Shown here: piece by piece, positions 1 through 64,000 of the stretch | Position numbering within the stretch: the stretch's first letter is position 1 | How the letters are laid out: every line of letters begins with the position of its first letter | DNA from: Candidatus Cloacimonadales bacterium | Lineage (GTDB): Bacteria; Cloacimonadota; Cloacimonadia; Cloacimonadales; JAIOQZ01 | Direction of reading: 5' to 3' | Assembly (NCBI GenBank): GCA_963665815.1 | Contig: OY762463.1 | Location: 1,184,001 to 1,248,000 of the forward strand | Length of the DNA stretch: 64,000 nucleotides | Translations under genes and position numbers: made by a program | Notes under the pieces: model-generated | What the model was told of the DNA's origin: nothing | What the model saw: only the letters and a program-made list of their open reading frames with translations | Database searches by the model: none

Positions 1-330
1 ACACTGTATTTTGACTGGAAGCAAACTGCTGAGGAAGGAGAGAAAGGTGGTTTTGGGGTTATCAATACTAAAAAAGTATATACTTTCGATCCGAATCCTG
101 ACAATAGTAATCTCATTGCAGGAGCACAGGCTAATCTCTGGACTGAACTTATTCCAACTCCAGAAAGAGCATTCTATATGCTGTTCCCAAGGGTTGCAGC
201 CCTTGCAGAAATGACCTGGGGAACCAATAATCACTGGAATTCCTTCTTAAAAAGACTTCCTTATGCACTTCCTGAAATATTTACTGAATCAGAGATAACT
301 GATATTTGTATTAGGGCTAAATCGAAATAA
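1..330 (+). CDS. Beta-N-acetylhexosaminidase (GH20), C-terminal part; 5' end lies outside the window
   Basis: My frame +1 translation reads TLYFDWKQ...GAQANLWTELIPTPERAFYMLFPRVAALAEMTW, typical GH20 C-terminal motifs; TAA at 328-330. Not in the ORF track because it has no start codon in the window. Confidence 0.85.
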   Translation, partial: TLYFDWKQTAEEGEKGGFGVINTKKVYTFDPNPDNSNLIAGAQANLWTELIPTPERAFYMLFPRVAALAEMTWGTNNHWNSFLKRLPYALPEIFTESEITDICIRAKSK

Positions 331-606
331 CGATCAATAGATTTAACACTCAATCTCTTATGCAAAGCACGAAAACTGTTCTGATAAGTGGGTAACTTAA
401 ACGGATTTTTCCCTTGCTTTTTGTCTGAATTCCTGTTTACATAAAAAATATTTTACTTGACGTTTCCAAAAAGACTTTTAACTTATTTATAGTCAGTGTA
501 TTAAAAGTTGTTACTTCAATAAAGAACTGATTGCATTGTATATTAATTTATCAACAACAAGATAACAGCCTAACAAATGTCAATCATTAATTGACAGAGG
601 AAAATT

Positions 607-1365
607 ATGAAAAAAATGCTCTTTTCATTAATATTGTTATTTTCCCTTCAGATAGTTAATGTTTTTTCCGAAGAAATAACAATTCTGGGAAATGATTATA
701 AAATCCCAAAAATATATAAAGAAAATGGATATCCAAAGGGTATCCTTGTTGATATTGCAGAATATATAGATATGCATATGAAAAATTATTCATTCAATAT
801 CAAATTGTATCCATGGGCAAGAGCTTACAATATGGCTGTCAATGCGGAAGGTGGAATTATAGGTTTGTCAAAAACCGAAGAGAGACTTAAAATTTTCGAT
901 TACTCTGATGTGATTTACTTTGATGAGGTTATCATTGTTGTGATGAAAGGTAGCGAGTTCAATTTTGAAGACATTGCGGATCTGAAAGGTAAAACAATCG
1001 GTATTGGACGTGGAGGATCTTTCGGTGATGAATATGAAGAAGCAAAAAAAGAAGGGCTATTCAATGTCGAACAGGATGATGGACCTGTTATTCGTCTAAA
1101 AATGCTTTTGGACAATCGAATTGACTGTGCTCTGATAAGTCCCGGGAAATATGCATTTTATGAAACACTAAGAAAAGACAAGCATCTGATGGAAATGAAA
1201 GACGAGTTTATTATCCTGTCTAAACCTTTCAAAAGAGATCCAAATTACCTGGGATTTCCTAAAAAAATGAAAATGCAGGATTTTCTGAACGAATTCAATA
1301 ATATTTTACAGCAAGGATATGAAAACGGAGATATTCAGAAACTGATTGATAACTATACAAAGTAA
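607..1365 (+). CDS. Periplasmic substrate-binding protein, family 3 (amino-acid-binding type), stand-alone
   Basis: Signal peptide; YPWARA, ERLKIFDYS and DLKGKTIG motifs; AGAGG RBS. Confidence 0.85.
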   Translation: MKKMLFSLILLFSLQIVNVFSEEITILGNDYKIPKIYKENGYPKGILVDIAEYIDMHMKNYSFNIKLYPWARAYNMAVNAEGGIIGLSKTEERLKIFDYSDVIYFDEVIIVVMKGSEFNFEDIADLKGKTIGIGRGGSFGDEYEEAKKEGLFNVEQDDGPVIRLKMLLDNRIDCALISPGKYAFYETLRKDKHLMEMKDEFIILSKPFKRDPNYLGFPKKMKMQDFLNEFNNILQQGYENGDIQKLIDNYTK

Positions 1366-1440
1366 TTATCTGATTTTACTTTGAAGCAATCAATGGAGGT
1401 ACTGCTTGAACTGTAAAACAAAACAATCATACCAAAGGCG

Positions 1441-2790
1441 TCAACTTTCTCCCTCATTCAACTTCTCATACTGATAATTAAAAACTCTGTACGATAAACC
1501 AAGCAATTCTGCAGCCCTCTTTTTATTTCCCCTGGCTTTCAATATTGCCTGTGTGATATACTTGCTACGGATTTCATTCAAGACTGCTTCAAGGTCAATT
1601 TCACCATTCAGATCTATTATACACTCCAGCTCAGGTTTTACTGAAAACGAGAATGTTTCAGGGTTAATCACATCATCGGACAATACAGCTGCCCGATTAA
1701 TCTCACTTTTCAATTGTCTGATGTTCCCTGGCCAGTCAAACAGCATCAGCTTCCTTAAAGTATCATCATTTATGGCTTTATCAGGATACTTTTTCTTCAG
1801 GAAATAACGGGCAAGTTCCGGAATATCTTCTCTTCTGTCTTTAAGATCAGGGATTACCAGCTCAAAATTATTCAGTCTGTAATACAGGTCTTCCCGAAAA
1901 TCACCGTTTGTGACTTTATCTTTCAACGATTTATTTGTGGCAGAAATCACGCGGACATCCACATGCTGCGGATCAGATGACCCAATTTTATATACTTCTC
2001 CATTCTCCAGAACACGCAAGAGCTTTGCCTGAAACTCCAACGGCATCTCCCCTATCTCATCGAGAAACAATGTTCCTCCGTCTGCTTCGATGAATTTACC
2101 GTTATGATTAGTTACTGCACCGGTAAATGCTCCTTTCTCATGTCCGAAGAACTCGCTTTCAAACAAATCTTTCGGAATTGCTGCACAATTAACAGCTATA
2201 AACTTCCGGTTTCTTCTTGATGATATCTTGTGAATTGCTCTCACAATCAGCTCTTTACCCACTCCGCTCGAACCCTGTACCAGCACAGAAAGCTCTGTAT
2301 TAGCCACTTTCTCTGCCAGATTGCATGTATCTTTTATAGCTTTTGAAGATCCAATAATCTCCCTGAACGGATCGTCCTCGTATATCTGCGACTCAAGAGC
2401 ACTGAGCTTTCTGTTCAGCTCAACAACCCTGACAGCTCCATTGAGTATCGCCAGAATCTCGTTATTATCAAACGGCTTTGACACAAAATTATAAGCTCCG
2501 TCCTTCATTGCCTGAACAGCATGTTTTATCGTTCCGTGGGCAGTTATAAACACGTACTGAGCATGTTTCTGCAATACTTTCAGTTTCTGCATTGCCTCAA
2601 GGCCGTTCAGCAGAGGCATATTCATATCCAGAAGTACAACATCAAACTGGTTTTTACCGCATATCTTTATCGCTTCATTACCGGAATCTGCATCTATAAC
2701 TTCATATCCTTCTTTTTCCAGAAGCATTCTCAGTATTATCCGGATTTTCTCTTCATCATCTACAATCAGTATTCTGTTCTTTTTACTCAT
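1441..2790 (-). CDS. Sigma54-dependent NtrC-family response regulator (REC-AAA+-Fis HTH)
   Basis: ILIVDDE receiver, GSSGVGKE Walker A, GAFTGA, LFLDEIGE, WPGNIRQL, C-terminal KKRAAELLG HTH. Confidence 0.95.
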   Translation of the reverse strand: MSKKNRILIVDDEEKIRIILRMLLEKEGYEVIDADSGNEAIKICGKNQFDVVLLDMNMPLLNGLEAMQKLKVLQKHAQYVFITAHGTIKHAVQAMKDGAYNFVSKPFDNNEILAILNGAVRVVELNRKLSALESQIYEDDPFREIIGSSKAIKDTCNLAEKVANTELSVLVQGSSGVGKELIVRAIHKISSRRNRKFIAVNCAAIPKDLFESEFFGHEKGAFTGAVTNHNGKFIEADGGTLFLDEIGEMPLEFQAKLLRVLENGEVYKIGSSDPQHVDVRVISATNKSLKDKVTNGDFREDLYYRLNNFELVIPDLKDRREDIPELARYFLKKKYPDKAINDDTLRKLMLFDWPGNIRQLKSEINRAAVLSDDVINPETFSFSVKPELECIIDLNGEIDLEAVLNEIRSKYITQAILKARGNKKRAAELLGLSYRVFNYQYEKLNEGES

Positions 2791-3941
2791 TCTTTCCTCA
2801 TGCCAATTTTAAATTTTGTGCCGACACCTTCTTTGGAGATCACACTCATACTCATATTCATTGCGTCTGCCAGATTTTTTGAGATAGCCAGTCCCAGACC
2901 TGTCCCACCTTTTTTTACAGTAAAAAACGGCTTAAAAATATTACTGACAACATTCTCCGACATTCCGCATCCGGTATCCTCCCAGTATACATGAACATCA
3001 TTACCATTGATCTCTGTATAAATCTTAATCTGTTTACGCTCACTTTCAGAAAGCGCATCAAGACTGTTATTCATCAGATTAACCATAACCTGCCTTAAAG
3101 CATTCTCATCTGCTGAGACAAACTGCTTCTCAATACTATCACTTATTTCCACCGATATTCCCAGTTTAGACAATCTCTGTTCATACAGCAGTTTTACCGA
3201 ATTGATCAGTTCATATAAATCTACTTTTTCAAGGTTTATCACTTTGGGTCTGGCATAAACCAGAACTGACTCGGCAATATCATTTACTCTGTCAACCTCG
3301 CTGATGAGGCTGTCTGACAAATTCTTCAGTTTCTCATCAGGTACACTGTCCATAATAAACTGGATGGAGCTTCTGATTGATGTTAACGGATTCTTGATCT
3401 CGTGAGCTATCATGGAGGCTATGCTTTCCACCACAGACATTTTCTCATTAATAGACTCGTTCTTCAAACGTCTCTGCTCGTGAAGCATTCTTCTGGCGTT
3501 ACCAAGAGCAATTGCAGAAAGACGGAAAACCGTCATGAGAAACTCCAGAACTTCCTTTTTGAGAACTCCCGATTCTATCATGCAAAACCCAATCAGCTCA
3601 TTGTGAGATTCCAGCGGAAAAATGTAGTCGAACTCAATGCCTGAACGGACAACTTCATCCTTATAAACATATTCATAAGCTCGTTCTCCATGATAAAGCC
3701 AGGTTGAATTGGTTTTAAGCCAGTGAACAAGTTCCGAATCAGCAGAGATTTCCTTATTCTTTTCCTGACAGATAAATCCTGTTTCCTTCAGCTCAAAGAA
3801 ACTGACCCTGGTAATATCAAAGAATTCTATGATTCTTCCCTGCATAATCCGCACAACTTTATCCGGATCTACAATAATAGAATAAGCCGAGATAAACTCA
3901 TTAATGATTTTATTGAAATCAATTTTACTTTTATTGAACAT
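2787..3941 (-). CDS. Soluble sensor histidine kinase (GAF-like N-terminus, HisKA, HATPase)
   Basis: IAHEIKNPL H-box, QVMVNLMNNS, DTGCGM, FFTVKKGGTGLGL. Start moved to ATG 3941, which has a GGAG RBS. 4-nt overlap with the regulator. Confidence 0.9.
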   Translation of the reverse strand: MFNKSKIDFNKIINEFISAYSIIVDPDKVVRIMQGRIIEFFDITRVSFFELKETGFICQEKNKEISADSELVHWLKTNSTWLYHGERAYEYVYKDEVVRSGIEFDYIFPLESHNELIGFCMIESGVLKKEVLEFLMTVFRLSAIALGNARRMLHEQRRLKNESINEKMSVVESIASMIAHEIKNPLTSIRSSIQFIMDSVPDEKLKNLSDSLISEVDRVNDIAESVLVYARPKVINLEKVDLYELINSVKLLYEQRLSKLGISVEISDSIEKQFVSADENALRQVMVNLMNNSLDALSESERKQIKIYTEINGNDVHVYWEDTGCGMSENVVSNIFKPFFTVKKGGTGLGLAISKNLADAMNMSMSVISKEGVGTKFKIGMRKE

Positions 3942-4211
3942 GCATAAACTCCATACTGCAATATGAAGTATCTTCAGTATTTCTGTCAAGATAGCTTTGT
4001 GTAATAGCGGAATCGAGTCTACTGCTTCTGTTATGCCAAGCTCTCTGTCGTATATTACAGAAGTGAGGAGGAAGAAAAGGGGGAATTCTGTCATGTGGAA
4101 GTAGTATCATATATATATATTATTGCCTAAATGCAAAATATTAGTATAACATTATAGGTTTAATATTGATACTGGAAAAGTACTGCAGGAATGGCTAACA
4201 ACGTTTTATTA

Positions 4212-4293
4212 CCCTTCGACTCCGCTCCAGGAACTTCCAACTATTATCTTTATCAGTAGGTTAAATTGATTGAGTCCCGAATAATCGGGAAAA
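4212..4293. repeat. REP-like palindromic repeat, family A (CCCTTCGACTCCGCTC...GAGTCCCGAATAATCGGGA)
   Basis: Its reverse complement matches 7703-7769 and 10161-10222. Confidence 0.75.
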
Positions 4294-4338
4294 GTGGCTG
4301 TATGAATATTAAATTATATTAAAGGACACAGAAAACTA

Positions 4339-4423
4339 TTGACTTATTGAGCATAATTCATTCATTTAGGTATTGATACTAAAATCCATGTAATCTGTGA
4401 GGACTGATGAAATATCGCATTTT
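4339..4423 (+). promoter_or_regulatory. Duplicated promoter/leader/RBS block, copy 1 (begins TTGACT)
   Basis: 85 nt with 3 mismatches to 8152-8236; both copies precede the first gene of a propeller cassette. Confidence 0.8.
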
Positions 4424-5333
4424 CCTGTTACTCCTTTTCTGCCTGTTCCTGTTCTCCTGCTCTGACAATAAAAGTAAAGTCTTGAAAATGGAGGATATAT
4501 TCAAACTGGAGTCTGCAATAGAATTAAAAGACATAGATGAAATCCCAGTTTTTACATTTACTGAATTCGGTTTTTTTGCTATGCAAACTCATTCCAGCAG
4601 AGTGTCAAAGTTTCTGAATGATGGAACTGAGGAAAAAGTGTTTGGTAAGAAGGGAAAAGGACCTGGGGAGTTTGAGTGGGGCAGATTTTTGTCTTATTCT
4701 GAAGACATTCATACACTTGGAATATATGATATTCCAAATTTTAGAACGTTGTATTTCAATGATTCGTGCGAGTTTCAGAAACATGACTCTCGTCCAATTT
4801 CCGGGATTCCATACTTCAAACTCAGGAAGAATGATATTGAAGTATTCTCATTTTCTCAATTTCCTGATAATAATGGATTTTGGAAAAATAATATTGCTGT
4901 AAATGACTCTATCATTTTAAGTAATAATGAGAAGACAGATTCACAAATACCGGAGAAGTACTATCAATACAGCTACAATTCAGGCAGAATCATAATTTTG
5001 AAACCAGATGGAACAGACTTCGCGTTATATAATTACGACTTGGAAAACAGGAAGCTGAATCGCATAGAAACAGGTTCTAATAAGCATTACACAGTTAACA
5101 TATCAAGTATCAATAACGTACACACTATTGGAAAATACATCATAATAGAAGCCAGTAACACTGAAGATCGCCTGGAATACATCTTTATGAAGCAAAAAGG
5201 CAAGTACATCGGTACAATGGAGTTTGAAGAGGATTACAAAGCGATTTACGGTGTATATAACAACCACATTTATGTTGTTGAATCTGATGACTCCGAAGAA
5301 TGGATAATAGTACACAACTATATTCTGAAGTAA
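4407..5333 (+). CDS. 6-bladed beta-propeller (NHL-like) lipoprotein, paralog 1
   Basis: Lipobox LFSC; FGKKGKGPGEF motif; beta-rich, about 310 aa. Confidence 0.8.
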   Translation: MKYRIFLLLLFCLFLFSCSDNKSKVLKMEDIFKLESAIELKDIDEIPVFTFTEFGFFAMQTHSSRVSKFLNDGTEEKVFGKKGKGPGEFEWGRFLSYSEDIHTLGIYDIPNFRTLYFNDSCEFQKHDSRPISGIPYFKLRKNDIEVFSFSQFPDNNGFWKNNIAVNDSIILSNNEKTDSQIPEKYYQYSYNSGRIIILKPDGTDFALYNYDLENRKLNRIETGSNKHYTVNISSINNVHTIGKYIIIEASNTEDRLEYIFMKQKGKYIGTMEFEEDYKAIYGVYNNHIYVVESDDSEEWIIVHNYILK

Positions 5334-5345
5334 AATGGATCACTG

Positions 5346-6269
5346 ATGAAAGCGAAATACATTGTTCTACTATCGATATGCCTGCTGCTGTTTGCCTGTT
5401 CTGACAATAATAGCAAGGTCTTGAAAATGGAAGATATATTCAAACTGGTGAACACTGTCAAGTTAGAAGATACCGATTACTATCCACAACTTATTATTAC
5501 AGAGACTGGTTTTATTACATTTCAAGCTGACTTGAGCAAATTCACAAGATATTTAGATAATGGTGAAATTGTCAGTTCCTTTGGGAAGAAAGGAAAAGGT
5601 CCCGATGAAATAGAATTTGGAAAGAAGTATTATTATTCGAGTGATGAGGATATACTGGGAATCTTTGATGTTATGAACTACAAAATGACGTACTTTGATA
5701 AAACCGGATGTGTAGTTGAGCAGAAATCAGTTCATTTATCAGGAATACCATTTAGAGAATTAAAGATAAATGGTGTTCTCGTAAAAACACATACGAATTT
5801 CCCGAACGAAGACAATAAGTGGCAAAACACAATAACTATTAATGACTCACTAATTCTATCAAATGAGGAAACTCTTAGATCAGGGGATGTTACCGAACTG
5901 AATTATTATTTCTTCAGTTACAATAATGATAAAGTCTATATTGTGGCACCAAATCAAGGTGACTTTGATTTATATGCATACGATTTAATTAAGAAGAACT
6001 TGAAACATCTGAATGTAAAAGGTGGAAATAGTCATAAACAGATTGATATCCATAACATTATTGTAATCGGCAAATATATCATTTTGCCTGTTACCAATGA
6101 TGATGATTCCGGTAGTTGGCTTTGCTATAAGACTAATGGTAGATATGTTGGTGAATTGATTTGTGAAAATGAAAATGATTTTATAGTGAACTCAAATAGC
6201 AAGAATATGTACGTTGTTTCTACTGACAAAGAAGAAAACTATTCAGTAAAAATATACACATTGAAGTAG
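5346..6269 (+). CDS. 6-bladed beta-propeller lipoprotein, paralog 2
   Basis: Lipobox LFAC; FGKKGKGPDEI; clearly similar to paralog 1. Confidence 0.8.
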   Translation: MKAKYIVLLSICLLLFACSDNNSKVLKMEDIFKLVNTVKLEDTDYYPQLIITETGFITFQADLSKFTRYLDNGEIVSSFGKKGKGPDEIEFGKKYYYSSDEDILGIFDVMNYKMTYFDKTGCVVEQKSVHLSGIPFRELKINGVLVKTHTNFPNEDNKWQNTITINDSLILSNEETLRSGDVTELNYYFFSYNNDKVYIVAPNQGDFDLYAYDLIKKNLKHLNVKGGNSHKQIDIHNIIVIGKYIILPVTNDDDSGSWLCYKTNGRYVGELICENENDFIVNSNSKNMYVVSTDKEENYSVKIYTLK

Positions 6270-6282
6270 TAAAGGATCACTG

Positions 6283-7230
6283 ATGAAAGCTAAATACTTT
6301 AATCAATTATTACTAATATTTGTATTATGCTCATGCAATTATAGAATGCAGGAGAGGAAGCTTGCTTTTGATATAATCACAGAATTCAATCTCCCAGAAA
6401 TAATTAATCCTGATGTTTGTGCTACGAAAGATGAAATATTTGTAACAAATTTGGCAACTCAAACTGATGGAAAAATTTATACCTATAACTATCAAGGAGA
6501 TTTATTATCAGAATTTGGAGGAAAAGGTGATGGACCTGATGAGTTCACACATATTTTCAATATATTCTATGACTATAATAAAAATCTACTAGGAATATAT
6601 GATTTTTATGGATTCTGTATAAAGTACTATAATGCAAAACATGAATTGGTCATGAAAGATGTTCTTGACAAAACTATGTTTAATAAGGTTTATACGGCAG
6701 AATCAAGTCTTCAAAGTCACTTATTTCCAAAAGATAGCTCAGATAAGAAGCTATACTATTTACACGACTTACATCTGGAAAATGGAAATAAAATATCCCT
6801 TAAGGAAAAAGAGTTCTTATCAAGTGATGACTTCAGCATCTTCAAAGAATCAACAAGAATTGCTGCCAATATGGATTTCTTTTTCATCTGGGATTTAAAT
6901 GGCAATGAAACCTCTGTTGAGCAATTCGACGTGGAGGGTAATCCTGTTAAGAAATGGGATTTGAAGATGCTGCCAAGATATCTGGAAAACATTAAAAAAT
7001 ATAACAGAATACATGCAGGAGATGATTTCATTCTATACGATTTTCAGGACAATAATGATGTTCACTTCTATGACGCCTATGATTTCAAGAATAAATATCT
7101 TGGCACCATTAGAATGAGCAAGCCTGAAGACACAATCCCGTTTGTTTTTAAGGATAAGATTTTCATGCTGGAATACAATGAACAAGACGATGAAGATTTC
7201 TATGTATGTAAAATACTGAAAATGAAGTAA
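6283..7230 (+). CDS. 6-bladed beta-propeller lipoprotein, paralog 3
   Basis: Lipobox LCSC; FGGKGDGPDEF. Confidence 0.8.
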   Translation: MKAKYFNQLLLIFVLCSCNYRMQERKLAFDIITEFNLPEIINPDVCATKDEIFVTNLATQTDGKIYTYNYQGDLLSEFGGKGDGPDEFTHIFNIFYDYNKNLLGIYDFYGFCIKYYNAKHELVMKDVLDKTMFNKVYTAESSLQSHLFPKDSSDKKLYYLHDLHLENGNKISLKEKEFLSSDDFSIFKESTRIAANMDFFFIWDLNGNETSVEQFDVEGNPVKKWDLKMLPRYLENIKKYNRIHAGDDFILYDFQDNNDVHFYDAYDFKNKYLGTIRMSKPEDTIPFVFKDKIFMLEYNEQDDEDFYVCKILKMK

Positions 7231-7249
7231 AATCAACAAGGAGACATGC

Positions 7250-7606
7250 ATGCATACACTCATAAAATTCATTGCAATGGTAATAATTCAATCATCAGTA
7301 CTTTATCTTATAACAAATAAATTGATGATGATAAGCAACAGCCCTTTCGTTAAATCTTTAATCGTAACTATTATAATAGCCGCAATTGATTCCGGAGTTG
7401 CATTATTAGTAGGAGATCCTCATGGATTTCATGCCGGAATGTTTGCAAAAATTGCGAACTATCTGACAATTATACCGGCTATTCTAACTTTCAAAATTGC
7501 TTATGATCTTACAGTGCAACAGCTGTTTTTGTTCATTGTAGGTTACAGGATTATTCTGTTTGTTGTTGGTTTTACAATCATCCCCATAACAGCAGCAATA
7601 TATTAA
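7250..7606 (+). CDS. Small integral membrane protein (about 4 TM), unknown function
   Basis: AAGGAG RBS; hydrophobic segments; 19 nt after paralog 3. Confidence 0.7.
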   Translation: MHTLIKFIAMVIIQSSVLYLITNKLMMISNSPFVKSLIVTIIIAAIDSGVALLVGDPHGFHAGMFAKIANYLTIIPAILTFKIAYDLTVQQLFLFIVGYRIILFVVGFTIIPITAAIY

Positions 7607-7702
7607 TATAACATGATCGGTTCGGTTTTTTTGCCCTTCCACACCGTTCTCAGAGTGCAAAAAAGCAAATATTTTATAGTCAAAAGTAATTTATGACGTA
7701 GG

Positions 7703-7815
7703 TTTTCCCGATTCTTCGGGACTCAACCGACTTAACGTATTGATAGATATTGATATGATCGTTCCCTGACAGACTGTGTTGCACCTGACGGCGCTCGAAA
7801 AGCTGCCTGACAAAT
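7703..7815. repeat. REP-like composite repeat (family A plus CCTGACGGxGCTCGAA unit)
   Basis: 7722-7769 equals 10161-10208 with 1 mismatch; 7778-7815 resembles 10325-10361; inverted relative to 4212-4293. Confidence 0.8.
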
Positions 7816-7961
7816 CTCTTTTTACAGCAGAACTTGTGCAATTTAGTTAGACATAGCTGTCAGTATCTGTATTTCCTCTTTGTCACTTAAAGTCGTTATA
7901 GGCCTACATTAAGTCTTTTCAATTGCAAATTTGTGTAATCGTTCTATCTGTTGATAAAAGT

Positions 7962-8100
7962 AAATTTTCCCGTTAAGAAATCCTGAAGCCTTGGAAGGAT
8001 TTCAGGGGAGATTTATGGTTCCAGCTTGCTGGAAATACATTTTGATAAAGAGTGCCTTTCTTTTGCTTCGTTTTCTTTGGCACCAAAGAAAATGAAGAAA
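7962..8100 (+). repeat. 139-bp MITE/REP-like element, family B, copy 1
   Basis: About 90% identical by hand alignment to the reverse complement of 10423-10561; internal palindromes TTCCAGCxTGCTGGAA and CTTCGTTTTCTTTGG..CCAAAGAAAATGAAG. Confidence 0.9.
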
Positions 8101-8151
8101 CAAATATCAGGAGTTAAAAATATAAAATGGATTGAAAGATGTAGAAAACAG

Positions 8152-8236
8152 TTGACTTATTGAGCATAATTCATTCAATCAGGTATTGATACTAAAATCC
8201 ATGTAATCTGTGAGGACTGATGAAATTTCGCATTTT
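8152..8236 (+). promoter_or_regulatory. Duplicated promoter/leader/RBS block, copy 2
   Basis: Direct repeat of 4339-4423, offset 3813 nt. Confidence 0.8.
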
Positions 8237-9173
8237 TATTATTCTCCTTCTCTGCCTGCTGCTATTTGCCTGTACAGAGAAGAAACAAAATCCAACATTG
8301 GATGTTAAACAAATCAGTTTATTCAAAGTACCCGAACTGTATAAATCCCCGGTTGTATGTGCTGCTAATAATAAAATAGTATTCACTGACGCTGAGGATG
8401 GGGTTATTTATGTTTATAATTATGCTGGAGAGAAACTTAAATCCTTTGGCAATAAAGGACAGGGTCCCGGTGAATTTCAAGGGGTATATCATATAGTCTA
8501 TCAGGAGAATCAGAATCTATGGTACTTTTACGATCTATACCATTGGAAAATCCATGTTTATTCTGATACTTTCGATTACATCAAATCTGAGAAAACATCT
8601 TCTATAATTGCAGGAATGAAACCGTGGAAAGATAATGTTCTTATACAAGTAAGAATTCCGGTAAGTGTCGATGGATCACGAATTTTTGACGACAGGATAA
8701 AAGTGTTCAACCCAAAAGGTGAAGAAAAGACTATCAGGAACAAGCTGCTGAAATCAATAACAGATGTTGAGTTTATGCTAGAATACGGCTTGATGTTTGA
8801 TACGAATTCCAACAAGCTGTTTGTTCTGGATAAACAGCAGAATACTTTCTCCGTAGAAGAGTACACAGACGAGAACACAAAAATCAAATGGGAAATGGAA
8901 GACAACATAACTGTAATAGATAATGCGAAAATATCGGGTATCTATGCAGGAAAAGACTTTATCATTATAAAAAGGCTTAAACCTGAAGATGAGGAAGATA
9001 CATACTATACTTATTATGAGTTCTATGATTTCAATCAGCACTATCTGGGTAAGCTAATACTGAATAATAAAAATGAGTACATAATAGATGTGTACGAGAG
9101 CAAACTGATTAAACTTGTGAAAGACGAAAATGGTGACTACTCATGCAGTATTCTGGAGGTAAAGTTATTGTGA
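8220..9173 (+). CDS. 6-bladed beta-propeller lipoprotein, paralog 4
   Basis: Lipobox LFAC; FGNKGQGPGEF. Confidence 0.8.
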   Translation: MKFRIFIILLLCLLLFACTEKKQNPTLDVKQISLFKVPELYKSPVVCAANNKIVFTDAEDGVIYVYNYAGEKLKSFGNKGQGPGEFQGVYHIVYQENQNLWYFYDLYHWKIHVYSDTFDYIKSEKTSSIIAGMKPWKDNVLIQVRIPVSVDGSRIFDDRIKVFNPKGEEKTIRNKLLKSITDVEFMLEYGLMFDTNSNKLFVLDKQQNTFSVEEYTDENTKIKWEMEDNITVIDNAKISGIYAGKDFIIIKRLKPEDEEDTYYTYYEFYDFNQHYLGKLILNNKNEYIIDVYESKLIKLVKDENGDYSCSILEVKLL

Positions 9174-10111
9174 CAGTAGTAAGAAACTTCGCATTCATTT
9201 TTATTTTAATGTTCGTAATTTCCGGCTGTTCAGATAGACGTAATTCTGATGGAAAGCTATCTATTTTGCCAGTTATCAGCTTTGAGATAGAAGGAGCAGG
9301 CAGTTCTCCAATTGTACATGCATCAAAAGATTATATTTTCATCAGTGATATGCTTGATGGAATTGTAAATGTATATAACTATGAGGGAAATAAAATCAAA
9401 ACCTTTGGCAGTAAAGGAAAAGGACCGGGTGAGTTTTTGTCAGTATCGATGTTATGCCGGTTAGAACCATTAGATGAATTAGTAATATATGATGTTTACC
9501 AGAAGAGACTTTCATTCTTCAATAAAGAGTTTGAACTCAGCAATACCGTAAATATTCAGGAATACCTTTTGAGTATACAGCCACTTCAGAACAATTTACT
9601 TTATGTTACCAGAAAACCTGCAGAAAATGGAATGATGAGTGGTTTCAACGATTTAGTAACTATGAAAAATATTAGTTCTGATGAAAAAATCATAACTAAG
9701 AAATTTCTGCCTGCTTCTGATGATGTTTTAACTTATGTGGACAAAGGTCTGCTGATTGATACAAACTCAGAGAATTTGTTCGTTCTGAATAGAGGCGATG
9801 ATTTCGTAATTGAGCAGTATGTTAACGGAACAAACAAGAAAATCTGGAAATTGAATAAAGAAAAAATAAACATTGAGTTCACAAAACTAAATTCTATTCA
9901 TTGTGGTAGTAATTTCATCATTTTGAATTTGGTAAAGGCAGATAACTCTATGAACTATGCATTCTTTGATTTCGACGAACAATTTCTGGGAGAACTCAAC
10001 ATGAATACAGAAAATGAGTATATTATTGATGTACACAAAAACAAACTTATTAAGCTTGTAACTGATGAAAATGGTGATTACATCTGTAGTATTATGGAGG
10101 TAAAGTTTTAA
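9170..10111 (+). CDS. 6-bladed beta-propeller lipoprotein, paralog 5
   Basis: Probable GTG start at 9170 overlapping the upstream TGA, with a GGAGG RBS; lipobox ISGC; FGSKGKGPGEF; C-terminus close to paralog 4. Confidence 0.8.
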   Translation: MTVVRNFAFIFILMFVISGCSDRRNSDGKLSILPVISFEIEGAGSSPIVHASKDYIFISDMLDGIVNVYNYEGNKIKTFGSKGKGPGEFLSVSMLCRLEPLDELVIYDVYQKRLSFFNKEFELSNTVNIQEYLLSIQPLQNNLLYVTRKPAENGMMSGFNDLVTMKNISSDEKIITKKFLPASDDVLTYVDKGLLIDTNSENLFVLNRGDDFVIEQYVNGTNKKIWKLNKEKINIEFTKLNSIHCGSNFIILNLVKADNSMNYAFFDFDEQFLGELNMNTENEYIIDVHKNKLIKLVTDENGDYICSIMEVKF

Positions 10112-10147
10112 GTCACAGCACTCCTGGAATGACTGGCAACTTTTTTA

Positions 10148-10361
10148 CCTTTTGACTCAGCTCAACCGACTTAAAGTATTGATAGATATTGATATGATCG
10201 TTCCCTGAGCGGAGTCGAAGGGGAATCAGTTTTAAGTGAATGAAGCGACAAAAATCACTTATTTACTCAGTTTGTCAGAAATCACAGCAACAAACCAGCT
10301 TACTTCTCACTTTTAATTTACAGGTCGCTCCTGACGGAGCTCGAAGAGCTGCCTGACAAAT
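10148..10361. repeat. REP-like repeats (family A: CCTTTTGACTCAGCTC...GTTCCCTGAGCGGAGTCGAAGGG; second unit at 10325-10361)
   Basis: Matches to 4212-4293 and 7703-7815. Confidence 0.75.
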
Positions 10362-10422
10362 TTCATCGAAATCCGTGTATAAATACTTAATTCACCGCAG
10401 ATAAATTAAGATAAATATAATA

Positions 10423-10561
10423 TTCCTTCATTTTCTTTGATGCCAAAGAAAACGAAGCAAAAGAAAAGCACTCTTTTTTTAGATGTATTTCCAGCATGCT
10501 GGAACCATGAATATCCCCTGAAATCCTTCCAAGGGTTCTGGATTTCTTAACGAGGAAATTT
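10423..10561 (-). repeat. 139-bp MITE/REP-like element, family B, copy 2 (inverted)
   Basis: Reverse complement of 7962-8100. Confidence 0.9.
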
Positions 10562-10615
10562 ATTATACAAGTAAAAGAGAGAAAATACAGGTCATGATCT
10601 CTACATTATCCCCCC

Positions 10616-10653
10616 AAAAAAAGCTCTGCCTGACCGAACAGTCAGGCAAAGCT
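10616..10653 (-). terminator. Intrinsic terminator of the ABC operon
   Basis: TGCCTGAC/GTCAGGCA stem with an A7 run (U-tract on the minus strand). Confidence 0.8.
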
Positions 10654-10670
10654 CTATCAAACATCAACTG

Positions 10671-12071
10671 CTACCTTACGTCATATTTTCTCAAGACAAA
10701 CAGACTTGTGGCAAAAATCAGCAGATTGTATAGAATCAGCAAAGCGAAGGGGCTCACAGCATGCTCTATTCTATCTGCAACAGTAGACTCTGCATATTCA
10801 GAACTAACGAGTTTTTCAGGATGTTCAAAAGCTGCGGTTGTGAATGTATTCCTTCCATCACTCCATGCCCAGTTATAGAATTGATGCAGACTGTTCTCAT
10901 CTTCTTCATCCTGTTTCTTAGCTAGTTCTGACACCTCATCAAGTTTATTGTAAAACTGTTTTTTCTCATTCCTGTATCTAAGGAATCCTATATCAAGGAT
11001 TGAGTTACCGATCCTCCTGAGAAGTTCATAAGGAGACAAAATGGAAAGTTTTAATATCGTTTTCGTCTGGGCTTCAGCATCTCTCAGATACTTTTCCCAC
11101 TCTGCCATTTTCAGAGCATTGGCAGCTTTGACAGCTCCGGATCTCAAACCCTTTTCAACATACATATTACCGGCAACATAGTGCTCATTCTTCTCTTTAT
11201 CATCGTACTTATCACTCCAACGATTAAACTCAGCATTAAAAGCTTCATTCATACGAGTCAAGTATGCTCCAATTGCATCAACTCTGGTTAACTGATTACC
11301 AACAAGTATCGCAGTCTTTGGTATTATCACAATAAACAACAGCCAGCAGACCAAAGCCTTAACAACTGCCGAGTTAGCATTCTTTGCCATGGATATAAGT
11401 ATCCCAAGCAGTATAAAAAAGCTTATATAAATTATTGAGACAAGGCTCCATACGAGTGACTCTAAGATCAGAGAGCCGTTAATCCCTTTATTGAGAAATG
11501 TCCAGATAATAAGTGATAGAACCTGTCCCGCTAGTATTGTAACAAAAAACAGACTGAGAAGACTTGCATACTTAGACACAAGTATCTTATAGCGTGAGTA
11601 TCCTGATATAATCAGCAATCTCAGTGTAGAATTCTGTTTTTCCTCCGATATAACATTATAACTGAAAATGAGAGCTGAAAAACTGCACAAGAAGCCAATA
11701 ATGAAGAACCAGTTGATCCTCTGTTTATAGTCATCATAATTGTGAACAGCTTCTACCTGACGATAAGTAAGTCCACTGGAAAAACCTACAGGATACGATT
11801 CATCTCTCTGAATCACCATAGAGCTCAATGGCTTTCTCATGTAAGTCACTTTTGCATTTGCAATCATCCATGACAAATTTCCCGAACGCTCCGAAGCGCT
11901 ATTCTGAAGAATTTTATACTTGTTATTGTATTTATCAAGATCATCCCTGTACTTGATTGAATTGGAGAAAGCTCCTACAACAAACAGGACTATCAGGATT
12001 GAAAAGAATATCTGAAATTTCAGTTCTTTTACCAGCAGTAAACAGTCTTTTTTGTATAAATTATAAAACAT
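10671..12071 (-). CDS. ABC-2-type transporter permease with large extracytoplasmic loops
   Basis: ISEEKQNSTLRLLI..YSRYKILVSK motif; multiple TMs; ends KYDVR. Confidence 0.85.
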   Translation of the reverse strand: MFYNLYKKDCLLLVKELKFQIFFSILIVLFVVGAFSNSIKYRDDLDKYNNKYKILQNSASERSGNLSWMIANAKVTYMRKPLSSMVIQRDESYPVGFSSGLTYRQVEAVHNYDDYKQRINWFFIIGFLCSFSALIFSYNVISEEKQNSTLRLLIISGYSRYKILVSKYASLLSLFFVTILAGQVLSLIIWTFLNKGINGSLILESLVWSLVSIIYISFFILLGILISMAKNANSAVVKALVCWLLFIVIIPKTAILVGNQLTRVDAIGAYLTRMNEAFNAEFNRWSDKYDDKEKNEHYVAGNMYVEKGLRSGAVKAANALKMAEWEKYLRDAEAQTKTILKLSILSPYELLRRIGNSILDIGFLRYRNEKKQFYNKLDEVSELAKKQDEEDENSLHQFYNWAWSDGRNTFTTAAFEHPEKLVSSEYAESTVADRIEHAVSPFALLILYNLLIFATSLFVLRKYDVR

Positions 12072-12082
12072 CTTTCTTCCCC

Positions 12083-13669
12083 CTATCTGATATCAAACTT
12101 GTACATCAGGTAATAACAGACAATAAGCAGCACGATTATAATCATCAGGAACTGCAGCAAAATTCTGAACGTCCTGCTCAATGATTTGCCTGCACTTAAG
12201 CCTTTAAACTCATACTTAGGCAGGTCAGGGAACTTGAAGTCAAATCTTTCCAATGAGTTAAAATGTGCCAGGCAAACATCTGAATACTCTTGCTGAAGTC
12301 GAGACTTATCTTCCTGTGTCATCTCATGCCCAAGTTTTTTGATGAACTCAGCAGCAAACTCGTTCACATCATAACATACTTCCCCCGGTTCCATCATTGC
12401 ATAATACTCATCACTGTACAACCAGTTATTCTTGATTGCCAAATCAATAAGTCTGTTCCTGAGAGAAACTCCATCCCGCATAAAGTTGATCATATCATCG
12501 ATATCATATCCGGAGTTTTTCTGTGCTGCATCTTCAAAAAGAGCAATTGGTGATGCAAACAAATATAAAGATTTACTTCTCTCCTGCTTTTCCATCAACA
12601 AGAACAATTCCTGCTGTATGTTCTCCATTTTCTGCATCAGAGGATAATAGTCTTCATAAAACACTTTAACTCTGAGTGTCCTGTAATCTAAAACACTGCG
12701 AGTTGTGTACAGGATTGTATTTGTCAACCCTCTCCAACCATTCGAGTTATTATACCAATAAAAGAAGTCTCTTGGTTTATCCTGTAGCCGTTCAGAGCGA
12801 TCGAAATTATCAATTTCTTTCTGAAGCTCTCCAATTTCTTCTCTCATAGCTCTTTGCTGCTTCATTCCGTTTATTTTGTTTGAGAAAAATGAATACCCAA
12901 CAGGTACAAGCACTAACAGGAAAATCCAGATTGCCAGTACCAGAACAAGCGATTTTGCTGTTCTTTTGAAAACAAGTGAGCAAATCGTTCCAATCAAAGC
13001 AAAACATAAAACAAACAGGAATGCAAAAAGCAGATAGTTGACAAGACTAACATAAAAGTATGATGTAATATAGCTTGAATGTTTTATCACCAAATAAAGC
13101 ACACTTAACAGAGTAGGCACCAGTAATACCGTAAATGCGAACAGTGATATTGTCAGAATCTTTACAATCAGAAAGGTGAATTTCTGCACAGGATATGTGA
13201 ACATAAGCCTCAGAGTGCCGTTTTCTTTCTCTCCGTTAATTGTATCGAAGGCTATCAGCAGCACAAACAGTGACAGAAAAAAGGTTATCAGGAATGTTAC
13301 ATCCATATCAAACTTTGTGGGATGAACAGGATTGATTGTCTGTGAAAATGCTGAAGGTCTGGTTATTGATTCAAACATTCTGACTTCAATAATATTTCCG
13401 TATTTATGAGTAATTCCCTCATGAAAGACACTGAACAATTGCGGTGGAATTACAGCCGGTATCATCAGGTAACTATAGTTCTGAGATCTTCCAATTTCCT
13501 TCTGCAACATCTCATTATCATTTATATACTGCTGCTGTCGCTGATTGAACTCACTTAGACGCAGAGAGAATGTAACTCCAAACAGCACCATGAAAATACA
13601 AATCGACCAGATTACTCTATTACTCCTCAGAAGCCTTTTGTACTCGTGTTTTACCAATAGACTGAACAT
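12083..13669 (-). CDS. ABC-2-type transporter permease with large extracytoplasmic loops (paralog)
   Basis: FDTINGEKENGTLRLMFTYPV motif; ends KFDIR. Confidence 0.85.
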   Translation of the reverse strand: MFSLLVKHEYKRLLRSNRVIWSICIFMVLFGVTFSLRLSEFNQRQQQYINDNEMLQKEIGRSQNYSYLMIPAVIPPQLFSVFHEGITHKYGNIIEVRMFESITRPSAFSQTINPVHPTKFDMDVTFLITFFLSLFVLLIAFDTINGEKENGTLRLMFTYPVQKFTFLIVKILTISLFAFTVLLVPTLLSVLYLVIKHSSYITSYFYVSLVNYLLFAFLFVLCFALIGTICSLVFKRTAKSLVLVLAIWIFLLVLVPVGYSFFSNKINGMKQQRAMREEIGELQKEIDNFDRSERLQDKPRDFFYWYNNSNGWRGLTNTILYTTRSVLDYRTLRVKVFYEDYYPLMQKMENIQQELFLLMEKQERSKSLYLFASPIALFEDAAQKNSGYDIDDMINFMRDGVSLRNRLIDLAIKNNWLYSDEYYAMMEPGEVCYDVNEFAAEFIKKLGHEMTQEDKSRLQQEYSDVCLAHFNSLERFDFKFPDLPKYEFKGLSAGKSLSRTFRILLQFLMIIIVLLIVCYYLMYKFDIR

Positions 13670-13678
13670 AGCCTCTCC

Positions 13679-14416
13679 TTAATCTGCTTCAACAGATAAT
13701 GAGTTTTCTATTCTGCCTTCCATATAGTCTATATACAGATTTTCCAGATTTTCAAACTCGAATTCATCACGTCTTCTTGAAAGCACAAGTTCACCATCCT
13801 TCATAATACCTATCTGGTCAGCCAGTTCTTTAGCTCTGAATATGTTATGAGTAGACATCAGAACAGCTTTACCGTCTTTCTTCATTCTCAAGACCAGATC
13901 CTGAAAATCCTTTGCGGCTTTTGGATCGAGACCGGAAAAAGGTTCATCCATAAGAATAATATCAGCATCCTTAACAATTGCTATAGCAATACCTGTCTTC
14001 TGTCTCATACCCTTGGAGTAATAGCTGACCGGTTTGTTGATAAAGCTCTCCTGTAGTCCGATATCCCTGAGGATATTCTCAAGCTCGGTTCTTGATCTGC
14101 TTGTTTTGCTTAGATTAGAAAAGAACTTAAGATTTTCATATCCTGTAAAATTCTCATATAATCTGACATTCTCAGAAATATATGCAATATCATTCTTTGC
14201 TTCTCTGGAGTCCTGCACAGAGTCTTTTCCATTAATGATGATTGTTCCCTCGGTAGGTTTTATAAAACCGCAGATAAGGTTTATTGTTGTTGATTTACCT
14301 GCCCCATTCGCCCCGAGAAGCACGTAAATTTCGCCACTTTCAACGTTAAAACTGATGTGATCCAATGCGATCTTCTTGTCTTCATACCTCTTTGTTAAAT
14401 CCTTAATCTTTAACAT
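13679..14416 (-). CDS. ABC transporter ATP-binding protein
   Basis: GANGAGKST, YSKGMRQK signature, ILMDEP, H-loop. Confidence 0.95.
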   Translation of the reverse strand: MLKIKDLTKRYEDKKIALDHISFNVESGEIYVLLGANGAGKSTTINLICGFIKPTEGTIIINGKDSVQDSREAKNDIAYISENVRLYENFTGYENLKFFSNLSKTSRSRTELENILRDIGLQESFINKPVSYYSKGMRQKTGIAIAIVKDADIILMDEPFSGLDPKAAKDFQDLVLRMKKDGKAVLMSTHNIFRAKELADQIGIMKDGELVLSRRRDEFEFENLENLYIDYMEGRIENSLSVEAD

Positions 14417-14425
14417 TCTTCCTCC

Positions 14426-15850
14426 TTAATTTCGTGATAACTTCACCATGAAGTATATCAGCATTCCAAGTATTGTTATTGCCGCGAGAATCAGAATTAT
14501 ATTAAGCCAGATGTTGGACTTGTTCAAAATCTCCATTTTCAGTTCCTTATCTGACGTGAATATACTTTTACTAATATCTTTGCCCTTTGCTTTAATCCTT
14601 ACCTGATATATTCCCTGGAGTGATTTCTTATCAGGGATTATGTTGAATTTAAGCTTTTGCTCCTGCTCAGGTCCCAGCTTATCAATAAACTCAGGTTCAA
14701 TCACCTTTTCCCACCCTGATGGCATGAGCACCTCAAATGTCACATCCTTAATCACTTTCTTACCTGTATTCTTGATGCTGAATTGAGAGATTTCGAACTC
14801 TTTACCCTTTTCCTGCACAAAATACATATTGTCCAATGACAGCTCCATCTCGGCTTTGCCCACAGGAATAATCTGCAATTCACTTGATCCTGTCTCCTTG
14901 TTTTCCGAACTTAGAACATTTACACTAAACACCAGTGCTTCGTTAAACACAGATTCATCTAATTTTTCTGGAACAGATATACTTAGAGCTACATTATGAA
15001 CAGGTTCCTGAGCAGACATTGCCAGTGTTGAGATCGCAGCATTGTTCTTAGCATTAATAAAGTTGAAAGAGTAAGTTCCCGGTAGTCCTGCACAATTTAG
15101 TTTATACACCTCTCTTGAAGCTCCGAAATACTCAATTCTCAGATTGTAGATTGCTGATGCTGCAGTTTCAACTTCCTGGGAAAACACATTAGAGGTAATA
15201 ACAACAGAATGCTCCGCTGTTTTTCTCTTCAGCCACACCCTTTTCTCATCAACCTTACCTGCGTAAACTGCAGATACTGTTACAGCCTGAACATCCTTTA
15301 GCACAGAAAAATCTATTGTGTAACTTTTACCGGACAGCATTTCAGGGATATGATATTCGTAGGGTTGAGATATAATGTTCCCGGACTCATCCTTGAGCGA
15401 TACATACACATTGTATAGACTTTCAGGTCTCAGCTTCATATCTTTGAGAGTACTGATCAAATCATCTTCAAGAGCGTAAGAACCGGCTGAATTATTCCTT
15501 ATTTCCATCACAACTTTGTAACGACCTGTTTCATCTTTATATTTCTCTGCTTTCACGACAGTTATGTATGGATTTTCAAAGATTACTCCCAGCATATACT
15601 GCTGAAAATTCAGTTCATCATTCTCATACTGCAGCTTGATGTTCTCAAACTCATCTTGAGAGATGTACTTCTTCTCAAATAACTTTTGAGCTCGATTAAA
15701 TTCCTGCTCTGACTGCTCAAGCCTTTTCTTAGCTTTCTGTAATGCCAGAATACGGAACCTATCATCATTGGGATTATACTCCTGATAAGTAATTCCACTT
15801 ATGATGGACATTATTATTAAATTGATCATTAATAAAATTATTTTCTTCAT
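14426..15850 (-). CDS. Exported, C-terminally anchored protein: MFP-like alpha-hairpin plus Ig-like (NEW3/COG1470-type) domains
   Basis: Signal peptide from MKKIILL (GGAG RBS); helical hairpin at about aa 35-88; IKNTG...PSGWE...LGP Ig-like domain; C-terminal TM with a basic tail. Confidence 0.75.
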   Translation of the reverse strand: MKKIILLMINLIIMSIISGITYQEYNPNDDRFRILALQKAKKRLEQSEQEFNRAQKLFEKKYISQDEFENIKLQYENDELNFQQYMLGVIFENPYITVVKAEKYKDETGRYKVVMEIRNNSAGSYALEDDLISTLKDMKLRPESLYNVYVSLKDESGNIISQPYEYHIPEMLSGKSYTIDFSVLKDVQAVTVSAVYAGKVDEKRVWLKRKTAEHSVVITSNVFSQEVETAASAIYNLRIEYFGASREVYKLNCAGLPGTYSFNFINAKNNAAISTLAMSAQEPVHNVALSISVPEKLDESVFNEALVFSVNVLSSENKETGSSELQIIPVGKAEMELSLDNMYFVQEKGKEFEISQFSIKNTGKKVIKDVTFEVLMPSGWEKVIEPEFIDKLGPEQEQKLKFNIIPDKKSLQGIYQVRIKAKGKDISKSIFTSDKELKMEILNKSNIWLNIILILAAITILGMLIYFMVKLSRN

Positions 15851-15870
15851 TATATCTCCACCATTGATAT

Positions 15871-15886
15871 TGCATGCTGAGTGCCA
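15871..15886 (-). promoter_or_regulatory. Sigma54 (-24/-12) promoter of the ABC operon
   Basis: Minus strand TGGCACTCAGCATGCA, GG-N10-GC, 21 nt before the ATG; candidate enhancer palindrome TTGTAGATATCTGACAA at 15971-15987. Confidence 0.75.
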
Positions 15887-16058
15887 AAACATTTTTATTG
15901 TGTATTATGCGGAAAATAGAGGGTTTATAGTTAAGTTATAGCTCAGAGAAGAAATAGATACATTCCAAAATTGTAGATATCTGACAAAAAAGTAATTTTT
16001 ACACTGTCTGAACAGTTTTATGCTTGACTTTTTTTTATAAAATCTTCATATTGAATCT

Positions 16059-16204
16059 TGTTAAATGACTTTATGTAGTATGTAAGGTTTGCAATGAGTT
16101 TATTGCACTTTTGAAGTATTGGGCGTACTTCATTAACACTCCGCAAAAGGTTAATAATACATTATATAAAGTCTGGCTGTTGAATTTCAACAGCCTTTTT
16201 TTTT
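16059..16204 (+). ncRNA. Putative structured small RNA or leader (four-way junction plus intrinsic terminator)
   Basis: TTGACT-N17-CATATT promoter at 16024-16052; closing stem 16067-16084/16158-16173; three internal hairpins; terminator GGCTGTTGAA/TTCAACAGCC followed by T9. Confidence 0.6.
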
Positions 16205-16334
16205 ACTCAACCTTAAACATGTTGTTTTCAGGACTTTACTTCTTGATTTAACTAATGCTCAGTTTAACTATTAGCTTGACATTTAAACGATTTTCAAAAG
16301 CTGTGAAATCATAAATCAATTATTTAAGGAGAAT

Positions 16335-17537
16335 ATGATGCACGTATTAGTCGTTAACAGCGGATCATCATCAATTAAGTTTCAATTGCTTAATATGGAA
16401 ACACAACAACTTCTAGCCAAGGGACTTATTGAAAGAATAGGACTCCCAATGGGGAATTTTACTTACAAACCAAATGGAAAAGACAAACAAAGTTTTGAAT
16501 TCCCAATTCCGGAACACAAAGTTGGATTAAAGAAAATGCTGGAAGTAATTGTTGATCCTGAAATTGGTGTTATTGAAAAAATAGACCAGATTGATGCTGT
16601 TGGACACAGAATCGTGCATGGTGGAGATAAAATCAAATCTTCTATTATTCTCGATGATAAATCAATTAAAACAATCGAATCATTAATCCCTCTTGCACCG
16701 CTTCATAATCCTGCGAATCTTCAGGGTGTAACTGCTCTTAAAGAACTTCTTCCTGAGTCTACACCTCATATTGGGGCTTTTGATACAGCTTTTCACGCTT
16801 CAATGCCTGCTGAATCATACATCTACCCTCTTCCTTATGAAATGTACTCAGAGCATGGTATCAGAAGATTTGGATTCCATGGAACAAGCCATAAGTTTGT
16901 TGCATTAAGAGCTGCCGAAGTTCTCAAAAAAGATATTAATGACTTCAATTGTGTAACGGTACACCTTGGAAACGGTTCATCCCTTACTGCTGTTAAAAAT
17001 GGTAAAAGTGTTGATACAACTCTTGGTTATGGTACTATGTGCGGTGTTCCGATGGGAACAAGAGCCGGTGATATTGATCCTGCGATTATCCTTCACTTAC
17101 TTGAGGATATGGGAATGAGTATAGAAGAAGTACATAAAATGATCTACAAACAAAGCGGTATGCTTGGTTTGAGCGGAATATCTTCAGACCTTAGAGATAT
17201 TGAATCCGGAGCCAATGAAGGAAACGAGAGAGCTCAGATTGCTCTTGATGTACTTGCTCACTCTATAGCAAAAAATATTTGTGCTCTTGCTTCAAATTTT
17301 GAAAGACTTGATGCAGTTATCTTCACTGCAGGTATTGGTGAAAGATCACCTGTTGTCAGAGACCTTGTCTGCAAAAAGCTTAAGGTAATAAACGCTATGT
17401 ACGATGAAACAAAAAATGATTTCAAAGGTGACGAAAGAATTATCTCTGCAGATGATTCCCCAGTGAAAATCATGGTTGTTCCAACAAACGAAGAACTCAT
17501 GATTGCCCTCGATACTGTTGAACTTGCTAAGAAATAA
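16335..17537 (+). CDS. ackA: Acetate kinase
   Basis: VLVVNSGSSSIK, GHRIVHGG, APLHNP, FDTAFH, GFHGTSH, HLGNGSS, FTAGIGE, PTNEEL. Confidence 0.97.
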   Translation: MMHVLVVNSGSSSIKFQLLNMETQQLLAKGLIERIGLPMGNFTYKPNGKDKQSFEFPIPEHKVGLKKMLEVIVDPEIGVIEKIDQIDAVGHRIVHGGDKIKSSIILDDKSIKTIESLIPLAPLHNPANLQGVTALKELLPESTPHIGAFDTAFHASMPAESYIYPLPYEMYSEHGIRRFGFHGTSHKFVALRAAEVLKKDINDFNCVTVHLGNGSSLTAVKNGKSVDTTLGYGTMCGVPMGTRAGDIDPAIILHLLEDMGMSIEEVHKMIYKQSGMLGLSGISSDLRDIESGANEGNERAQIALDVLAHSIAKNICALASNFERLDAVIFTAGIGERSPVVRDLVCKKLKVINAMYDETKNDFKGDERIISADDSPVKIMVVPTNEELMIALDTVELAKK

Positions 17538-17558
17538 TTATTCTTTATACTATAAAAT

Positions 17559-17588
17559 AAAGCTGTTGGCACTGTCAGCAGCTTTTTT
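17559..17588 (+). terminator. Intrinsic terminator after ackA
   Basis: AAAGCTGTTGGCA/TGTCAGCAGCTTTTTT. Confidence 0.75.
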
Positions 17589-17881
17589 GTTTATTATATT
17601 GATTAAAATAAATACATTCAGACACAAGATATTGTAGCACTACTGTTTCTGTAACATGTTTATCGGATTTTTGTGTTTCTTGATTATAACGTTGCTGATG
17701 TGTCAAAACAAATCCTTTTGATGTTTTTCAAACATCAAGACAGATCATAGCCTATGCAAGCTTGATCAAATATTCCGAACAGGTTGAGACAAACGGTAGA
17801 TTGAATCAGATATCTATCATTGCTTCTAAAGTTGAGCTGTTTCCACTTTGGAAAGAGTTGATTTCTTTGATTTGAGCTTAT

Positions 17882-18106
17882 ATGAAATCCTTACAAGTTG
17901 CTACAATTACTGTAAGAGTTATCAACATTGATGAAAGCAAGAAGAGAATCTCTCTTGAGCCTTCTGAAATGCCTGAGCAGCCTGAACAACAGGAAAGACC
18001 TCAGTACAACGAAAGACGTAGAAATAATGATAACAGAGGTGAATGGAAACGTTATGCAAATGAAAACTGGGATAACCAGTTAGATAGTCCATTCAAAGAT
18101 TTATAG
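17882..18106 (+). pseudogene. C-terminal fragment of an S1 RNA-binding-domain protein
   Basis: ITVRVINIDESKKRISL is the last two strands of an S1 domain; the N-terminal strands are missing and there is no RBS. Confidence 0.6.
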
Positions 18107-18129
18107 AATTAAATTTCACAAAATTATCT

Positions 18130-18160
18130 AAAAGCTGCGTTCTTGTGACGCAGCTTTCTT
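18130..18160. terminator. Bidirectional terminator
   Basis: AAAAGCTGCGT/ACGCAGCTTT between convergent ORFs. Confidence 0.75.
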
Positions 18161-18196
18161 TATGTAATTATTTTAGATCAGACTTTTATTTCCGAA

Positions 18197-18685
18197 TCAA
18201 AAGTTGTATACAAAGTAAATGGACTTATCATCGAAACCAAGTTGAAATTGCCTTTTAATCGCAGGTCTGCTATTAAAAGAATAGTACTCACTAATGGCTC
18301 TGTCAGTGTGCTTGTGAGCACTTTTCTCAAACATAACAGCAATAATAAACATTCCTGCACCAACACCGGCTAAACCCCATTCAGGTTCTCCACCACCAAG
18401 TTGTGTTCCAATTGGATATCCAATCAAAAATCCTGCCGGAATTGCAAAAGCTTTTCCAATCAAGTTTCTTTTCTTTGCAATCTGCATTTCTTGTCTGGCA
18501 ACAGAGTTTGAATCCACGATCGCAGCAATATCACTCAGACCAATCATTTGTCCGTTGAGCTTGTAGATTGTACCCAATCCTCTCTTTTCAATCTGAATCT
18601 TATTCTGATCTTCAGCAAAAGCTTGTAATGCAAATAAAACTAATACGATAAAAATAATGTTTTTTAATTTAAATGTCCCTTTCAT
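18197..18685 (-). CDS. Hypothetical exported/membrane protein
   Basis: Signal peptide ending AFA; glycine-rich hydrophobic hairpin; C-terminal YNF. Confidence 0.75.
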   Translation of the reverse strand: MKGTFKLKNIIFIVLVLFALQAFAEDQNKIQIEKRGLGTIYKLNGQMIGLSDIAAIVDSNSVARQEMQIAKKRNLIGKAFAIPAGFLIGYPIGTQLGGGEPEWGLAGVGAGMFIIAVMFEKSAHKHTDRAISEYYSFNSRPAIKRQFQLGFDDKSIYFVYNF

Positions 18686-19071
18686 TATTGAAAACTCTCC
18701 TATGATTATATTTTGCTCAATGAATATTTAACAGAGTTTTGTCTGTCAATGATTTTATGCTGTCTGCATTCACATAGAGACAAACGGCTGTAGTCACCAT
18801 ACTGTCTTAACCTTGATTCCAATGGTTTACCCGATTGGAGGATTGTTTACCTGAACACCTTCCAAATGATACTTAGCCCCGTAGATGTTTCCGCAGGAAT
18901 ACATCCAAAGAAGTTTGCAATGGTATGAAATTAAAGATTTACTTTGGTGTAAGCTCTTTCGTATGGCTGAAAGACTTCGCAATGGTAGACTTAAACCAAG
19001 GAAAGACACGGAAAATGTTATGATGCTTTTTTATAGATGAAACTGATCTAATACGATGTGAAACATCGTAA

Positions 19072-19095
19072 GTAGGGAACAATAATCATTGTTCC
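19072..19095 (+). repeat. GTAG-type REP, solitary copy of the RAYT-associated family
   Basis: GTAGGGAACAATAATCATTGTTCC, identical to the reverse complement of 53574-53597. Confidence 0.85.
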
Positions 19096-19308
19096 ATCTT
19101 GCAAGGTTGATTCTTATATCATGTCAAGACCACCATTCGCAAGGTCTTAGGACCATTGCGAAGGTATCATATTAAGATGGCCGTGAACTCGACATCTCAC
19201 CGTTAATGCTTCCGAAGAAATACATATAGGGAGAACAAGTTTTGCGCGGACTTGAGTTCGCTTATCAACTATTGAAATTCTCGAATGGTTAAATAAATTT
19301 TTCTCCAC

Positions 19309-19341
19309 AAAAAAGCCTGCTGAGCAGATTCAGCAGGCTTT
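19309..19341 (-). terminator. Intrinsic terminator
   Basis: AAAGCCTGCTGA/TCAGCAGGCTTT with an A-run. Confidence 0.8.
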
Positions 19342-19360
19342 AAGTGTTTATTATAAGAGT

Positions 19361-20485
19361 TTATTCAGAAATAATTTCTACGTTTGCTCTTGGGATTACA
19401 ACTTCTTCACCGGTATCCAGTTTAGCTTTAAGGATTCTCACAAGAGTCTCACTTTCAACTTTATAGAGTTCTTCCGGAATAGAAGTGATTTTACCGATAT
19501 GACCGAAGTTAGGCTGTCTGATAACACGAATCATAGATCCGATTTCCAGAGTAGGCATTTTTGCTTCTTCAGCACCAAGGTCTTTCTGGTCAAATTCGAT
19601 AGGGATGATAATCTCAGGTCTCATAACACCGGCACGAATCTGTGTTTTACCGTGAACAGAAGCTTTCTTGCCGTTAAACTGTTTGAGAAGACCGAAAGTC
19701 TTGTCAGCCATTTTAATTTTACCGAAACCTTCAGTAACAACGATGGTTGTTCCGATTTTCTCGTGTCCTGTAATTGCAACACCAATATCGTAACCAAGCA
19801 ATTCTTTAAGATCCTGGTCATCAATACCACCGGTGATGATAGCGTTAACACCGCACTTTATGGCTTTGTTAATTGCATCAAGTGAGATCATTGAACCGGA
19901 CACAATAATTTTGCCTTTATGTGCATCAGTTATTTTGTCTGCTTTCAGTTCTTCATTAGGATCACTTATCAGTAATTCTATATTACCTGTAGTTTCTCCT
20001 GAAAGACCGAAGATCCCCTGAATATAAGCAGATCTGTTTTCAACAATTACCCCTTCTTCAGGGACAACGTCAACAACAACACTATCGATAAAAGCTCTTA
20101 CTTCTACAGGTATTCTTGGCTCTCTGAGAAGCATCTGTCCTGTGTGAGCAGAAACACTTTCAACCTCTCCATCAGTTGGAGATTTAACTGTAGATTTGAA
20201 CATACCGAGGAAACCTTTTGTTTCAGCAAGAACTTGTCCCTTCTTGATGAATTCTCCCGGTTTTACATGGAGAAACTGCCCCAGAAGCTGAGGAGTAGTC
20301 CCAAGTTTATTTGCAAGGTTAATAGGAACGACTTTCCCCGGAAGCATTGTTACTGCAACAACATCTTCAGCTTTAACCTTATCACCTTTTTTTACTTTTA
20401 CTTCCCCTTTTAAAGGAAGAATTCTTTCTTTTCTTAAAACAATATTATCTGTAACTGCTAATCCTGGTGAATATGCTTTAGCCAT
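19361..20485 (-). CDS. Conserved hypothetical protein (barrel-sandwich hybrid repeats, KOW-like C-terminus), partner of the GlmL-like gene
   Basis: VKVKKGDKV and VKPGEFIKKGQVLA...SPTDGEV motifs; GGAGG RBS; 9 nt downstream of glmL-like. Confidence 0.8.
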   Translation of the reverse strand: MAKAYSPGLAVTDNIVLRKERILPLKGEVKVKKGDKVKAEDVVAVTMLPGKVVPINLANKLGTTPQLLGQFLHVKPGEFIKKGQVLAETKGFLGMFKSTVKSPTDGEVESVSAHTGQMLLREPRIPVEVRAFIDSVVVDVVPEEGVIVENRSAYIQGIFGLSGETTGNIELLISDPNEELKADKITDAHKGKIIVSGSMISLDAINKAIKCGVNAIITGGIDDQDLKELLGYDIGVAITGHEKIGTTIVVTEGFGKIKMADKTFGLLKQFNGKKASVHGKTQIRAGVMRPEIIIPIEFDQKDLGAEEAKMPTLEIGSMIRVIRQPNFGHIGKITSIPEELYKVESETLVRILKAKLDTGEEVVIPRANVEIISE

Positions 20486-20494
20486 CTCTTCCTC

Positions 20495-22360
20495 CTATTT
20501 CAAGAAACTCTCAGGATAAACCTGAAGTTCCCTCATCCATTTTTTAAGCATTGGAACACGTTCGTTTGCTTCAACCGGAAGTACGAATGGAGCTCTACCA
20601 CGGGTATCAAGAACAATACCCACAACTCCACCGTGTAATTCTGTGTTAACTGGCTGGTGTTTACCTGCACCAAGGTCAAGACCTTTACCGGGTTTAAGAA
20701 CAGCTTGAGCTGTCTGACCTTCAGCGCATGGGATCAGTCTCAATTCACCATATGGGATATCTTCTTTAAAAGTAGACCCGTCTGGAAGTTTGATTTCAGC
20801 GCTTAATGCAATAGCTGTAGGCTTACACTTTCCAACAGGAGCAACACATGTACCAAGATAAACCATACAGTCTTTGTCAAACACTTCTGTTGCAGCTTCC
20901 GGAGAAATTTCGGAAAGTACACCAAGGTGAGGCATCATGAAGATACTATCTACACCAAGTCTGGTGATTCCTTCAGGAAGGAATGCGTCAATAAGCATCA
21001 TTACTGTCTGGTGTCTTCTTGGAGCGTGAGATGTAACACCACCTGATCCGACAAGCAGGTCAAGAGTCATCATGTTAACAATTGTGCTACCGGATGTTGA
21101 TTGACTGAATGCATCAGCAATCTCTCTTTTCCTTTGAGTTCCTTTAAGAGTTACAGCAAATTCTTTGTGCTGAACAAAGGCGAGTCTCAGTGCTTCTTTT
21201 GCAATAGCCTGTTCCAGAACAAGTTCTTCAAGTTTCTGAGGAATTGTTGTTGGACGGATCATTTTATTTTTAATCATATTTCTGAGTTCTGACTGGTTAA
21301 TATCCATTGGAACCCATCTTAGTATATTTTCAAGACCTGCGGAAGCAAGTACGTTAGAAATGGAGTAACTCATTCCAAGGTTAGCACTAACTGTTCTGTT
21401 GAATACTTTATCTTCTGAGAATACTGAGAAAACGTCAGTTGTAGCACCACCGATATCAACACCAAGAACTTCAATATCTCTTTGTTCGGAGATAGTTTTC
21501 ATGATATTACCCACAGCTGCAGGAGTCGGCATGATTGGAATATTCTGGATCTTACCGTTTTTCGGTCCGCGAGTCCAGCTCATAAGTTTATTATATCCCG
21601 GTGCCTGCTGCATAACGTGTTCCATGAACAGATCATGAATTTTGTCTCTTGCAGGTCCGAGGTTCTCGTTATCGAGAGTAGGTCTGAGGTTATCAGTAAT
21701 AATAAGGTCTGTTTTCTTTTCAAGAGTATCTTTAATGATATCAACAGCTTTATTGTTACCGGAATAAATTACAGGAAGTTTATAGCTTGATCCGAGTCTT
21801 GGTTTCGGATCTGCTGCAGAAACAAGCTCAGCCATTTCTGCAACGTGTTTGGTTGTTCCACCGTCAACACCACCTGCCATGAGAATCATATCCGGTCTTA
21901 AGTGTCTTATACGCTCAATCTTTTCGTAGTTGGCACGTTTATCGTTACTGGCGATAACATCCATAACGATAGCACCTGCACCAAGAGCAGCACGCTCAGC
22001 AGACTCACCTGTCATACTGGCAACAACACCGGTTACCATCATCTGAAGACCACCACCGGCACTACTGGTAGAAACATATGCATCTGCACCGACATCACCG
22101 TTTCTTGGTATGATAATCTCTTCGTTTTCAATTAATTTAATGTTAGGGTTGTTGTATTTAATGCGAGCAAGTTCTTCAAGTTCCTGCACTGCATTCACAA
22201 CACCACGTGTAACGTCATTCAATGGCGCTTCCACTGTTGTAGGAGCTTCGCCCCTGACTGTCTGACGATATTCGTTATCAACAAACTCAATGAGAATTGC
22301 TTTGGTAGTAGTACTACCACAGTCTGTAGCAATTATTCTTCTTAATTGCCCATTTGCCAT
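20495..22360 (-). CDS. Glutamate mutase L / MutL(GlmL)-family ASKHA ATPase (B12-mutase reactivase-like)
   Basis: ATDCGSTTTK, STSSAGGGL, MPTPAAV, GVDIGGATTDVFS, RTVSANLGMSYS; start at the ATG after GGAGGAG. Confidence 0.85.
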   Translation of the reverse strand: MANGQLRRIIATDCGSTTTKAILIEFVDNEYRQTVRGEAPTTVEAPLNDVTRGVVNAVQELEELARIKYNNPNIKLIENEEIIIPRNGDVGADAYVSTSSAGGGLQMMVTGVVASMTGESAERAALGAGAIVMDVIASNDKRANYEKIERIRHLRPDMILMAGGVDGGTTKHVAEMAELVSAADPKPRLGSSYKLPVIYSGNNKAVDIIKDTLEKKTDLIITDNLRPTLDNENLGPARDKIHDLFMEHVMQQAPGYNKLMSWTRGPKNGKIQNIPIMPTPAAVGNIMKTISEQRDIEVLGVDIGGATTDVFSVFSEDKVFNRTVSANLGMSYSISNVLASAGLENILRWVPMDINQSELRNMIKNKMIRPTTIPQKLEELVLEQAIAKEALRLAFVQHKEFAVTLKGTQRKREIADAFSQSTSGSTIVNMMTLDLLVGSGGVTSHAPRRHQTVMMLIDAFLPEGITRLGVDSIFMMPHLGVLSEISPEAATEVFDKDCMVYLGTCVAPVGKCKPTAIALSAEIKLPDGSTFKEDIPYGELRLIPCAEGQTAQAVLKPGKGLDLGAGKHQPVNTELHGGVVGIVLDTRGRAPFVLPVEANERVPMLKKWMRELQVYPESFLK

Positions 22361-22372
22361 ATTCTCCTCCAT

Positions 22373-22747
22373 CTATGTTTTTTTCTGTTTCTTTTTTTTG
22401 TTAAATACTGATTTAATTTTATTCCAGAACCTTTTACGAGCTTTTCTACGTTTCTCGCGTTCTTCAAAATACATTTCGTCGTCCAGAGTTTCTATTCTTT
22501 TAATCAAAAGATCAACATTTTCACGTTTCTCGAAAAAAGCTGAAAATTCCTGATAAGACTCCGGATTCTGAAAAAATATTTCTGCAAAAGGTCCAACTGC
22601 GTACAAACCCTGATTAAACAAAAAACTAAAGGGTTTATGTGCTTCCAGCATCAGAATTGCAGCTGATGCCATCTTTCTCTGCACAATGAATTCTGCTATT
22701 TTCTCAGCTACCTTTACGGCTTTTTCATCGGAAATTTCTATTATCAT
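22373..22747 (-). CDS. Conserved hypothetical protein
   Basis: Operonic position; AAILMLEAHKPF...RENVDLLI; AAAGG RBS. Confidence 0.75.
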   Translation of the reverse strand: MIIEISDEKAVKVAEKIAEFIVQRKMASAAILMLEAHKPFSFLFNQGLYAVGPFAEIFFQNPESYQEFSAFFEKRENVDLLIKRIETLDDEMYFEEREKRRKARKRFWNKIKSVFNKKKKQKKT

Positions 22748-22779
22748 TTTTACCTTTTTATCAAGCTGGCTGAACTTGA

Positions 22780-23466
22780 TTATGCTCTTGCAATCGTAAA
22801 TGCATGAATCCGGTCCACTCCATTTCTTTTCAGTTCTCCTGCAAGAGAAATCATGGTAGCTCCGGTAGTAAACACATCATCAATCAGAAGAACATTTCGT
22901 TTATCGAAAAGTTTCTTTATTCTGAAAGCATTTTCCAGATTCGCTTTTCTTTCAACTTTACTCAGTTTCGCCTGCATTTTTGTGTACATTGACCTTTCAA
23001 CAATATCAGTTCTCATCTCAATAAAAGAACACTCACTGACAATTTCAGCAATGTATTCAGCCTGGTTATAACCTCTTTCCCGTAATCTTACATTATGAAG
23101 AGGCACAGGAATAACAATCCAATCCTGAGGATTATACTCATTCTCAAAAAAGAAATATTTAATCCATTTTCTGAAAACAGCAGCAATTTCAGGATAATCA
23201 TTGTATTTAAAATTATGGATCAGGTTATGTATTCTTTCACTGTATGGGAACAATGATATTATTTCATCTATATTCTCATATTCTTCTACAGAAATCCTTG
23301 AATCATCGAGTCTTTCAGATTCAAGTTCCTGCAGACAACTCTTACACGCTATATTCTTATAATGATCTAACAACTCTCCGCAGCAAAAACATCTCGCCGG
23401 GAGAATCCAGTTTAAAATATCATCTAATGTATTTTTCAATGGAATCAAAAATTCGAGTTCCATCAT
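22780..23466 (-). CDS. comF: ComF-family phosphoribosyltransferase-like protein with double zinc ribbon
   Basis: CxxC...CxxC, IPVPLH, RGYNQA, LLIDDVFTTGAT; exact start uncertain. Confidence 0.9.
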   Translation of the reverse strand: MMELEFLIPLKNTLDDILNWILPARCFCCGELLDHYKNIACKSCLQELESERLDDSRISVEEYENIDEIISLFPYSERIHNLIHNFKYNDYPEIAAVFRKWIKYFFFENEYNPQDWIVIPVPLHNVRLRERGYNQAEYIAEIVSECSFIEMRTDIVERSMYTKMQAKLSKVERKANLENAFRIKKLFDKRNVLLIDDVFTTGATMISLAGELKRNGVDRIHAFTIARA

Positions 23467-24118
23467 GACTTACAACAGTATCTTCAGCAGCTCTTTCAGG
23501 ATGCGGCATCATTCCAAGGATATTACCATTTTCGTTGTATACACCGGCAATATTGTAGATTGATCCGTTTGGATTAGCCTGTTCAGTAACATTACCGTCT
23601 TTATCACAGTACCTGAAAGCTATCTGGTTATTATCCTGAATTCCCTTTAAACCGTCAGCACTGATAAAATAGTTACCGTCCTTGTGGGCAATAGGAATAT
23701 CAAGCACTTCATTCGGTTTGATATCACATGTAAATGCATTATTTATATTTACAGGTTTCAGGAATTGATGTTTACATATAAATTTAAGAGTATTGTTCAT
23801 CATTAATGCTCCTGGAAGAAGACCGGTTTCAGTCAACACCTGGAATCCGTTACATATACCAATTACGTATCCGCCTTTTTGAGCAAATTGAACAACTTCA
23901 TTGATTATTGGTGAAAATTTAGCGATTGCACCTGCTCTGAGATAATCCCCGTAAGAAAATCCACCGGGAAGAATTACAACATCAGGATTCTTAAGATCAT
24001 GGTCTTTATGCCAAACAAAAGAAACCTCATTTCCTCTTATATCAGGAATGTGGAAACTGTCATAATCACAGTTTGAGCCGGGAAAACGTACTACTGAAAA
24101 TCTAATCTTTGAACTCAT
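23420..24118 (-). CDS. purQ: FGAM synthase glutaminase subunit
   Basis: FPGSNC, PGGFSYGDYLRAG, GICNGFQ, GMMPHPER. Confidence 0.97.
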   Translation of the reverse strand: MSSKIRFSVVRFPGSNCDYDSFHIPDIRGNEVSFVWHKDHDLKNPDVVILPGGFSYGDYLRAGAIAKFSPIINEVVQFAQKGGYVIGICNGFQVLTETGLLPGALMMNNTLKFICKHQFLKPVNINNAFTCDIKPNEVLDIPIAHKDGNYFISADGLKGIQDNNQIAFRYCDKDGNVTEQANPNGSIYNIAGVYNENGNILGMMPHPERAAEDTVVSHDGTRIFDSIEKYIR

Positions 24119-24344
24119 AATAGTATGTTTCCGTATTAGGATTTGCCAGAACTTTCTTGCAGATTTCTTCTACTTCTTTATCAGCCTGTTCTTTGCTGTC
24201 TGCGGCCAGTTCCAGTTCGATAAACTTACTTACTCTAGTATCTTTTACATTATCATAACCCAGATTATGCAATGTCTGCATAACTACTTTACCTTGTGGA
24301 TCGAGTACACTTGGTTTCAGCGTGATGTAAATTTGTACTTTCAT
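24102..24344 (-). CDS. purS: FGAM synthase subunit PurS
   Basis: LKPSVLDPQG...LANP. Confidence 0.95.
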   Translation of the reverse strand: MKVQIYITLKPSVLDPQGKVVMQTLHNLGYDNVKDTRVSKFIELELAADSKEQADKEVEEICKKVLANPNTETYYYEFKD

Positions 24345-24359
24345 TATTCCTCTTAATAT

Positions 24360-25088
24360 TTATAGTTCGTGTTTTATTTTTTCAATATGATTCATATATA
24401 TCTGTATAAAATGTCTGACAAAACCATAAGTTACGTAACCTGAAATCACAACAAACAATGTTATATGAGGAAGTTTGATCAGTGATATCAGTACAAGAAC
24501 TTTAAGTACTTTGATCAGGTTTATACTTACTGTATTATCATCTTTACAGAATTTTACAGGATATTCAATCTTACTGATCATCAGAAAAGCACCTGATAGA
24601 ACAATTAAGATCAGATACCCCTCTTTTATGGACTCCACCCAATATCTATCATTGAGCAGAATAAATGTTGTAATCAGTGAGGCGGCACCGGGAATCGGAA
24701 GCCCTTCAAACGGTTGTTTGGCACCAGTTTCAACCAATGAATTGCTGATATTGAATCTTGCAAGTCTGAATCCTCCGCATGTGATATAAATCAGAACTGC
24801 AGCAATTCCGAGTATTCCGAGATTACTTAGAGCATACTTGTAAACAAGAAATGCAGGAGCAATACCAAAAGCTACAAAATCACTTAATGTATCAAACTCA
24901 GCACCAAGTTCACTTGAAGCATCAAGAAGTCTGGCAACTTTTCCGTCAAATCCGTCACAAACGAAAGAAATGAGCAAAAGCCAGGCAGCAAATGTGTAAG
25001 CTCCTTCCGACGTCTTCAGCATCGAAAAGAAAGCAAAGCACAAACTGCTTAAAGTTAATAAATTAGGAGCAATATACTTAAATCTCAT
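24360..25088 (-). CDS. pssA: CDP-diacylglycerol--serine O-phosphatidyltransferase
   Basis: PNLLT, DGFDGKVAR...GAEFDTLSDFVAFGIAP, RLARFN, FEGLPIP. Confidence 0.9.
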   Translation of the reverse strand: MRFKYIAPNLLTLSSLCFAFFSMLKTSEGAYTFAAWLLLISFVCDGFDGKVARLLDASSELGAEFDTLSDFVAFGIAPAFLVYKYALSNLGILGIAAVLIYITCGGFRLARFNISNSLVETGAKQPFEGLPIPGAASLITTFILLNDRYWVESIKEGYLILIVLSGAFLMISKIEYPVKFCKDDNTVSINLIKVLKVLVLISLIKLPHITLFVVISGYVTYGFVRHFIQIYMNHIEKIKHEL

Positions 25089-25653
25089 CCTTTCCCTTTG
25101 TGATAACACTTACTCCGGAAACAAGCCTGTCTCCGGTTTTGACTTCAAGATCTCCACAATTCCTGATTTCCAGACATGCTCTGCCTGAGAAGAAAAAAAA
25201 TCCCAGAGCGGCAGATCTCTTTTCTGATCTGCTCTCAAATTTTTTGAAATTACCATTAATGACTCGAAATGATACTTTACCGGATTCGAAACCGTTATCA
25301 GTAACATTCACAGAATCTGCAATACTGGCTCGGACATCAATCTTTGCCAATAATCCCTTTTTGATGTAAATCTCTGTTGTATTTCCGTTTTTCTCAACTT
25401 TCTCAACCCTGCCGTTAATGGGTGAAACTATTCCAGCTTCAGCTTCAGGCAAAGTTCTGTATACTCTCAACATCAGGTTCACAAACAGATAAAGTATTAT
25501 ACCAGGCAATGCCAGATATTTCATTTCATCTATTTTAAACGCCATTTGAGAAATGAAAGATACTCCAATCAGAAAGATTGGAATGCTTGCATACTTATAC
25601 TTAAGTTTTGCAGCTTCAATAACATATTGAATAGGAGTCACATCATCTCTCAT
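25078..25653 (-). CDS. Degenerate phosphatidylserine-decarboxylase-like protein lacking the catalytic motifs
   Basis: Position before pssA; IVSPINGRV and VKTGDRLVSGVSVI resemble Psd, but FGS is replaced by FSG and the protein contains no His. Confidence 0.65.
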   Translation of the reverse strand: MRDDVTPIQYVIEAAKLKYKYASIPIFLIGVSFISQMAFKIDEMKYLALPGIILYLFVNLMLRVYRTLPEAEAGIVSPINGRVEKVEKNGNTTEIYIKKGLLAKIDVRASIADSVNVTDNGFESGKVSFRVINGNFKKFESRSEKRSAALGFFFFSGRACLEIRNCGDLEVKTGDRLVSGVSVITKGKDEI

Positions 25654-25706
25654 TACATCATCCTGTCAGAGAAGGCATTATTTCTTTCAAAATAATACAC
25701 TATACC

Positions 25707-27005
25707 TCATTGTACAATTCCAACGCGGTTAAATATATAGTCAACATTTTTCAGATATCTTTCGTAAGAAAATACTTCCTGAAGATCTTCTTCTGCTAAA
25801 TATTCCATAATTTCACTGTCATTTCGAATATATTCTTCAAATGGTTTCTTCTCTCTCCAGCACTTCATTGCATTTCTCTGAATGAATGCATAAGACTGTT
25901 CTCGGCTGATACCTTTTTCAGTCAGTTTAAGAAGCATAGGCTGTGAAAATACCAGTCCGTTAGTAAGCTCAATATTCTTCATCATGTTTTCCGGGTAAAG
26001 AAGAAGGTTATCAATCAGAGTAATCATTTTTTCCAGCATATAGTGAACAAGTATTGTTGAGTCAGGAAGAATCACTCTCTCAACAGATGAATGACTGATA
26101 TCTCTTTCATGCCATAAAGCATTGTTTTCCATAGCTGCATGAGCATTGCTTCTGATCAGTCTGGCAAGTCCGCACATCTGTTCCGTAGCAATAGGGTTTC
26201 TCTTATGAGGCATTGCAGATGAACCTTTCTGACCTTTTGTAAAGTTTTCTTCAGCCTCGAGAACTTCTGTTCTCTGCAGGTGTCTGATTTCAACAGAAAT
26301 CTTCTCAATTGTGGAAGCTGTCAGCGCCAGAGCTGACATGAATTCTGCATGTCTGTCTCTCTGGATCACCTGTGTTGCAATATTCACATTATCAAGTTGT
26401 AAAAACTCACATGCATACTTTTCTATTTCAGGTGAAAGATGAGCATAATTTCCGACAGCACCCGAGAATTGCCCAATTGATACAATTGCTGTAGCTTTCT
26501 CCATACGTTCAATGTTTCTCAATGTCTCATCATACCACAAGGCGAACTTTAGACCGAAGGAAGTAGGTTCTGCATGAATACCATGAGATCGCCCGATACA
26601 TAATGTGTTTTTATGTACCAAAGCCTGCTTTTTCAGCACATCAGAAAAGGTTATCAGCTTTTTGATAATAAGAGTTCCTGCCTGCTTTAACTGGAGAGCA
26701 AGGCCAGTGTCAAGGATATCGGAAGATGTAAGTCCATAATGGATAAATCTTGATGAAGGTCCAACATGTTCTGCTACATTTGTAAGAAAAGCAATCACAT
26801 CGTGCTTTGTTTCTTTTTCGATTTCATCAATTCGTTCAACTTCAAAATCAGCCTTTTCAACGATGTTATCAAGATCCTCTTGCGGAATCATATTAAGCTT
26901 AGCCATTGCTTTACAGGCTGCGATTTCTACATCCAACCAGCATTGATACTTGTTTTGCAGTTCCCAGATATTCCCCATTTCAGGCTTAGTATATCTTTTA
27001 ATCAT
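25707..27005 (-). CDS. purB: Adenylosuccinate lyase
   Basis: GSSAMPHKRNP, HYGLTSSD, GRSHGIHAEP, HERDISHS. Confidence 0.97.
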   Translation of the reverse strand: MIKRYTKPEMGNIWELQNKYQCWLDVEIAACKAMAKLNMIPQEDLDNIVEKADFEVERIDEIEKETKHDVIAFLTNVAEHVGPSSRFIHYGLTSSDILDTGLALQLKQAGTLIIKKLITFSDVLKKQALVHKNTLCIGRSHGIHAEPTSFGLKFALWYDETLRNIERMEKATAIVSIGQFSGAVGNYAHLSPEIEKYACEFLQLDNVNIATQVIQRDRHAEFMSALALTASTIEKISVEIRHLQRTEVLEAEENFTKGQKGSSAMPHKRNPIATEQMCGLARLIRSNAHAAMENNALWHERDISHSSVERVILPDSTILVHYMLEKMITLIDNLLLYPENMMKNIELTNGLVFSQPMLLKLTEKGISREQSYAFIQRNAMKCWREKKPFEEYIRNDSEIMEYLAEEDLQEVFSYERYLKNVDYIFNRVGIVQ

Positions 27006-27027
27006 CTTAAATCCCTTTAGTTTATTG

Positions 27028-27666
27028 TTAATTTATGATTGGCAAAACCTTAACTTTTGATGTTGCAATTTTGTCAATTTTAATATTAATAACGTCTTTA
27101 TTATATTGATCTACAATAAGTTCACTCAACTTATCGTTTTCTGAATATATCATTTTTACTTCTGAACACTGTAACGGCACTGAAATAATTTTTAAAAATC
27201 CATGTTTGTTCACAGAAACACTGATATCATTAATCTTAGCTTTCCTGTTTTTAACTAATTCTGCTTTTTTCTCAATCAGATATGTACTGATTGATCTTAA
27301 AACTGTAACTACCAGTTTAATGTTTTCTTCATCATATTCGCTCAATGTAAACTGTTCATCACTGCTCCTGAATACGAATGCAGAATCTGCATATACTGAA
27401 AGAAAAGGTGTTGGCTTCATTCCGAGAATTCCGGAATCAAAAATATCAAGCCTCATAGCTTTATCTTTCTTCCTCAGAGATATGTTTTTTCTGAATGCAA
27501 ATTGTTTGTGGTTATATTCAATTATTCCCGAGATTTTAAACTCTTTGAAAAGCTCAATCTGAGACTCAAGATTTCTTACGAACTCATCTTCTGAAATTCT
27601 GAAATAGCTGCACGAACTTAAAAAAGCAAGAACTATTAGCATTGCAGAAATCTTAAACAGCTTCAT
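27028..27666 (-). CDS. Hypothetical lipoprotein (possibly LolA/LolB-like fold)
   Basis: Lipobox LSSC; beta-rich; overlaps the end of lgt. Confidence 0.65.
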   Translation of the reverse strand: MKLFKISAMLIVLAFLSSCSYFRISEDEFVRNLESQIELFKEFKISGIIEYNHKQFAFRKNISLRKKDKAMRLDIFDSGILGMKPTPFLSVYADSAFVFRSSDEQFTLSEYDEENIKLVVTVLRSISTYLIEKKAELVKNRKAKINDISVSVNKHGFLKIISVPLQCSEVKMIYSENDKLSELIVDQYNKDVINIKIDKIATSKVKVLPIIN

Positions 27667-28474
27667 GAGTATCCCGTTTCATATATATCCTGATCATGGC
27701 AACAACAGCTGTAATCAGCATTACAGAACTGAGAATCTGTCCCATTGTAAGAAAACCAATAAGAAATCCATGATTGGGCATATGGGCATCCGGTTGACGT
27801 ACAAACTCAAGCATGAATCGGAATATACCATACAGTCCTATAAACGCCCAGAAAACGATTCCATGTTTCAGGTTCTTTCTATTAAGGTAATGGAGTATTG
27901 CAAACATCAGAATACCTTCGAGGAACATTTCATACAATTGTGAAGGGTGTCTTGGTTCACCGTTTGTTCCCGGAAAGATAACTCCCCATGGCACATTTGT
28001 AATTCTTCCATATAATTCACCATTGATAAAATTACCGAGTCTACCGAGTCCAAGCCCGATTGCTACCAGAGGCATAACCGGATCAGCATATTGATAAAAA
28101 GACAGTTTGTATTTCCTGCAGAAAATCAGTCCTGATACAATTACACCGAGAGCTCCTCCGTGAAATGACATCCCGCTGATTCCAACAAAGTGTCCATCTT
28201 TAAAAGGCCAGATGACTTCAAGAGGGTTTTGCAGGTAATATGAAAAGTTATAAAATAACACATATCCTGTTCTACCCCCAAGGATAACTCCCAGCATTAT
28301 ATAGAATAGAAGATTTTCATATTCTTCTTTACTTAGAGTAATGCCTTTCTTTTTATAATTTCTTTTGATAAAAATATAACCTATGACAAAACTGATTATA
28401 TAGAATAAAGCATACCATCTGATCTCCAAAGGACCAATATGCAGCAAAACGGGATCTATATCGGGAAAATTCAT
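27653..28474 (-). CDS. lgt: Prolipoprotein diacylglyceryl transferase
   Basis: IRWY, GGRTGY, GMSFHGG, GRLGNFINGELYGR, HPSQLYE. Confidence 0.96.
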   Translation of the reverse strand: MNFPDIDPVLLHIGPLEIRWYALFYIISFVIGYIFIKRNYKKKGITLSKEEYENLLFYIMLGVILGGRTGYVLFYNFSYYLQNPLEVIWPFKDGHFVGISGMSFHGGALGVIVSGLIFCRKYKLSFYQYADPVMPLVAIGLGLGRLGNFINGELYGRITNVPWGVIFPGTNGEPRHPSQLYEMFLEGILMFAILHYLNRKNLKHGIVFWAFIGLYGIFRFMLEFVRQPDAHMPNHGFLIGFLTMGQILSSVMLITAVVAMIRIYMKRDTHEAV

Positions 28475-28533
28475 CAAACACTCCAAATCGAAACAGGAAA
28501 CCACCATGATTTCCTGTATTTTGAACAGTCTAT

Positions 28534-28564
28534 AAAAAAAGGCTCAGTTATTCCTAACCGAGCC
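28534..28564 (-). terminator. Intrinsic terminator directly after etfB
   Basis: GGCTCAGTTA/TAACCGAGCC stem (G-U pair on the minus strand) with A7. Confidence 0.7.
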
Positions 28565-28570
28565 AATAAT

Positions 28571-29353
28571 CTACATCATTAATTCTTTAAGTTTATTATA
28601 CAGTATCTCGGCTGCTTTTTCAGGTTCAACCTCATACTTCTCCCCTTTCTTTTCTATCTTTGGGGAGAATATTTTAATAACTTGAGTCGGTGAACCATTT
28701 AATCCGACATTAGCTTCATCCAGTTCAAGGTCTTCGGCAGTCAGAGTTTTGAGTTCAGCCTTTCTTGCGTTTCTTTTTCCTCTGAGTGAAGGAAGCCGTG
28801 GAATATTAATTTCTTTAACAACTGTAATCAATGCCGGAAGATTCATCTTCACGGTATCGAATCCTTCTTCCATAAGTCTTTCAATAGTAATAGTGTTATC
28901 GCTGACTTCAACAACCTTTCTCACGAAACAAGTTTGAGGAATATCCATATGAGCTGCCACACCGGGTCCAACTTGTGCTGTATCACCGTCAATTGCCTGT
29001 TGACCCATTATAATAAGATCGTACGCCCCAATTTTTCTGATTGCTTCTGTCAGCGTCAGACTGGTAGCCCATGTATCTGCTCCTGCAAATTTTCTATCTG
29101 TAATCAAATAGATATCATCAACGCCCATTGCAATACAATCTCTGAGAGCAGTTTCCACTTGAGGAGGTCCCATACTGATTGCGGTTACCTTTCCGCCATA
29201 CTCTTCCTTTAATCTGAGAGCCTCTTCAATAGCATAAAGATCAAATGGATTTATTATGCTGTCGACAGAATCTCTGATCAGAGTATTTGTAACCGGATCA
29301 ATCTTAATCTCTGTAGTATCCGGAACTTGTTTTATAGCTACTATTATATTCAT
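28571..29353 (-). CDS. etfB: Electron transfer flavoprotein beta subunit
   Basis: IKQVPDT, INPFD, SMGPP, GADTWAT, QAIDGDTAQVGP, GLNGSPT. Confidence 0.96.
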   Translation of the reverse strand: MNIIVAIKQVPDTTEIKIDPVTNTLIRDSVDSIINPFDLYAIEEALRLKEEYGGKVTAISMGPPQVETALRDCIAMGVDDIYLITDRKFAGADTWATSLTLTEAIRKIGAYDLIIMGQQAIDGDTAQVGPGVAAHMDIPQTCFVRKVVEVSDNTITIERLMEEGFDTVKMNLPALITVVKEINIPRLPSLRGKRNARKAELKTLTAEDLELDEANVGLNGSPTQVIKIFSPKIEKKGEKYEVEPEKAAEILYNKLKELMM

Positions 29354-29363
29354 AATTAACCTC

Positions 29364-30470
29364 TTATTTCTTGAAAAAATCTTTTATGGTTTTTATCACA
29401 TAATCCATCTGTTCTTCTGTTATTTCAGAAAAAACCGGAATTGATAATACTTCATGAGACGCTCTTTCTGACTCAGGAAAATCACCTTCCTTATATCCGA
29501 GATATTCGAAGCATTCCTGAAGGTGCAGAGCCAGAGGATAATATATTGCACAACCGATATCTGCATCCCTTAAAGCCTGCATAAGCTCATCTCTCTTATC
29601 TGTTCTTATTGTGAACTGATTATAAATCATATATGCGTCTTCAACGACCTGAGGCAGTTGAATTTGATCGACATCATTCAAATGTCTGTAATAATATTCT
29701 GCGTTCTTTCTGCGAAGTTCAGACCAACCCTTAAGTTTCTTCAGTTTCACAGATAATACAGCTGCCTGAACAGTGTCCATTCTACTGTTCATTCCAACAA
29801 ACTTATGGTAATACTTTGGATTCTCCCCATGAACTCTCATTTGTCTCAGATCCTGAGCAAGATCATCATTATTTGTGAGACACATTCCTGCATCCCCCAT
29901 AGCACCAAGATTCTTACTTGGGAAGAATGAAAGAGTTCCAATATCACCTATTGTTCCGGATGCTTTCCCCTGATACAGAGAACCAATTCCCTGAGCTGTG
30001 TCTTCTATTACATAAAGATCATGTTTTTCAGCAAAATCCATAATCTTGTCCATTTCGGCAGGTTGACCAAACAAATGAACAGGGATAATAGCTTTGGTAT
30101 TTTCAGTTAAGGCTGCTTCAAGTTTGTCAGGATCCATATTATATGTTTCTTTCTTAATATCAACAAATACTGTTTTAGCTCCAACTCTTTCTATTGCACC
30201 GCATGTTGCAAAAAATGTAAATGGAACGGTAATAACTTCATCACCTTTTTTAAGTCCCAAAGCTCTTAAAGCCAGGACCAGAGCATCAGATCCGGATGCA
30301 CATGCTATAGCGTGTTTTACATTAAGAAATTCTTCTATCTGAGATTCAAATTCTCTGATTTGGGGTCCCATTATGTAACGATGGGTTTCAATAACTTTAT
30401 TTATTTCATTTTTAATATCATCCAGTATTTCACTATACTGTAAATCTAAATCAAGCAGAGGTACTTTCAT
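29364..30470 (-). CDS. DegT/DnrJ/EryC1/StrS PLP-dependent sugar aminotransferase
   Basis: ASGSDAL, PFTFFAT, PVHLFGQ, SFFPSKNLGAMGDAG. Confidence 0.93.
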   Translation of the reverse strand: MKVPLLDLDLQYSEILDDIKNEINKVIETHRYIMGPQIREFESQIEEFLNVKHAIACASGSDALVLALRALGLKKGDEVITVPFTFFATCGAIERVGAKTVFVDIKKETYNMDPDKLEAALTENTKAIIPVHLFGQPAEMDKIMDFAEKHDLYVIEDTAQGIGSLYQGKASGTIGDIGTLSFFPSKNLGAMGDAGMCLTNNDDLAQDLRQMRVHGENPKYYHKFVGMNSRMDTVQAAVLSVKLKKLKGWSELRRKNAEYYYRHLNDVDQIQLPQVVEDAYMIYNQFTIRTDKRDELMQALRDADIGCAIYYPLALHLQECFEYLGYKEGDFPESERASHEVLSIPVFSEITEEQMDYVIKTIKDFFKK

Positions 30471-30489
30471 AATCTCTCCAATCACAAAA

Positions 30490-31557
30490 TTATTTTATAA
30501 ATACATTATACAATGTTGCACAAGAAACTAAAGCATATAGCCATTGCCTGGCCTCATACAACCAGGTTTCGGGAACAACAATTGCATCTCCAGGCAGAAT
30601 TTGCTGCCCTTTATATTTTATCTTTTCTCCATTGTTTTTCAATATATAAATTCTCTTCATTGAACCATTTATATTCGCTCCGCCAGCCCTGGAGACATAA
30701 AACATCGCATTCTTACCTGACTCATATGGGAATCTATCTGGTCTGTAAACCTGCCCATTAACATATACATAATTAATTAATGAACCAAAATAGATTTCAT
30801 CTCCGACCATAAGCTTTACATCTTTTTTAACAATCATAGATGAATCATTCCTGATCATACTTGAATTATCAAAATCAGTAAACATATATTTGTTTTCAAG
30901 ACTGTTTCTCAAATCTCCAACAGTATAAGGGATATCAAGTTCAATGTACTCTATAACACAGGAAGTATCAGAATATACATATACTTTTGCATAATCTTTT
31001 GCATATTCATAAGTTATTATATCTCCGTCATATATCGCTGGATTGTGAGATTCATCTCCATCCCTTATATATTTCCTGAGATCATAAATTTTCGTTATAC
31101 CTTCTCTGGTAATTTTAATTTTCCTGCTTGCAGCAGGCATCATCCCTCTTGGAAGCTTGGATATTTCATACAAGGTAACTATGTCTTCAAAAATATGGTT
31201 ACCGGAAACAACAACTGCTCCCGTTAATGTAACTCTTGAAGGTGCTATTGAATAAAGATCAATATACACATGATTAATCTGAGTTTTAGAGTAAAAAGTC
31301 TCCTTGATGAGCTTTATAGCATTTTCAAGTGTTTCCCCCTGAACATGAACTTCAACTTCCAACGGATGAAGACTTACAACTCCAGTTGCTAATACAGGAA
31401 TCAGGACTGAAGAAGAATCTAATAATGAAGTCTGAAGACTGAAAACATCTCCAATTTTCACTTTGTATTCAGAAGGATTCAGATCTATACTGAAAACAGC
31501 AGTAAAACTCAACAAAAACAATAATATAAATATGAATCTATTTTTCATAGTATTCAA
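30490..31557 (-). CDS. SLBB-domain polysaccharide export protein (Wza/KpsD-like)
   Basis: Signal peptide; YKVKIGD; VYVNGQVYRP; AGGA; PGDAIVVP. Confidence 0.8.
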   Translation of the reverse strand: MNTMKNRFIFILLFLLSFTAVFSIDLNPSEYKVKIGDVFSLQTSLLDSSSVLIPVLATGVVSLHPLEVEVHVQGETLENAIKLIKETFYSKTQINHVYIDLYSIAPSRVTLTGAVVVSGNHIFEDIVTLYEISKLPRGMMPAASRKIKITREGITKIYDLRKYIRDGDESHNPAIYDGDIITYEYAKDYAKVYVYSDTSCVIEYIELDIPYTVGDLRNSLENKYMFTDFDNSSMIRNDSSMIVKKDVKLMVGDEIYFGSLINYVYVNGQVYRPDRFPYESGKNAMFYVSRAGGANINGSMKRIYILKNNGEKIKYKGQQILPGDAIVVPETWLYEARQWLYALVSCATLYNVFIK

Positions 31558-32497
31558 TAATTCCTCTTAGAATATCATCTAAATTATTCTTAGGTTCGTA
31601 GTTAACATATTCTTTAATTTTTCTTATATCAGGTTTTCTATTCATCATATCTTCAAAACCGTCTTCATAGGCATCTTCATATTTAACTATTTCAATTTTG
31701 GAAGTACTATTTGTGATTTCCTTTACCTTTAATGCAAGTTCTTTAATTGAAATGCTTTCTGTTGAACCAATATTAAAGATTTGACCTTCGGCTTCTTTAT
31801 TTGCCATTAATTTAATCATACCGGAAACAACATCTGCTACATGAGCAAAACATCTTGTTTGCTCTCCTGTCCCAAACACTTCAATCGGGTGATTTAGCAG
31901 AGCATTCTTAACAAACTTAGGAATAACCATTCCGTATTGTCCTGTCTGGCGTGGTCCTACAGTATTGAAACATCTTACAATTACTACAGGTAGTTTCTTT
32001 TCTCTGTGATAAGCAAGAGCAAGAAATTCGTCAACTGCTTTAGCACAACTATAGCTCCAGCGAGAGATATGTGTTGATCCGAGAATTCTGTCATCCTCTT
32101 CTGAGAATGGAATTTTATCGCTTTTACCATAAATTTCTGATGTTGAAGTTATAAGCACTTTCTTCTTGTATTTATTTGCAAACTCTAAAACGTTTTCCGT
32201 TCCGGTTATGTTTGTCTTAAGCGACATCAATGGGTTATCGATAATATATTTTACCCCCACAGCTGCAGCCAGATGGAATATCTGGTCAGACTGCATAACC
32301 AACTTCTCAAGTATTTCTCTGTTCAGAACAGAATCAATGTGATAAGAAAAGTTTCTATTGTTTTTCAAGTGTGAAATATTTGTTAAGCTTCCCGTAGATA
32401 AATTATCCAGTATTGTTACTTTATGTCCTGCTTCAAGAAGTGTATCTGCGAGATGAGAACCAATAAAACCAGCTCCTCCGGTTATTAATACTTTCAT
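31538..32497 (-). CDS. NAD-dependent nucleotide-sugar epimerase/dehydratase
   Basis: ITGGAGFIGSH, TSTSEIYG, YSCAK, FNTVGPRQ. Confidence 0.93.
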   Translation of the reverse strand: MKVLITGGAGFIGSHLADTLLEAGHKVTILDNLSTGSLTNISHLKNNRNFSYHIDSVLNREILEKLVMQSDQIFHLAAAVGVKYIIDNPLMSLKTNITGTENVLEFANKYKKKVLITSTSEIYGKSDKIPFSEEDDRILGSTHISRWSYSCAKAVDEFLALAYHREKKLPVVIVRCFNTVGPRQTGQYGMVIPKFVKNALLNHPIEVFGTGEQTRCFAHVADVVSGMIKLMANKEAEGQIFNIGSTESISIKELALKVKEITNSTSKIEIVKYEDAYEDGFEDMMNRKPDIRKIKEYVNYEPKNNLDDILRGIIEYYEK

Positions 32498-32521
32498 ACA
32501 TTCTCCAATTTAATATTTATC

Positions 32522-32555
32522 AACACAGGTCATATTTTGTTATATGACCTGTGTT
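32522..32555. terminator. Perfect 14-bp intergenic hairpin (terminator or mRNA stabiliser)
   Basis: AACACAGGTCATAT/ATATGACCTGTGTT. Confidence 0.6.
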
Positions 32556-32618
32556 TACAAGTTCTTCTCCAAGAAGAACGAAAACATGAAAACAACCATG
32601 TTTGTCAATATTTCATTT

Positions 32619-33263
32619 TTAGAAACTAAATCCAACACCTCCGATTATACCAAATCCACCCATATCTACTTCATCCCATACGATACCTGTGTCGGTTTTT
32701 TCTACATCTCTTTTCAACTTAGCTCCACTGAATAAAGCACGACCGAATAAGTGAGATTTTTCTCCCAGAGGATATTTTACTCCGGCAGTTATTCTATAAT
32801 TGAATCCATGATAGAATTTTACGTCATCTACTTCACCTATCACATCTGCATCATTTTCTGCTGCCCTATAGACATTTTCCCAGAGAAGTCCCCAGCCTGC
32901 TTCGAAGCTACCGCAGAAGTTCAATCTCGGATTTATTGGCAGCTCAAGAATAAGGGAAGCATTTACAGGAAAATAATATGTTTTAATATCTACAGATTTT
33001 TCTACTTTTATAACATCTACAATACCAGTAGGATCATCAGCTCCAAGTTCTTTTTCGTCATCATAATTCAGATAGAGCATATCAAACCCTGTTCCGAAAG
33101 TCAATTTACTGTCTATAAACTTTAACTGTCTTACTCCCCAGATAAATCCACCATCAGCGCTTGCAGGCTTAAAGAAACCCCCATGAAATGATGCGCCTTT
33201 TCCAGCACCGAAAACCGGTACAAGTATTGAAAGTAATGCAAGTACTACAATAACCTTTTTCAT
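32619..33263 (-). CDS. Outer-membrane beta-barrel protein (8-strand type)
   Basis: Signal peptide; alternating amphipathic strands; C-terminal GVGFSF. Confidence 0.8.
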   Translation of the reverse strand: MKKVIVVLALLSILVPVFGAGKGASFHGGFFKPASADGGFIWGVRQLKFIDSKLTFGTGFDMLYLNYDDEKELGADDPTGIVDVIKVEKSVDIKTYYFPVNASLILELPINPRLNFCGSFEAGWGLLWENVYRAAENDADVIGEVDDVKFYHGFNYRITAGVKYPLGEKSHLFGRALFSGAKLKRDVEKTDTGIVWDEVDMGGFGIIGGVGFSF

Positions 33264-33272
33264 AACCTCTCC

Positions 33273-34193
33273 TTATTTATTAACTTGAAATGTTGTGTCA
33301 CCGTTTTTGAAATATCCAATAATCTGATTAACTGCTGCGACACCGGCGTTTACGTTAGCCTCAAGTGTTTGAGCTCCCATTTTCTTAGGAGTAAAATAAC
33401 ATCTTTCCGGATATTTCTCAAGCAGTTCATCTTTTATAACAGGTGCTATATCAGATACATATTTGAAATCTTCTCTCTCAGCCAGTACTTTAAGAAGATC
33501 AGCTTCGTTTACAACTTCTTTCCTGGCAGTATTTACTATTGTAGCTCCCGGTTTCATCTGCATCATTAAATCATAATTAATTGATTCTTTTGTTACCGGC
33601 AGGAATGGAAGGTGAAGAGAGATGTATTCGCATTTAGCATAAAGATCATTTATATCTGCTACAGGCTCAACATTATCTTTTTTCATTACTTCAGCATCAA
33701 CAAATGGATCAAATCCATATACTTTCATTCCAAAACCTTCTGCTATTCTTGCAACGTTCTTACCAACATTACCATATGCATGGATACCAATTGATTTTCC
33801 CAATAATTCTGAACCGGATTTGCCGTTAAACTGACCTCTTGCCATATAAACGAGCATACCTAAAACTAATTCTGCAACAGCGTTTGAGTTCTGTCCCGGT
33901 GTATTCATTACAACAACATTGTTCTTTGTTGCTGCTTCCAGATTGACGTTATCGTAACCGGCTCCGGCTCTGACAACTATTTTAAGGTTTTTTGCAGCTT
34001 CAATAACCTCAGGTGTAACCTTATCAGATCTGATAATGATTGCATCCACGTCTTTGACTGCATTTACAAAATCACTTTGCTCTGCATATTTCTCTAAAAG
34101 AACAAGTTCATGTTCTGTTCCTGCTACTATTTCTTTTATGTCTTTAACAGCTTTTGCTGCAAAAGGTTTTTGTGTGGCGACTAATATTTTCAT
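33273..34193 (-). CDS. serA: D-3-phosphoglycerate dehydrogenase, short type with Lys at the catalytic position
   Basis: RAGAGYDNV, NTPGQNSNAVAE, VNTAR, TPKKMGAQT; start at ATG 34193 after GGAGG. Confidence 0.85.
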   Translation of the reverse strand: MKILVATQKPFAAKAVKDIKEIVAGTEHELVLLEKYAEQSDFVNAVKDVDAIIIRSDKVTPEVIEAAKNLKIVVRAGAGYDNVNLEAATKNNVVVMNTPGQNSNAVAELVLGMLVYMARGQFNGKSGSELLGKSIGIHAYGNVGKNVARIAEGFGMKVYGFDPFVDAEVMKKDNVEPVADINDLYAKCEYISLHLPFLPVTKESINYDLMMQMKPGATIVNTARKEVVNEADLLKVLAEREDFKYVSDIAPVIKDELLEKYPERCYFTPKKMGAQTLEANVNAGVAAVNQIIGYFKNGDTTFQVNK

Positions 34194-34434
34194 TATTCCT
34201 CCAAAACTTTTTGAGATCTTTGCAAAATTGAAGTAGTTGACTCGATTTTTGAAATTCATCAAATTCAAAATCTCATCGATACTTTTTAAACCAGAGCTGC
34301 CTGATTTTGCTAATATGCAAAGCTCTCTTTTTTATTTACGTTTTTCTTAATTTTATTTGTTTAATGGTCAAGAAAAGTTTTCCTGAGATAACAATTTTCT
34401 GTATTCATATGATAAGAAATCTTATTAAAAGAGT

Positions 34435-35148
34435 CTATTTAAACCAGAGTTTACTGAGCTGCGGCAGCAATTCCCCCGCCTTCCCCTGATGAAATTCATT
34501 AAAAAAACCGAAATTATCAGGTTTATCAAGATTAACACCAATTGCATATCCTCCGGAATATCTCACATGCATCAAAAACTGAGCAGCCGGGTAAACAGAA
34601 CCGCTTGTTCCTACAACAAGCAGAATTTCTGTTTTTTCAAGTATTCTGTAGATTTCATCCATGCAATATGGAATTTCCCCGAACCACACAATATCCGGTC
34701 TTAAAACTCCTCCACATTTACATTCCGGGATCTCATCACTAAGATCAATGTCTTCCATTTTATATCTGGTATTACAATCAGTACAGAAACATCTATCCAG
34801 AGCTCCATGCATTTCAATAACTCTTTTGCATCCACTTCTTAAATGCAGACCATCAACATTCTGGGTTATTAGATTAAAGCCTTCACCAAGCTTTTCTTCG
34901 ACATCCTTTAATGTGCTATGAGCAGCGTTAGGCTGGGCTGACAAAGAGTCTTTATAACGATACTTATAGAATCTCCATACCATTTCGGGATTTCTCTCAA
35001 ATGCTTCAGGAGTAGCAACTTCTTCCATTCTGTGGTTTTCCCATAAACCATTATTACCTCTGAAAGTTGCAATACCGGATTCTGCACTTATTCCTGCTCC
35101 GGTCAGAACAGTCATACGGGCATTATCAGGAATTCTTATACTTCTCAT
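34435..35148 (-). CDS. cobB: NAD-dependent deacylase (sirtuin)
   Basis: GAGISAESGIATFRG, TQNVDGLH, MHG, RPDIVWFGE, GTSGSVYPAA. Confidence 0.95.
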   Translation of the reverse strand: MRSIRIPDNARMTVLTGAGISAESGIATFRGNNGLWENHRMEEVATPEAFERNPEMVWRFYKYRYKDSLSAQPNAAHSTLKDVEEKLGEGFNLITQNVDGLHLRSGCKRVIEMHGALDRCFCTDCNTRYKMEDIDLSDEIPECKCGGVLRPDIVWFGEIPYCMDEIYRILEKTEILLVVGTSGSVYPAAQFLMHVRYSGGYAIGVNLDKPDNFGFFNEFHQGKAGELLPQLSKLWFK

Positions 35149-35885
35149 AATCCCCTTTCCACAGGTTTTATCTTACTGAACTGCTGAACCGCTTCTATTT
35201 TTGAAGATGCAAATTCCAAGTATGGCCCTTCAAATACTTTTCTCCCATCATGAAGACATATCACTCTGTTTGCTGCCCTGTGCAGACAACGTAGATCATG
35301 TGTTATAACTATTGAAGTAATATCAAGCTCTTTCTGAAGACTTATAATCAAATCTGTAATATCGTCTGAAATAACAGGGTCAAGCCCTGTTGTAGGCTCG
35401 TCATATATAAGATACTTTGGATTCTGAATAATAGATCTCGCAAGTGCAACTCGTCTCTGCATACCACCACTTAACTCCGATGGCATTTTATTTAGAACAT
35501 CACTGAGTCCAACTCGCTCAAGAACAGCAGCTACCTGTTTCTTAAGTTCACTGTCGTTTTTCTTACCATGCTCTATCAATGGGAGTGCCACATTCTGGAA
35601 AACATTCAGATAATCAAGCAATGCGGAATTCTGAAAAACTATGGAAATTTTCTTCCTGATCTCAGTCATCTGTTTGTAAGACAAATCTGTTAAAAGTATA
35701 TTATCAAATATAATCTCACCTGAGCTTAAATCTATTAATCTTAGTAGACTCTTCATGAGAACACTTTTACCCGTTCCGCTTTTACCGACAATTGCAGTAA
35801 TGCAATTCTCTGGAATAACACAGGATATATTCTCAAGTACAGGGATGTTATCAAAACTTATGCTGACATTATTAAACTCTATCAT
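35145..35885 (-). CDS. mlaF: MlaF/Mkl-type ABC ATPase
   Basis: GKSGTGKS, MPSELSGGMQRRVALAR, YDEPTTGLDP. Confidence 0.8.
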   Translation of the reverse strand: MIEFNNVSISFDNIPVLENISCVIPENCITAIVGKSGTGKSVLMKSLLRLIDLSSGEIIFDNILLTDLSYKQMTEIRKKISIVFQNSALLDYLNVFQNVALPLIEHGKKNDSELKKQVAAVLERVGLSDVLNKMPSELSGGMQRRVALARSIIQNPKYLIYDEPTTGLDPVISDDITDLIISLQKELDITSIVITHDLRCLHRAANRVICLHDGRKVFEGPYLEFASSKIEAVQQFSKIKPVERGL

Positions 35886-36100
35886 AATTTAAACATCACA
35901 AAACTAAATTATTTTTGTCAATCCTATTTCCATTAAATTACTGACAGTCCTTATTGAAAAAGAAAAAAACTCAAATTTCTGCTTAATAATACGGGATAAA
36001 CGTCGAATATATAATGAGAGCTTTGCATATAGCAAAGTCGAGTCAAATACTCCCATTAAGCAAAGATCTCAATTATATAATCCAGGGAAAGGAAAATATT

Positions 36101-36535
36101 ATGAGTACGATGAAAGCTACTTCAGCAAAATCTGTCTCAGCAGAATACTATGGACAGTATCCGGAAAAGACAATTGACGTAAACAGCACAAATGAGGCAG
36201 CTGCCGACAGAAGAAAAGATCAGGACCTTCTGGGGAAATCATTAAAATGGTTTTCCATTGTCAGCTGGGCTATTACTTATGTGATTTTTCTCATTGTTGA
36301 TGAGGGAAACAAAATTGCAGGCAATTTCCTGTCTACTACAGCCACTCACAACTACAGATTTTCAGGAATAACAGAGCATTTACTATTTGGTCTGCTTGTT
36401 ATTGGACTGATTATAAGTGGAACAGGTATTATAATTAACTTTAAAAGAGCAAGACGCAAATCAGAGAAACTAAGATTCTCACTTGTTCTTCCAGGTCTGA
36501 TCTCGCTGACCGGACTGATATTCTTTTCTATTTGA
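36101..36535 (+). CDS. Three-TM hypothetical membrane protein, paralog of 54619-54990
   Basis: DRRKDQD..KSLKWFSIVSW and INFKRARRKS; start moved to the ATG after GGAAAGGA. Confidence 0.7.
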   Translation: MSTMKATSAKSVSAEYYGQYPEKTIDVNSTNEAAADRRKDQDLLGKSLKWFSIVSWAITYVIFLIVDEGNKIAGNFLSTTATHNYRFSGITEHLLFGLLVIGLIISGTGIIINFKRARRKSEKLRFSLVLPGLISLTGLIFFSI

Positions 36536-37814
36536 TTAGAACACCATCCTTATAAAGAGATACAGGTATACCATTAATTATTTCGTCGGGATGTTTATCA
36601 TTTTCTCTGTAGATGCGAATGTAATGATCCGATAATGCCGTAGCTATTCCTGAGTCTGAATTCTCATACACTCCTGAAAGATATATCTGCTGATTCAGCA
36701 GCAATTCTTTATAGACTGTTGTCTTTTCTTCTGACAGTCTATGAAGAGTATTACTTCGATTTTTTTTATCATCTGAGCTTATCTGACCCTTCATTTTTTC
36801 TGCCAGAGTTCCCTTCCTTCTTGAATATGTAAATACATGCAGGTATGTGAACTTCAGTCCTCGTAAAAATGAAAGAGCTTTTTCAAACAGTTCTTCAGTT
36901 TCTCCTGGTAATCCCGCAATAATATCAATCCCAATTGCAGGGTTGTTGTAATACTGATTTAAATTCCTGATAACATTACTGAACAATTCAGTATTGTATT
37001 GCCTTCTCATCAATTTAAGAATCTCATCAGTTCCATTCTGAAGTGGAATATGAAAATGAGGAACAACTTTTTTTATCTTAGAAAGCCTTTTAATGAATTC
37101 CTCTGTAAAAAGCTGAGGTTCTATAGAACTTAACCGGATAAAATCAAGATCATCTATTCTGCTAATTTCCTCAATCAGATCTATCAGTTTATAGCGTTCA
37201 TTATCCGGATCATTATATAATCCAAGATTGATACCGCCAAGAACCACTTCTCTGTAGCCATTTTCTGTAAGCAGTTTTATCTGATTCAGTGCGTCCCCAG
37301 GTCTTCGTGATCGCGAATGCCCTCTGGCATATGGTATTGCACAATAAGCACAGTAGTAATCGCAACCATCCTGCACCTTAACAAAAGCCCGTGATTTTTC
37401 CAGCATTATACCTGTAGAATGCTCAGAGAAATTTTTCTGTTGCAGAATATCACAGAAACTAACACTCTCAGACTGTTTTACAAAATCTATAACTCTGTTT
37501 TTACTGTTATTGTCTATCACACAATCAACATCTCCCAAAGATAGAATCTCATCTCTGCTTCTCTGAGAATAACATCCTGTTACAATTACTTTCACATCAT
37601 GATTACGCTTTTTAACTTTCAGAGCCTTTCGCACAGCATTTCTGCTTTTGAAGTCTGTTCTGGCAGTCACAGTACAGGTATTAACCACATATACATCTGC
37701 CTGTTCTCTGAAACTGACAGGAGTATATCCTTGTTTCTTGAAATCCTCAGCAATACATGAAGATTCATATTGATTTATCTTACAGCCAAAAGTGGCAATT
37801 GCAATTTTTTTCAT
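36528..37814 (-). CDS. mtaB: tRNA t6A37 methylthiotransferase (radical SAM)
   Basis: TFGCKINQYE, VNTCTVT, VTGCY, KVQDGCDYYCAYCAIPYARG, RLSSIEP. Confidence 0.93.
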   Translation of the reverse strand: MKKIAIATFGCKINQYESSCIAEDFKKQGYTPVSFREQADVYVVNTCTVTARTDFKSRNAVRKALKVKKRNHDVKVIVTGCYSQRSRDEILSLGDVDCVIDNNSKNRVIDFVKQSESVSFCDILQQKNFSEHSTGIMLEKSRAFVKVQDGCDYYCAYCAIPYARGHSRSRRPGDALNQIKLLTENGYREVVLGGINLGLYNDPDNERYKLIDLIEEISRIDDLDFIRLSSIEPQLFTEEFIKRLSKIKKVVPHFHIPLQNGTDEILKLMRRQYNTELFSNVIRNLNQYYNNPAIGIDIIAGLPGETEELFEKALSFLRGLKFTYLHVFTYSRRKGTLAEKMKGQISSDDKKNRSNTLHRLSEEKTTVYKELLLNQQIYLSGVYENSDSGIATALSDHYIRIYRENDKHPDEIINGIPVSLYKDGVLIK

Positions 37815-38121
37815 GTTTCCTCTTTGGAATCCAGTTTTGCTTATTCTTATTTTAGAGCAAGAAAAGTTTTGAAATAAATGAAAGAACTTAGCATAATTAA
37901 ATAGTCAACATCAACGCCACAGAATCATGTTTTATTATAAAGCTAATACATTGAACCATGTTTTTTGCTAAGTTTCTATTTTAGAATTTTAAGCATTGAA
38001 GAACTTTCTTTATTAAGTCATTAATATAACAGAGTCCATAAAGTCAGAACAGAATGAACTCACTAATATACAAAAACCTTATCATTTATGTCAATATTCA
38101 AACAGATGTGAAAGAAAAAAT

Positions 38122-38149
38122 TTGACATTCATCAAATACCTGCTATAAT
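38122..38149 (+). promoter_or_regulatory. Consensus sigma70 promoter of ridA
   Basis: TTGACA-N16-TATAAT with an extended TGn. Confidence 0.75.
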
Positions 38150-38168
38150 GTAAAAAACAGATGGAGGA

Positions 38169-38543
38169 ATGATGAAAGCAATCCATGTTTCCAATGCACC
38201 AAATGCTATAGGTCCATATTCACAAGCAGTTTGTCACAAAGGAATGATGTTTGTATCCGGACAAATTGGTATTGATCCTAAATACAATAAACTTGAAGAA
38301 GGATTCGAAAGTCAGGTGGAAATGATTTTTTCAAATTTATCAAAGATTCTGGAGGCAAATTCGCTTTCATTAATTGATATTGTGAAAGTGTCCGTATTTA
38401 TTAAAGACCTTAGTAAATTTTCAATTCTGAATGAAATCTACGCTAAGTACATACATGAACCCTATCCTGCCAGAGAAGTAATAGAAGTCAGTCGTCTGCC
38501 TATGGATGCAGATGTAGAAATTTCTGTAATAGCAATGGGATAG
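38169..38543 (+). CDS. ridA: RidA/YjgF enamine deaminase
   Basis: APNAIGPYSQAV, VSGQI, PYPAR, LPMDADVEI. Confidence 0.93.
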   Translation: MMKAIHVSNAPNAIGPYSQAVCHKGMMFVSGQIGIDPKYNKLEEGFESQVEMIFSNLSKILEANSLSLIDIVKVSVFIKDLSKFSILNEIYAKYIHEPYPAREVIEVSRLPMDADVEISVIAMG

Positions 38544-38585
38544 AAACATACATAATTTTTTTTAACCCACATAAATACTCTGCTC

Positions 38586-38615
38586 AAGGGAAGCTTACAG
38601 GCTTCCCTTTCTCTT
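38586..38615 (+). terminator. Intrinsic terminator after ridA
   Basis: AAGGGAAGC/GCTTCCCTT followed by TCTCTT. Confidence 0.7.
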
Positions 38616-38778
38616 GTCCTCTTACTGTTTACATAATAAGAAACATGAACAATCAAGAAATCATTTGACTATTCTTTTTCAAAAACACTGATGGTTCTAT
38701 AATTATTTATGGAGTAATAGTTGCAACTGAGCAAAATGCAGATACATAAAAATCATCATTATACGGAGAATACTGAAA

Positions 38779-40227
38779 GTGCTGTTTAACTCTCTGGATT
38801 TCGGTATATTTCTCCCTGTAGTATTCATATTATACTGGTTTGTTTTTAACAAAAACCTTAGACTTCAGAATACTCTGATTGTAGTATCAAGCTACATATT
38901 TTACGGATGGTGGGACTGGAGATTTACATCTCTGATTTTGTTCAGTACAGTTGTTGATTATTTTGTGGGTTTACGTCTCAGAAACGAGAAAAGTACAGCA
39001 AAAAGGAAATTCCTACTTCTAACATCTATCATCATTAACCTTGGATTCCTCGGAATCTTCAAATATTATAATTTCTTTGCAGAAAACTTTGTGCAGGCTT
39101 TCACTCTACTGGGATTCAGCATAAAAAAAAGCTCTTTGAATATTATTCTACCAGTAGGAATCAGTTTCTATACATTTCAAACCCTCAGCTACACTATTGA
39201 TGTTTACAGAAAAAAACTAGAACCTACATCAGACTTTGTAGCATTTTCTGCATTTGTCAGCTTTTTCCCCCAACTCGTAGCCGGACCTATTGAAAGAGCC
39301 TCTCATCTTCTCCCTCAATTCTACAGAGAAAGAAAATTCTCGTATTATGAATCGGTAATAGGAATGAGACAGATTTTGTGGGGGCTTGTAAAAAAAATCG
39401 TTATCGCAGATAACTGCTCGGATCTGGCAAATTTCTGCTTTAATAATTCAGCAGACCTTCCGGGATCAACCTTGCTTCTCGGTTCAATCTTTTTTGCATT
39501 CCAGATTTTCGGAGACTTCTCAGGATATTCGGATATTGCCATAGGTACTGCCCGTTTATTCGGTTTTAAACTTATGAGAAACTTTGCATATCCTTATTTT
39601 TCAAGAGATATTTCAGAGTTCTGGCGAAGATGGCATATATCTCTTTCATCCTGGTTCAGAGACTATATATATATCCCTCTTGGTGGTAGCAGAATATCAA
39701 TGGCAGGAAAAATAAGAAATACGTTTATCATCTTTCTCGTCAGTGGATTCTGGCATGGTGCAAACTGGACTTTTATCATGTGGGGAGCGGTAAATGCTCT
39801 ATATTTCATGCCCCTGATGCTTTCCAGCCGAAACAGAAAATATATGGGTATTGTTGCTGAGGGAAAGCTGTTTCCGACATTTGGAGAAGCCTTCAGTATA
39901 ATATCAACATTCCTGCTGACCTGTCTTGCCTGGATTTTTTTCAGAGCGGAAAACCTCTCACATGCTTTCAGGTATCTGAGAGAGATTTTTTCTCCTTCAA
40001 TAATAATCAGACCCGTATTTAAAGGAATATCAAATGCAGGACTCGCCTTTGTACTTGTTGTAGTTTTTATCATAGTAGAATGGCTGGGAAGAGAAAACAG
40101 CTTTGCAATTGAAAAGTTGTTTGAAGAGAAACACCCGGTATTCAGATTTTTAATTTACTATATTCTTATTGCAGTAATCATCTGGACAGGTGGTTCACAG
40201 CAGGAATTCATTTATTTTCAGTTTTGA
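38779..40227 (+). CDS. MBOAT O-acyltransferase (AlgI/PatA/DltB family)
   Basis: LPVGISFYTFQ, FFPQLVAGPIER, DFSGYSDIA, FWRRWHISLS, GFWHGA, FIYFQF. Confidence 0.95.
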   Translation: MLFNSLDFGIFLPVVFILYWFVFNKNLRLQNTLIVVSSYIFYGWWDWRFTSLILFSTVVDYFVGLRLRNEKSTAKRKFLLLTSIIINLGFLGIFKYYNFFAENFVQAFTLLGFSIKKSSLNIILPVGISFYTFQTLSYTIDVYRKKLEPTSDFVAFSAFVSFFPQLVAGPIERASHLLPQFYRERKFSYYESVIGMRQILWGLVKKIVIADNCSDLANFCFNNSADLPGSTLLLGSIFFAFQIFGDFSGYSDIAIGTARLFGFKLMRNFAYPYFSRDISEFWRRWHISLSSWFRDYIYIPLGGSRISMAGKIRNTFIIFLVSGFWHGANWTFIMWGAVNALYFMPLMLSSRNRKYMGIVAEGKLFPTFGEAFSIISTFLLTCLAWIFFRAENLSHAFRYLREIFSPSIIIRPVFKGISNAGLAFVLVVVFIIVEWLGRENSFAIEKLFEEKHPVFRFLIYYILIAVIIWTGGSQQEFIYFQF

Positions 40228-41087
40228 TTATGAAGAAATTTTTCAGCAGACTTCTAATATTCCTTATTCCGATAATGCTTTTCATCATCGGAACACTTCT
40301 ATTTTATTACATGAGAAGACAAAGTGTTATCAAAGAAGCAGACAAAATTGCTCAGTATAGTATTGTTATCATGGGAGATTCCCAGATGCAGCGTCTGAAA
40401 TCGAACTTATTCCCGGATTGTTATAATTTTGCCGGTTCCGGTGAGCACTACTATTTCACTTACCAGAAACTGAATACTCTCCTGAAAAACAAAAATCATA
40501 GTATAAAAAAAATATTCCTTAATTGCGGTCCCCACGAATTCTCTCCAGCATACAGCAGAAAACTGGAATTCTCAGGCAATATGGGCAAAGCTGATTTGAA
40601 AAAACATCTCTATTTCATCAGCAGTTTCGATAACAACATATTGCATGTAAAAGATCTGGTGAGTTTCAAGATTATTGCCGATATATATTCAAAACCTGAC
40701 TGGGGTGGTGATTATTCTTCTACAGCTTCGAATCCGGATTCTTCAATAATTCACGCAATTTATAGAAAGCACTTTGACCGAAGTGAAAGAGAGCCTGAGT
40801 TTGCTGAAAAGCAGATTATATATCTTAAGAAAATCGTGTCTTTATGCCTTGACAGCAATATTGAACTGGTATTGATTTCCATGCCGTACCATTCAGATTA
40901 TTATGACATGATAGATCAGAAATATCTTCAATATTATAAGGATGTTATTAATAATGTGAATCAGGTTGAACTCATTAATCTGATGAATGCAGTTCCCGAT
41001 CCATCTTTGATGTCCGACGCAACTCACTTGAACGATGATGGAGTGGAGAAGATTGTGGATGAATACCTACTGAAAGAGGCAAAATAA
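40224..41087 (+). CDS. SGNH-fold partner of the MBOAT (AlgJ/DltD-like)
   Basis: N-terminal TM; MGDS and DATHLN motifs; overlaps the MBOAT stop. Confidence 0.75.
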   Translation: MIMKKFFSRLLIFLIPIMLFIIGTLLFYYMRRQSVIKEADKIAQYSIVIMGDSQMQRLKSNLFPDCYNFAGSGEHYYFTYQKLNTLLKNKNHSIKKIFLNCGPHEFSPAYSRKLEFSGNMGKADLKKHLYFISSFDNNILHVKDLVSFKIIADIYSKPDWGGDYSSTASNPDSSIIHAIYRKHFDRSEREPEFAEKQIIYLKKIVSLCLDSNIELVLISMPYHSDYYDMIDQKYLQYYKDVINNVNQVELINLMNAVPDPSLMSDATHLNDDGVEKIVDEYLLKEAK

Positions 41088-41185
41088 TTCTCTGCTTCAG
41101 TTTCTATATACAAGAAAATTTTTCCTCACTTACATGATATTTTCGGATAATTCTCACTAATAAGACCATATCAGCATAAAATCTT

Positions 41186-41201
41186 TGGCATTGGTATTGC
41201 A
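41186..41201 (+). promoter_or_regulatory. Sigma54 promoter of flgB
   Basis: TGGCATTGGTATTGCA, GG-N10-GC. Confidence 0.85.
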
Positions 41202-41223
41202 TATATAAATGTCGGAGGTTTCA

Positions 41224-41637
41224 ATGGTAACTGATATATTATTCGGTCGAAACAGTATTCCTGACATGGAAAAAGCACTTGATGCCTATTCAATGCGTCA
41301 GAAAGTAATAGCAAACAACATTGCTAACGTTAATACACCTTGTTTTAAGGCAAAACGTGTAGCATTTGAAGAAGAGTATGCTAAGCATCTCAAGAAAGCT
41401 TCCATAGGTTCTAAAACTACAGATTCATCACATATTCCACTTGGTATGCGCACTCTTGATAAAGTAACTCCAAGGGTTGAGGATGCTGCTACTTCAATGA
41501 ATGACAGTGGAATAAACAATGTAGATATCGATAAAGAAATGGCAGAACTCGCCAAAAATAATATTCGTTATGAAATGACAATTAATCTGCTGAAAAAGCG
41601 ATTCAAAAACCTTCAATCCAGTATAAAAGGCAGATAA
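41224..41637 (+). CDS. flgB: Flagellar basal-body rod protein
   Basis: RQKVIANNIANVNTP, NNVDIDKEM; GGAGG RBS before ATG 41224. Confidence 0.95.
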   Translation: MVTDILFGRNSIPDMEKALDAYSMRQKVIANNIANVNTPCFKAKRVAFEEEYAKHLKKASIGSKTTDSSHIPLGMRTLDKVTPRVEDAATSMNDSGINNVDIDKEMAELAKNNIRYEMTINLLKKRFKNLQSSIKGR

Positions 41638-41648
41638 GGAAGTAAATT

Positions 41649-42146
41649 ATGATATCATCACTTTTTAACGCAATAGATATAGCCTCTTCCGGTATAGCTG
41701 TACAACGCACAAGAGTTAATACAATTTCTGAGAATATTGCTAATGCACAAACTACAAAAACCGATGATGGTTCACCATACAGAAGAAAAATCCCTGTTAT
41801 TCAGACAGGTGATCCAAATATGAAGTTTTCTGATATTTTCCATAAGAATCAGTTAAAAATGGAGCAGACAGAAAATACTCATATGGAAGACAAACCTTTT
41901 AAAGACCTTAAAAAATGTAATCTGACAGGTGTACATGTATCTGAAGTTGTCGAAGATCAATCACCTTATAAAATGGTGTATGACCCACATCATCCGGACG
42001 CAGATGACAAAGGTTATGTTGCAATGCCTAATGTAAACATTGTTCAGGAGATGACAGATCTGATTTCTGCAACAAGAACTTTCGAAGCAAATGTAACAAC
42101 CCTTAACAGCAGTAAGGACATGATTAGAAAAGCCCTTAAGATATAG
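41649..42146 (+). CDS. flgC: Flagellar basal-body rod protein
   Basis: SENIANAQTT, PYRRK, YDPHHPDAD.KGYVAMPNVN. Confidence 0.96.
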   Translation: MISSLFNAIDIASSGIAVQRTRVNTISENIANAQTTKTDDGSPYRRKIPVIQTGDPNMKFSDIFHKNQLKMEQTENTHMEDKPFKDLKKCNLTGVHVSEVVEDQSPYKMVYDPHHPDADDKGYVAMPNVNIVQEMTDLISATRTFEANVTTLNSSKDMIRKALKI

Positions 42147-42163
42147 GCTTATAAGAGGTTATA

Positions 42164-42469
42164 ATGGCTTTAAGAATATCAAATCACAATATTACAGCTA
42201 ATGATCTGTTGAAAGATTCCGCTCTCCAGAGATATGGGAAAATATCTCCGGAACAGAATAATAAAAAAAAGGTTGAAAATAATTCACCTTCAATAAATAA
42301 TTTACCAATAGTTAAATCAAGCGAATTGAGAACGTATATTTCAGCTGATGAGAGACACGTGCTGAATGAGATTTTTGGTAAAGATCCCAGAGCTGACCGA
42401 CCTGAAGGATTTGTTATGAAACAGGATCCTGCTTCCATGAAAGGTCTTCACATTGATATTCAGTATTAA
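42164..42469 (+). CDS. Small hypothetical protein within the flagellar operon
   Basis: AGAGG RBS; tight spacing; ends KGLHIDIQY. Confidence 0.7.
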   Translation: MALRISNHNITANDLLKDSALQRYGKISPEQNNKKKVENNSPSINNLPIVKSSELRTYISADERHVLNEIFGKDPRADRPEGFVMKQDPASMKGLHIDIQY

Positions 42470-42493
42470 ACTGATGAGGAATTTTACCGATAA
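42467..42493 (+). promoter_or_regulatory. Sigma28 (FliA)-type promoter before fliE
   Basis: TAAA-N15-ACCGATAA versus consensus TAAA-N15-GCCGATAA. Confidence 0.65.
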
Positions 42494-42510
42494 TAAGGTA
42501 AGGAGTTAAT

Positions 42511-42822
42511 ATGTCTGACCCAAGAATTACAGCTATTCAGCAAATGAATCAATTGAAAGACATTGCGAAAAGTAAAGATAGCATACAGCAGAAAAAACCC
42601 GAAGTATCCTTTAAGGATATGATGAAGCAATATCTTAATGAAGCTAATGAACAGCAGCTTGAAGCAGATGAAAACATACAGAAGATAATTGCAGGTGAAG
42701 ATGTTGATCCTCATGACGTAATGATTGCTGCTGAAAAAGCAAACCTCAGTTTTGATTTAATTATGGAAATCAGAAACAAGATGCTGGAAGCATACAAAGA
42801 AGTTATCAAATCACCTGTTTAA
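42511..42822 (+). CDS. fliE: Flagellar hook-basal body protein
   Basis: HDVMIAAEKA...EIRNKMLEAYKE. Confidence 0.95.
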   Translation: MSDPRITAIQQMNQLKDIAKSKDSIQQKKPEVSFKDMMKQYLNEANEQQLEADENIQKIIAGEDVDPHDVMIAAEKANLSFDLIMEIRNKMLEAYKEVIKSPV

Positions 42823-42870
42823 TAAACATAAATGATTTACTTAATTTTCCGGTAATCTGAGAAAGAGAAT

Positions 42871-44463
42871 ATGCAGGATTTTATACAAGACTTTCGAGCA
42901 AAAATTGCTGAGATTTACGGCAGACTTGAGACCAGACAAAAAATTGTCCTTGGTGTACTGTTAATCGCCAGTTTCGCAGTTTTTATCTGGCTTATAAGCT
43001 GGAGTACAAAAGAAGAATATTCCCTTCTTTTTGGTAATATGGACCCTAAAGAAGCGAATGAAGCAATTAAGAAATTAGACGAACTGAATATTAAATACAA
43101 ACTGAGCAATGCTGGAAAATCAATACTGATACCTAAAGAGCTTGTATACTCAACCAGAATAAAACTCAGTTCGGAAGGAATTGCCAGCCAGACCGGAGTT
43201 GGATTCGAGATATTCGATAAACCTAATCTTGGAACAACAGAAGCTGTTCAGAAGCTTAACAGACAAAGAGCTCTTGAAGGTGAACTCCAGAGAACAATCA
43301 TGGCGATTGACGGAGTTGAATTTGTAAGAGTACACCTGCAGCTTCCGGAAGAAAAACTGTTTCAGGAAGATCAACAGGAGCCATCCGCTTCTGTTTTGAT
43401 TCAATCTAAAGGCAAACTTAATCAGAGACAGGTAGAGGGTATTACAAACCTTATAGCTTCTGCTGTGGAAGGTCTTGAAGTATCAGCTATTACAGTTACA
43501 GACAGAAATGGGAACATCCTCACAGAAAACTATGATGATTCTGTTTCAGGGTTATCCAGTTATCAGCTTAAACTCCAGAGACAGGTTGAAACAGATCTTA
43601 AGCATAAAGTTCAAACTATGATGGATAAACTCGTTGAACCTGGTAACTCAGAAATTAGAGTTTCTGCCGAATTGAACTTTGACAAAATAGAATCAACCAT
43701 GGAGAAATATGATCCGGACAGTAAAGTCACCAGATCTGAAGAAATCGAGAATGTTACTTCTGAAATGGCAGCAGACAGTATTTCCGAATCATCCGAACAT
43801 TTAATAACAAACTATGAAATCAACAGGACTGTTCAACATGTATTCAATTCTGTTGGAAATATAAAAAGACTTTCAGTCTCAGTTACAGTTAATCACAGAA
43901 TCGATTATAAAATTGTCGATGGTAAAGAGGTAAAAGAATATACTGAAAGAACAACTGAAGACCTTGAACAGATTGAATCTCTCGTAAGAACTGCTGTAGG
44001 ATTCTCAGCAGAACGAGGAGATGCAATTGTAGTAAACTCCCGTAGATTCGAAACAGCAAATTATGATAAGTGGAAAAGAGAGCAAAGCCAGGTTGAGACA
44101 AGAGGTGTAATGATGAAGATGGTTGAAACAGGAGTCATTCTTCTCATACTTGTGATACTTATTTTCACTCTTATCAGTCAGTTCAGAAAAGTATTCGCAC
44201 AACCTGCCGAAGCAGAAGAAAGCTCACTTCGACCAGTACTTGCACATGGAGATATTGATCAGGAAGGTTTCTATCCAGAAGGTGAAGAAGGCCTTCCAAT
44301 GGGCGAAGGTAAAATTTCATATACATTCAAGCCTATGAAAGACATTGAAATTGAACAGACAGAAACAATGGCTCTTCAAGAAGCAGTAAAAACCTTTATT
44401 CTGGAAAATCCGGAGACTGCAGTTAAACTGATTAAGAGCTGGATACTGGAAAGGAAATTTTAG
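42871..44463 (+). CDS. fliF: Flagellar MS-ring protein
   Basis: GFEIFD, RALEGELQRTI, ARVH-like VRVHL, PSASV, IKRLSVSV, ENPE...IKSW. Confidence 0.96.
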   Translation: MQDFIQDFRAKIAEIYGRLETRQKIVLGVLLIASFAVFIWLISWSTKEEYSLLFGNMDPKEANEAIKKLDELNIKYKLSNAGKSILIPKELVYSTRIKLSSEGIASQTGVGFEIFDKPNLGTTEAVQKLNRQRALEGELQRTIMAIDGVEFVRVHLQLPEEKLFQEDQQEPSASVLIQSKGKLNQRQVEGITNLIASAVEGLEVSAITVTDRNGNILTENYDDSVSGLSSYQLKLQRQVETDLKHKVQTMMDKLVEPGNSEIRVSAELNFDKIESTMEKYDPDSKVTRSEEIENVTSEMAADSISESSEHLITNYEINRTVQHVFNSVGNIKRLSVSVTVNHRIDYKIVDGKEVKEYTERTTEDLEQIESLVRTAVGFSAERGDAIVVNSRRFETANYDKWKREQSQVETRGVMMKMVETGVILLILVILIFTLISQFRKVFAQPAEAEESSLRPVLAHGDIDQEGFYPEGEEGLPMGEGKISYTFKPMKDIEIEQTETMALQEAVKTFILENPETAVKLIKSWILERKF

Positions 44464-44475
44464 ATTACCAATAAT

Positions 44476-45144
44476 ATGAGTAACTTTACATTAAAATCAC
44501 CTGTGCCTATTCGCAAAGCTGCACTCAGTTATGAAAATGGAGATAATCAGGATAAGAAAATCATGAATAACGATATACTAGATCATCTTCTGGAACAAAG
44601 AGAAAGAAAACTGAGACAGCAATACGAGTCCATACTGAAGCAGGAAACTGATAAAGCTTATCATAGAGGTTTCAATGATGGTAAGGATCAATCTCAAATT
44701 GTTTTGAATCAACAACTTCAACCCATACAAGACTTCGCAGCAAGAATTACTGAACAATTCAGGAATGAACTTGATTCCTTTTATGAAAAAGAGGAACAGC
44801 AAATTCTGGAGCTTATTCTGCATATTGCCCGTAAAGTTATACATACTGAAGTTTCATTAAATCCGGAAATTGTTCTGCATATTTTAAGATCAAGTCTTAA
44901 ACTGCTAAGCGACAGAAGAAACATTGTTATAAATGTGAATTCTGCTGAATGGTCAATTATAAAAGAAAACATGGAATCACTGGGACATGAATTTGATATT
45001 CCCGCTGATACTGAGATCAGAGGTACACAACACCTTGAAAAAGGAAGTGTCAGGATTGATACTGAATCAGGAACAATTGATTCCCGGATTTCTACTCAAA
45101 TTGACGAAATAACCAGAAAAATTCTGAAAGAATATAAAATCTGA
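44476..45144 (+). CDS. fliH: Flagellar export protein FliH
   Basis: AYHRGFNDG repeat, IARKVI, GSVRIDTESGTIDSRI. Confidence 0.85.
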   Translation: MSNFTLKSPVPIRKAALSYENGDNQDKKIMNNDILDHLLEQRERKLRQQYESILKQETDKAYHRGFNDGKDQSQIVLNQQLQPIQDFAARITEQFRNELDSFYEKEEQQILELILHIARKVIHTEVSLNPEIVLHILRSSLKLLSDRRNIVINVNSAEWSIIKENMESLGHEFDIPADTEIRGTQHLEKGSVRIDTESGTIDSRISTQIDEITRKILKEYKI

Positions 45145-45145
45145 A

Positions 45146-46459
45146 ATGTCTGTCCCAATTAACTTCTCAAAATATCATCAAATAATAGATAATGTGAATC
45201 CAATTAAGCAAAACGGTACTGTTTCACAAATTATCGGACTGATAGTAGAATCAATCGGACCTGCCGCCTCAATAGGAGATATCTGCTATATACACTCCAA
45301 TGATGGCAGAAAGCACATGACAGAGGTTGTAGGTTTCAAGAAAAACAAGACCTTGCTGATGCCCCTCAAAGAGCTATATGGTATTGCTCCCGGAAATCAG
45401 GTATCAACATTCAGAGAACCGTTTTCTGTTGCTACAGGGGATGAGCTTCTTGGAAGAGTGATCGATGGCCTGGGAAACCCTATAGACAGTGGTCCGGAAC
45501 TTAAACTGAAAGAACGTCGTTCCGTTTTCAGTCCTCCACCGAATCCACTTACAAGACAAAGGATAACTGAACCGCTTCAGCTCGGCATAAGATCAATTGA
45601 CGCATTGTTGACATGTGGAAAAGGTCAGAGAACAGGTATTTTTGCCGGCTCGGGTGTTGGTAAATCTGTTCTTCTCGGCATGATTGCCCGTAACACAAAA
45701 GCAGATATCAATGTTATTGCTCTGATTGGTGAGCGGGGACGTGAAGTAAGAGACTTTATTGAAAGCGATCTTGGAGAAGAAGGACTTAAACGATCAGTTG
45801 TTATTGTTGCAACATCAGATCAGGCTGCTCTTACAAGAGTCAAGGGAGCATTAGTAGCTACGACAATAGCCGAGTATTTCAGAGATAAAGGACTGAATGT
45901 TCTACTGATGATGGACTCCGTTACACGATATGCCATGGCACTAAGAGAAATAGGACTGGCAGTCGGTGAACCTCCAACAACAAAAGGATATACTCCATCT
46001 GTGTTTGCAAATCTCCCAAAACTGCTTGAGCGAGCTGGTACATCCGCAACAGGGACAATAACAGGGCTTTATACTGTGCTGGTAGAAGGTGGAGACATGG
46101 ATGAACCGATTGCCGATGCAGTACGTTCCATCCTTGACGGGCACATTCTGTTATCTCGTAAACTGGCATCAAAAGGACATTATCCGGCTGTAGAAATACT
46201 TGGATCAATATCTCGTGTGATGAATAGTGTCATTGAAAACGAACAGAAAACTGCAGCCCAGAAAATTATTGAGATAATGGCAACATATAAAGAAGCTGAA
46301 GATATCATCAATATTGGAGCATATTCATCAGGTTCCAACCCTAATATTGATTATGCTATTTCAAAAATAGAAAAAGTTAATAGATTTCTTAAGCAGCAGA
46401 TTGAAGAGAAGTCAGATTTTCAGACAACTCTTGATCAGCTAAAAGCAATAATAAAATAA
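45146..46459 (+). CDS. fliI: Flagellar export ATPase
   Basis: GIFAGSGVGKS, ALIGERGREV, MDSVTRYAMALREIGL..GEPP. Confidence 0.96.
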   Translation: MSVPINFSKYHQIIDNVNPIKQNGTVSQIIGLIVESIGPAASIGDICYIHSNDGRKHMTEVVGFKKNKTLLMPLKELYGIAPGNQVSTFREPFSVATGDELLGRVIDGLGNPIDSGPELKLKERRSVFSPPPNPLTRQRITEPLQLGIRSIDALLTCGKGQRTGIFAGSGVGKSVLLGMIARNTKADINVIALIGERGREVRDFIESDLGEEGLKRSVVIVATSDQAALTRVKGALVATTIAEYFRDKGLNVLLMMDSVTRYAMALREIGLAVGEPPTTKGYTPSVFANLPKLLERAGTSATGTITGLYTVLVEGGDMDEPIADAVRSILDGHILLSRKLASKGHYPAVEILGSISRVMNSVIENEQKTAAQKIIEIMATYKEAEDIINIGAYSSGSNPNIDYAISKIEKVNRFLKQQIEEKSDFQTTLDQLKAIIK

Positions 46460-46477
46460 ATTTTTATCAGGCAGACT

Positions 46478-47905
46478 ATGAAAAAATTCTTTATACTATT
46501 ACTACTCTTATATTTAACCATGCAATCATTTGCGTTGAACAACAATATTGCTAATCAATTTATCCAGAATTTAATTGATAACAAAAATAATTCAAAGTAT
46601 ATCGACAAATCTGTTCTTGAAAAGAGTTCTCGTCTTGGTATAAGATACCGGGATAACCCTAACAAATGCCTTATAGGTTATGATATTGAACCTGATGTTA
46701 AGGAACAACTCAAGAGAAAGAAACTCAACTACTCATACTGCATTACGGATATAGATTCTATTCATTCAAAACTTAACCTGACAATAACGGGAATAGATGC
46801 TGTTAAAACTTTTTACTTCAGAAATAATAAGTTTATATTCCCGCAGATGTATATTGCTCAAGAATGGACGAATCAAACTTCAGAGTATTTTAAGTTCAGT
46901 ATATATGAGCCTGAATATTTTAATGCTTATTCAAGAGCCAAACTGGATGAATTCGTAAACAGTCTGATTGAGATTTTCGATGTAGACTCGATAAAAGTCA
47001 ATAAATTGAAAGAGGAAAAAATAGATTACATCCTCTGTAGGGACAGTGATCAGATAGAAAAAATCACAGGGTATCCGGCAAGAGGTCAGTTTCTTATAGC
47101 TTCCGATGCCATAATTACCAGTTATAACTGTCACTACCATGAAATAGTACATTTCTTCATCAATTATGTGCTTGAGGAAAACAACCTGTATACTAATCCA
47201 TTCATTCTTGAAGGTCTTGCAGTAGCTCTGGGTGGAAGAGGAGGAAAAATCCCTGATGTTATTCTGGACATGGGCTATTACTTACAGAAGAAAGGGTTTT
47301 TGAACTATAAAGAAATTCAAACATTTAAGGGATTCTATGACAATAATGCATCTCTTTCATATCCTTTAGCCGGGCTGTATGTTAAATTCCTGCTGGAGCA
47401 CTTATCATTAGATGACTTTTTGAAACTATACAGAACCTCAGGGGCATCTCGATATAACTTAACAAAGTTGAATGTGAAACTGTTACCTGATGAAGCAGAA
47501 TGGACAGATTTCCTCGGTAAATACACTCAATACAGTAAAATTGAGCCTCATGATCCTGAAAACAATATCAAATCAAGTAAAACAGATACACTGATAATTA
47601 CAGATAATCAGGATTATTACTATTTCTGGGCTAAAAACAGCATAAACCTTTTTGGAGAATCTACAGGTAATGCAAAGAGTCGTTTGATAGATCAGGATTT
47701 TCCTGATCAAATCTATAATGGAGAAAATTACCTGCTGAAGATATTTGACAGTGAAATAAGTATTTATGATCTAAACACAAACAATCTGATAGCAAACTAT
47801 GTGAACAGCTTTGACACAACAGCAAAAGCAGTGTTCAATATTAATGGCTGGTACACATTCAAAGTTAAAAAATCCGTTCTCTCCAATATTAAACTCAATC
47901 AATAA
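46478..47905 (+). CDS. Exported putative zinc metallopeptidase (gluzincin, MA clan)
   Basis: Signal peptide; HEIVH followed by EGLA and a downstream Tyr (SYPLAG). Confidence 0.6.
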   Translation: MKKFFILLLLLYLTMQSFALNNNIANQFIQNLIDNKNNSKYIDKSVLEKSSRLGIRYRDNPNKCLIGYDIEPDVKEQLKRKKLNYSYCITDIDSIHSKLNLTITGIDAVKTFYFRNNKFIFPQMYIAQEWTNQTSEYFKFSIYEPEYFNAYSRAKLDEFVNSLIEIFDVDSIKVNKLKEEKIDYILCRDSDQIEKITGYPARGQFLIASDAIITSYNCHYHEIVHFFINYVLEENNLYTNPFILEGLAVALGGRGGKIPDVILDMGYYLQKKGFLNYKEIQTFKGFYDNNASLSYPLAGLYVKFLLEHLSLDDFLKLYRTSGASRYNLTKLNVKLLPDEAEWTDFLGKYTQYSKIEPHDPENNIKSSKTDTLIITDNQDYYYFWAKNSINLFGESTGNAKSRLIDQDFPDQIYNGENYLLKIFDSEISIYDLNTNNLIANYVNSFDTTAKAVFNINGWYTFKVKKSVLSNIKLNQ

Positions 47906-47920
47906 TCACTGGATTACACA

Positions 47921-50524
47921 ATGATATACAAAGACAAAAACTACTCTATCCATGAAAGAGTTGAAGATTTGCTCTCAAGTATGACAATTGAAGAAAAATT
48001 CTGGCAGTTGTTTATGATTCCCGGAGATTTATCCGATGGAAAAGAGAAGTACAGACATGGAATATTTGGATTCCAGGTAGCAGCAAAAGGAAATACAACC
48101 AGTATTGCAGAACAGATACTTGATTACTCGGTCGGTTCTGCTGCAATAGATACTGCAGCACAAATCAATGAGATACAAAAATACTTCGTTGAGGAAACAA
48201 GACTTGGAATTCCGATTATACCTTTTGATGAAACACTTCACGGCTTAATCCGTAAAGGAGCAACTGCATTTCCTCAGTCAATTGCACTTGCTGCAAGCTG
48301 GAATACTGATCTGGTTAAGAATGTATCTCAGGCAATTGTAGATGAAACAAGAAGCAGGGGTATCCGACAATCTCTATCTCCTGTAATTAACATTGCGCGG
48401 GATGTCCGCTGGGGGCGAACTGAAGAAACATACGGTGAAGATCCATACCTCACAAAAGAAATGGCTCATGCTTATATATCGTCTTTTGAGCAGTCTGGAG
48501 TAATAACAACTCCCAAACACTTCATTGCCAATGTCGGTGATGGAGGGAGAGACAGTTATCCGATTCACTTTAATGAAAGACTTATGGAAGAAATCTATTT
48601 CCCTGCATTTAAAACATGTTTCGAGAAAGCCGGTGCAAGATCAGTAATGACTGCTTACAACTCATACGACGGAAGACAATGTACAGCTAATAGCTACTTG
48701 CTAAATGAAAAGCTTAAAAAAGAATGGGAGTTTGATGGTTTTGTTATTACAGATGCCGGAGCAATTGGTGGAGCATCAGTGTTGCACTTCACAGCAGATG
48801 GTTATGATGATGCTACAGCACAAGCTTTTAACAATGGTCTTGATGTTATCTTCCAGACATCCTACGATCACTATCCACTATTCATCAAAGCCTTTGAAGA
48901 TGGTCTAATCCCTGAAAAAGTTATTGATAACGCAGTAAAACGAGTTCTGAAAGCAAAATTTGAACTTGGATTGTTCGAGAATCCTTACGTTGAAGTTGAA
49001 AAAGCCAGAGACATCAATGGTTGTAAGAAACACAGAGAACTTGCCTATAAAGCTGCATGTGAATCAATTACACTATTGAAAAACGGCAATTCTATTTTGC
49101 CTTTATCCGAAAATTTTAAGAAAGTAGCAATTATTGGAAATGATGCTGTTGAAGCACGTCTGGGAGGTTACTCAGGTCCAGGAAACAATCCCATAAGTAT
49201 TCTTAATGGTATAAAAAGCAGGTTTAATCCCGATGTAGAAATCCGTTATGCTGATGGAGTTCCTCGAACCCATTCAAATTATGTTACAATCCCTACTAAC
49301 TGTCTGAGTCATTCTGACGAAGGAAAAGAAGCCCCCGGATTGATAGGAGAATATTTCAATAACATAGATATGAAAGGCAAACCTGAATTAGATAGAATAG
49401 ATAATCATATAGATTTTGGTTGGACACTATTCTCACCAGATCCTGACAAAATAAATTTCGATTTCTATTCTGCGAGATGGACTGGCATCTTAACACCTTC
49501 TGAATCCGGTACTTTCAATATTGGAGTTACAGGTGATGACGGATACAGACTATTTATAAATAATGTACTACTGATTGATAACTGGAAGAAACAGACTTTC
49601 AGGACAGTTACCGTACCTTATGAATTCTCAGCTAAACAAAAATATGACCTAAGGCTTGAGTTTTTTGAGTCGACAGGAAACGCCAGAATTAAATTGATCT
49701 GGGATTTGGGAATTGATTCAGGAACATCAACCAGAATTAATGAAGCTGTAAAAGCCGCATCAGATAGTGATATTGCAATAATTACAGCAGGAATTGAAGA
49801 AGGTGAATTCCGGGACAGAGCAATGCTGAATCTACCAGGTTATCAGGAAGAGCTTATAAACAAAGTTGCAGAAACAGGAACACCTGTTGTTGTTCTTATT
49901 GTCGGAGGAAGTGCCGTTACCATGAACAACTGGATCGATAATGTTGAAGGAATCCTGCATGTCTGGTATCCCGGTGAAGAAGGTGGTAATGCAATAGCAG
50001 ATACCATTCTTGGACATAATAATCCGGCAGGACGACTTCCAATAACATTCCCGATTTCTGAAGCCCAACTTCCATTGTATTATAACCATAAACCAACCGG
50101 TCGTGGAGATGATTACAACAACCTTACCGGCAAACCTTTATTTCCGTTTGGTTTTGGATTAAGCTTTACTTCTTTTAAATATTCTGATGCATCTTTGAAA
50201 AAAAATAAAATAGCTTCTGATGAAAATGTTACAATAACATTTAAAATCACAAACACTGGCGATTATGATGGTGATGAGGTTATACAATTGTATATCCGAG
50301 ATGTGTTGGCTTCTGTTGCTCAACCGATTATGCAGTTAAAAGGATTTCAGAGAATTCATTTGAAATCAGGGGAATCAAAAATTATTGAGTTTGTAATCAC
50401 TCCGGAAATGCTGTCAATTTTAGATGAAAGTCTGAATAGAGTTGTGGAACCGGGTGAATTCAGAATAATGATTGGAGCATCATCAAATGATATACGTTTA
50501 AGAGAGATTTTGACAGTAGAATAA
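47921..50524 (+). CDS. GH3 beta-glucosidase/xylosidase with PA14 insertion and Fn3-like C-terminus
   Basis: RDVRWGRTEETYGED, KHF, VITDAG, WYPGEEGG, LFPFGFGLS, EVIQLY; PA14 GDDGYRL. Confidence 0.93.
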   Translation: MIYKDKNYSIHERVEDLLSSMTIEEKFWQLFMIPGDLSDGKEKYRHGIFGFQVAAKGNTTSIAEQILDYSVGSAAIDTAAQINEIQKYFVEETRLGIPIIPFDETLHGLIRKGATAFPQSIALAASWNTDLVKNVSQAIVDETRSRGIRQSLSPVINIARDVRWGRTEETYGEDPYLTKEMAHAYISSFEQSGVITTPKHFIANVGDGGRDSYPIHFNERLMEEIYFPAFKTCFEKAGARSVMTAYNSYDGRQCTANSYLLNEKLKKEWEFDGFVITDAGAIGGASVLHFTADGYDDATAQAFNNGLDVIFQTSYDHYPLFIKAFEDGLIPEKVIDNAVKRVLKAKFELGLFENPYVEVEKARDINGCKKHRELAYKAACESITLLKNGNSILPLSENFKKVAIIGNDAVEARLGGYSGPGNNPISILNGIKSRFNPDVEIRYADGVPRTHSNYVTIPTNCLSHSDEGKEAPGLIGEYFNNIDMKGKPELDRIDNHIDFGWTLFSPDPDKINFDFYSARWTGILTPSESGTFNIGVTGDDGYRLFINNVLLIDNWKKQTFRTVTVPYEFSAKQKYDLRLEFFESTGNARIKLIWDLGIDSGTSTRINEAVKAASDSDIAIITAGIEEGEFRDRAMLNLPGYQEELINKVAETGTPVVVLIVGGSAVTMNNWIDNVEGILHVWYPGEEGGNAIADTILGHNNPAGRLPITFPISEAQLPLYYNHKPTGRGDDYNNLTGKPLFPFGFGLSFTSFKYSDASLKKNKIASDENVTITFKITNTGDYDGDEVIQLYIRDVLASVAQPIMQLKGFQRIHLKSGESKIIEFVITPEMLSILDESLNRVVEPGEFRIMIGASSNDIRLREILTVE

Positions 50525-50650
50525 ATCTAAGTCTCCTGATCGACATAGAGTTGACGCTATGTCTTTATGTTCATTAATTAATGCAGAGTCAATAGCGTAC
50601 TTACATCTATGATAGTGTTGCAAACTAAAAATCTACGTGTTTTCATTACG

Positions 50651-50682
50651 AAAAAAAGGCTGAAGATAATCTCAACAGCCTT
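50651..50682 (-). terminator. Intrinsic terminator
   Basis: AAGGCTG/CAGCCTT with an A-run. Confidence 0.65.
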
Positions 50683-50701
50683 ATGTCTTTTATCAAAGAT
50701 A

Positions 50702-51583
50702 TTATCTGTAAATTCCTATTCCAAGTGCTTTACCAATATTTGCATTTTCATCAATTACCGGTTCAATGATTGGAGTCATTGAAGAAAGCAGAGTTGTTAC
50801 TCCAGGACCATGACCTGCATATTTACAATCACCATGAATAATAATACCTATTGTCACTGCACCTTCTCTCCAGCTTCTTCCGTAAACATTATCATGATTC
50901 ACAATTGCTACGAAATCACCGAATCTGAGATTCATAAGGTTATGTTTTTTCAGATATTCCTTGTCTGTTGTCATGATGTCATAGTCACCTGTTCCCATTG
51001 AAAGCGAACCAACTCCGGAACCCATAAGCTCTCCCGGTACAATTGCACTGACAGGAACCTGAAGTTTTCCGTCCTTTTCTTTGATGTTCATCTTCTGAAG
51101 AAGATCCGGATCAAGATTGTAAGCATGTACATCAGGATAATCAAGAAGTTTTAATCCCTGTCCCCAGCCTTTAATGAGGAACTTATCATCAAGAGTAAGC
51201 TCATCAAGGACATCCTGAGGAAAATCAATGATAATATGCTCAGCTCCACCATGGTGACCTGTTACAATACCAGTTTTGCCTTTCAGGTCTCCGGTTATAA
51301 CTTTAGCAGTATTACCAATACATGAATAATAGTGATATCCACGGTTCTTAGGGTTGTAAGAATCTTTCTGTTCTCTGATTGTAGATACACCAGGCTCGAT
51401 ATGATCGGATTCCCAACCATAAACGGAATCACCTATTTTGATGTTATAAACAATACCGCCAGTTCCTGGAACAGTAAATGGAACACCATTACTGTCTACA
51501 CCAAAACTACTGCGATATGCAGGAGCAGACACTGTTCCCTGTACGGACATCATTACAACTTTTTCGCTGTTTGTTCTCAGCAT
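50702..51583 (-). CDS. DUF4438-family protein
   Basis: PGTGGI, DHIEPGVS, CIGN, GHHGGAEH, MGSG, DYDI, GHGPGVT. Confidence 0.8.
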   Translation of the reverse strand: MLRTNSEKVVMMSVQGTVSAPAYRSSFGVDSNGVPFTVPGTGGIVYNIKIGDSVYGWESDHIEPGVSTIREQKDSYNPKNRGYHYYSCIGNTAKVITGDLKGKTGIVTGHHGGAEHIIIDFPQDVLDELTLDDKFLIKGWGQGLKLLDYPDVHAYNLDPDLLQKMNIKEKDGKLQVPVSAIVPGELMGSGVGSLSMGTGDYDIMTTDKEYLKKHNLMNLRFGDFVAIVNHDNVYGRSWREGAVTIGIIIHGDCKYAGHGPGVTTLLSSMTPIIEPVIDENANIGKALGIGIYR

Positions 51584-51945
51584 AACTAACCTCCGATACG
51601 TAATTTATCTTGTTAAATAATTATCTCTTTATCCAGATAAAATCAAAATATTATATTGGTGTCTTCTGTAAAGTTTAATCTTTGTCTGTCAGGGTGAAAC
51701 CATTTCAGATCTTTTACATAATTGTGAAATTTTAAGTTAGATTTTATGTAAGTAAGGTCAAAAACATATAATCTATTTCTACCTCAATTTGTATTTTCTA
51801 TAAGTATATTAAATACAACCAAGCTTGCCGAAATCTATCAACAGGCTGTTTCAGGTTTAAGTATACGATCCATTTTAATTGTTGAGATTTTAGCATAATT
51901 GGGATTTTTGACTCGATTGAGGTATTATTAAAAGCTCTCTTGTTC

Positions 51946-52219
51946 CTATTCGTATCTCAAAGCATCTATAGGATTCAGGTTTGCCGCCTTTCTCGCCGGA
52001 TAGTACCCGAAGAAAATTCCGACTGCTCCGGAAAAGCTGAATGCGGTAAGAATCACCAGAGGACTGAGTACCGTATACAATGGTGTGAATTTATCAATAA
52101 ACAAGCTTATAGCCACTGCCAGAGTAATCCCGATTATACCATCGGCCATTCATTTTCCAGTATGTATAAACGGCACCAACCAGAACTAGCATCACGAGCA
52201 TTGATATTATTTTTTTTAT
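51946..52219 (-). pseudogene. Deletion remnant: MacA-like N-terminal anchor joined to the MacB/FtsX permease C-terminus
   Basis: C-terminal [25 protein letters not shown]; upstream, in another frame, (ATA)KKIISMLVMLVLVGAVYTYWK after a GAGGA RBS. Confidence 0.75.
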
Positions 52220-52260
52220 TGTTCTTTCCTCAAGTATTCAAGCTCTAATGTCATTGTGAC

Positions 52261-52644
52261 TTATCTTCTGTTATCTCGTTTGCGAACATTGTGGAAAGCA
52301 TCTCTGCGTTTATCCTGCATCTTACTGAACTTCTTAATCTGCTCTTTATCGAGATGCTCAATTACTCTTTTATCATACTCACTTTTCTCTTCACGAAATT
52401 TCTTCAGAGCTTTAAATCGTTCATCCCGTGTAGCATTTTTTCCTGGTCTGTTCTTTTCCATAAAAGCTGTTCTTTCGAGAATTATCGGTCTGATATTTTT
52501 GATCTGTTCCTCAGATAGATCGAGTTCCTTTGTATAAGATTTCATTATCCAGTCAGTTCGTTTTACAACATCTTCGCTATAATCTTCTGCGAATGCTATT
52601 GAAAACATTAGTACAAGTACGATCAGGATTAAAACTTTCTTCAT
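52261..52644 (-). CDS. Exported helical protein, Spy/CpxP/LTXXQ-like
   Basis: Signal peptide ending AFA; LDLSEEQ and HLDKEQ repeats; AAGGAG RBS. Confidence 0.7.
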   Translation of the reverse strand: MKKVLILIVLVLMFSIAFAEDYSEDVVKRTDWIMKSYTKELDLSEEQIKNIRPIILERTAFMEKNRPGKNATRDERFKALKKFREEKSEYDKRVIEHLDKEQIKKFSKMQDKRRDAFHNVRKRDNRR

Positions 52645-52894
52645 GATAAACTCCTTTGTTTTTGTTGTTTTCAATTTGTAATACTCTACTATGAGTCTGA
52701 GTCTGCGAACTTTCCTGAGAATTTTAAATAAAATCCCAGTGCTGGCAGCTAAATCATTAAGGAGATTTGAATAACAGAAGGATATTTAGTCGCTAATTTG
52801 GTGGAAGTAGCAGCTATATGTTAAAGCGTTTTTATCAAAACAGGAATATCTGAAGAAAAAGATCTTGTTAGATTTAACAGAGCTACAAGCTCTT

Positions 52895-53597
52895 GTAGGA
52901 AACAATGATTATTGTTCTCTGTTTAGTTTCTGCTTGTAAGAAATACAGATTTCGTGAAGAATTCGCAGAATTATTCAGAAACTACGTTCGACTTTACACG
53001 CCTAAATTGACAAGAATATTCTCTCTTTGCTCTTTCTTCCAGTTTACCGGATTTTCATTTATATACGCTCTTATCTTTTCTAATGATTTCTGATTTCGTA
53101 CAATATGATCATAAAAGGATTTCTGCCATTGGAAATCTGGATAACCGTTTTCTCTCATGAATTTTGTCACTCCAATTTTAAAACCACGAATGATTGAAGA
53201 CAAAGATTTTGTTAGATATGATTGAACAACAGGTTCTTGTAGGGAACAATGATTATTGTTCCGTTTATAATCCTCACCTGCATTATCTATGAAAATTATT
53301 CCATGAATATGATTTGGCATGATAACAAAATCCCCCAAATTAACACATGGAAAGTGCTCTGGTATTTTAAGCCAGCAGTCTTTCGCATATAGCCCATGAG
53401 TATTCAATATCAATTTTTCGTTATGTATCACACTAAAATAATCAAATCTATCTTTTGTACACAATGTCACAAAGTAACATCCATTCGAAGAATAATCAAA
53501 ACGTTTTAGACGATTCAGTTTTCTTATGGGATATTGCTTTTTGCTGTCCATGTTATTCTCACCCAATTTTTGCGGAACAATGATTATTGTTCCCTAC
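52895..53597. repeat. Three GTAG-type REP palindromes (52895-52921, 53239-53264, 53573-53597)
   Basis: Shared core (GTAG)GGAACAATGATTATTGTTCC(CTAC). Confidence 0.85.
52994..53551 (-). mobile_element. REP-associated tyrosine (Y1/HUH) transposase, RAYT
   Basis: RLKRFDYS...YFVTLCT, VIMPNHIHGII (HUH), IIRGFK, WQKSFYDHIVRN, YINENP; flanked by REPs. Confidence 0.9.
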
Positions 53598-53636
53598 GTT
53601 CGACGTTACACGTCGATATTGACAGGGATCTTTTCA

Positions 53637-54515
53637 TTACTTCTTCCTCTCACCAATTCTTATTTTGGTATACTTCATGTCTGTAACGTCAAGAACTTCA
53701 TTTCCATCACCAGAAATTCGCAGGTTATACTCGATTACTCCACCACCTCTGGTAAAAGAGACTATCAATTCTTTTGTCTTTATATCAAATACTCTAATTC
53801 TTCCTTTATAGCTGACAATAACCCTACCAGCCTGTTTGTTTGAGGGACAACCAGCACTTTTAATTGTCATAAGTTTTTTGCCCGTATCAACATCTACAAG
53901 ACTTCCTCCTTCACATACTAACATCGATCCATCTGCTGATCAGTATTTTGGAGAAAGGCTGCATCCTATTGACTCACTTGTTACTACACGTCCATCTTCG
54001 TATACCAGAGCAGAGCCAGAATCATCTGAAACCAAAAAGTATCCTGTATCCATTAGTTTCCAGTACTTCTGCTTTGGCTTTATATAATTGAATGTTTTAT
54101 AAGTGTATCCATCTCTTTTAATTACTATATCTCTAACTTTGTTATTCTCTAAAATATCTCCATAAGTCAAATATTTACCATACTTAGACCATCTCCACGC
54201 GAAATGAGTCCCCAGTTCAACCCTATTAATATTTGAGTCAAAGCTGGTTAAAGTTTGCCTGAATTCAGGATAATCAGGATTTGTACTAATTCTGATTGAA
54301 TGTAACTCAAAAAGTAGATCACCAGCACTGGTCTCCGTAGCCTGAGAAAGTTTGTACTCTCCAGTAAGTGGTTTATCAAAATACTTCTGTTTTAGAACAG
54401 TATAATTATGTGTTCCCTCTTTAGTTCTGTAGTTAAATCCACTGTCATACTCAATTTCCCCATTTAATAGTGCAACTATAAAGAAAGCTAATATGAAAAA
54501 TGTAATCTTCTTCAT
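53637..54515 (-). pseudogene. Exported TolB/WD40-like protein interrupted by one in-frame TGA
   Basis: ORFs 53940-54515 and 53637-53924 are in the same frame: SPKY*SADGSML. Confidence 0.65.
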
Positions 54516-54618
54516 TATCTCATGCCTTAGATATCATATTTATTGCTTGTCAACTCATAAAAAATTTAATTTCGAGTACATTCAGAATGTGTGGAGAAGC
54601 GCATAAAAACTATGATTC

Positions 54619-54990
54619 CTACATCAACCCGGAAAACACATACAGAATTATTCCCATAACAGAAACAACAGCCATCAGAATCAGTGAAACACTGAATCGG
54701 TCGCTTTTTCTGCGAGCTCTTTTCTTGTTGATGATAAGCCCGATTACACTCACAATCAAGCCGAGAATCATAGTCAGGAACAAAACAAATGCCGTATCGG
54801 GGTTCCAGTCAGTATTCTTCTTCACATCATAAAAACGATCGAAAAATGTCACATTATCCGGTCTTGCCTTCTGATACAGAATCAGAGCAACAAACATTAT
54901 AGCCCAGCTTGCCATGGCAAACCAGCTTATCATTTTGAACCAGATATCTTTTCTGCGTCTTCTGTCTCTAAATCCTGATCTATGTTCCAT
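54619..54990 (-). CDS. Three-TM hypothetical membrane protein, paralog of 36101-36535
   Basis: DRRRRKDIWFKMISWF..SW and INKKRARRKSD. Confidence 0.75.
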   Translation of the reverse strand: MEHRSGFRDRRRRKDIWFKMISWFAMASWAIMFVALILYQKARPDNVTFFDRFYDVKKNTDWNPDTAFVLFLTMILGLIVSVIGLIINKKRARRKSDRFSVSLILMAVVSVMGIILYVFSGLM

Positions 54991-54995
54991 ACTGA

Positions 54996-57900
54996 CTAAA
55001 TCTTCCTTTCAATTTCTCTTCTTTTTTTACGAGACATAAAGTAGTACAGAATAGGCGTAACAGTCAACACAAAAATTGTTGAAGTCACCATTCCACCAAT
55101 CGTAGAAAATGCCAGCATCCTCCAGTAATCACCTGTTTCCATTTTCGTACTGAAAACCATTGGCATTAATCCGAGTATAGTTGTAAGGGATGTCATGATA
55201 ATTGGTGTAATCCTCTCTTTTGAAGCCTGGATCACAGCATGCAGCAGGTTTTTATATGAGTGATATTTAACAATATGCTGAACAAGTATTATGGAATTAT
55301 TTACAACAATTCCTGTAAGCAGGAGTAGTCCGACTCTCGCTGTTGGTTCAAACGCTGTATCAGTGATATAAAAAATCAATGCAATACCAATAAAAGCAAA
55401 TGGCAATGTCAGAATAATAATGAAAGGGTACAAAAAAGACTCAAATAATGAAGCAAGCACCATATATACAAGTATGATTGCAAATAGAAGAAGCATATTG
55501 ACCTGATTTTTATCTTCATCAAAGCTGGCATATCCCTGCTCTTTCTGAAACTTGAATCCTTCCGGTAAAGGATAGTTTTTTTTAACCCATTTTATAAAGC
55601 TTTGACTTTTTCTTCCGGATCCCCTGAAATCGAAGGATATGTTTCTTGTGTACATTTCATTGCTTCTGCTTATTGAAGGAAGTTTTTCCGTTTTCTCAAT
55701 TTCCGCTATTTCGGCAAGCTTGACAAAACCACCTGAGGAAACCGGAATTCTGAGTGATCTGAGATCTTCTATTGAGAACCTGTTATAGTTCTTGTCCTTT
55801 ATAAGAAATGAGTATGTCTTATCATTTATCTTCTTTGCAAAATTCTTGCTGTTCGAAGCTGCTTTTCCTGAAATATATCTGATAATCTCATATATATTCG
55901 TATTAAACTTAGCTATCATCTCTCTATTGAATTCTATTGTATATTCATAGAGTTTTCCACTGGAGTACCAACCTGTAGAATTAGGGTCGACATTAACAAC
56001 TCTTCTGGATGCTTTTTCGAGAAAAAGCCCGAAATGTTCTGCAACTTCTGTTAGCTGATCATACTCAAAACCGTTTATAGTAATTGTATGAGCACTCGAT
56101 GTTCCAAAACCGGTAGCTCCGAATGATGGTCCAAAACCGGATATCCTGATTCTGGAATTACCAAGATTAGTTGCAAAAGCCTTTAGTTTTTCACGTGTAA
56201 TCAAAGGATAAGAAGTCTGTTTTGTCTCTTCATCGAAATCAACTCGAATATAAGCATTTCTGTTCCTTACAGTTGTCTCATATGACACGATGCCTTCTGT
56301 TTTCTCCAACTGCTCTTCAAATTTCTCTGCCAGATAGTTTACCTGTTCAACCCGGGTTCCTACCGGTAACTCAATTCTGATAGCAATGTAGCTGTCATCA
56401 GGCCAGTTCCAGGTGTTACCTTTATAAACCTTTTCCTTGTAAATCCAGATTGAATAAGCAAGAAGTCCCAGTACGAGAACAATCCATATATACCTGAATT
56501 TAATGAGAAACTTCAGAACTTTCTGGTAAATTCTGATAAGTATGCTTTCACGCTTTATCTTTATTTTTTTGATTACTGAAGCAGAAGTATGTTTCATTAC
56601 AAAAGGTATGAATGTAAAAGCAACCAGTAATGAGCTGAGCAGCGAAAAGACTATTGCATAAACAAATGGCATATAGAATATCTTCATGTCTGCTTTGAGA
56701 TAAAGGAAAGGTCCAAACACAATTATTGTTGTGAATGTTGATGCTGCAAGCGACAATGATACTTCCTTCACTCCTTGAGTTATAGCAACATTCAAATTCT
56801 GTATCTTTCTATGCAGCCTGTTGATGTTTTCAAAAATCACAATTGAATTATCTACAATCATACCGAATCCGATAGTCAATCCGGCAAGCGACAGTGAATT
56901 TAAGCCTATCTTGAACACATATAGAGCAATTACTGCAAGTGATTCTGATATAAAGATAGATAATAATACGTATACTGAAGACTGAATTCTACGTAAAAAC
57001 AACAGAAGAACCACAAAAATAATCAGTATTGAATACGCACCTCTTTTGAACAGAATTACAAGTTCTTTTCTGATAATTTTTGATTCATCTTCAAGAAGTG
57101 ATATTGTAACGTCCTCTGGAAATGCCGATTCATTGTCTGCGATAAGTTCTTTTATTCTGTCTGACAAACTAAGTGTATTTGCTGTAGGCTCTTTACTTAT
57201 AGACAGCTTTACCTGCGGCAATCCGTTACATCTGGTATATGTAGAGTATTTGGAAAATCCCGCTTCAATATCCGCGATTTCAGATAGTTTACATGTTTCA
57301 CCGGAATTGAGAGTAATCATGAGATTTCGTATCTCATTGACAGATTCTATTCTGTCACTTAATTCGACAAAAAATTCCTTCTGTTCGAATTTTACACTAC
57401 CGGGTGTAAATCTGCTTCCAATACTGGAAACATTAGTAACAATAGTAGAAGGTGACACATCCACATTGTCATGAACCAAAATCTGTACTTGAGGATTTCG
57501 AGTTCCACTAATGTTAACACCTGCAACATCTTCTACAGCATAAATCTTGTTAAGAATCGCTCTATTAATGAATTCCTCAATCTCTTCAGGTTCGTATGGT
57601 CCGGAAAATCCATATCGCAGGAATTCCTTTTCTCTGAATTCTTCAGGAATATAATCACTTATTTCAGGGTTGACACCATCAGGCAGCATATCCTTTACTA
57701 ACTGAATTCTTTCATTTAGCAGGAACCTGACGTAATCCATATCTGCATCCCGAGCAAATTCCAGAGTAACAGATGAGTATTGAAAACCAGAGTAAGAATA
57801 CACATTAACTACATCAGGAATTGCTGCTGCAATCTCTTCAAGTATATAGGTTACATGCGATTCTACTTCTTCAGGTGACGCATCAAGCCAGGATGCTCTA

Positions 57901-58043
57901 ACGCTTAATCTTGGATAAGACAAATCCGGTTTCAGAGCTAGTGGAATGTTCAATACTGAAAACACAAAAAGAGCGATAATGACTAATAAAAGCATCACAA
58001 TCGTTACAGGTCTCTTAATTGCAAATTCAGGTAAACTCAGCAT
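54996..58043 (-). CDS. RND efflux permease (AcrB/AcrD/AcrF family)
   Basis: AIKRPVT, ASPEEVE, GMIVDNSIVIFENI, YMVLASLFES, RITPIIMTSLTTILGL. Confidence 0.95.
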   Translation of the reverse strand: MLSLPEFAIKRPVTIVMLLLVIIALFVFSVLNIPLALKPDLSYPRLSVRASWLDASPEEVESHVTYILEEIAAAIPDVVNVYSYSGFQYSSVTLEFARDADMDYVRFLLNERIQLVKDMLPDGVNPEISDYIPEEFREKEFLRYGFSGPYEPEEIEEFINRAILNKIYAVEDVAGVNISGTRNPQVQILVHDNVDVSPSTIVTNVSSIGSRFTPGSVKFEQKEFFVELSDRIESVNEIRNLMITLNSGETCKLSEIADIEAGFSKYSTYTRCNGLPQVKLSISKEPTANTLSLSDRIKELIADNESAFPEDVTISLLEDESKIIRKELVILFKRGAYSILIIFVVLLLFLRRIQSSVYVLLSIFISESLAVIALYVFKIGLNSLSLAGLTIGFGMIVDNSIVIFENINRLHRKIQNLNVAITQGVKEVSLSLAASTFTTIIVFGPFLYLKADMKIFYMPFVYAIVFSLLSSLLVAFTFIPFVMKHTSASVIKKIKIKRESILIRIYQKVLKFLIKFRYIWIVLVLGLLAYSIWIYKEKVYKGNTWNWPDDSYIAIRIELPVGTRVEQVNYLAEKFEEQLEKTEGIVSYETTVRNRNAYIRVDFDEETKQTSYPLITREKLKAFATNLGNSRIRISGFGPSFGATGFGTSSAHTITINGFEYDQLTEVAEHFGLFLEKASRRVVNVDPNSTGWYSSGKLYEYTIEFNREMIAKFNTNIYEIIRYISGKAASNSKNFAKKINDKTYSFLIKDKNYNRFSIEDLRSLRIPVSSGGFVKLAEIAEIEKTEKLPSISRSNEMYTRNISFDFRGSGRKSQSFIKWVKKNYPLPEGFKFQKEQGYASFDEDKNQVNMLLLFAIILVYMVLASLFESFLYPFIIILTLPFAFIGIALIFYITDTAFEPTARVGLLLLTGIVVNNSIILVQHIVKYHSYKNLLHAVIQASKERITPIIMTSLTTILGLMPMVFSTKMETGDYWRMLAFSTIGGMVTSTIFVLTVTPILYYFMSRKKRREIERKI

Positions 58044-58054
58044 ATTTCTATCCG

Positions 58055-59104
58055 CTATATATCAGTAAGTCTCAGCTTACAGATTTCGTATTTTCCATTT
58101 TCGTTTTTCTTGAATCCGTAAATATCGTTGTTACTGAACATGATTTTCTCGTAAAAATCAACTCCAATCCTGCAATGACCAACTGCATTTCCATTACAAT
58201 GATACATATCGAAAAAGCGACCATCCTCATCCTGAGTCCTTACCCATAAATCAGTATCATGTCTGACACCAATAGATTCTATTGCATTGAAGTACATGTA
58301 TTCACCGTTAATTTCATTGCTGCTGACTGTCTGAAGAATATTACTTATATATCGTACATGTTTCACAGCATTTTTTATCTCTTCTTCAGTTCTCCTGACT
58401 CTTGAGTATTTTTTCTTAATTGTCCTCTCAAGTTCACCCTTGAAATTGTATTTTAGAATCTTGTATTCATCAATACTTCTCTCAACAATATAGACTCCAT
58501 CAGAACACACTTCAGAGATTAATGAACCGGTAAGATTGTAATTGTTCAGAGCTGAATAACTGCTGGATGATATTACATCTTCATTATTGAATCCTCTATC
58601 AACAAAGGAAACTTTGTTCTCAATTATTGATTCCTCTTCCAGAATAACAGGTTTGGCATAATTTATCAATTCTCTGTTTTCGATACTGTGCCTGCTGAAA
58701 ACTAAGTTTCCAAATGCAGAGCTAAATGTATCTTCAAGATTTCCACTCTCATTGAAATACAGAATCTCGTTTTTATAGCCATTAACTACAGCAAGAGAAT
58801 TTCTGACATGATCAACGAACATGCAGACAGGTCGATATTCTCCGTTTCCTTCAGAGTTATCAATAGTGAAAACCTGTTTACCAGTAAGATCATAACAGTA
58901 AATTATGTCCACAACAGGATCAAGAAACACAATTAAATCATTAAACAATAATGGATTATGAATATTCTCAAAAGTATCCTGCGATATCGCCTTCTCAACA
59001 ACAAGTCTATAGTTCGCAATATCTCTTTCGTGTTTTGCATTATCCGTGCAGGATACAAGCAATATAAAAGTTATCAGTAGAAGAAATTTCATAGCTGTCT
59101 TCAT
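58055..59104 (-). CDS. 6-bladed beta-propeller lipoprotein, paralog 6
   Basis: Lipobox LVSC; EGNGEY variant of the GxGPGE motif; start at the ATG after GGAG. Confidence 0.7.
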   Translation of the reverse strand: MKTAMKFLLLITFILLVSCTDNAKHERDIANYRLVVEKAISQDTFENIHNPLLFNDLIVFLDPVVDIIYCYDLTGKQVFTIDNSEGNGEYRPVCMFVDHVRNSLAVVNGYKNEILYFNESGNLEDTFSSAFGNLVFSRHSIENRELINYAKPVILEEESIIENKVSFVDRGFNNEDVISSSSYSALNNYNLTGSLISEVCSDGVYIVERSIDEYKILKYNFKGELERTIKKKYSRVRRTEEEIKNAVKHVRYISNILQTVSSNEINGEYMYFNAIESIGVRHDTDLWVRTQDEDGRFFDMYHCNGNAVGHCRIGVDFYEKIMFSNNDIYGFKKNENGKYEICKLRLTDI

Positions 59105-59114
59105 GAAGTCTCCG

Positions 59115-60368
59115 TTAGAATTTCCCCAGTATTGATTCATTCTTCATGTTCTGAACATCAATTAACTGCTTTAGATAAGTCTGTTTGACTCTTGCTAAAT
59201 CTGTTTTTGCTGAAGTAAGACTATTCAAGGCATTCTTTAGTTCTAAAAAATCCAGAATACCTTTTTCGAATTTCAGTTTTGCCAGAGCACTCTTCTTCTC
59301 CAGCAATTTGATTTTATCTTCCCTTATAATTATTTCTTTCACTGTTGCATTCAATAGATTAATCATGTCATTATATTTGTTTTGCTGTTCTACCAGCAGC
59401 TCATTATATTCAAGCTTCTTTCTTTTAAAAGCGTTCCGTTGTATCATGAAATTGAAAAAACGGGAAGGAATATCAGTAAAAGGAATACTCATGTATATTG
59501 CATATGAATCCTGATCGGGCTCATCTACAAAATCTCCTGAAAACTTGTATTTTCTGGATTTCGCTTTTCTGAAACTGTAAGAAACACTGATATCCGGAAC
59601 AAAATATGACACTGCCTGATAGTAACCAAGCTTTTCTGCTTTCTGACCAAGAACATTACTCTTCAGTTCATAAGTATCATCAATATTGATTCCATTTGAA
59701 TGAACAGAGTATTCCATAGCAGGCATAGTGAACTCATCATGAGGTCCAAGATGTAAACCGGTTACTTTGTTTAATTCTTCTAAAACGCTCGTTAACTCAT
59801 TCTCTAACCTGTTTAATTCCAGTTCCATATTCTTTTCTTCAATCTGTGCCGAAAGCAGATCAAGCTCACTCCATTTACCTGATGAAATTGCCGTTTGCAG
59901 AAATGCAACCTGAGTACTGTAATAGTTCAGAGTTGCATTGTATTGAGCAATCTCGGATTTTAACTGAACAACATCTGCATAATATTTAATGAGCTTTATA
60001 ACTTCTGCTTTGTATATTTTGTTTTTTTCAAGTTTATACTGTTTTAACTGGTTTCTGGTAATAAAATAGTTGAAAAAGCGGGAATCGTTAAGATCATAAC
60101 TAAGGTAAAAATCCGAAGATCTCTGATATCCACTCGTTGTCACATTATCATATGTATTTTCGATAAATCTTCTGCTGTATGAAAATGAAGGCAAAAGAGA
60201 AAATACACTGTTGTAATTCCTGTATTTATAATCTTTCAGAAGAAGCCTGTCTCTTTTCAAACTGAAGGAGTTATCTTTCATGCTTTTAACACATGCATCA
60301 ATAGTTATGCTATTTAAACTCACTGCAAATAATACAATTAGAAAACCTGTTAAAATTATTCTCTTCAT
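59115..60368 (-). CDS. TolC-family outer-membrane efflux protein
   Basis: Signal peptide; twice-repeated helical unit (SGKWSELDLLSAQ, FEKGILDFLEL); located in an RND operon. Confidence 0.8.
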   Translation of the reverse strand: MKRIILTGFLIVLFAVSLNSITIDACVKSMKDNSFSLKRDRLLLKDYKYRNYNSVFSLLPSFSYSRRFIENTYDNVTTSGYQRSSDFYLSYDLNDSRFFNYFITRNQLKQYKLEKNKIYKAEVIKLIKYYADVVQLKSEIAQYNATLNYYSTQVAFLQTAISSGKWSELDLLSAQIEEKNMELELNRLENELTSVLEELNKVTGLHLGPHDEFTMPAMEYSVHSNGINIDDTYELKSNVLGQKAEKLGYYQAVSYFVPDISVSYSFRKAKSRKYKFSGDFVDEPDQDSYAIYMSIPFTDIPSRFFNFMIQRNAFKRKKLEYNELLVEQQNKYNDMINLLNATVKEIIIREDKIKLLEKKSALAKLKFEKGILDFLELKNALNSLTSAKTDLARVKQTYLKQLIDVQNMKNESILGKF

Positions 60369-60406
60369 TTCACATTATCCCTTGATAAACTCAAAATTCT
60401 TATACC

Positions 60407-61477
60407 TTATAAAGGCTTATATCGGATTATAGCCTGTTCTTCATTATCAACCATGTAGATAAAACCTTTGTCATTTATGTAAAGATTGTTAGCTGATCGA
60501 TGAACAGGATATTTTTTCTTTATTACACCGTCACTTCCGTATACTTCCAGATATGAAAACGGCATACCTTCTTTATAATCTGCCTTGTTAGAGTCTCCCC
60601 AGACTAATGTAAGCACATAGATGTTTCCATCAGGAGATATTTCCGCAGCAGATGTAACATAATCAAAATCTAGAAATGTGGTTTCCCTTCCATTATTCAT
60701 CCCTTTTTTAAAAGCAACATCCTTCACATCAAAATCTAATTTCCTTGTAATCCTTGAATGAAGTCTATCTTCTCTGAAAACATCAATTTTGTTTTCAGCA
60801 TAAAATGCACTGATCACAGCACCATCCCGTACTGCTACTTCCGAAAGATTCTTTACGAAAGATTCCATCATCTGATCCGTTTTCACAGGTTCACCGAATC
60901 TTTTTTTAATCTTAAGACTATCTGAAACAACGTACAGGTAATTCTCCGCATAATCTCCGAACATCATCCCCTGATTTGTTGCAACAAGATAATCTGTTCC
61001 GTATGAAAAGATGAAACCTCCCTGATAGAAAGGTGATTTCATTGATCTGACATATTCACCATTCTTAGTGATCTCCAGAAATTTCTCATTCTCAGAATCC
61101 GCAATTATAATATTACCTTTTTCTGTAAAACACATATTGTTAGGCAGATTTACTTCACCAGGTCCCATGCCTTTACTGCAAAGCTGTGATACAAAATTAC
61201 CGGAAAAATCATACTTGTACAAAGCAGAACCTTTTTTATCCAGAATGTACACATTTCCGTCTTCATCCTCAAGGACATCTACAATGCTCTGAAAGTATAT
61301 ACTATCTTCAGGAGAACTTTCAAAAACAACATCCTGCACAATCAGAGAACTGTCTTCTACAGGAATATCATAGTTATTAATATATAGAACACCATCTTTC
61401 TCAGAAACATCCGCATGTGGTTTGCTGCAAGCAAACAACATGAAAGATAGCGTAAGGATAATCAGTAAATATCTCAT
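60407..61477 (-). CDS. 6-bladed beta-propeller (NHL) lipoprotein, paralog 7
   Basis: Lipobox LFAC; DEDGNVYILD; SKGMGPGEV; SPDGNIYV. Confidence 0.8.
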   Translation of the reverse strand: MRYLLIILTLSFMLFACSKPHADVSEKDGVLYINNYDIPVEDSSLIVQDVVFESSPEDSIYFQSIVDVLEDEDGNVYILDKKGSALYKYDFSGNFVSQLCSKGMGPGEVNLPNNMCFTEKGNIIIADSENEKFLEITKNGEYVRSMKSPFYQGGFIFSYGTDYLVATNQGMMFGDYAENYLYVVSDSLKIKKRFGEPVKTDQMMESFVKNLSEVAVRDGAVISAFYAENKIDVFREDRLHSRITRKLDFDVKDVAFKKGMNNGRETTFLDFDYVTSAAEISPDGNIYVLTLVWGDSNKADYKEGMPFSYLEVYGSDGVIKKKYPVHRSANNLYINDKGFIYMVDNEEQAIIRYKPL

Positions 61478-63999
61478 GATTTACTCCTGCTGATAATTTT
61501 ATATAGAACCGGTGTAAGAATAAGCGTAAGCAGTGTTGCAGCAGTAATACCACCAATAACAGTGATTGCCATGGCAGACTGTAGTTCTGCCCCGCTTCCC
61601 ACACCTAATGCAAGTGGTAACAAACCGAAAACTGTTGTAAAAGTTGTCATAAGAATAGGTCTTAACCGGACTTTAGCTGCCTGAACAATCAGCTCTTTTA
61701 CATCTTTAACACTGTCCCGATTCTGATTGATATAGTCAACTAGCAGAATAGCATCGTTCACAATTATACCCGTCAGAATGATAGCTCCAAGAGAAGACAT
61801 CACACTGATTGCTGTATTTGTCAGAGCCAGCGATAAAGCAATCCCAATCAATCCCATAGGAACCACGAACATAATGATAAAAGGCAGCTTAAATGATTCA
61901 AACTGAGATGCAAGAATCATATAAACCAGCATTACAGCGAATATTAGAGCGTAGATAAGAGAATTCATAGATGAAGAAATCTCTTTATTAACTCCTTCTA
62001 CGGCAATTCTTATGTTATCTGATTCAGGCATCATATCAATAAATTCATTACACTTTTCAATAGCTTCAGAAAGATCGGTATCATAGTTAAAGCTTATCTG
62101 AAGTTTTTTATTCTGGTCCGCTCTGTGTATCTCAGCTAAAGTAGTCTTCTTTTTCACACTGACCAGTAATCTTAACGGAACAGATTTATCTCCATAATGA
62201 ACATATTGCTTGAGAAGATTCTCCAGATTTTTCTCATCCGCAAACTTAAGTACAATGTCTATTTTATCATTGTTTTCACTGAAATCTGATACTTTGGTTC
62301 CTGTAATATGTGAACGGACCAAGTTAGCTATCTGAGTTACAGGGATTTCATACAAAGCTGCATTCTCTCTGTTGATTCTCAGCTCGAAAACAGGTTTTTC
62401 GTTTTCATAATTAGTGCTGAAGTTATGAAATCCTTTCACGTCTATGAGTAGTTTCTTCATCTCCTCAGCCAGATACTTCTGTTTCTCCAGATCCTCACCA
62501 TAAATGTTCACCTGAAGCCCGGACGCCTCTATATGCAGAAACTGAGACAGGATATTCGAACCTTTCTCATAGGTTATTTCTCCCGGGAATTTTGATGTAA
62601 TCTTCTCAAGATCATTTATCACTTCTGAACTCACTGCATCCTGATGTATCTTTACTTTGATTTCGGCAATATTCTTTGTAATAGCCTCATCAAGATAATA
62701 TGTTAATTTGTCCTCACTTGATTTACCAACGGATGTAAACCAGCTCTCTATTCTGCTGTCATCCTTAAGAATAGTCTCTATTCTTTCAGTAATCTCTTTA
62801 GTATGCTCAATTGAGATCCCTGAATCAAGTTTTATCCGAATAGAAAACTCTGACTGTTCAAAATCTGGAAATAGTTCAAAGTCCAATCCTATAAGCAGCA
62901 GGAATGCACCTCCCAACAATGCCATAAAAATAAAAAGAACTATAAAGCTGTTGTTAAGTGCAGTTCTCAGCAGATTCTCATATTTATTCGTAAATGCTTT
63001 AAAAAATTGATTGAATCCAGCAACCATCTTCTTCAAAATATATTGATAAAGGAGCTTCAAAAGGAAGTAAATCATGATAAAAGGATATATCGGAATTTTG
63101 GCGATTATCAGCAAAATTTTCACTATTTTTGATCTTACTTTCTTCGTCTTCTCCCTGGGATTTCTTCTTAGAGACATAAGTAGAGGCAGCAGAGTAACAG
63201 ACACAAGCAGAGATGATAAAAGAGAAAATGAAACTGTCAATCCCTGCTGTCTGAACAAAGATGAAGCCACTCCTCTGACAAAAAGAATAGGTATGAACAC
63301 TGCAAGAGTAGTCAGAGTTGAAGCAGTAATTGCCAATCCGACTTCCTTTGTTCCAAGAAAACTCGCTTTTGCCCAGGATAGTCCCTTTTCTCTGTATCTA
63401 TGTATACTCTCAGATACTATTATGGAGTTATCTACAAGCATCCCGACCCCTAAAGCAATACCCGAAAGAGAGATAATATTCAGTGTTATTTTACTGAAGA
63501 ACATCATAATGAATGTAATCAGTATTGAGGTCGGAATAACAACAGCTATCTGTAACGGATTACTCAAATCCTCCAGAAAGAAAAACAGAACAATAAACGC
63601 CAGAATAGCACCGATTATAATTGCTTCCAGTACACTTTTGATTGAATCTTCAACAAACACTGACTGATCTGAAGCAATATGAAACTCAATATCCTCATAT
63701 TCACTTGATATTTTCTTTAATGTCTCTCGTACCAGTTCACATACCTGAACTGTATTTGCTCCGGATTCTTTTCTGATAAGTAATCCAAGAGTTCTGGACG
63801 AATTGAAACTTGTTATACTGAAATCATCTGAGTAGGAAAATGAAACATCTGCAATATCTCCTAAAAGCACAGCATTCCCTGAACCTGTATTGATAATCGG
63901 TATAGCCTTTATAGATTCCAAATCCTCAAATTCACCCTTCATACTTATGCTGAAACGGTAGTGCCCTTCTTTTATAGAACCACCCGGAGCACTAAAACT
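61474..63999 (-). CDS. RND efflux permease; 5' end lies outside the window
   Basis: Frame stays open to the window edge (SFSAPGGSIKEG...); GMLVDNSIIV, YMILASQFES, RLRPILMTT. Confidence 0.95.
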   Translation of the reverse strand, partial: SFSAPGGSIKEGHYRFSISMKGEFEDLESIKAIPIINTGSGNAVLLGDIADVSFSYSDDFSITSFNSSRTLGLLIRKESGANTVQVCELVRETLKKISSEYEDIEFHIASDQSVFVEDSIKSVLEAIIIGAILAFIVLFFFLEDLSNPLQIAVVIPTSILITFIMMFFSKITLNIISLSGIALGVGMLVDNSIIVSESIHRYREKGLSWAKASFLGTKEVGLAITASTLTTLAVFIPILFVRGVASSLFRQQGLTVSFSLLSSLLVSVTLLPLLMSLRRNPREKTKKVRSKIVKILLIIAKIPIYPFIMIYFLLKLLYQYILKKMVAGFNQFFKAFTNKYENLLRTALNNSFIVLFIFMALLGGAFLLLIGLDFELFPDFEQSEFSIRIKLDSGISIEHTKEITERIETILKDDSRIESWFTSVGKSSEDKLTYYLDEAITKNIAEIKVKIHQDAVSSEVINDLEKITSKFPGEITYEKGSNILSQFLHIEASGLQVNIYGEDLEKQKYLAEEMKKLLIDVKGFHNFSTNYENEKPVFELRINRENAALYEIPVTQIANLVRSHITGTKVSDFSENNDKIDIVLKFADEKNLENLLKQYVHYGDKSVPLRLLVSVKKKTTLAEIHRADQNKKLQISFNYDTDLSEAIEKCNEFIDMMPESDNIRIAVEGVNKEISSSMNSLIYALIFAVMLVYMILASQFESFKLPFIIMFVVPMGLIGIALSLALTNTAISVMSSLGAIILTGIIVNDAILLVDYINQNRDSVKDVKELIVQAAKVRLRPILMTTFTTVFGLLPLALGVGSGAELQSAMAITVIGGITAATLLTLILTPVLYKIISRSKS

Positions 64000-64000
64000 T

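Follow-up and report, generated by a model that had tools for sequence, protein, structure and literature searches.

A candidate sigma54-controlled ABC-2 exporter with a hairpin-and-Ig adaptor in a Cloacimonadota genome, and an unrelated array of propeller lipoproteins inserted within its locus

Contig OY762463.1 of a Candidatus Cloacimonadales bacterium carries, within the 64,000-nucleotide stretch analyzed here (the window), genes for a sigma54-type two-component system, five divergent propeller lipoproteins and an ABC-2 transporter with an adaptor-like protein, as well as a distant RND/TolC operon. Do these genes specify one envelope-spanning machine, or several neighboring systems? A sequence-only reading of the window had proposed that the ABC and RND/TolC loci are halves of a single sigma54-controlled machine in which the propellers act as exchangeable subunits. 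The open reading frames it listed are all present at the positions given; the genes very probably make up three units, rather than one machine. The conserved core comprises six genes, and an unrelated propeller array is inserted between its transporter and regulator genes.

All six core genes lie on the reverse strand. Four form the ABC operon, encoding an adaptor-like protein (474 amino acids; 14426–15850, with its start at 15850), an ABC ATPase (245 amino acids, PF00005; 13679–14416) and two ABC-2 permeases, B (528 amino acids; 12083–13669) and A (466 amino acids; 10671–12071). The others encode an NtrC-type sigma54 enhancer-binding response regulator (1441–2790), which combines a receiver, a Sigma54_activat/AAA+ domain with GAFTGA, and a Fis helix-turn-helix (HTH), and a GAF-HisKA-HATPase kinase of 383 amino acids (2787–3938). 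Among 201 genomes of the phylum, the full-length adaptor is found in 16, the permease pair in the identical 16, and the kinase in 13, every one of which belongs to this set. Of the 15 other loci, 7 have the kinase gene immediately after the ATPase gene, in the sister genome it follows the array, and orthologs of the activator adjoin the operon in seven other genomes. A shared core is supported by this profile, by the position of the kinase, and by a permease-adaptor fusion (P0041) that also counts in favor of the exporter proposed below; the earlier assignment of the activator/kinase pair to the ABC operon is upheld by the kinase profile and by the conserved promoter elements described below. 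The adaptor family is spread across Cloacimonadota, Bacteroidota, Gemmatimonadota, Acidobacteriota and KSB1 (genes in high-GC loci were called by homology).

The kinase reading frame is open to 4094, but orthologs align only from 3938 onward. Because the alignments begin there, and a sigma70-type site (TTGACA-18-CATATT, 10/12, reverse strand, 3989–3960) precedes this position, the kinase most likely starts at 3938, the first 52 codons of the open frame being leader; the site is a consensus match only, in a region where sigma70-type sites (56 vs. 50.6 expected) and terminators occur at chance level. Downstream of 3938 there is no membrane helix, in agreement with the earlier description of a soluble kinase, and GAF_3 is matched by 7 of 20 kinase family members.

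A sigma54 -24/-12 box (TGGCAC-TCAGC-ATGCA, reverse strand, 15886–15871) precedes the adaptor gene and is the sole perfect match in the window. By itself, this box is weak evidence, as six matches with at most one mismatch were found where 2.7 are expected, and 7 of 100 shuffles score equally high. It is conservation that marks the predicted box as real, as the sequence-only reading had supposed: every one of the 16 operons has a sigma54-type box ahead of it, upstream of the adaptor gene in 14 (by a relaxed pattern, with a background of 65 in 2641 upstream windows; the strict GG-N10-GC form occurs in only 8 of 16) and upstream of a leading PDZ gene in the remaining two. Approximately 80–110 bp farther upstream lie two tandem 14-bp palindromes (15963–15995, consensus TKACAAWWTTGTMA), scoring at least 24/28 in 9 of the 16 operons, a score of 24 being reached at just two places in this genome; the tandem consensus, like the relaxed box, was drawn up after inspection of these same sequences. 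The stretch previously singled out at 15971–15987 is indeed palindromic, but rather than a unit it is the junction of 15963–15976 and 15982–15995.

With rpoN encoded in the genome, all features of a sigma54 two-component regulon are present (an activator with receiver, GAFTGA and HTH; rpoN; a -24/-12 box; upstream palindromes), binding itself being predicted. The tandem palindromes are probably the binding site of the activator encoded at 1441–2790, and we regard cognate sigma54 control of the ABC operon as a prediction of high confidence. Two observations count against the overall scheme: the predicted transcription start would leave a leader of only ∼10 nt, and the genome encodes 16 enhancer-binding proteins.

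PF12679 is matched by both window permeases and by all 75 aligned family members, and the permeases have two large helical periplasmic loops (AF2 pLDDT 91), whose weak matches to unrelated helical bundles were taken as chance. The closest solved permease is NosY, which provides the best sequence match (E 7e-20) and all of the top ten fold matches, a likeness limited to the membrane core (assigned for permease B in particular); PmtD is the next fold match, and also a weak NCBIfam match. PF12040 (DUF3526) is matched by 48 of the 75 aligned permeases, though not by the window's own two, and is carried by most Atlas neighbors of the permease at 0.97–0.99. The best NCBIfam scores of the ATPase, all under cut-off, are for the DrrA, lantibiotic-protection and GldA types. 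An ABC-2 permease domain, a separate ATPase and the NosY fold are the features of an ABC-2 (type V) transporter.

The adaptor-like protein begins with a signal-like helix (residues 2–20), which may be cleaved, followed by an alpha-hairpin at residues ∼30–90 with its tip at R53-L57-S64, three beta-sandwich (Ig-like) domains, the last of which is NEW3 (PF10633), and a membrane helix (447–473) with a short basic tail. Profile matches to the hairpin include the Pseudomonas aeruginosa adaptor in 6vej, MexJ, MacA and MexA (E 4e-6 to 0.02), and a TIGR01730 match, at 25 bits against a cut-off of 94.9, is confined to residues 36–83. In passages of PMC3391258, RLS is the TolC-binding tip of MacA, AcrA and MexA; passages of PMC4446572 add that its conservation is not absolute, and that hairpin adaptors are found in Gram-positive bacteria as well. 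Leucine and serine/threonine are kept at the tip in 83 of 113 family members, and the full RL[ST] in 45 of 113; near relatives of the window protein have the full motif in only 2 of 19, with asparagine replacing the arginine in 16 of 19, which counts against TolC docking. The lipoyl, beta-barrel and membrane-proximal domains described for adaptors (parts of PMC4446572 and PMC13328181) are absent, the model consisting of tandem beta-sandwiches, as is the N-terminal membrane anchor; in passages of reviews, adaptors of RND, MFS and ABC pumps are N-terminally anchored hairpin-lipoyl-barrel proteins. A fold search with the model returned only generic Ig arrays (TM 0.17–0.31), and a predicted complex of adaptor and permease B scored 0.00 in a run whose controls did not fold, and carries no evidential weight. 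The protein had earlier been called an unusual adaptor, aptly for a protein that joins an efflux-adaptor-like RLS hairpin to three Ig domains and is anchored at its C-terminus.

We propose, with a probability of roughly 0.45, that the core is an inducible exporter of the tripartite type that borrows its TolC. The soluble GAF kinase would phosphorylate the NtrC-type activator, which would bind the palindromes at 15963–15995 and switch on the sigma54 promoter of the adaptor-ATPase-permease B-permease A operon; both steps are strongly inferred. Permeases A and B would then assemble with two ATPase copies into a type V ABC transporter with large periplasmic helical loops. Least surely, several adaptors, their C-terminal helices beside the permeases, might use their Ig stalks to bring the RLS hairpins up against the tip of a TolC supplied by another operon, completing an envelope-spanning exporter. 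Its cargo, if we may guess from the neighbors, could be peptides or damaged envelope material, making this an inducible envelope-protection pump; neighbors include a PDZ protein (43 of 80 loci), a serine hydrolase and S41 and S33 peptidases, with rSAM/SPASM clusters at two loci (L062, L098).

Docking to TolC and export by the core, predictions that we rate a little below even odds, are suggested by the hairpin profile matches, the retained L and S/T of the tip, and a TolC gene lying directly ahead of the adaptor gene at two loci (L109 and L125), the only 2 of 95 with TolC in the same operon. TolC-family genes are present in all 16 adaptor genomes. Counting against the proposal are the rarity of TolC linkage, the kinship of the permeases with NosY, which does not work as an exporter, and the failure to find a dedicated TolC partner: in searches with the L125 TolC, none of the 201 genomes yielded an ortholog at E 1e-25, and clear matches came from two of five genomes from other loci. 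In addition, all seven TolCs found in this genome belong to operons with their own adaptor.

The likeness to NosY also underlies an unlikely but serious alternative, in which nothing is transported: ATP hydrolysis would move the loops and the Ig-stalk protein onto a periplasmic or outer-membrane client (a PDZ protein, protease or lipoprotein), with the hairpin an oligomerization or contact arm that does without TolC, under the same regulation. In NosDFY, ATP hydrolysis has a mechanical role. NosFY works with periplasmic NosD and the lipoprotein NosL (passages of PMC8457098). The rarity of linked TolC genes agrees with this alternative, as does a PDZ protein gene at the head of the operon, seen at 43 of 80 loci (2 of 15 in the phylum). 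However, the spacing and length of the hairpin tip are exactly those of TolC-docking adaptors across phyla, TolC does share the operon at two loci, and the resemblance to NosY covers the membrane core alone.

Could the propellers be part of the pump? The array lies on the forward strand, opposite to the ABC operon, in two sub-arrays with duplicated leaders (4310–4406 and 8123–8219) that occur nowhere else in the genome; a scan of the array found neither a sigma54 box nor a tandem site. The first leader precedes propellers 1 (308 amino acids; 4407–5333), 2 (307; 5346–6269) and 3 (315; 6283–7230) and a small hydrophobic protein (118 amino acids; 7250–7606) with no family match and one weak paralog in the genome; the second precedes propellers 4 (317; 8220–9173) and 5 (9170–10111, with a probable GTG start at 9170 in a frame open from 9143). 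Each propeller has a lipobox, and pairwise identities are 21–39%. PF17170 (DUF5128, six-bladed propellers) is matched over cut-off by propellers 3, 4 and 5, and by the product of the gene at 60407; propellers 1 and 2 join the family by pairwise similarity. An Atlas score of 0.95 agrees with this family assignment. Propeller 4 has close relatives in this genus only. Intergenic repeats at 7700–8100, which we take to be REP-like elements, have 20–38 matching places in the genome and related pieces at ∼4200–4295 and 10130–10570, flanking the array. A spread of propellers with these repeats was considered and rejected, since 1 of 46 propellers outside the array lies near a repeat, compared with 36 of 999 other genes.

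The variability ascribed to the propellers is borne out: dN/dS is 0.15–0.36 for the array and 0.01–0.07 for the core, and, in the one genome pair on which the pattern rests, the array alleles appear mosaic, with sharp patches. Residues ∼107–155 of propeller 2 are strongly unlike the sister genome between nearly identical flanks. In propeller 3, residues ∼37–185 diverge strongly as well, and the C-terminal part is 96–100% identical. Gene conversion from a paralog was not borne out as the source, each sister-genome patch matching its own ortholog best. The five propellers, separately transcribed, would probably bind peptides (as immunity proteins, decoys or receptors) and exchange alleles patchwise.

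These features favor a decidedly improbable reading in which the array was recruited in this genus to a local peptide-defense unit, the propellers catching foreign peptides and passing them to the ABC pump, much as the lipoprotein LanI and the ABC-2 pump LanFEG cooperate in lantibiotic immunity. It agrees with ATPase scores near the lantibiotic-protection and Pmt types, with a propeller in or adjoining the operon at three unrelated loci (L102, L120, L052), and with the genome's 51 propellers in 30 loci, at 7 of which a gene for an rSAM enzyme, an ABC exporter, an RND protein or such permeases lies within two genes (background 3.3%) and two of which adjoin Cys-rich precursor ORFs. Cys-rich peptides of the genome itself are encoded at C1:589338–589565 and 1667670–1667888. 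Against it stand the opposite strand, the separate leaders and the lack of sigma54 or tandem sites, the restriction of propellers to 4 of 95 adaptor loci, and the flanking repeats; unlike LanI with LanFEG, the lipoproteins here share neither an operon nor control elements with the ABC genes. Of the 15 other loci in the phylum, 14 lack the array; DUF5128 is unmatched in 10 of the 16 genomes with the adaptor, and three near-closed ones (G019, G036, G048) have no match to PF17170. The array is a genus-specific insertion, local and quick to vary, which the pump would not need. A composite joining a C-terminally anchored Ig-stalk adaptor, an ABC-2 pair, a shared TolC and a sigma54 switch with patch-swapping, peptide-catching propellers that feed the pump is a little less probable still.

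DUF3526 raises the very unlikely alternative of uptake or metal handling, in which the Ig-stalk protein would reach into the periplasm to capture the substrate. The domain, matched by 48 of 75 aligned permeases, is also encoded in Caulobacter, where we take ZnuH and ZnuI to be the proteins that carry it. The Caulobacter ABC-2 pair znuHI is Zur-repressed and zinc-repressed and lies beside a TonB-dependent receptor, its uptake role being putative (passages of PMC4176598); this pair also counts against the exporter. Here, however, the neighbor ORF clusters listed include no recurring family of TonB-dependent receptors or binding proteins, and control is by a two-component system.

The RND/TolC operon (54996–64000, reverse strand) contains an RND gene (54996–58043), a propeller gene (58055–59140), TolC (59115–60368), a second propeller gene (60407–61477) and a second RND gene running from 61474 past the window end, a short way outside which lies the operon's own canonical adaptor gene (C1:1248638–1249747). 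As had been suspected, propellers are regular members of such operons (11 of 12 related loci), some of which lie within Cys-rich peptide clusters; one locus considered as an rSAM cluster (L131) was rejected as such, being a Cys-rich peptide/thioredoxin-like cluster. The GxKGxGPxE motif, earlier attributed to both loci, holds for all five array propellers but not for the RND locus, where 60407 reads CSKGMGPGE and nothing comparable occurs in 58055. A looser form, GxxGxGPxE, is shared by 25 of the 51 propellers encoded in the genome, and therefore makes no tie between the loci. The operon encodes a two-permease pump distinct from the ABC system, with an adaptor and propellers of its own. That it and the ABC locus are halves of one machine, a model to which an excess of shared genomes (RND orthologs of at least 42% identity in 10 genomes, of which 4 also encode the adaptor, or 5 of 11 counting G184, above the 16/201 expected) and the window TolC as a possible borrowed channel lend something, is already largely refuted by profile (11 of 16 adaptor genomes without RND at E 1e-150, 6 of 10 RND genomes without adaptor), by propeller distribution (23 of 30 loci with none of the rSAM, ABC-exporter, RND and permease neighbors named above within two genes; array and RND propellers in different parts of a quick tree with long branches), by the adaptor belonging to the RND operon itself, and by promoters, a scan of the RND operon finding neither sigma54 box nor tandem site. 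Each of the three refuting conditions set out with that model (co-occurrence, propeller scatter and shared regulation) thus went against it.

Our literature search, confined largely to open-access main texts, found no description of a Cloacimonadota ABC/sigma-54 system, of the adaptor or a NEW3/COG1470 protein with an ABC transporter, of DUF5128 or propellers with RiPPs or peptide transporters, of a propeller-RND link or of the NosDFY mechanical mechanism, and no occurrence of DUF3526. Should the adaptor indeed dock TolC, its hairpin would be a docking module that can be moved between scaffolds, tripartite export could be powered by ABC-2 permeases, and a function could be assigned to a family found across five phyla. 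The activator, promoter and predicted binding site offer a direct reporter for the inducing signal, and the mosaic propeller alleles an experimental way into a large family of lipoproteins without known ligand.

Among known systems, MacAB-TolC and the adaptors MacA, AcrA, MexA and HlyD share with the core an ABC energizer and an alpha-hairpin with an RxxxLxxxxxxS tip. The core adaptor departs from these in its three Ig-like domains and C-terminal anchoring, which replace the lipoyl, barrel and membrane-proximal domains and the N-terminal anchor; the core permeases are an ABC-2 pair rather than MacB or HlyB, and a TolC gene seldom belongs to the operon. NosDFY(L) provides the nearest solved permease, and both systems have a periplasmic partner, but the core has two permeases of 466–555 amino acids, each about twice the size of NosY and with large helical loops, its partner is a membrane-anchored Ig protein, and neither nosD nor nosZ is a recurring neighbor among ORF clusters of 96 loci. 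An ATPase with two ABC-2 permeases is common to the core and the Caulobacter ZnuGHI/DUF3526 pairs, from which the core differs in its hairpin/Ig adaptor and sigma54 control, with no TonB-dependent receptor or Zur control seen. PmtCD and LanFEG/LanI likewise resemble the core in being of ABC-2 type with two permeases, and in having lipoproteins and a two-component system encoded nearby, but are Gram-positive and lack an envelope-spanning adaptor, and the lipoproteins are not a conserved part here. Finally, MdtABC-TolC and MuxABC-OpmB are two-permease RND pumps that resemble the RND locus in having one adaptor, two RND permeases and one outer-membrane channel, whereas the RND locus carries propeller genes and scores far under the MdtB/MdtC cut-offs.

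The window, G000:C1:1184001-1248000 in the closed, 3.96-Mb source genome (G000), contains every gene named in a sequence-only reading of this DNA, which had joined an ABC locus and an RND locus into a single sigma54-controlled machine with propeller lipoproteins as its specificity subunits. That single machine is not supported: the RND locus has its own adaptor, neither a sigma54 box nor the tandem site described below was found upstream of it, and only four of the ten genomes with RND orthologues at 42% identity or above also carry the ABC-locus adaptor. Parts, linkage, genome profile and motifs were observed directly; we infer, with a probability of roughly 0.85, that they belong to three separate units, namely a conserved ABC core, a propeller array and the RND locus.

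The core comprises an adaptor-like protein (14426..15850; start corrected to 15850, 474 aa), an ATPase, two ABC-2 permeases (A and B), a GAF kinase (most likely starting at 3938, giving 383 aa) and an NtrC-type activator (1441..2790). A profile built from 19 adaptors identified full-length adaptors in 16 of the 201 genomes of the phylum, with weak matches, nearly all to the hairpin stretch, in 76 more. The phylum is probably Cloacimonadota, since the source of a near adaptor homologue labels it Candidatus Cloacimonetes. The permease pair is found in exactly the same 16 genomes, and the kinase in 13, all among those 16; as kin are not independent, fewer tests lie behind such locus and genome counts than the figures suggest. 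In 14/15 other phylum loci (the exception, L033, runs into a contig edge), adaptor, permeases and ATPase are neighbors, with kinase and activator directly behind the ATPase in seven of the 15; in the sister genome (G001), these two genes come after the propeller array. Outside the phylum, the profile detected 190 representatives at E <= 1e-30. The best 80 of 159 loci, 42 of them shorter than 15 kb, derive from Gemmatimonadota, Bacteroidota/Ignavibacteria, KSB1, Acidobacteriota and other groups, and encode permeases (66/80), the ATPase (65/80), a PDZ protein (43/80), an OmpR-sized regulator (37/80) and the GAF kinase (8/80). In some operons (L032, L042, L075, L100, L103, L114, L115), a single adaptor is accompanied by four to six permeases, which suggests that permease pairs are interchangeable on one adaptor; a permease-adaptor fusion is represented by one protein, P0041 (two members, short contigs). 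L062 and L098 have the adaptor/ABC module embedded in clusters with SPASM and B12-dependent rSAM enzymes.

The ABC operon is very probably under cognate sigma54 control. The box at 15886-15871 is the sole perfect match in the window, but by itself lies near chance (7/100 shuffles reach six near-matches). A relaxed -24/-12 pattern, loosened after the sequences had been inspected (strict GG-N10-GC in 8/16), is located ahead of the adaptor gene in 14/16 adaptor genomes, against a background of 65/2641 upstream windows of G000; the remaining two, which lack the kinase, have a good box ahead of an operon-leading PDZ gene. The palindrome reported earlier represents the junction between two tandem palindromes at 15963-15976 and 15982-15995, the probable activator-binding site; in nine aligned leaders picked by tandem-site score, the pair reads TKACAAWWTTGTMA with a spacing of 19-20 bp. 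In G000, a score of 24/28 is reached at only two places, the window site and one intragenic site. All nine high scorers possess the kinase; scores are 21-22 in four further kinase-bearing genomes and 19-20 in three kinase-less ones. G000 encodes RpoN and 16 activators, so the activator was assigned from linkage combined with the genome profile and not from neighborhood alone. The kinase has a GAF-like N-terminus and no membrane helix, and its signal would therefore be read in the cytoplasm. Elsewhere in G000, L146 (G000:C1:2488038-2492496) encodes a PDZ protein that has a separate sigma54 box, along with a kinase and the closest paralog of the window activator; in G033 and G067, both without the GAF kinase, an orthologue of this PDZ protein heads the ABC operon. 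A sigma54-like box (41186-41201) also lies immediately upstream of the flagellar basal-body operon at 41209.

The array (4407-10111) consists of five propeller lipoprotein genes of the DUF5128/PF17170 family that face the ABC operon, with their own leader in two copies and repeats on the flanks; we interpret it as an element inserted between the genes for permease A and the kinase. A broadened profile detected propellers in 4/95 adaptor loci (G001, L052, L102, L120), a count in which 49 loci span at least 15 kb and distant propellers could escape detection. The PF17170 model, which misses some members, matched 6/16 adaptor genomes, but not the near-closed G019, G036 and G048. Close relatives of array gene 4 are confined to this genus. 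G000 encodes 51 propellers over 30 loci: 23 loci lack any rSAM enzyme, ABC exporter, RND or core-type permease within two genes, and seven, including both window loci, have such a neighbor (background 3.3%). Five further propeller lipoproteins stand in tandem at G000:C1:311499-316572; they form their own tree group and adjoin no transporter.

The array propellers are, as previously proposed, strikingly variable: in the comparison with G001, stretches at 96-100% identity are interrupted by patches at 38-66%, dN/dS is 0.15-0.36 (0.01-0.07 for ABC and regulator genes), and dS is below that of the ABC operon. In this one genome pair, these features suggest recent patchwise allele exchange, as would be expected for ligand-binding or immunity proteins. 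The propeller orthologues of the two sister genomes (4407-7230 against L040/L142) form a sharp-edged mosaic of identical and ~45-55% identical blocks, and low dS across array and kinase suggests recent exchange. Intergenic repeats at 4200-4295, 7700-8100 and 10130-10570 (20-38 copies) and a Y1 transposase-like gene (52994-53566; weak PF01797) resemble a REP/RAYT system.

The RND locus (54996..64000) is ordered adaptor-RND-propeller-TolC-propeller-RND, its canonical adaptor lying just beyond the window. RND orthologues (at least 42% identity) occur in 10/201 genomes, four of them adaptor genomes and all ten with PF17170; a fifth adaptor genome, G184, has a match at 34%. Propellers thus go with the RND pump and with peptide clusters, not with the ABC core. 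They occur in 11/12 fetched RND loci (L135 via a weak match). In L132 (6114-18955), the two-permease RND pump is part of a cluster that encodes three rSAM-like enzymes, two Cys-rich precursors, three propellers, an ABC exporter and an S41 peptidase; in L131 (7410-14878), secreted Cys-rich mini-proteins are accompanied by a thioredoxin-like and a membrane protein, propellers and an ABC exporter, followed by TolC-RND-adaptor-RND. Two rSAM/SPASM peptide clusters of G000, L143 and L144 (G000:C1:587828-590540, 1662500-1667888), both combine a propeller gene with a Cys-containing precursor ORF; the L143 enzyme scores best, under the cut-off, against CcpM. In a quick tree, the RND-locus propellers of G000 cluster apart from the array, although array genes 1 and 2 are joined by an RND-side propeller from elsewhere (L129, another genome). 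Small three-helix membrane proteins of similar appearance are encoded at 36014-36535 and 54619-54990; the latter is the last gene of the RND operon and shares 99% identity with its sister-genome counterpart, versus 58-88% for its neighbors.

In the model of permease B (pLDDT 91), two long helical loops extend into the periplasm from an ABC-2 core. DUF3526 was matched in 48/75 aligned permease members, the window permeases being without a match. The nearest solved protein in both sequence and fold is NosY, followed by PmtD, and NosDFY has a mechanical role. NosFY works together with periplasmic NosD (excerpt of PMC8457098). In Caulobacter, the ABC-2 pair znuHI is repressed by zinc (excerpt of PMC4176598). 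Given these parallels, the ABC core may instead act as a mechanotransmitter, although this is unlikely, or, with much lower probability, as an uptake system.

Export by docking of the ABC core on TolC is tentatively preferred, at somewhat under even odds; the cargo might conceivably be peptide or envelope damage. TolC-family genes were found in all 16 adaptor genomes, but the seven found in G000 each have their own adaptor. Four of 95 adaptor loci contain TolC: in L109 and L125 it immediately precedes the adaptor, and in L064 and L080 it lies beside other pumps. A literature search, for the most part outside subscription journals, yielded no description of this adaptor or of DUF3526 and no function for DUF5128. 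The adaptor model (pLDDT 82) predicts a signal helix, a hairpin (30-90), three beta-sandwiches, the last a NEW3 domain, and a C-terminal membrane helix; its pTM of 0.41 leaves domain orientation unsure. Adaptors P0022, P0027 and P0029 (718-797 aa) repeat the first beta-sandwich, giving a longer stalk. The hairpin matches the efflux adaptors 6vej, MexJ, MacA and MexA, and TIGR01730 over residues 36-83, with R53-L57-S64 at its tip. Of 113 wide relatives, 83 retain L and S/T and 45 have the complete motif; R is replaced by N in 16/19 near relatives. In MacA, AcrA and MexA, RLS binds the tip of TolC (excerpt of PMC3391258); its conservation is not absolute, and Gram-positive bacteria also have such hairpins (excerpt of PMC4446572). 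Having no lipoyl, barrel or membrane-proximal domain and an anchor at the opposite end, the window protein falls outside the adaptor family, but it may work like these adaptors.

Follow-up and report, generated by a model that had tools for sequence, protein, structure and literature searches.

The first gene of a four-gene operon in Candidatus Cloacimonadales bacterium encodes a protein best explained as the subunit of an inducible ABC-2 exporter (NosY-fold, type V) that works in the periplasm in the manner of an adaptor. The alpha-hairpin is the sole module of the membrane fusion proteins (MFPs) kept here, moved to another scaffold with the opposite anchoring, suggesting an undescribed way to build an envelope-spanning pump. 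The window analyzed is a stretch of 64,000 nucleotides (contig OY762463.1, positions 1,184,001 to 1,248,000, forward strand). A first-pass annotation of this window had proposed an adaptor architecture distinct from the canonical one and coupled to a TolC channel. The architecture itself, a hairpin on an Ig stalk with a C-terminal anchor, stands; we uphold it as a new adaptor-like architecture whose partner is uncertain.

The open reading frame listed in Table 1 translates into exactly the protein that had been quoted for it. Its start codon is the ATG at 15850, which has a GGAG 8 nt upstream and agrees with the starts of the orthologs; a longer reading frame, from 15892, overlaps the sigma54-type promoter element. 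The AlphaFold2 model, obtained with a 19-row alignment, has a mean pLDDT of 82.4. Behind the signal peptide it shows the expected helix-turn-helix as an antiparallel hairpin, with helices at residues 30–59 and 65–90 and a 5-residue turn between them. The hairpin stretch previously given as aa 35–88 was correct in its sequence but not in its numbering, the actual span being aa 35–85, while R53, L57 and S64 were numbered correctly. The Ig-like domains and the C-terminal transmembrane segment that had been read behind the hairpin appear in the model as three beta-sandwiches and one helix. The mature N-terminal residues 20–26 are modeled with pLDDT below 50.

Table 1. Features of the hairpin protein, its operon and its regulators (positions counted from the first nucleotide of the window)
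Feature	Position	Strand	Remarks
Hairpin/Ig-stalk/NEW3 protein gene (P0001)	14426..15850	-	first gene of operon; ORF of 474 aa
Predicted signal peptide, aa 1-19	15794..15850	-	hydrophobic segment at residues 4-22; putatively cleaved
Mature N-terminal peptide (I)TYQEYNPNDD, aa 20-29	15764..15793	-	conserved
MFP-type antiparallel alpha-hairpin, aa 30-90	15581..15763	-	model, profile and structure matches
Hairpin tip with RLS-type motif R53-x3-L57-x6-S64, aa 53-64	15659..15694	-	
Beta-sandwich domain 1, aa 96-206	15233..15565	-	AlphaFold2 model
Beta-sandwich domain 2, aa 215-330	14861..15208	-	AlphaFold2 model
Beta-sandwich domain 3 (NEW3/NPCBM_assoc), aa 335-442	14525..14848	-	PF10633 and model
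C-terminal transmembrane anchor, aa 447-473	14432..14512	-	model and TM scan; tail of one residue
sigma54-type -24/-12 promoter element TGGCAC-N5-ATGCA	15871..15886	-	~20 nt upstream of start codon
ABC ATPase, single NBD	13679..14416	-	PF00005, E 1.3e-32; starts 9 nt after first gene
ABC-2 permease 1, 528 aa	12083..13669	-	PF12679, E 9.3e-27; ~240-aa loop TM5-TM6 (TM scan)
ABC-2 permease 2, 466 aa, NosY-like	10671..12071	-	PF12679, E 9.4e-21; long helices in TM5-TM6 loop
Cognate sensor histidine kinase	2787..4094	-	HisKA and HATPase_c; downstream of operon
Cognate sigma54-dependent (NtrC-type) response regulator	1441..2790	-	Response_reg, Sigma54_activat and HTH_8; downstream of operon

The sole family found by a Pfam scan of the protein is NEW3/NPCBM_assoc at residues 356–422 (E 5.8e-12; 46.1 bits against a Pfam cut-off of 24.4), and this domain is present in all 92 relatives of our family set. 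The corresponding beta-sandwich domain 3 superposes on the N-terminal domains of GH123-type enzymes with a VIA-align Z of 11.4. Relatives carry the public annotation 'NEW3 domain-containing protein', a domain name that is uninformative on function; one JGI cluster of relatives has been auto-named 'AcrA (membrane-fusion protein)'. Foldseek with the whole model retrieved generic Ig tandems only (integrin legs, ciliary proteins). A profile search of PDB sequences placed MexJ second with an E of 0.69, which is insignificant alone, and an ESM Atlas search with the hairpin alone gave best scores of 0.77–0.80, including one cluster with HH_AprE on 30% of its members, which is a lead only.

A hydrophobic h-region is found at the N-terminus in 86 of the 92 relatives, and 71 of the 92 have a signal-peptidase-I-type site, [small]-x-[A/G/S]|Q, in the reading of which we used the Q-rule as given in the available part of PMC5837995. 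From its sequence, the N-terminal segment thus looks like a cleavable signal peptide. A lipoprotein anchor was rejected, as the h-region is not followed by a Cys. The only other transmembrane segment, according to both the model and the TM scan, is the C-terminal helix, and a cleavable signal peptide together with a C-terminal anchor would give the protein an 'inverted' topology. Conservation climbs toward the N-terminus (0.91, 0.72, 0.63, 0.56, 0.53, starting from that end) and is topped by the segment aa 20–29, with a mean top-residue frequency of 0.91 among 19 orthologs, in all of which Y22, Q23, Y25, N26 and P27 are invariant. Across the family, P163 of beta-sandwich domain 1 (in IISQPYE) is the sole invariant proline.

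The family comprises 482 clusters at 50% identity, and its named relatives belong to diderm phyla throughout; of 201 Cloacimonadota genomes sampled, 16 have the operon. For the family statistics, a set of 92 sequences was drawn from a 141-row alignment, made up of the query and of those higher-ranked representatives that reach 440 aa. Of the 49 rows left out, 12 were close Cloacimonadota orthologs, three were longer variants of the architecture and 34 were representatives of lower rank. Architecture varies within the family: relatives of 718–797 aa contain additional copies of beta-sandwich domain 1, two relatives (P0083, P0092) have no hairpin, and in two others (P0089, P0186) the hairpin protein is naturally fused to permease 2. 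A search for longer homologues gave nothing with the protein itself and, with the 92-row alignment, three unrelated-looking matches of 1665–3488 aa. None of the longer homologues was seen to be fused to an outer-membrane factor (OMF) or a canonical MFP, which is weak evidence.

The operon consists of four tightly packed genes, encoding the hairpin protein, an ATPase and two permeases, both of which match ABC2_membrane_2 (PF12679) well above the cut-off of 27.2 bits (94.4 and 74.7 bits). The hairpin protein's membership of an ABC-2 operon had been recognized from the sequence and is borne out by these families, as is the lack of a conventional adaptor, since none was found among the operon genes in the Pfam scan. 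The AlphaFold2 model of permease 2 (pLDDT 89.8, pTM 0.84) is closest to NosY (7o0y_D; Z 26.7, rmsd 2.4 over 252 residues; Foldseek TMt 0.70–0.74), followed by ABCG, ABCA and PmtCD at Z 16–20. The TM5-TM6 loop of permease 2 contains helices of up to 37 residues in the model, and the predicted topology places this loop and that of permease 1 in the periplasm.

An ABC ATPase gene and NosY-like ABC-2 permease pairs lie beside the hairpin gene in 37 of 40 orthologous loci, and the remaining three end at contig ends. One ATPase and one hairpin protein are common to one to three permease pairs in these loci; several permease pairs per hairpin protein would be natural for an exporter with more than one specificity. 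We consider it very probable that the hairpin protein is a subunit of the ABC-2 system. One might suppose instead that it is an envelope scaffold or an adhesion-type NEW3/CARDB protein, the ABC genes being linked to it for its export or modification and the hairpin amounting to a generic coiled coil. NEW3/CARDB-type domains are indeed common in surface proteins, CARDB matches occur in 17 of the 92 relatives, and integrin legs are among the Ig tandems retrieved with the whole model. However, the C-terminal transmembrane helix with its one-residue tail would hold the protein in the inner membrane, the permease fusion argues for a stoichiometric subunit, and the hairpin is specifically MFP-like, as MFPs and TolCs alone were drawn from 3994 ORFs with negative reversed controls. 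We regard a scaffold or adhesion function as very improbable.

The promoter element upstream of the operon has one mismatch to TGGCACN5TTGCW. Across the window, such sites occur at chance level (24 found, 23.6 expected). Among the 40 orthologous loci, 12 of 16 sigma54-type sites fall within -200..+80 of an operon gene start, a zone that makes up 7.7% of the locus sequence (binomial P 5.7e-11). The histidine kinase downstream of the operon is 31–43% identical to operon-adjacent kinases in seven Cloacimonadota loci, its best paralog in the genome showing 29% identity at 53% coverage. Likewise, the response regulator shares 47–60% identity with operon-adjacent regulators elsewhere and at most 39% with paralogs in the genome.

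The kinship of the hairpin with MFPs, which had been proposed from its tip motif, is supported at the level of profiles and of structure. Residues 36–83 match four NCBIfam MFP models below threshold (TIGR01730, CzcB, EmrA and HlyD); TIGR01730 matches with E 8e-6 and 25 bits (cut-off 94.9), and only at model positions 72–119 of 322. When the 92 relatives were scanned singly at E ≤ 0.01, 42 of them matched TIGR01730, 28 CzcB, 10 EmrA, six MdtN, five HlyD/PRK03598 (which we take to be the model that names YbhG) and two DevB. None of the relatives matched a Pfam MFP family at the same threshold, and HlyD_3, HlyD_D23 and Biotin_lipoyl were absent from the query and from all 92 (E ≤ 0.01).

A search with the family HMM through the genome's 3994 ORFs (minimum length 100 aa) retrieved the gene itself, then five of the nine canonical MFPs (E 3e-6 to 1.3e-4) and then two TolCs. 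Compared by hhalign with the genome's MFPs, the hairpin profile reached a probability of 97.1 and an E of 7.5e-11 (reversed control 0.15). With the hairpin of the RND adaptor at C1:1847888 in the same genome, the hairpin itself shares 33% identity over 57 ungapped residues, and it is equal in length to the hairpins of this MFP and of that at C1:1767924, each of which adjoins TolC and RND-sized genes. Residues 25–90 of the model superpose on MexA (1vf7_A) by VIA-align with Z 10.6 and rmsd 3.0 over 65 aa; further MFP matches are 4l8j_A (10.6), 4dk1_A (9.8), EmrA 8zar_A (9.4) and 4tko_B (9.2). Non-MFP hairpins on the same list reach Z 9.3 and 9.1. Taken together, descent from, or homology with, the MFP hairpins is highly probable.

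The hairpin also resembles the other side of the MFP-TolC contact. It could act like the tip of an OMF, or as a free ligand of coiled-coil type, and dock on the hexamer crown of another pump's MFP, or on another periplasmic coiled coil, so regulating or borrowing a tripartite pump. The hairpin profile aligns with the helix-turn-helix of the genome's TolC at a probability of 91.6, over 50 columns only, two TolCs appear in the family HMM search, and sub-threshold OEP matches, confined to the hairpin, occur in eight of the 92 relatives; the protein itself gave no OEP (PF02321) match in the Pfam scan. However, MFPs are clearly the better match (hhalign score 60 versus 41; 42 versus eight of the 92 relatives), and linkage to an MFP pump is absent from the 40 loci. 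We know of no precedent for an OMF-like tip docking on an MFP crown, and we consider docking of this kind very improbable.

In MacA, AcrA and MexA, the RLS motif is the one that contacts TolC (PMC3391258, in the part available), and according to the accessible text of another review it is not absolute even among MFPs (PMC4446572). Conservation of the three residues in the present family is found in part. Position 57 is L in 83 of the 92 relatives and position 64 is S or T in 79, while R, though the commonest residue at position 53 (52 of 92), is retained in only two of the 19 close orthologs and replaced by N in 16. G61 is G in 54 of the 92 relatives, and the strict pattern R...L......[ST] occurs within the first 200 aa in 73 of the 141. 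The bare R-x3-L-x6-S pattern alone is weak evidence. That it lies right at the tip of the hairpin is no coincidence, because MFP models match aa 36–83 and the profile-level tests concur. L57, G61, S64 and E67 can also be explained structurally, as they may serve the hydrophobic core, a helix C-cap and an S-x-x-E capping box.

Docking of the hairpin to an OMF is possible, but we hold it with some reserve. In this case, the N-terminus would be freed by signal peptidase I, while the C-terminal helix would keep the protein in the inner membrane, beside the permeases. A stalk of three Ig-like domains, ~11–12 nm long if extended, would bring the ~4.5-nm hairpin up to where MFP hairpins and TolC-family channels meet, several copies would offer their tips to an OMF encoded elsewhere and common to other pumps, and substrates from the ABC-2 permeases would exit across both membranes. 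The Ig stalk and the C-terminal anchor would then stand in for the lipoyl, beta-barrel and membrane-proximal domains and for the N-terminal anchor. In its full form, this reading makes the protein the founding member of an undescribed adaptor class, with a C-tail-anchored Ig stalk, an MFP-derived hairpin at the free N-terminus and a topology inverted relative to all known adaptors, coupling sigma54-controlled NosY-fold ABC-2 exporters of the FCB group and neighbouring diderm phyla to TolC-family channels in trans. We put this forward tentatively, short of calling it probable.

Several observations count for docking: the RLS-type tip, the MFP-like hairpin, the N-terminus as the most conserved part, the ybhGFSR-like gene order, the restriction of the named relatives to diderms and the use of unlinked OMFs in the genome. 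The latter follows from two canonical MFP pumps (MFP-RND and MFP-MacB-like) that have no OMF gene beside them. On the other hand, each of the genome's seven OMF genes adjoins a canonical MFP, so that no orphan channel awaits a partner. The gene at 59115–60368, which had been suggested as a possible partner, proved to be a TolC gene within an operon with two RND transporter genes, the canonical MFP of which lies just outside the window. Since it belongs to a complete RND operon with its own MFP, it is not specifically favoured, and we rejected it as a dedicated partner. In five of five further operon-bearing genomes, OMF genes lie apart from the operon, the nearest placeable one being ~22 kb off.

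Further points count against docking: the absence of OMF and canonical MFP genes from the 40 loci, an N instead of R53 (the residue of the motif that is exposed) in 16 of the 19 close orthologs, the structural explanation available for L57, G61, S64 and E67, a stalk length that is not fixed, the existence of hairpin-less relatives, the N-terminal segment retained by the permease fusion, the match of the hairpin profile to TolC as well, the occurrence of MFP-type hairpins in Gram-positive adaptors, the way in which NosDFY is understood to work, and the failure of any Pfam MFP family to match the 92 relatives.

Many of these points are accommodated by a reading which we hold with equal reserve, namely that the protein is the same ABC-2 subunit but that its hairpin acts within the inner-membrane complex, with no outer-membrane channel involved. 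The hairpin could bring about oligomerization of the subunit, grip the two permeases by their long periplasmic helices or relay ATP-driven movements, and the outcome could be substrate release, either to the periplasm or to the outer leaflet, or the mechanical driving of a periplasmic process. NosD acting on NosFY and the coiled coil of EnvC acting on FtsEX are comparable cases; NosDFY, the nearest solved transporter, is understood to drive a periplasmic partner and not to pump through a channel. In favour of this reading, no OMF gene was found within ~10 kb of the hairpin gene in any of the 40 orthologous loci (up to 21 kb each) with an HMM that recovered four of four OMFs from other genomes at E ≤ 1e-56, and no canonical MFP gene was found in these loci either. 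Permease 2 is nearest to NosY, and its loop helices could pair with a coiled coil. In addition, the fusion protein retains its hydrophobic N-terminal segment directly before the hairpin; if this segment stays uncleaved, the base of the hairpin would be tied to the inner membrane. The variable stalk, the hairpin-less variants and the loss of R53 in 17 of 19 close orthologs point in the same direction, and MFP-type hairpins also occur in adaptors of Gram-positives, which have no OMF (review PMC4446572, available part).

However, the family consensus has the tip motif with its exposed R (52 of 92), the free and most conserved N-terminus is the end of the sequence farthest from the membrane anchor, the hairpin is as long as those of RND adaptors encoded in the genome, and several permease pairs per hairpin protein are better suited to an exporter than to one mechanical client.

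As far as the accessible text of two reviews goes, adaptors consist of membrane-proximal, beta-barrel, lipoyl and hairpin modules, and their anchor, if any, is N-terminal (PMC4446572, PMC13328181). The available part of the 2026 adaptor review makes no use of the terms immunoglobulin or Ig-like, YbhG, atypical, C-terminal transmembrane or Bacteroid*. Our literature searches gave nothing relevant linking NEW3, NPCBM-associated or COG1470 proteins with ABC or ABC-2 transporters, and no paper on a periplasmic adaptor alpha-hairpin with Ig-like domains and an ABC transporter. If the hairpin docks an outer-membrane channel, it would be a portable docking module and the protein a second structural solution for crossing the periplasm, which would explain outer-membrane passage for widespread, unstudied ABC-2 exporters of Cloacimonadota, Ignavibacteriota, Zixibacteria and their relatives. 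If it does not, the family would be a natural experiment on roles of the MFP hairpin other than TolC binding, a question that the 2015 review leaves open for Gram-positive adaptors in its available sections (PMC4446572). Either way, the promoter, the regulators, the ATPase, the two permeases and the hairpin protein form a compact, testable unit.

Compared with MFPs such as AcrA, MexA, MacA, EmrA and HlyD (TIGR01730), the hairpin protein is alike in its hairpin, which has the length of the short RND-adaptor hairpins, in the R-x3-L-x6-S tip, in its position as first gene of a transporter operon and in lying in the periplasm; the matches, whether by profile, by pairwise comparison or by structure, are limited to the hairpin. 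It differs in having three Ig-like domains instead of lipoyl, beta-barrel and membrane-proximal domains, in carrying its hairpin at the N-terminal end and not as an excursion from a lipoyl domain, and in being anchored by a C-terminal transmembrane helix where MFPs have an N-terminal lipid or helix anchor. From OMF/TolC proteins it is set apart by the lack of OEP repeats. With the NEW3/NPCBM-associated proteins (PF10633; 'COG1470' membrane proteins) it has the C-terminal beta-sandwich in common, but the hairpin, two more beta-sandwiches, the C-terminal anchor and the ABC-2 linkage mark a distinct family.

NosDFY(L) (PDB 7o0y) shares the NosY fold with permease 2, and NosD is likewise a periplasmic accessory encoded in the same operon. 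NosY, however, forms homodimers and lacks the ~185–240-aa TM5-TM6 helical loop of the present permeases, NosD is a beta-helix protein in place of a hairpin on an Ig stalk, and no nos genes lie near the operon. In gene order, the operon corresponds to YbiH-YbhGFSR of E. coli, with an adaptor, an ATPase and two ABC-2 permeases and likewise without an OMF gene; for the E. coli MFP YbhG, a link to TolC, which is common to other pumps, is assumed (PMC7190983, available text). The differences are that YbhG is a canonical MFP, which the hairpin protein is not, that the permeases described here best match ABC2_membrane_2 (NosY-like) and have large TM5-TM6 helical loops, and that the E. coli operon has a TetR-type repressor whereas the present one has sigma54 and a two-component system.

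The hairpin gene gives a stop-free translation of 474 residues in which R53, L57 and S64 carry the numbers of the first-pass annotation; the stretch quoted there is present, but spans aa 35–85 rather than 35–88. The ATG at 15850 is the best choice of start, since GGAG lies 8 nt 5' of it and the orthologs start at an aligned MK(K/R). The longest open reading frame, from 15892, would span a promoter element, and the database entry for the gene (P0002) begins at M14. An AlphaFold2 model based on 19 orthologs (mean pLDDT 82.4, pTM 0.41) contains the antiparallel hairpin, the Ig-like stalk and the C-terminal transmembrane helix previously claimed for the protein. Pfam recognizes NEW3/NPCBM_assoc only (aa 356–422, E 5.8e-12); the protein belongs to the NEW3-domain superfamily, a membership that says nothing on function.

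Features of the hairpin protein, its operon and other genes (positions in the window unless marked aa, residues of the hairpin protein, or C1, same genome)
Feature	Position	Strand	Remark
Hairpin protein	14426-15850	-	first gene of operon
ABC ATPase	13679-14416	-	second gene
ABC-2 permease 1	12083-13669	-	third gene
ABC-2 permease 2	10671-12071	-	fourth gene
-24/-12 element TGGCACTCAGCATGCA	15886-15871	-	sigma54-type match
Histidine kinase	2787-4094	-	orthologous to operon-adjacent kinases elsewhere
NtrC-type sigma54 activator	1441-2790	-	orthologous to operon-adjacent regulators elsewhere
Hydrophobic helix	aa 2-20		AlphaFold2 model
Hairpin helices	aa 30-59, 65-90		AlphaFold2 model; five-residue turn between
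Three beta-sandwich domains	aa 96-206, 215-330, 335-442		AlphaFold2 model; domain 1 = window 15233-15565
Transmembrane helix	aa 447-473		AlphaFold2 model
MFP-RND pump	C1:2315900-2320143		no adjoining OMF
MFP-MacB-like pump	C1:2387931-2392410		no adjoining OMF
Terminator-like hairpin	16175-16204	+	9-bp stem, then T9
Five lipoprotein paralogs	4407-10111	+	in tandem
Two lipoprotein paralogs	58055-59140, 60407-61477	-	interleaved with RND and TolC genes
RND-TolC operon	54996-63999	-	RND genes 54996-58043 and 61474-63999
Flagellar genes	41649-46459	+	rod protein, FliF, FliH, FliI-type ATPase

The hairpin occurs in 152 of 165 family sequences; the 13 lacking it comprise 11 fragments and two genuine variants (P0083, P0092) that have signal peptides of their own. 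Three relatives of 718–797 aa keep the hairpin and have extra copies of domain 1. This domain also holds P163 (motif I-I-S-Q-P-Y-E), the one proline that never varies among the 141 aligned relatives, and a P-Y-E-like motif is repeated in the domain-1 copies of the long variants; none of the searches made suggested a function for it.

Six concordant lines of evidence indicate that the hairpin is of the membrane fusion protein (MFP) type. In NCBIfam, aa 36–83 align to positions 72–119 of TIGR01730 (E 8e-6) with 25 bits, far under the cut-off of 94.9 bits, and the CzcB, EmrA and HlyD models match more weakly. When the 92 rows of an alignment of diverse relatives (the query and 50%-identity representatives no shorter than 440 aa, 22–45% identical to it) were scanned singly at E <= 0.01, TIGR01730 matched 42, CzcB 28, EmrA 10, MdtN 6, HlyD/PRK03598 5 and DevB 2. 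Conversely, an HMM of this alignment, searched against the full set of 3994 ORFs (100 aa or longer) of the 3.96-Mb genome, returned the gene itself as a single copy, followed by five of the nine canonical MFPs (E 3e-6 to 1.3e-4) and then by two TolC genes and another ORF (E 7e-4). The profile comparison called for earlier bore out the likeness: hhalign aligned the hairpin columns to the nine MFPs with a probability of 97.1 (E 7.5e-11, 54 columns) versus 0.15 for the reversed hairpin. A point against MFP membership is that the TolCs of the genome align to this profile as well, through their helix-turn-helix (probability 91.6; score 41 versus 60 for MFPs). In BLASTP of aa 25–95, the MFP at C1:1847888 aligned without gaps over 57 residues, 33% of them identical (E 1.4e-7, a value within that small MFP set). 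The hairpin is as long as those of this MFP and of the one at C1:1767924, both with a TolC gene and a gene of RND size next to them. When model residues 25–90 were compared with 48,161 PDB chains by a method independent of Foldseek, MexA (1vf7_A, Z 10.6, rmsd 3.0, 65 residues) and a Bacteroides adaptor (4l8j_A, Z 10.6) were found together with a MacA-MexA chimera (Z 9.8), EmrA (Z 9.4 and 9.2) and two unrelated hairpins (Z 9.3 and 9.1); helical pieces often reach such Z values, so the superposition indicates compatibility, not proof. In addition, one JGI cluster of relatives is auto-named 'AcrA (membrane-fusion protein)'. Membership is further opposed by the lack of any MFP match outside the hairpin and by the absence of Pfam MFP families from the query and all 92 relatives.

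The definition of the motif R-x3-L-x6-S comes from the hairpin tips of MacA, AcrA and MexA, where single mutations weaken TolC binding and efflux, as described in the available part of PMC3391258. It is not absolute in MFPs, and BesA has no hairpin at all, according to the accessible text of a 2015 review (PMC4446572). Of the 92 relatives, 52 have R, 83 L and 79 S/T in the respective columns, 54 have G61 and 74 E/D67. At the R position, 16 of the 19 close orthologs from Cloacimonadota have N, two R and one D, while L and S are each kept in 18. The loss of conservation named beforehand as refuting is thus seen for R in this near clade, but not for the family as a whole. The conservation of L, G, S and E can alternatively come from the fold itself, through core packing, a C-cap and an S-x-x-E capping box. 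Both helices carry Ala every seven residues (A40, A47, A54; A71, A78, A85), suggesting a tightly packed antiparallel coil.

An N-terminal hydrophobic region is found in 86 of the 92 relatives, the other six appearing N-terminally truncated, and in 71 it is followed by a small or aliphatic residue, any residue, A/G/S and then Q, a pattern given as the signal-peptidase-I 'Q-rule' of Bacteroidetes in the available text of PMC5837995. The window protein reads IISG–ITYQ at the putative cleavage point, with no Cys. If the signal peptide is cleaved, some ten residues would separate the hairpin from a free N-terminus and the C-terminal helix would be the sole anchor, an arrangement inverted relative to that of MFPs. 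Among close orthologs conservation drops towards the anchor, from 0.91 in the mature N-terminal peptide to 0.72 in the hairpin, 0.63 in domain 1, 0.56 in domains 2 and 3 and 0.53 in the transmembrane helix.

The hairpin gene heads a tight operon with intergenic gaps of 9–11 nt. A strong terminator-like hairpin lies between this operon and ackA, with no + strand gene upstream of it. Forty orthologous loci were compared, from Cloacimonadota, Ignavibacteriota/Bacteroidota-labelled MAGs, Kryptoniota and Zixibacteria. ATPase and/or permease genes adjoin the hairpin gene in 37, the remaining three having a contig end on the relevant side, and one ATPase and one hairpin protein are common to one to three permease pairs. 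Most Cloacimonadota loci have the hairpin gene first and one permease pair; Ignavibacteriota/Bacteroidota-labelled loci (L017, L019, L020, L024, L027–L030, L032–L034, L036, L040) have two or three successive pairs behind one ATPase, with the hairpin gene last. At E <= 1e-3 the family numbers 482 clusters (50% identity), 82 of them with E <= 1e-30. Within the phylum the gene is accessory: 16 of the 201 genomes sampled carry it (14 of the 151 of high quality), and it occurs in 8/8 genomes of one family and in 0/88 and 0/52 of the two largest.

That the hairpin docks to an outer-membrane factor (OMF) of the TolC family is our leading, if tentative, reading, less likely than not and barely ahead of the alternative below. 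It is favoured by the homology, length and tip consensus of the hairpin and by its position at the free, most conserved end of the stalk. Judged from typical domain sizes, an extended stalk would place the tip about 15–16 nm above the inner membrane, roughly the height where MFP tips meet TolC. Further points in favour are that no other adaptor is present, that the known distribution is so far confined to diderm phyla, that two canonical MFP pumps of the genome likewise lack an adjoining OMF gene (see table) and that the gene order is ybhGFSR-like (available text of PMC7190983). However, an HMM of the genome's seven OMFs, which detected 4/4 OMFs of other genomes (E <= 1e-56), gave no match among the 1860 ORFs (70 aa or longer) of the 40 loci, and an MFP HMM matched only the hairpin proteins themselves (27 of 40). 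All five of the other operon-bearing genomes considered have OMF genes, none adjoining the operon, and all seven OMFs of this genome adjoin canonical MFPs. The TolC at 59115–60368, once named as possible partner, drops out as a dedicated one, as it sits between two RND genes with its own MFP just past the window end. This canonical MFP lies upstream at C1:1248638–1249747, and the operon also holds two propeller lipoprotein genes. The loss of the tip R in the near clade, the variable stalk length, the hairpin-less members and the hairpin-bearing adaptors of Gram-positives (available text of PMC4446572) also speak against docking.

A role of the hairpin within the inner-membrane complex is an alternative of almost the same probability. 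NosY-type modules can work mechanically on a periplasmic partner, a further point against OMF docking. The membrane domain of permease 2, modelled confidently (pLDDT 89.8, pTM 0.84), has NosY of NosDFY as its nearest structural neighbour (Z 26.7, rmsd 2.4, 252 residues; Foldseek concordant), followed by a mycobacterial efflux pump, ABCG/ABCA proteins and PmtCD (Z 16–20). Its TM5–TM6 interval has helices of up to 37 residues and its TM1 helix runs well beyond the hydrophobic span; by the usual topology of the fold, these parts would lie in the periplasm. In addition, two natural fusions from two sources (P0089 and P0186, 892 and 924 aa) join a permease-2-like protein to a hairpin protein and retain the N-terminal hydrophobic segment, a transmembrane segment ahead of the hairpin that counts against OMF docking. 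More exotic partners or a scaffold role are unlikely.

The only other recurrent neighbours, in about 14 of the 40 loci, are a histidine kinase and an NtrC-type sigma54 activator. The window's regulator is 47–60% identical to operon-adjacent regulators and at most 39% to paralogs in the genome. Its kinase has a single weak hydrophobic segment (aa 35–53) and no recognizable periplasmic sensor domain, and its signal may come from the cytoplasm, the membrane or the transporter itself. Sites of the -24/-12 type are no more frequent in the whole window than expected by chance (24 versus 23.6); in the 40 loci, by contrast, 12 of 16 are found close upstream of operon genes, in a zone that makes up 7.7% of the sequence (P 5.7e-11). 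Between the two-component pair and the operon, on the opposite strand, stand five of seven paralogous lipoprotein-like genes, an arrangement shared by the near-identical relative L001. DUF5128 (6-bladed beta-propeller) is matched by five of the seven, and these paralogs are repeatedly found beside envelope transport genes. The window also holds flagellar genes.

In conclusion, the hairpin protein probably works like periplasmic adaptors, with which it has one module in common. Three features that define MFPs are missing, and it is therefore not filed as one: it has neither lipoyl nor beta-barrel domains, has no predicted N-terminal anchor and falls short of the score of a full-length model. 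No description of its architecture was found in the literature searched, including the available part of a 2026 adaptor review. Closest to the whole system are YbhGFSR in organization and NosFY in fold.

Follow-up and report, generated by a model that had tools for sequence, protein, structure and literature searches.

A candidate small RNA gene upstream of an acetate/propionate family kinase gene in a Cloacimonadales bacterium

Genomic context of the candidate

We analyzed a 64,000-nt stretch of DNA (hereafter the window) from the genome of a Candidatus Cloacimonadales bacterium (G000), which is a single 3.96-Mb contig of 36% G+C and 98.66% completeness. The candidate sits in an intergenic region of this window, with a leftward four-gene transporter operon on one side and a rightward kinase gene on the other. 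It is a predicted plus-strand small RNA of ~145 nt (16060..16204, putative ends), marked by its fold and by a run of identity with a congener (G001). The transporter operon encodes a 488-aa NEW3-domain/adaptor-like protein, an ABC ATPase, and two ABC-2 permeases. Its first gene, on the minus strand, probably starts at ATG 15850, which is preceded by GGAG and gives a product beginning MKKII, and not at the in-frame ATG 15892.

The kinase gene (16335..17537, plus strand; ackA) encodes an acetate/propionate family kinase (Pfam PF00871, E = 2.2e-142; TIGR00016, 472 bits against a cut-off of 293) and is followed by a terminator of the intrinsic type at 17559-17585. An earlier sequence-only reading of this DNA had placed ackA downstream of the candidate on the same strand. 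This is the arrangement we find, with the ackA ORF starting 131 nt past the T-run of the candidate's terminator. Two kinase paralogs, 47% identical to each other, occur in the genome, the second being located at G000:C1:3184751-3185932. For the copy in the window, a 71% ortholog was found in a single other genus of the family, and the second copy is similar (45-49%) to the kinases that the other relatives carry.

Directly before the kinase gene lies a separately conserved plus-strand block (16270..16334), which holds TTGACA (16276-16281) and AAGGAG and shows two differences from the congener. This TTGACA lacks a good -10 element at 16-19 nt spacing, and the top plus-strand sites of the block score 8/12, so that an independent ackA promoter is not evident. 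The heptamer GCTTGAC is common to this block (16274-16280) and to the putative promoter of the candidate (16022-16028). At both GCTTGAC sites the word TGAA(A)T is found 22 nt past TTGAC(T/A), and a count of this spacing gave no clear enrichment genome-wide.

Promoter and terminator signals

Upstream of the candidate, we recovered the promoter-like site TTGACT-N17-CATATT at 16024-16052 that the sequence-only reading had pointed out. The -35-like hexamer TTGACT (16024..16029, plus strand), part of the GCTTGAC heptamer, and the -10-like hexamer CATATT (16047..16052, plus strand) are separated by a 17-nt spacer and would place the transcription start near 16059-16063. The -10 element is weak, with 4/6 matches here and 3/6 in the congener, which has CAAATT. 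The site as a whole scores 9/12. Sites with such a score are about as frequent as chance predicts (5 against 5.1 expected in one scan, 68 against 69.4 in another), and the promoter match alone is therefore no evidence. Comparison with the congener shows an identical -35 element and a spacer kept at 17 nt, yet 7 of the 17 spacer bases differ. Retention of the -35 element and of the spacing despite changes in the spacer is the pattern expected of a real promoter.

Related sites are mildly enriched in the non-coding DNA of this genome: TTGAC-N16-18-TANNNT occurs 81, 60, and 69 times, compared to 26-61 sites at other spacings. The regions upstream of the tmRNA, RNase P RNA, and 6S RNA genes, which we inspected for promoter typing, revealed no clear consensus.

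The 3' end of the candidate is formed by an intrinsic terminator (16175..16204, plus strand), matching the strong terminator with nine T's that had been described. Its 9-bp stem, with five G-C pairs, and 3-nt loop read GGCTGTTGA-ATT-TCAACAGCC (16175-16195), and the T9 tract follows at 16196-16204. The predicted energy of the hairpin is -13.8 kcal/mol. The congener retains this terminator with one change in the loop (16185) and T7 instead of T9. Intrinsic terminators are commonly used in G000, as one stands after the kinase gene and a near-identical hairpin with T7 lies elsewhere in the genome, 3' of a small ORF. We also searched upstream for a plus-strand gene that the terminator could serve. 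The nearest plus-strand ORF of at least 90 aa is 10594..10878, with none closer to the candidate, which bears out the earlier statement that no such coding sequence precedes it and indicates that the terminator serves no protein gene.

Predicted fold

The minimum-energy fold of the plus strand contains the 13+3-bp closing stem and the three hairpins of the sequence-only reading. The closing stem is formed by a 5' strand (16067..16083) and a 3' strand (16157..16173), both on the plus strand. Thirteen base pairs between 16067-16079 and 16161-16173, with G-U pairs at 16075/16165 and 16078/16162, are followed by an A/C mismatch (16080/16160) and by three additional pairs (16081-16083/16157-16159), one of which is a further G-U. 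Within this stem, hairpin 1 (16084..16111) presents the loop AGUU on a stem of 16091-16096/16101-16106 that is extended by 16084-16088/16107-16111. Hairpin 2 (16113..16131) has a 7-bp stem (16113-16119/16125-16131) and the loop UGGGC, with a predicted unpaired probability of at least 0.9. Hairpin 3 (16132..16155), in which 16132-16137 and 16139-16140 pair with 16148-16155, has CCGCAAA as its loop and CUCC at the edge between stem and loop. All three hairpins lie on the plus strand. The loop contact that the sequence-only reading suggested between GAGT of hairpin 1 and ACTC of hairpin 3 would join 16096-16099 to 16138-16141.

The full 145 nt fold with a predicted energy of -41.5 kcal/mol and a z-score of -5.44 (none of 200 shuffles was as good), and much of this signal comes from the terminator hairpin. 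The 115-nt core alone has z-scores of -2.64 (plus strand, equaled by 0 of 200 shuffles) and -2.82 (minus strand, equaled by 2 of 200). The predicted thermodynamics of the core are thus only modest by themselves and pick no strand.

A preference for the plus strand does emerge in these predictions from the absolute energies and the types of base pairs. The plus-strand fold has six G-U pairs and an energy of -27.7 kcal/mol, compared to two G-U pairs and -22.8 kcal/mol for the minus-strand fold, in agreement with the earlier argument that the G-U pairs favor the plus strand. In the closing stem, 16 of the 17 positions pair on the plus strand and 14 of 17 on the minus strand, where three G-U pairs become C/A mismatches and the one A/C mismatch becomes a G-U pair. 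Because both genome copies are identical across the entire fold, there is no covariation, and the four-way junction is a thermodynamic prediction only.

Conservation in the congener

The genomes of G000 and G001 are collinear from position 6374 to 17588 of the window, and the main segment of this synteny (10629-17588, 7 kb) is 85.3% identical. Against this background, 16050-16184 forms a 135-nt run of perfect identity, the second-longest in ~10.5 kb of aligned synteny. Past 16184 there is the one change in the terminator loop, after which identity resumes into the T-tract, so that the candidate differs from its counterpart at 1 of 153 nt. The flanks are less conserved: 15828-16027 is only 77-79% identical, and 16205-16269 contains many changes and a 5-nt indel. 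For comparison, the tmRNA, RNase P RNA, and 6S RNA of the two genomes are 98.0%, 97.4%, and 98.9% identical, respectively. In the single available congener, the candidate block is thus as strongly conserved as the housekeeping RNAs.

Collinearity with G001 stops at 17588, just past the terminator of the kinase gene. For the DNA of the window beyond this point, the two G001 stretches that we compared (~40 kb) hold no counterpart, except for a weak, 75%-identical match to 51811-52148.

At 205 nt, the longest stretch of identity in the synteny (7001-7205) falls within ORF 6283..7230, which is one of five tandem DUF5128-like paralogs. The others are 4407..5333, 5346..6269, 8220..9173, and 9143..10111, and three of the five match DUF5128 (6-bladed beta-propeller). 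Intergenic segments at 7963-8097, 10422-10590, and 4318-4455 are repeated as well. The 205-nt run is probably attributable to recombination or gene conversion among the paralogs, and identity alone is therefore no proof of selection.

This longer run in a nearby paralogous family is one reason to ask whether the locus encodes a functional RNA at all. The identity could mark a recent recombination tract or a DNA-level site, with the fold, promoter, and terminator being coincidences of AT-rich DNA. Such an explanation would accommodate the modest z-score of the core, the chance-level promoter match, and the presence of the candidate in only two known genomes (see below). We nevertheless regard it as very improbable. 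Perfect identity sets in at the -10 element and stops within the terminator; edges that match those of the predicted gene fit selection on an RNA gene, unlike a random recombination tract. Sensitive blastn of 16052-16204 against the whole genome returned only the query itself and terminator-part matches of at most 28 nt. The candidate is therefore single-copy and represents no REP or MITE repeat, and nothing similar was found in phage, plasmid, or viral collections. Small proteins also do not provide a credible explanation for the conservation: the four ORFs present are 23-46 aa long and all have TTG starts, and the plus-strand ORF crosses the terminator and the 5-nt indel.

Distribution and relation to known RNA families

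We searched for the candidate in related genomes by sequence, by covariance model, and by a loop-anchored pattern. In 41 relatives, blastn of 16000-16340 detected the full element only in G000 and G001, and the remaining matches covered the terminator part only. A covariance model of the core gave hits in 2 of 8 genomes of the family, 2 of 151 of the order, and 2 of 151 of the phylum, in every case G000 and G001; the searches across more than 40 genomes were run with stricter filters. The loop-anchored pattern, which fixes two loops so that diverged homologs would escape it, identified four loci in genome contigs (the congener and three chance matches), five loci in metagenome contigs, none of which fits the model, and none in viral contigs. 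The phage and plasmid collections likewise contained no match to the candidate. At the kinase loci of eight relatives, the covariance model found nothing significant, the best match (E = 0.097) lying in GC-rich unrelated sequence. The search for homologs in related genomes, a check proposed together with the sequence-only reading, thus yielded the one in congener G001 only. Judging from these comparisons, the candidate is restricted, within the set of genomes searched, to a single genus of uncultivated Cloacimonadales.

Scans with the covariance models of Rfam 15 at gathering scores gave no match to any family in the whole window. A permissive scan of 15850-16400 (E up to 10) listed eight rows, all at 12-17 bits compared to gathering scores of 42-128. 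The best of these sub-threshold matches has an E-value of 2.9 at 16-17 bits, and in the FopS and McaS rows it is mostly the terminator that aligns. ARAGORN detected no tRNA or tmRNA genes in the window. The earlier view that the element matches no tRNA and no recognized riboswitch is upheld by these scans, and they provide no known family to which it could be assigned.

Several specific identities were tried and rejected. The window contains no RF00013 match that would suggest a 6S RNA, and the genome's own 6S gene is located elsewhere (G000:C1:3299165-3299342, 63 bits), as are its tmRNA and RNase P genes. A CsrA sponge of the CsrB/RsmZ type, which would carry several GGA motifs in its hairpin loops, is not indicated, as there is no GGA anywhere in 16060-16204, though the genome has a CsrA gene. 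A bacterial Y RNA (YrlA), whose Ro/TROVE partner is usually encoded next to it, was also rejected, because PF05731 (Ro/TROVE) has no matches in the genome.

A promoter-like site on the opposite strand

The minus strand carries a promoter-like site of its own, TTGAAA-N18-TATAAT (16161..16190), which matches at 11/12 positions. It is located in the terminator and closing stem of the candidate, with an A9 tract before it, and is the best promoter-like site in the 20 kb scanned. Sites of 11/12 quality number 287 genome-wide, corresponding to 0.011 expected per 150 nt. Of these, 122 fall in non-coding DNA, which makes up 10.6% of the genome, and 80 of the 122 are at most 300 nt upstream of a same-strand gene. 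The site could be a promoter of the divergent transporter operon, either as a rival to the plus-strand RNA or in addition to it.

If the minus strand were the functional one, TTGAAA-N18-TATAAT would drive the transporter operon, and the conserved block would represent this promoter together with the start of a ~300-nt 5' leader. In a hybrid version, both strands would be transcribed and the small RNA would be cis-antisense to the leader. The site is rarer and better than the 9/12 match on the plus strand, and its class is concentrated in non-coding DNA, often near same-strand genes. In addition, the intergenic region contains no other minus-strand site with 16-18 nt spacing before the operon start, and the z-score of the minus-strand core equals that of the plus strand. 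Other features speak against the minus strand. A transcript starting at ~16154 would lack 16157-16173, so that the 16-pair closing stem would have arisen by coincidence. Only when read on the plus strand do the GC-rich hairpin and T9 form a canonical terminator, and six G-U positions in the plus-strand helices turn into C/A mismatches when the minus strand is folded. Outside the conserved block, the putative leader (15893-16049) is conserved at only 77-79%. We therefore consider it unlikely that the minus strand, alone or as part of a hybrid, accounts for the conserved block. Because the minus-strand transcript would be without one strand of the closing stem and would leave the hairpin and T9 unexplained, we retained the plus-strand RNA as the main reading.

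Leader of ackA or separate gene

The position of the candidate on the strand of the kinase gene, 131 nt upstream of it, is compatible with a cis-acting ackA leader. In such a leader, transcripts initiated at the TTGACT promoter would extend into ackA whenever termination is suppressed, for instance by an antiterminator protein that binds the structured body of the RNA. The lack of an evident ackA promoter, with plus-strand sites in the conserved block scoring at most 8/12, is in line with this possibility. To look for an antiterminator, we folded the RNA with the 5' half of the terminator forced to pair upstream or with its 3' half blocked. The energy rose from -41.5 to -28.0 kcal/mol, a loss of 13.5 kcal/mol, and the core fold was unchanged; no antiterminator was found in this way. 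The 13+3-bp closing stem is of much higher stability than a switching helix, and it shares no positions with the terminator.

Sequence comparison is similarly unfavorable to a leader. The stretch between terminator and kinase block, 16205-16269, is poorly conserved and contains the 5-nt indel, and only then does the separately conserved block begin. In G002, a genome of another genus, the 71%-identical kinase ortholog lies 10 nt behind another gene and has no such element upstream, and the model has no match at the kinase loci of the eight relatives. The lack of an antiterminator, a closing stem that is clear of the terminator, and a G002 ortholog without the element argue against a switching leader, but not against protein-mediated read-through. 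Overall, a cis-acting leader of ackA seems to us quite unlikely.

The sequence-only reading had left the choice between a novel sRNA and an attenuating leader for ackA. The first is the best supported reading of the present data, and we put its chances at about even. The second loses ground for want of an antiterminator and because the ortholog in G002 does without the element.

A possible mechanism

The reading that we prefer, and that we hold to be evenly poised between right and wrong, is that of a stand-alone, genus-restricted, plus-strand small RNA gene that acts independently of Hfq. Transcription would start a few bases past the sigma-70-type promoter TTGACT-N17-CATATT and stop at the hairpin with T9, giving an RNA of ~145 nt. 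The body of this RNA would fold into a long closing stem around three short hairpins. The exposed loops, UGGGC of hairpin 2 and CUCC-GCAAA of hairpin 3, would then pair with mRNAs, possibly at ribosome-binding sites. We infer the transcription of the candidate, its ends, its in vivo fold, and this mechanism as a whole.

Regulation would most likely proceed without Hfq, for which PF17209 gave no matches in the 98.66%-complete genome under conditions in which control genomes responded. Shine-Dalgarno motifs peak 9-11 nt before predicted starts in this genome, so that a loop carrying CUCC might, in principle, cover ribosome-binding sites, and the hairpin loops are predicted to be accessible in the fold.

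We calculated the duplex energies of hairpins 1, 2, and 3 against 3018 translation start regions, which come from crude, rough ORF calls. The energies were within the range of six shuffled controls per hairpin. The ACTCC motif had been described as anti-Shine-Dalgarno-like, an idea that finds no backing here, as complementarity to start regions is not enriched over the shuffled controls. Neighboring genes had unremarkable ranks as targets (605, 2099, and 1889 of 3018 for ackA). In view of these null results, pairing through the loops is a proposal drawn from the general kind of object that the candidate appears to be and does not constitute a result.

The unenriched mRNA complementarity is also what might be seen for a plus-strand RNA with a structural role, such as a protein-binding, tRNA-like, or ligand-binding four-way junction, instead of one acting by base pairing. 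A cloverleaf-like arrangement of a closing stem and three hairpins is unusual among pairing sRNAs, most of which consist of hairpins in linear series, and conservation spans the whole body beyond one seed. We find such a role decidedly improbable, given that no ARAGORN tRNA or tmRNA, Rfam match, or Ro/TROVE gene was detected, that the RNA has no GGA for CsrA, and that the genome has its 6S RNA gene elsewhere. A distribution limited to one genus is moreover atypical of riboswitch-like or housekeeping RNAs.

A more far-reaching version would make the candidate both the first regulatory RNA described in the Cloacimonadota and a new structural class. In this version, which we think rather unlikely, a cloverleaf-like four-way junction would bind a protein or metabolite and be coupled to the acetate/propionate kinase or to the divergent ABC-transporter operon, perhaps through overlapping convergent promoters on both strands.

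Comparison with known systems

Anaerobic digesters harbor abundant Cloacimonadota, uncultivated bacteria that live as fermenters and syntrophs. Full-text literature searches turned up only unrelated papers and none on small RNAs or riboswitches of Cloacimonadota. If true, a validated sRNA beside a kinase gene for a fermentation end product would provide a first handle on post-transcriptional control in the phylum. Orphan sRNA candidates are found by the dozen in any well-studied bacterium. From its sequence features, the present candidate would be a well-formed orphan intergenic sRNA gene that matches no known family, an ordinary kind of object in an unstudied phylum.

The long closing stem with its cloverleaf-like multi-hairpin domain resembles that of YrlA and tRNA-like RNAs, but the genome has no Ro/TROVE gene and the candidate has no ARAGORN call or Rfam match. 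Like riboswitch and attenuator leaders, it places a structured element and then an intrinsic terminator ahead of a same-strand metabolic gene. Unlike them, it has no competing antiterminator, is followed by a poorly conserved 65-nt spacer and then a second conserved block, and occurs in one genus.

A link between an sRNA and acetate kinase is known from enterobacteria, in which SdhX represses ackA. This sRNA originates from a 3' UTR and requires Hfq, whereas no Hfq gene was found in the genome of the candidate, and the candidate shows no notable complementarity to the ackA start region. FopS (RF04319) of Bacteroidota, the top sub-threshold Rfam row, shares with the candidate a AAGGUUAAUAA stretch followed by a terminator hairpin, and the FCB group is taken to include both Bacteroidota and Cloacimonadota. 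This alignment reaches 17 bits against a gathering score of 56 (E = 5.1) and covers model positions 24-71 only, mostly terminator. FopS is, by its Rfam name, a paralog family, whereas the candidate is single-copy.

RsaE/RoxS of Firmicutes are Hfq-independent base-pairing sRNAs with C/U-rich loops. The candidate differs from them in having no sequence or model similarity in Rfam, in its 16-pair stem and predicted four-way junction in place of a row of hairpins, and in having a single CUCC with unenriched complementarity to start regions. Like RsaE/RoxS, it would be a stand-alone intergenic gene of similar size with its own putative promoter and an intrinsic terminator. It likewise has a predicted exposed, pyrimidine-rich loop that might contact Shine-Dalgarno sequences and adjoins a gene of central carbon metabolism.
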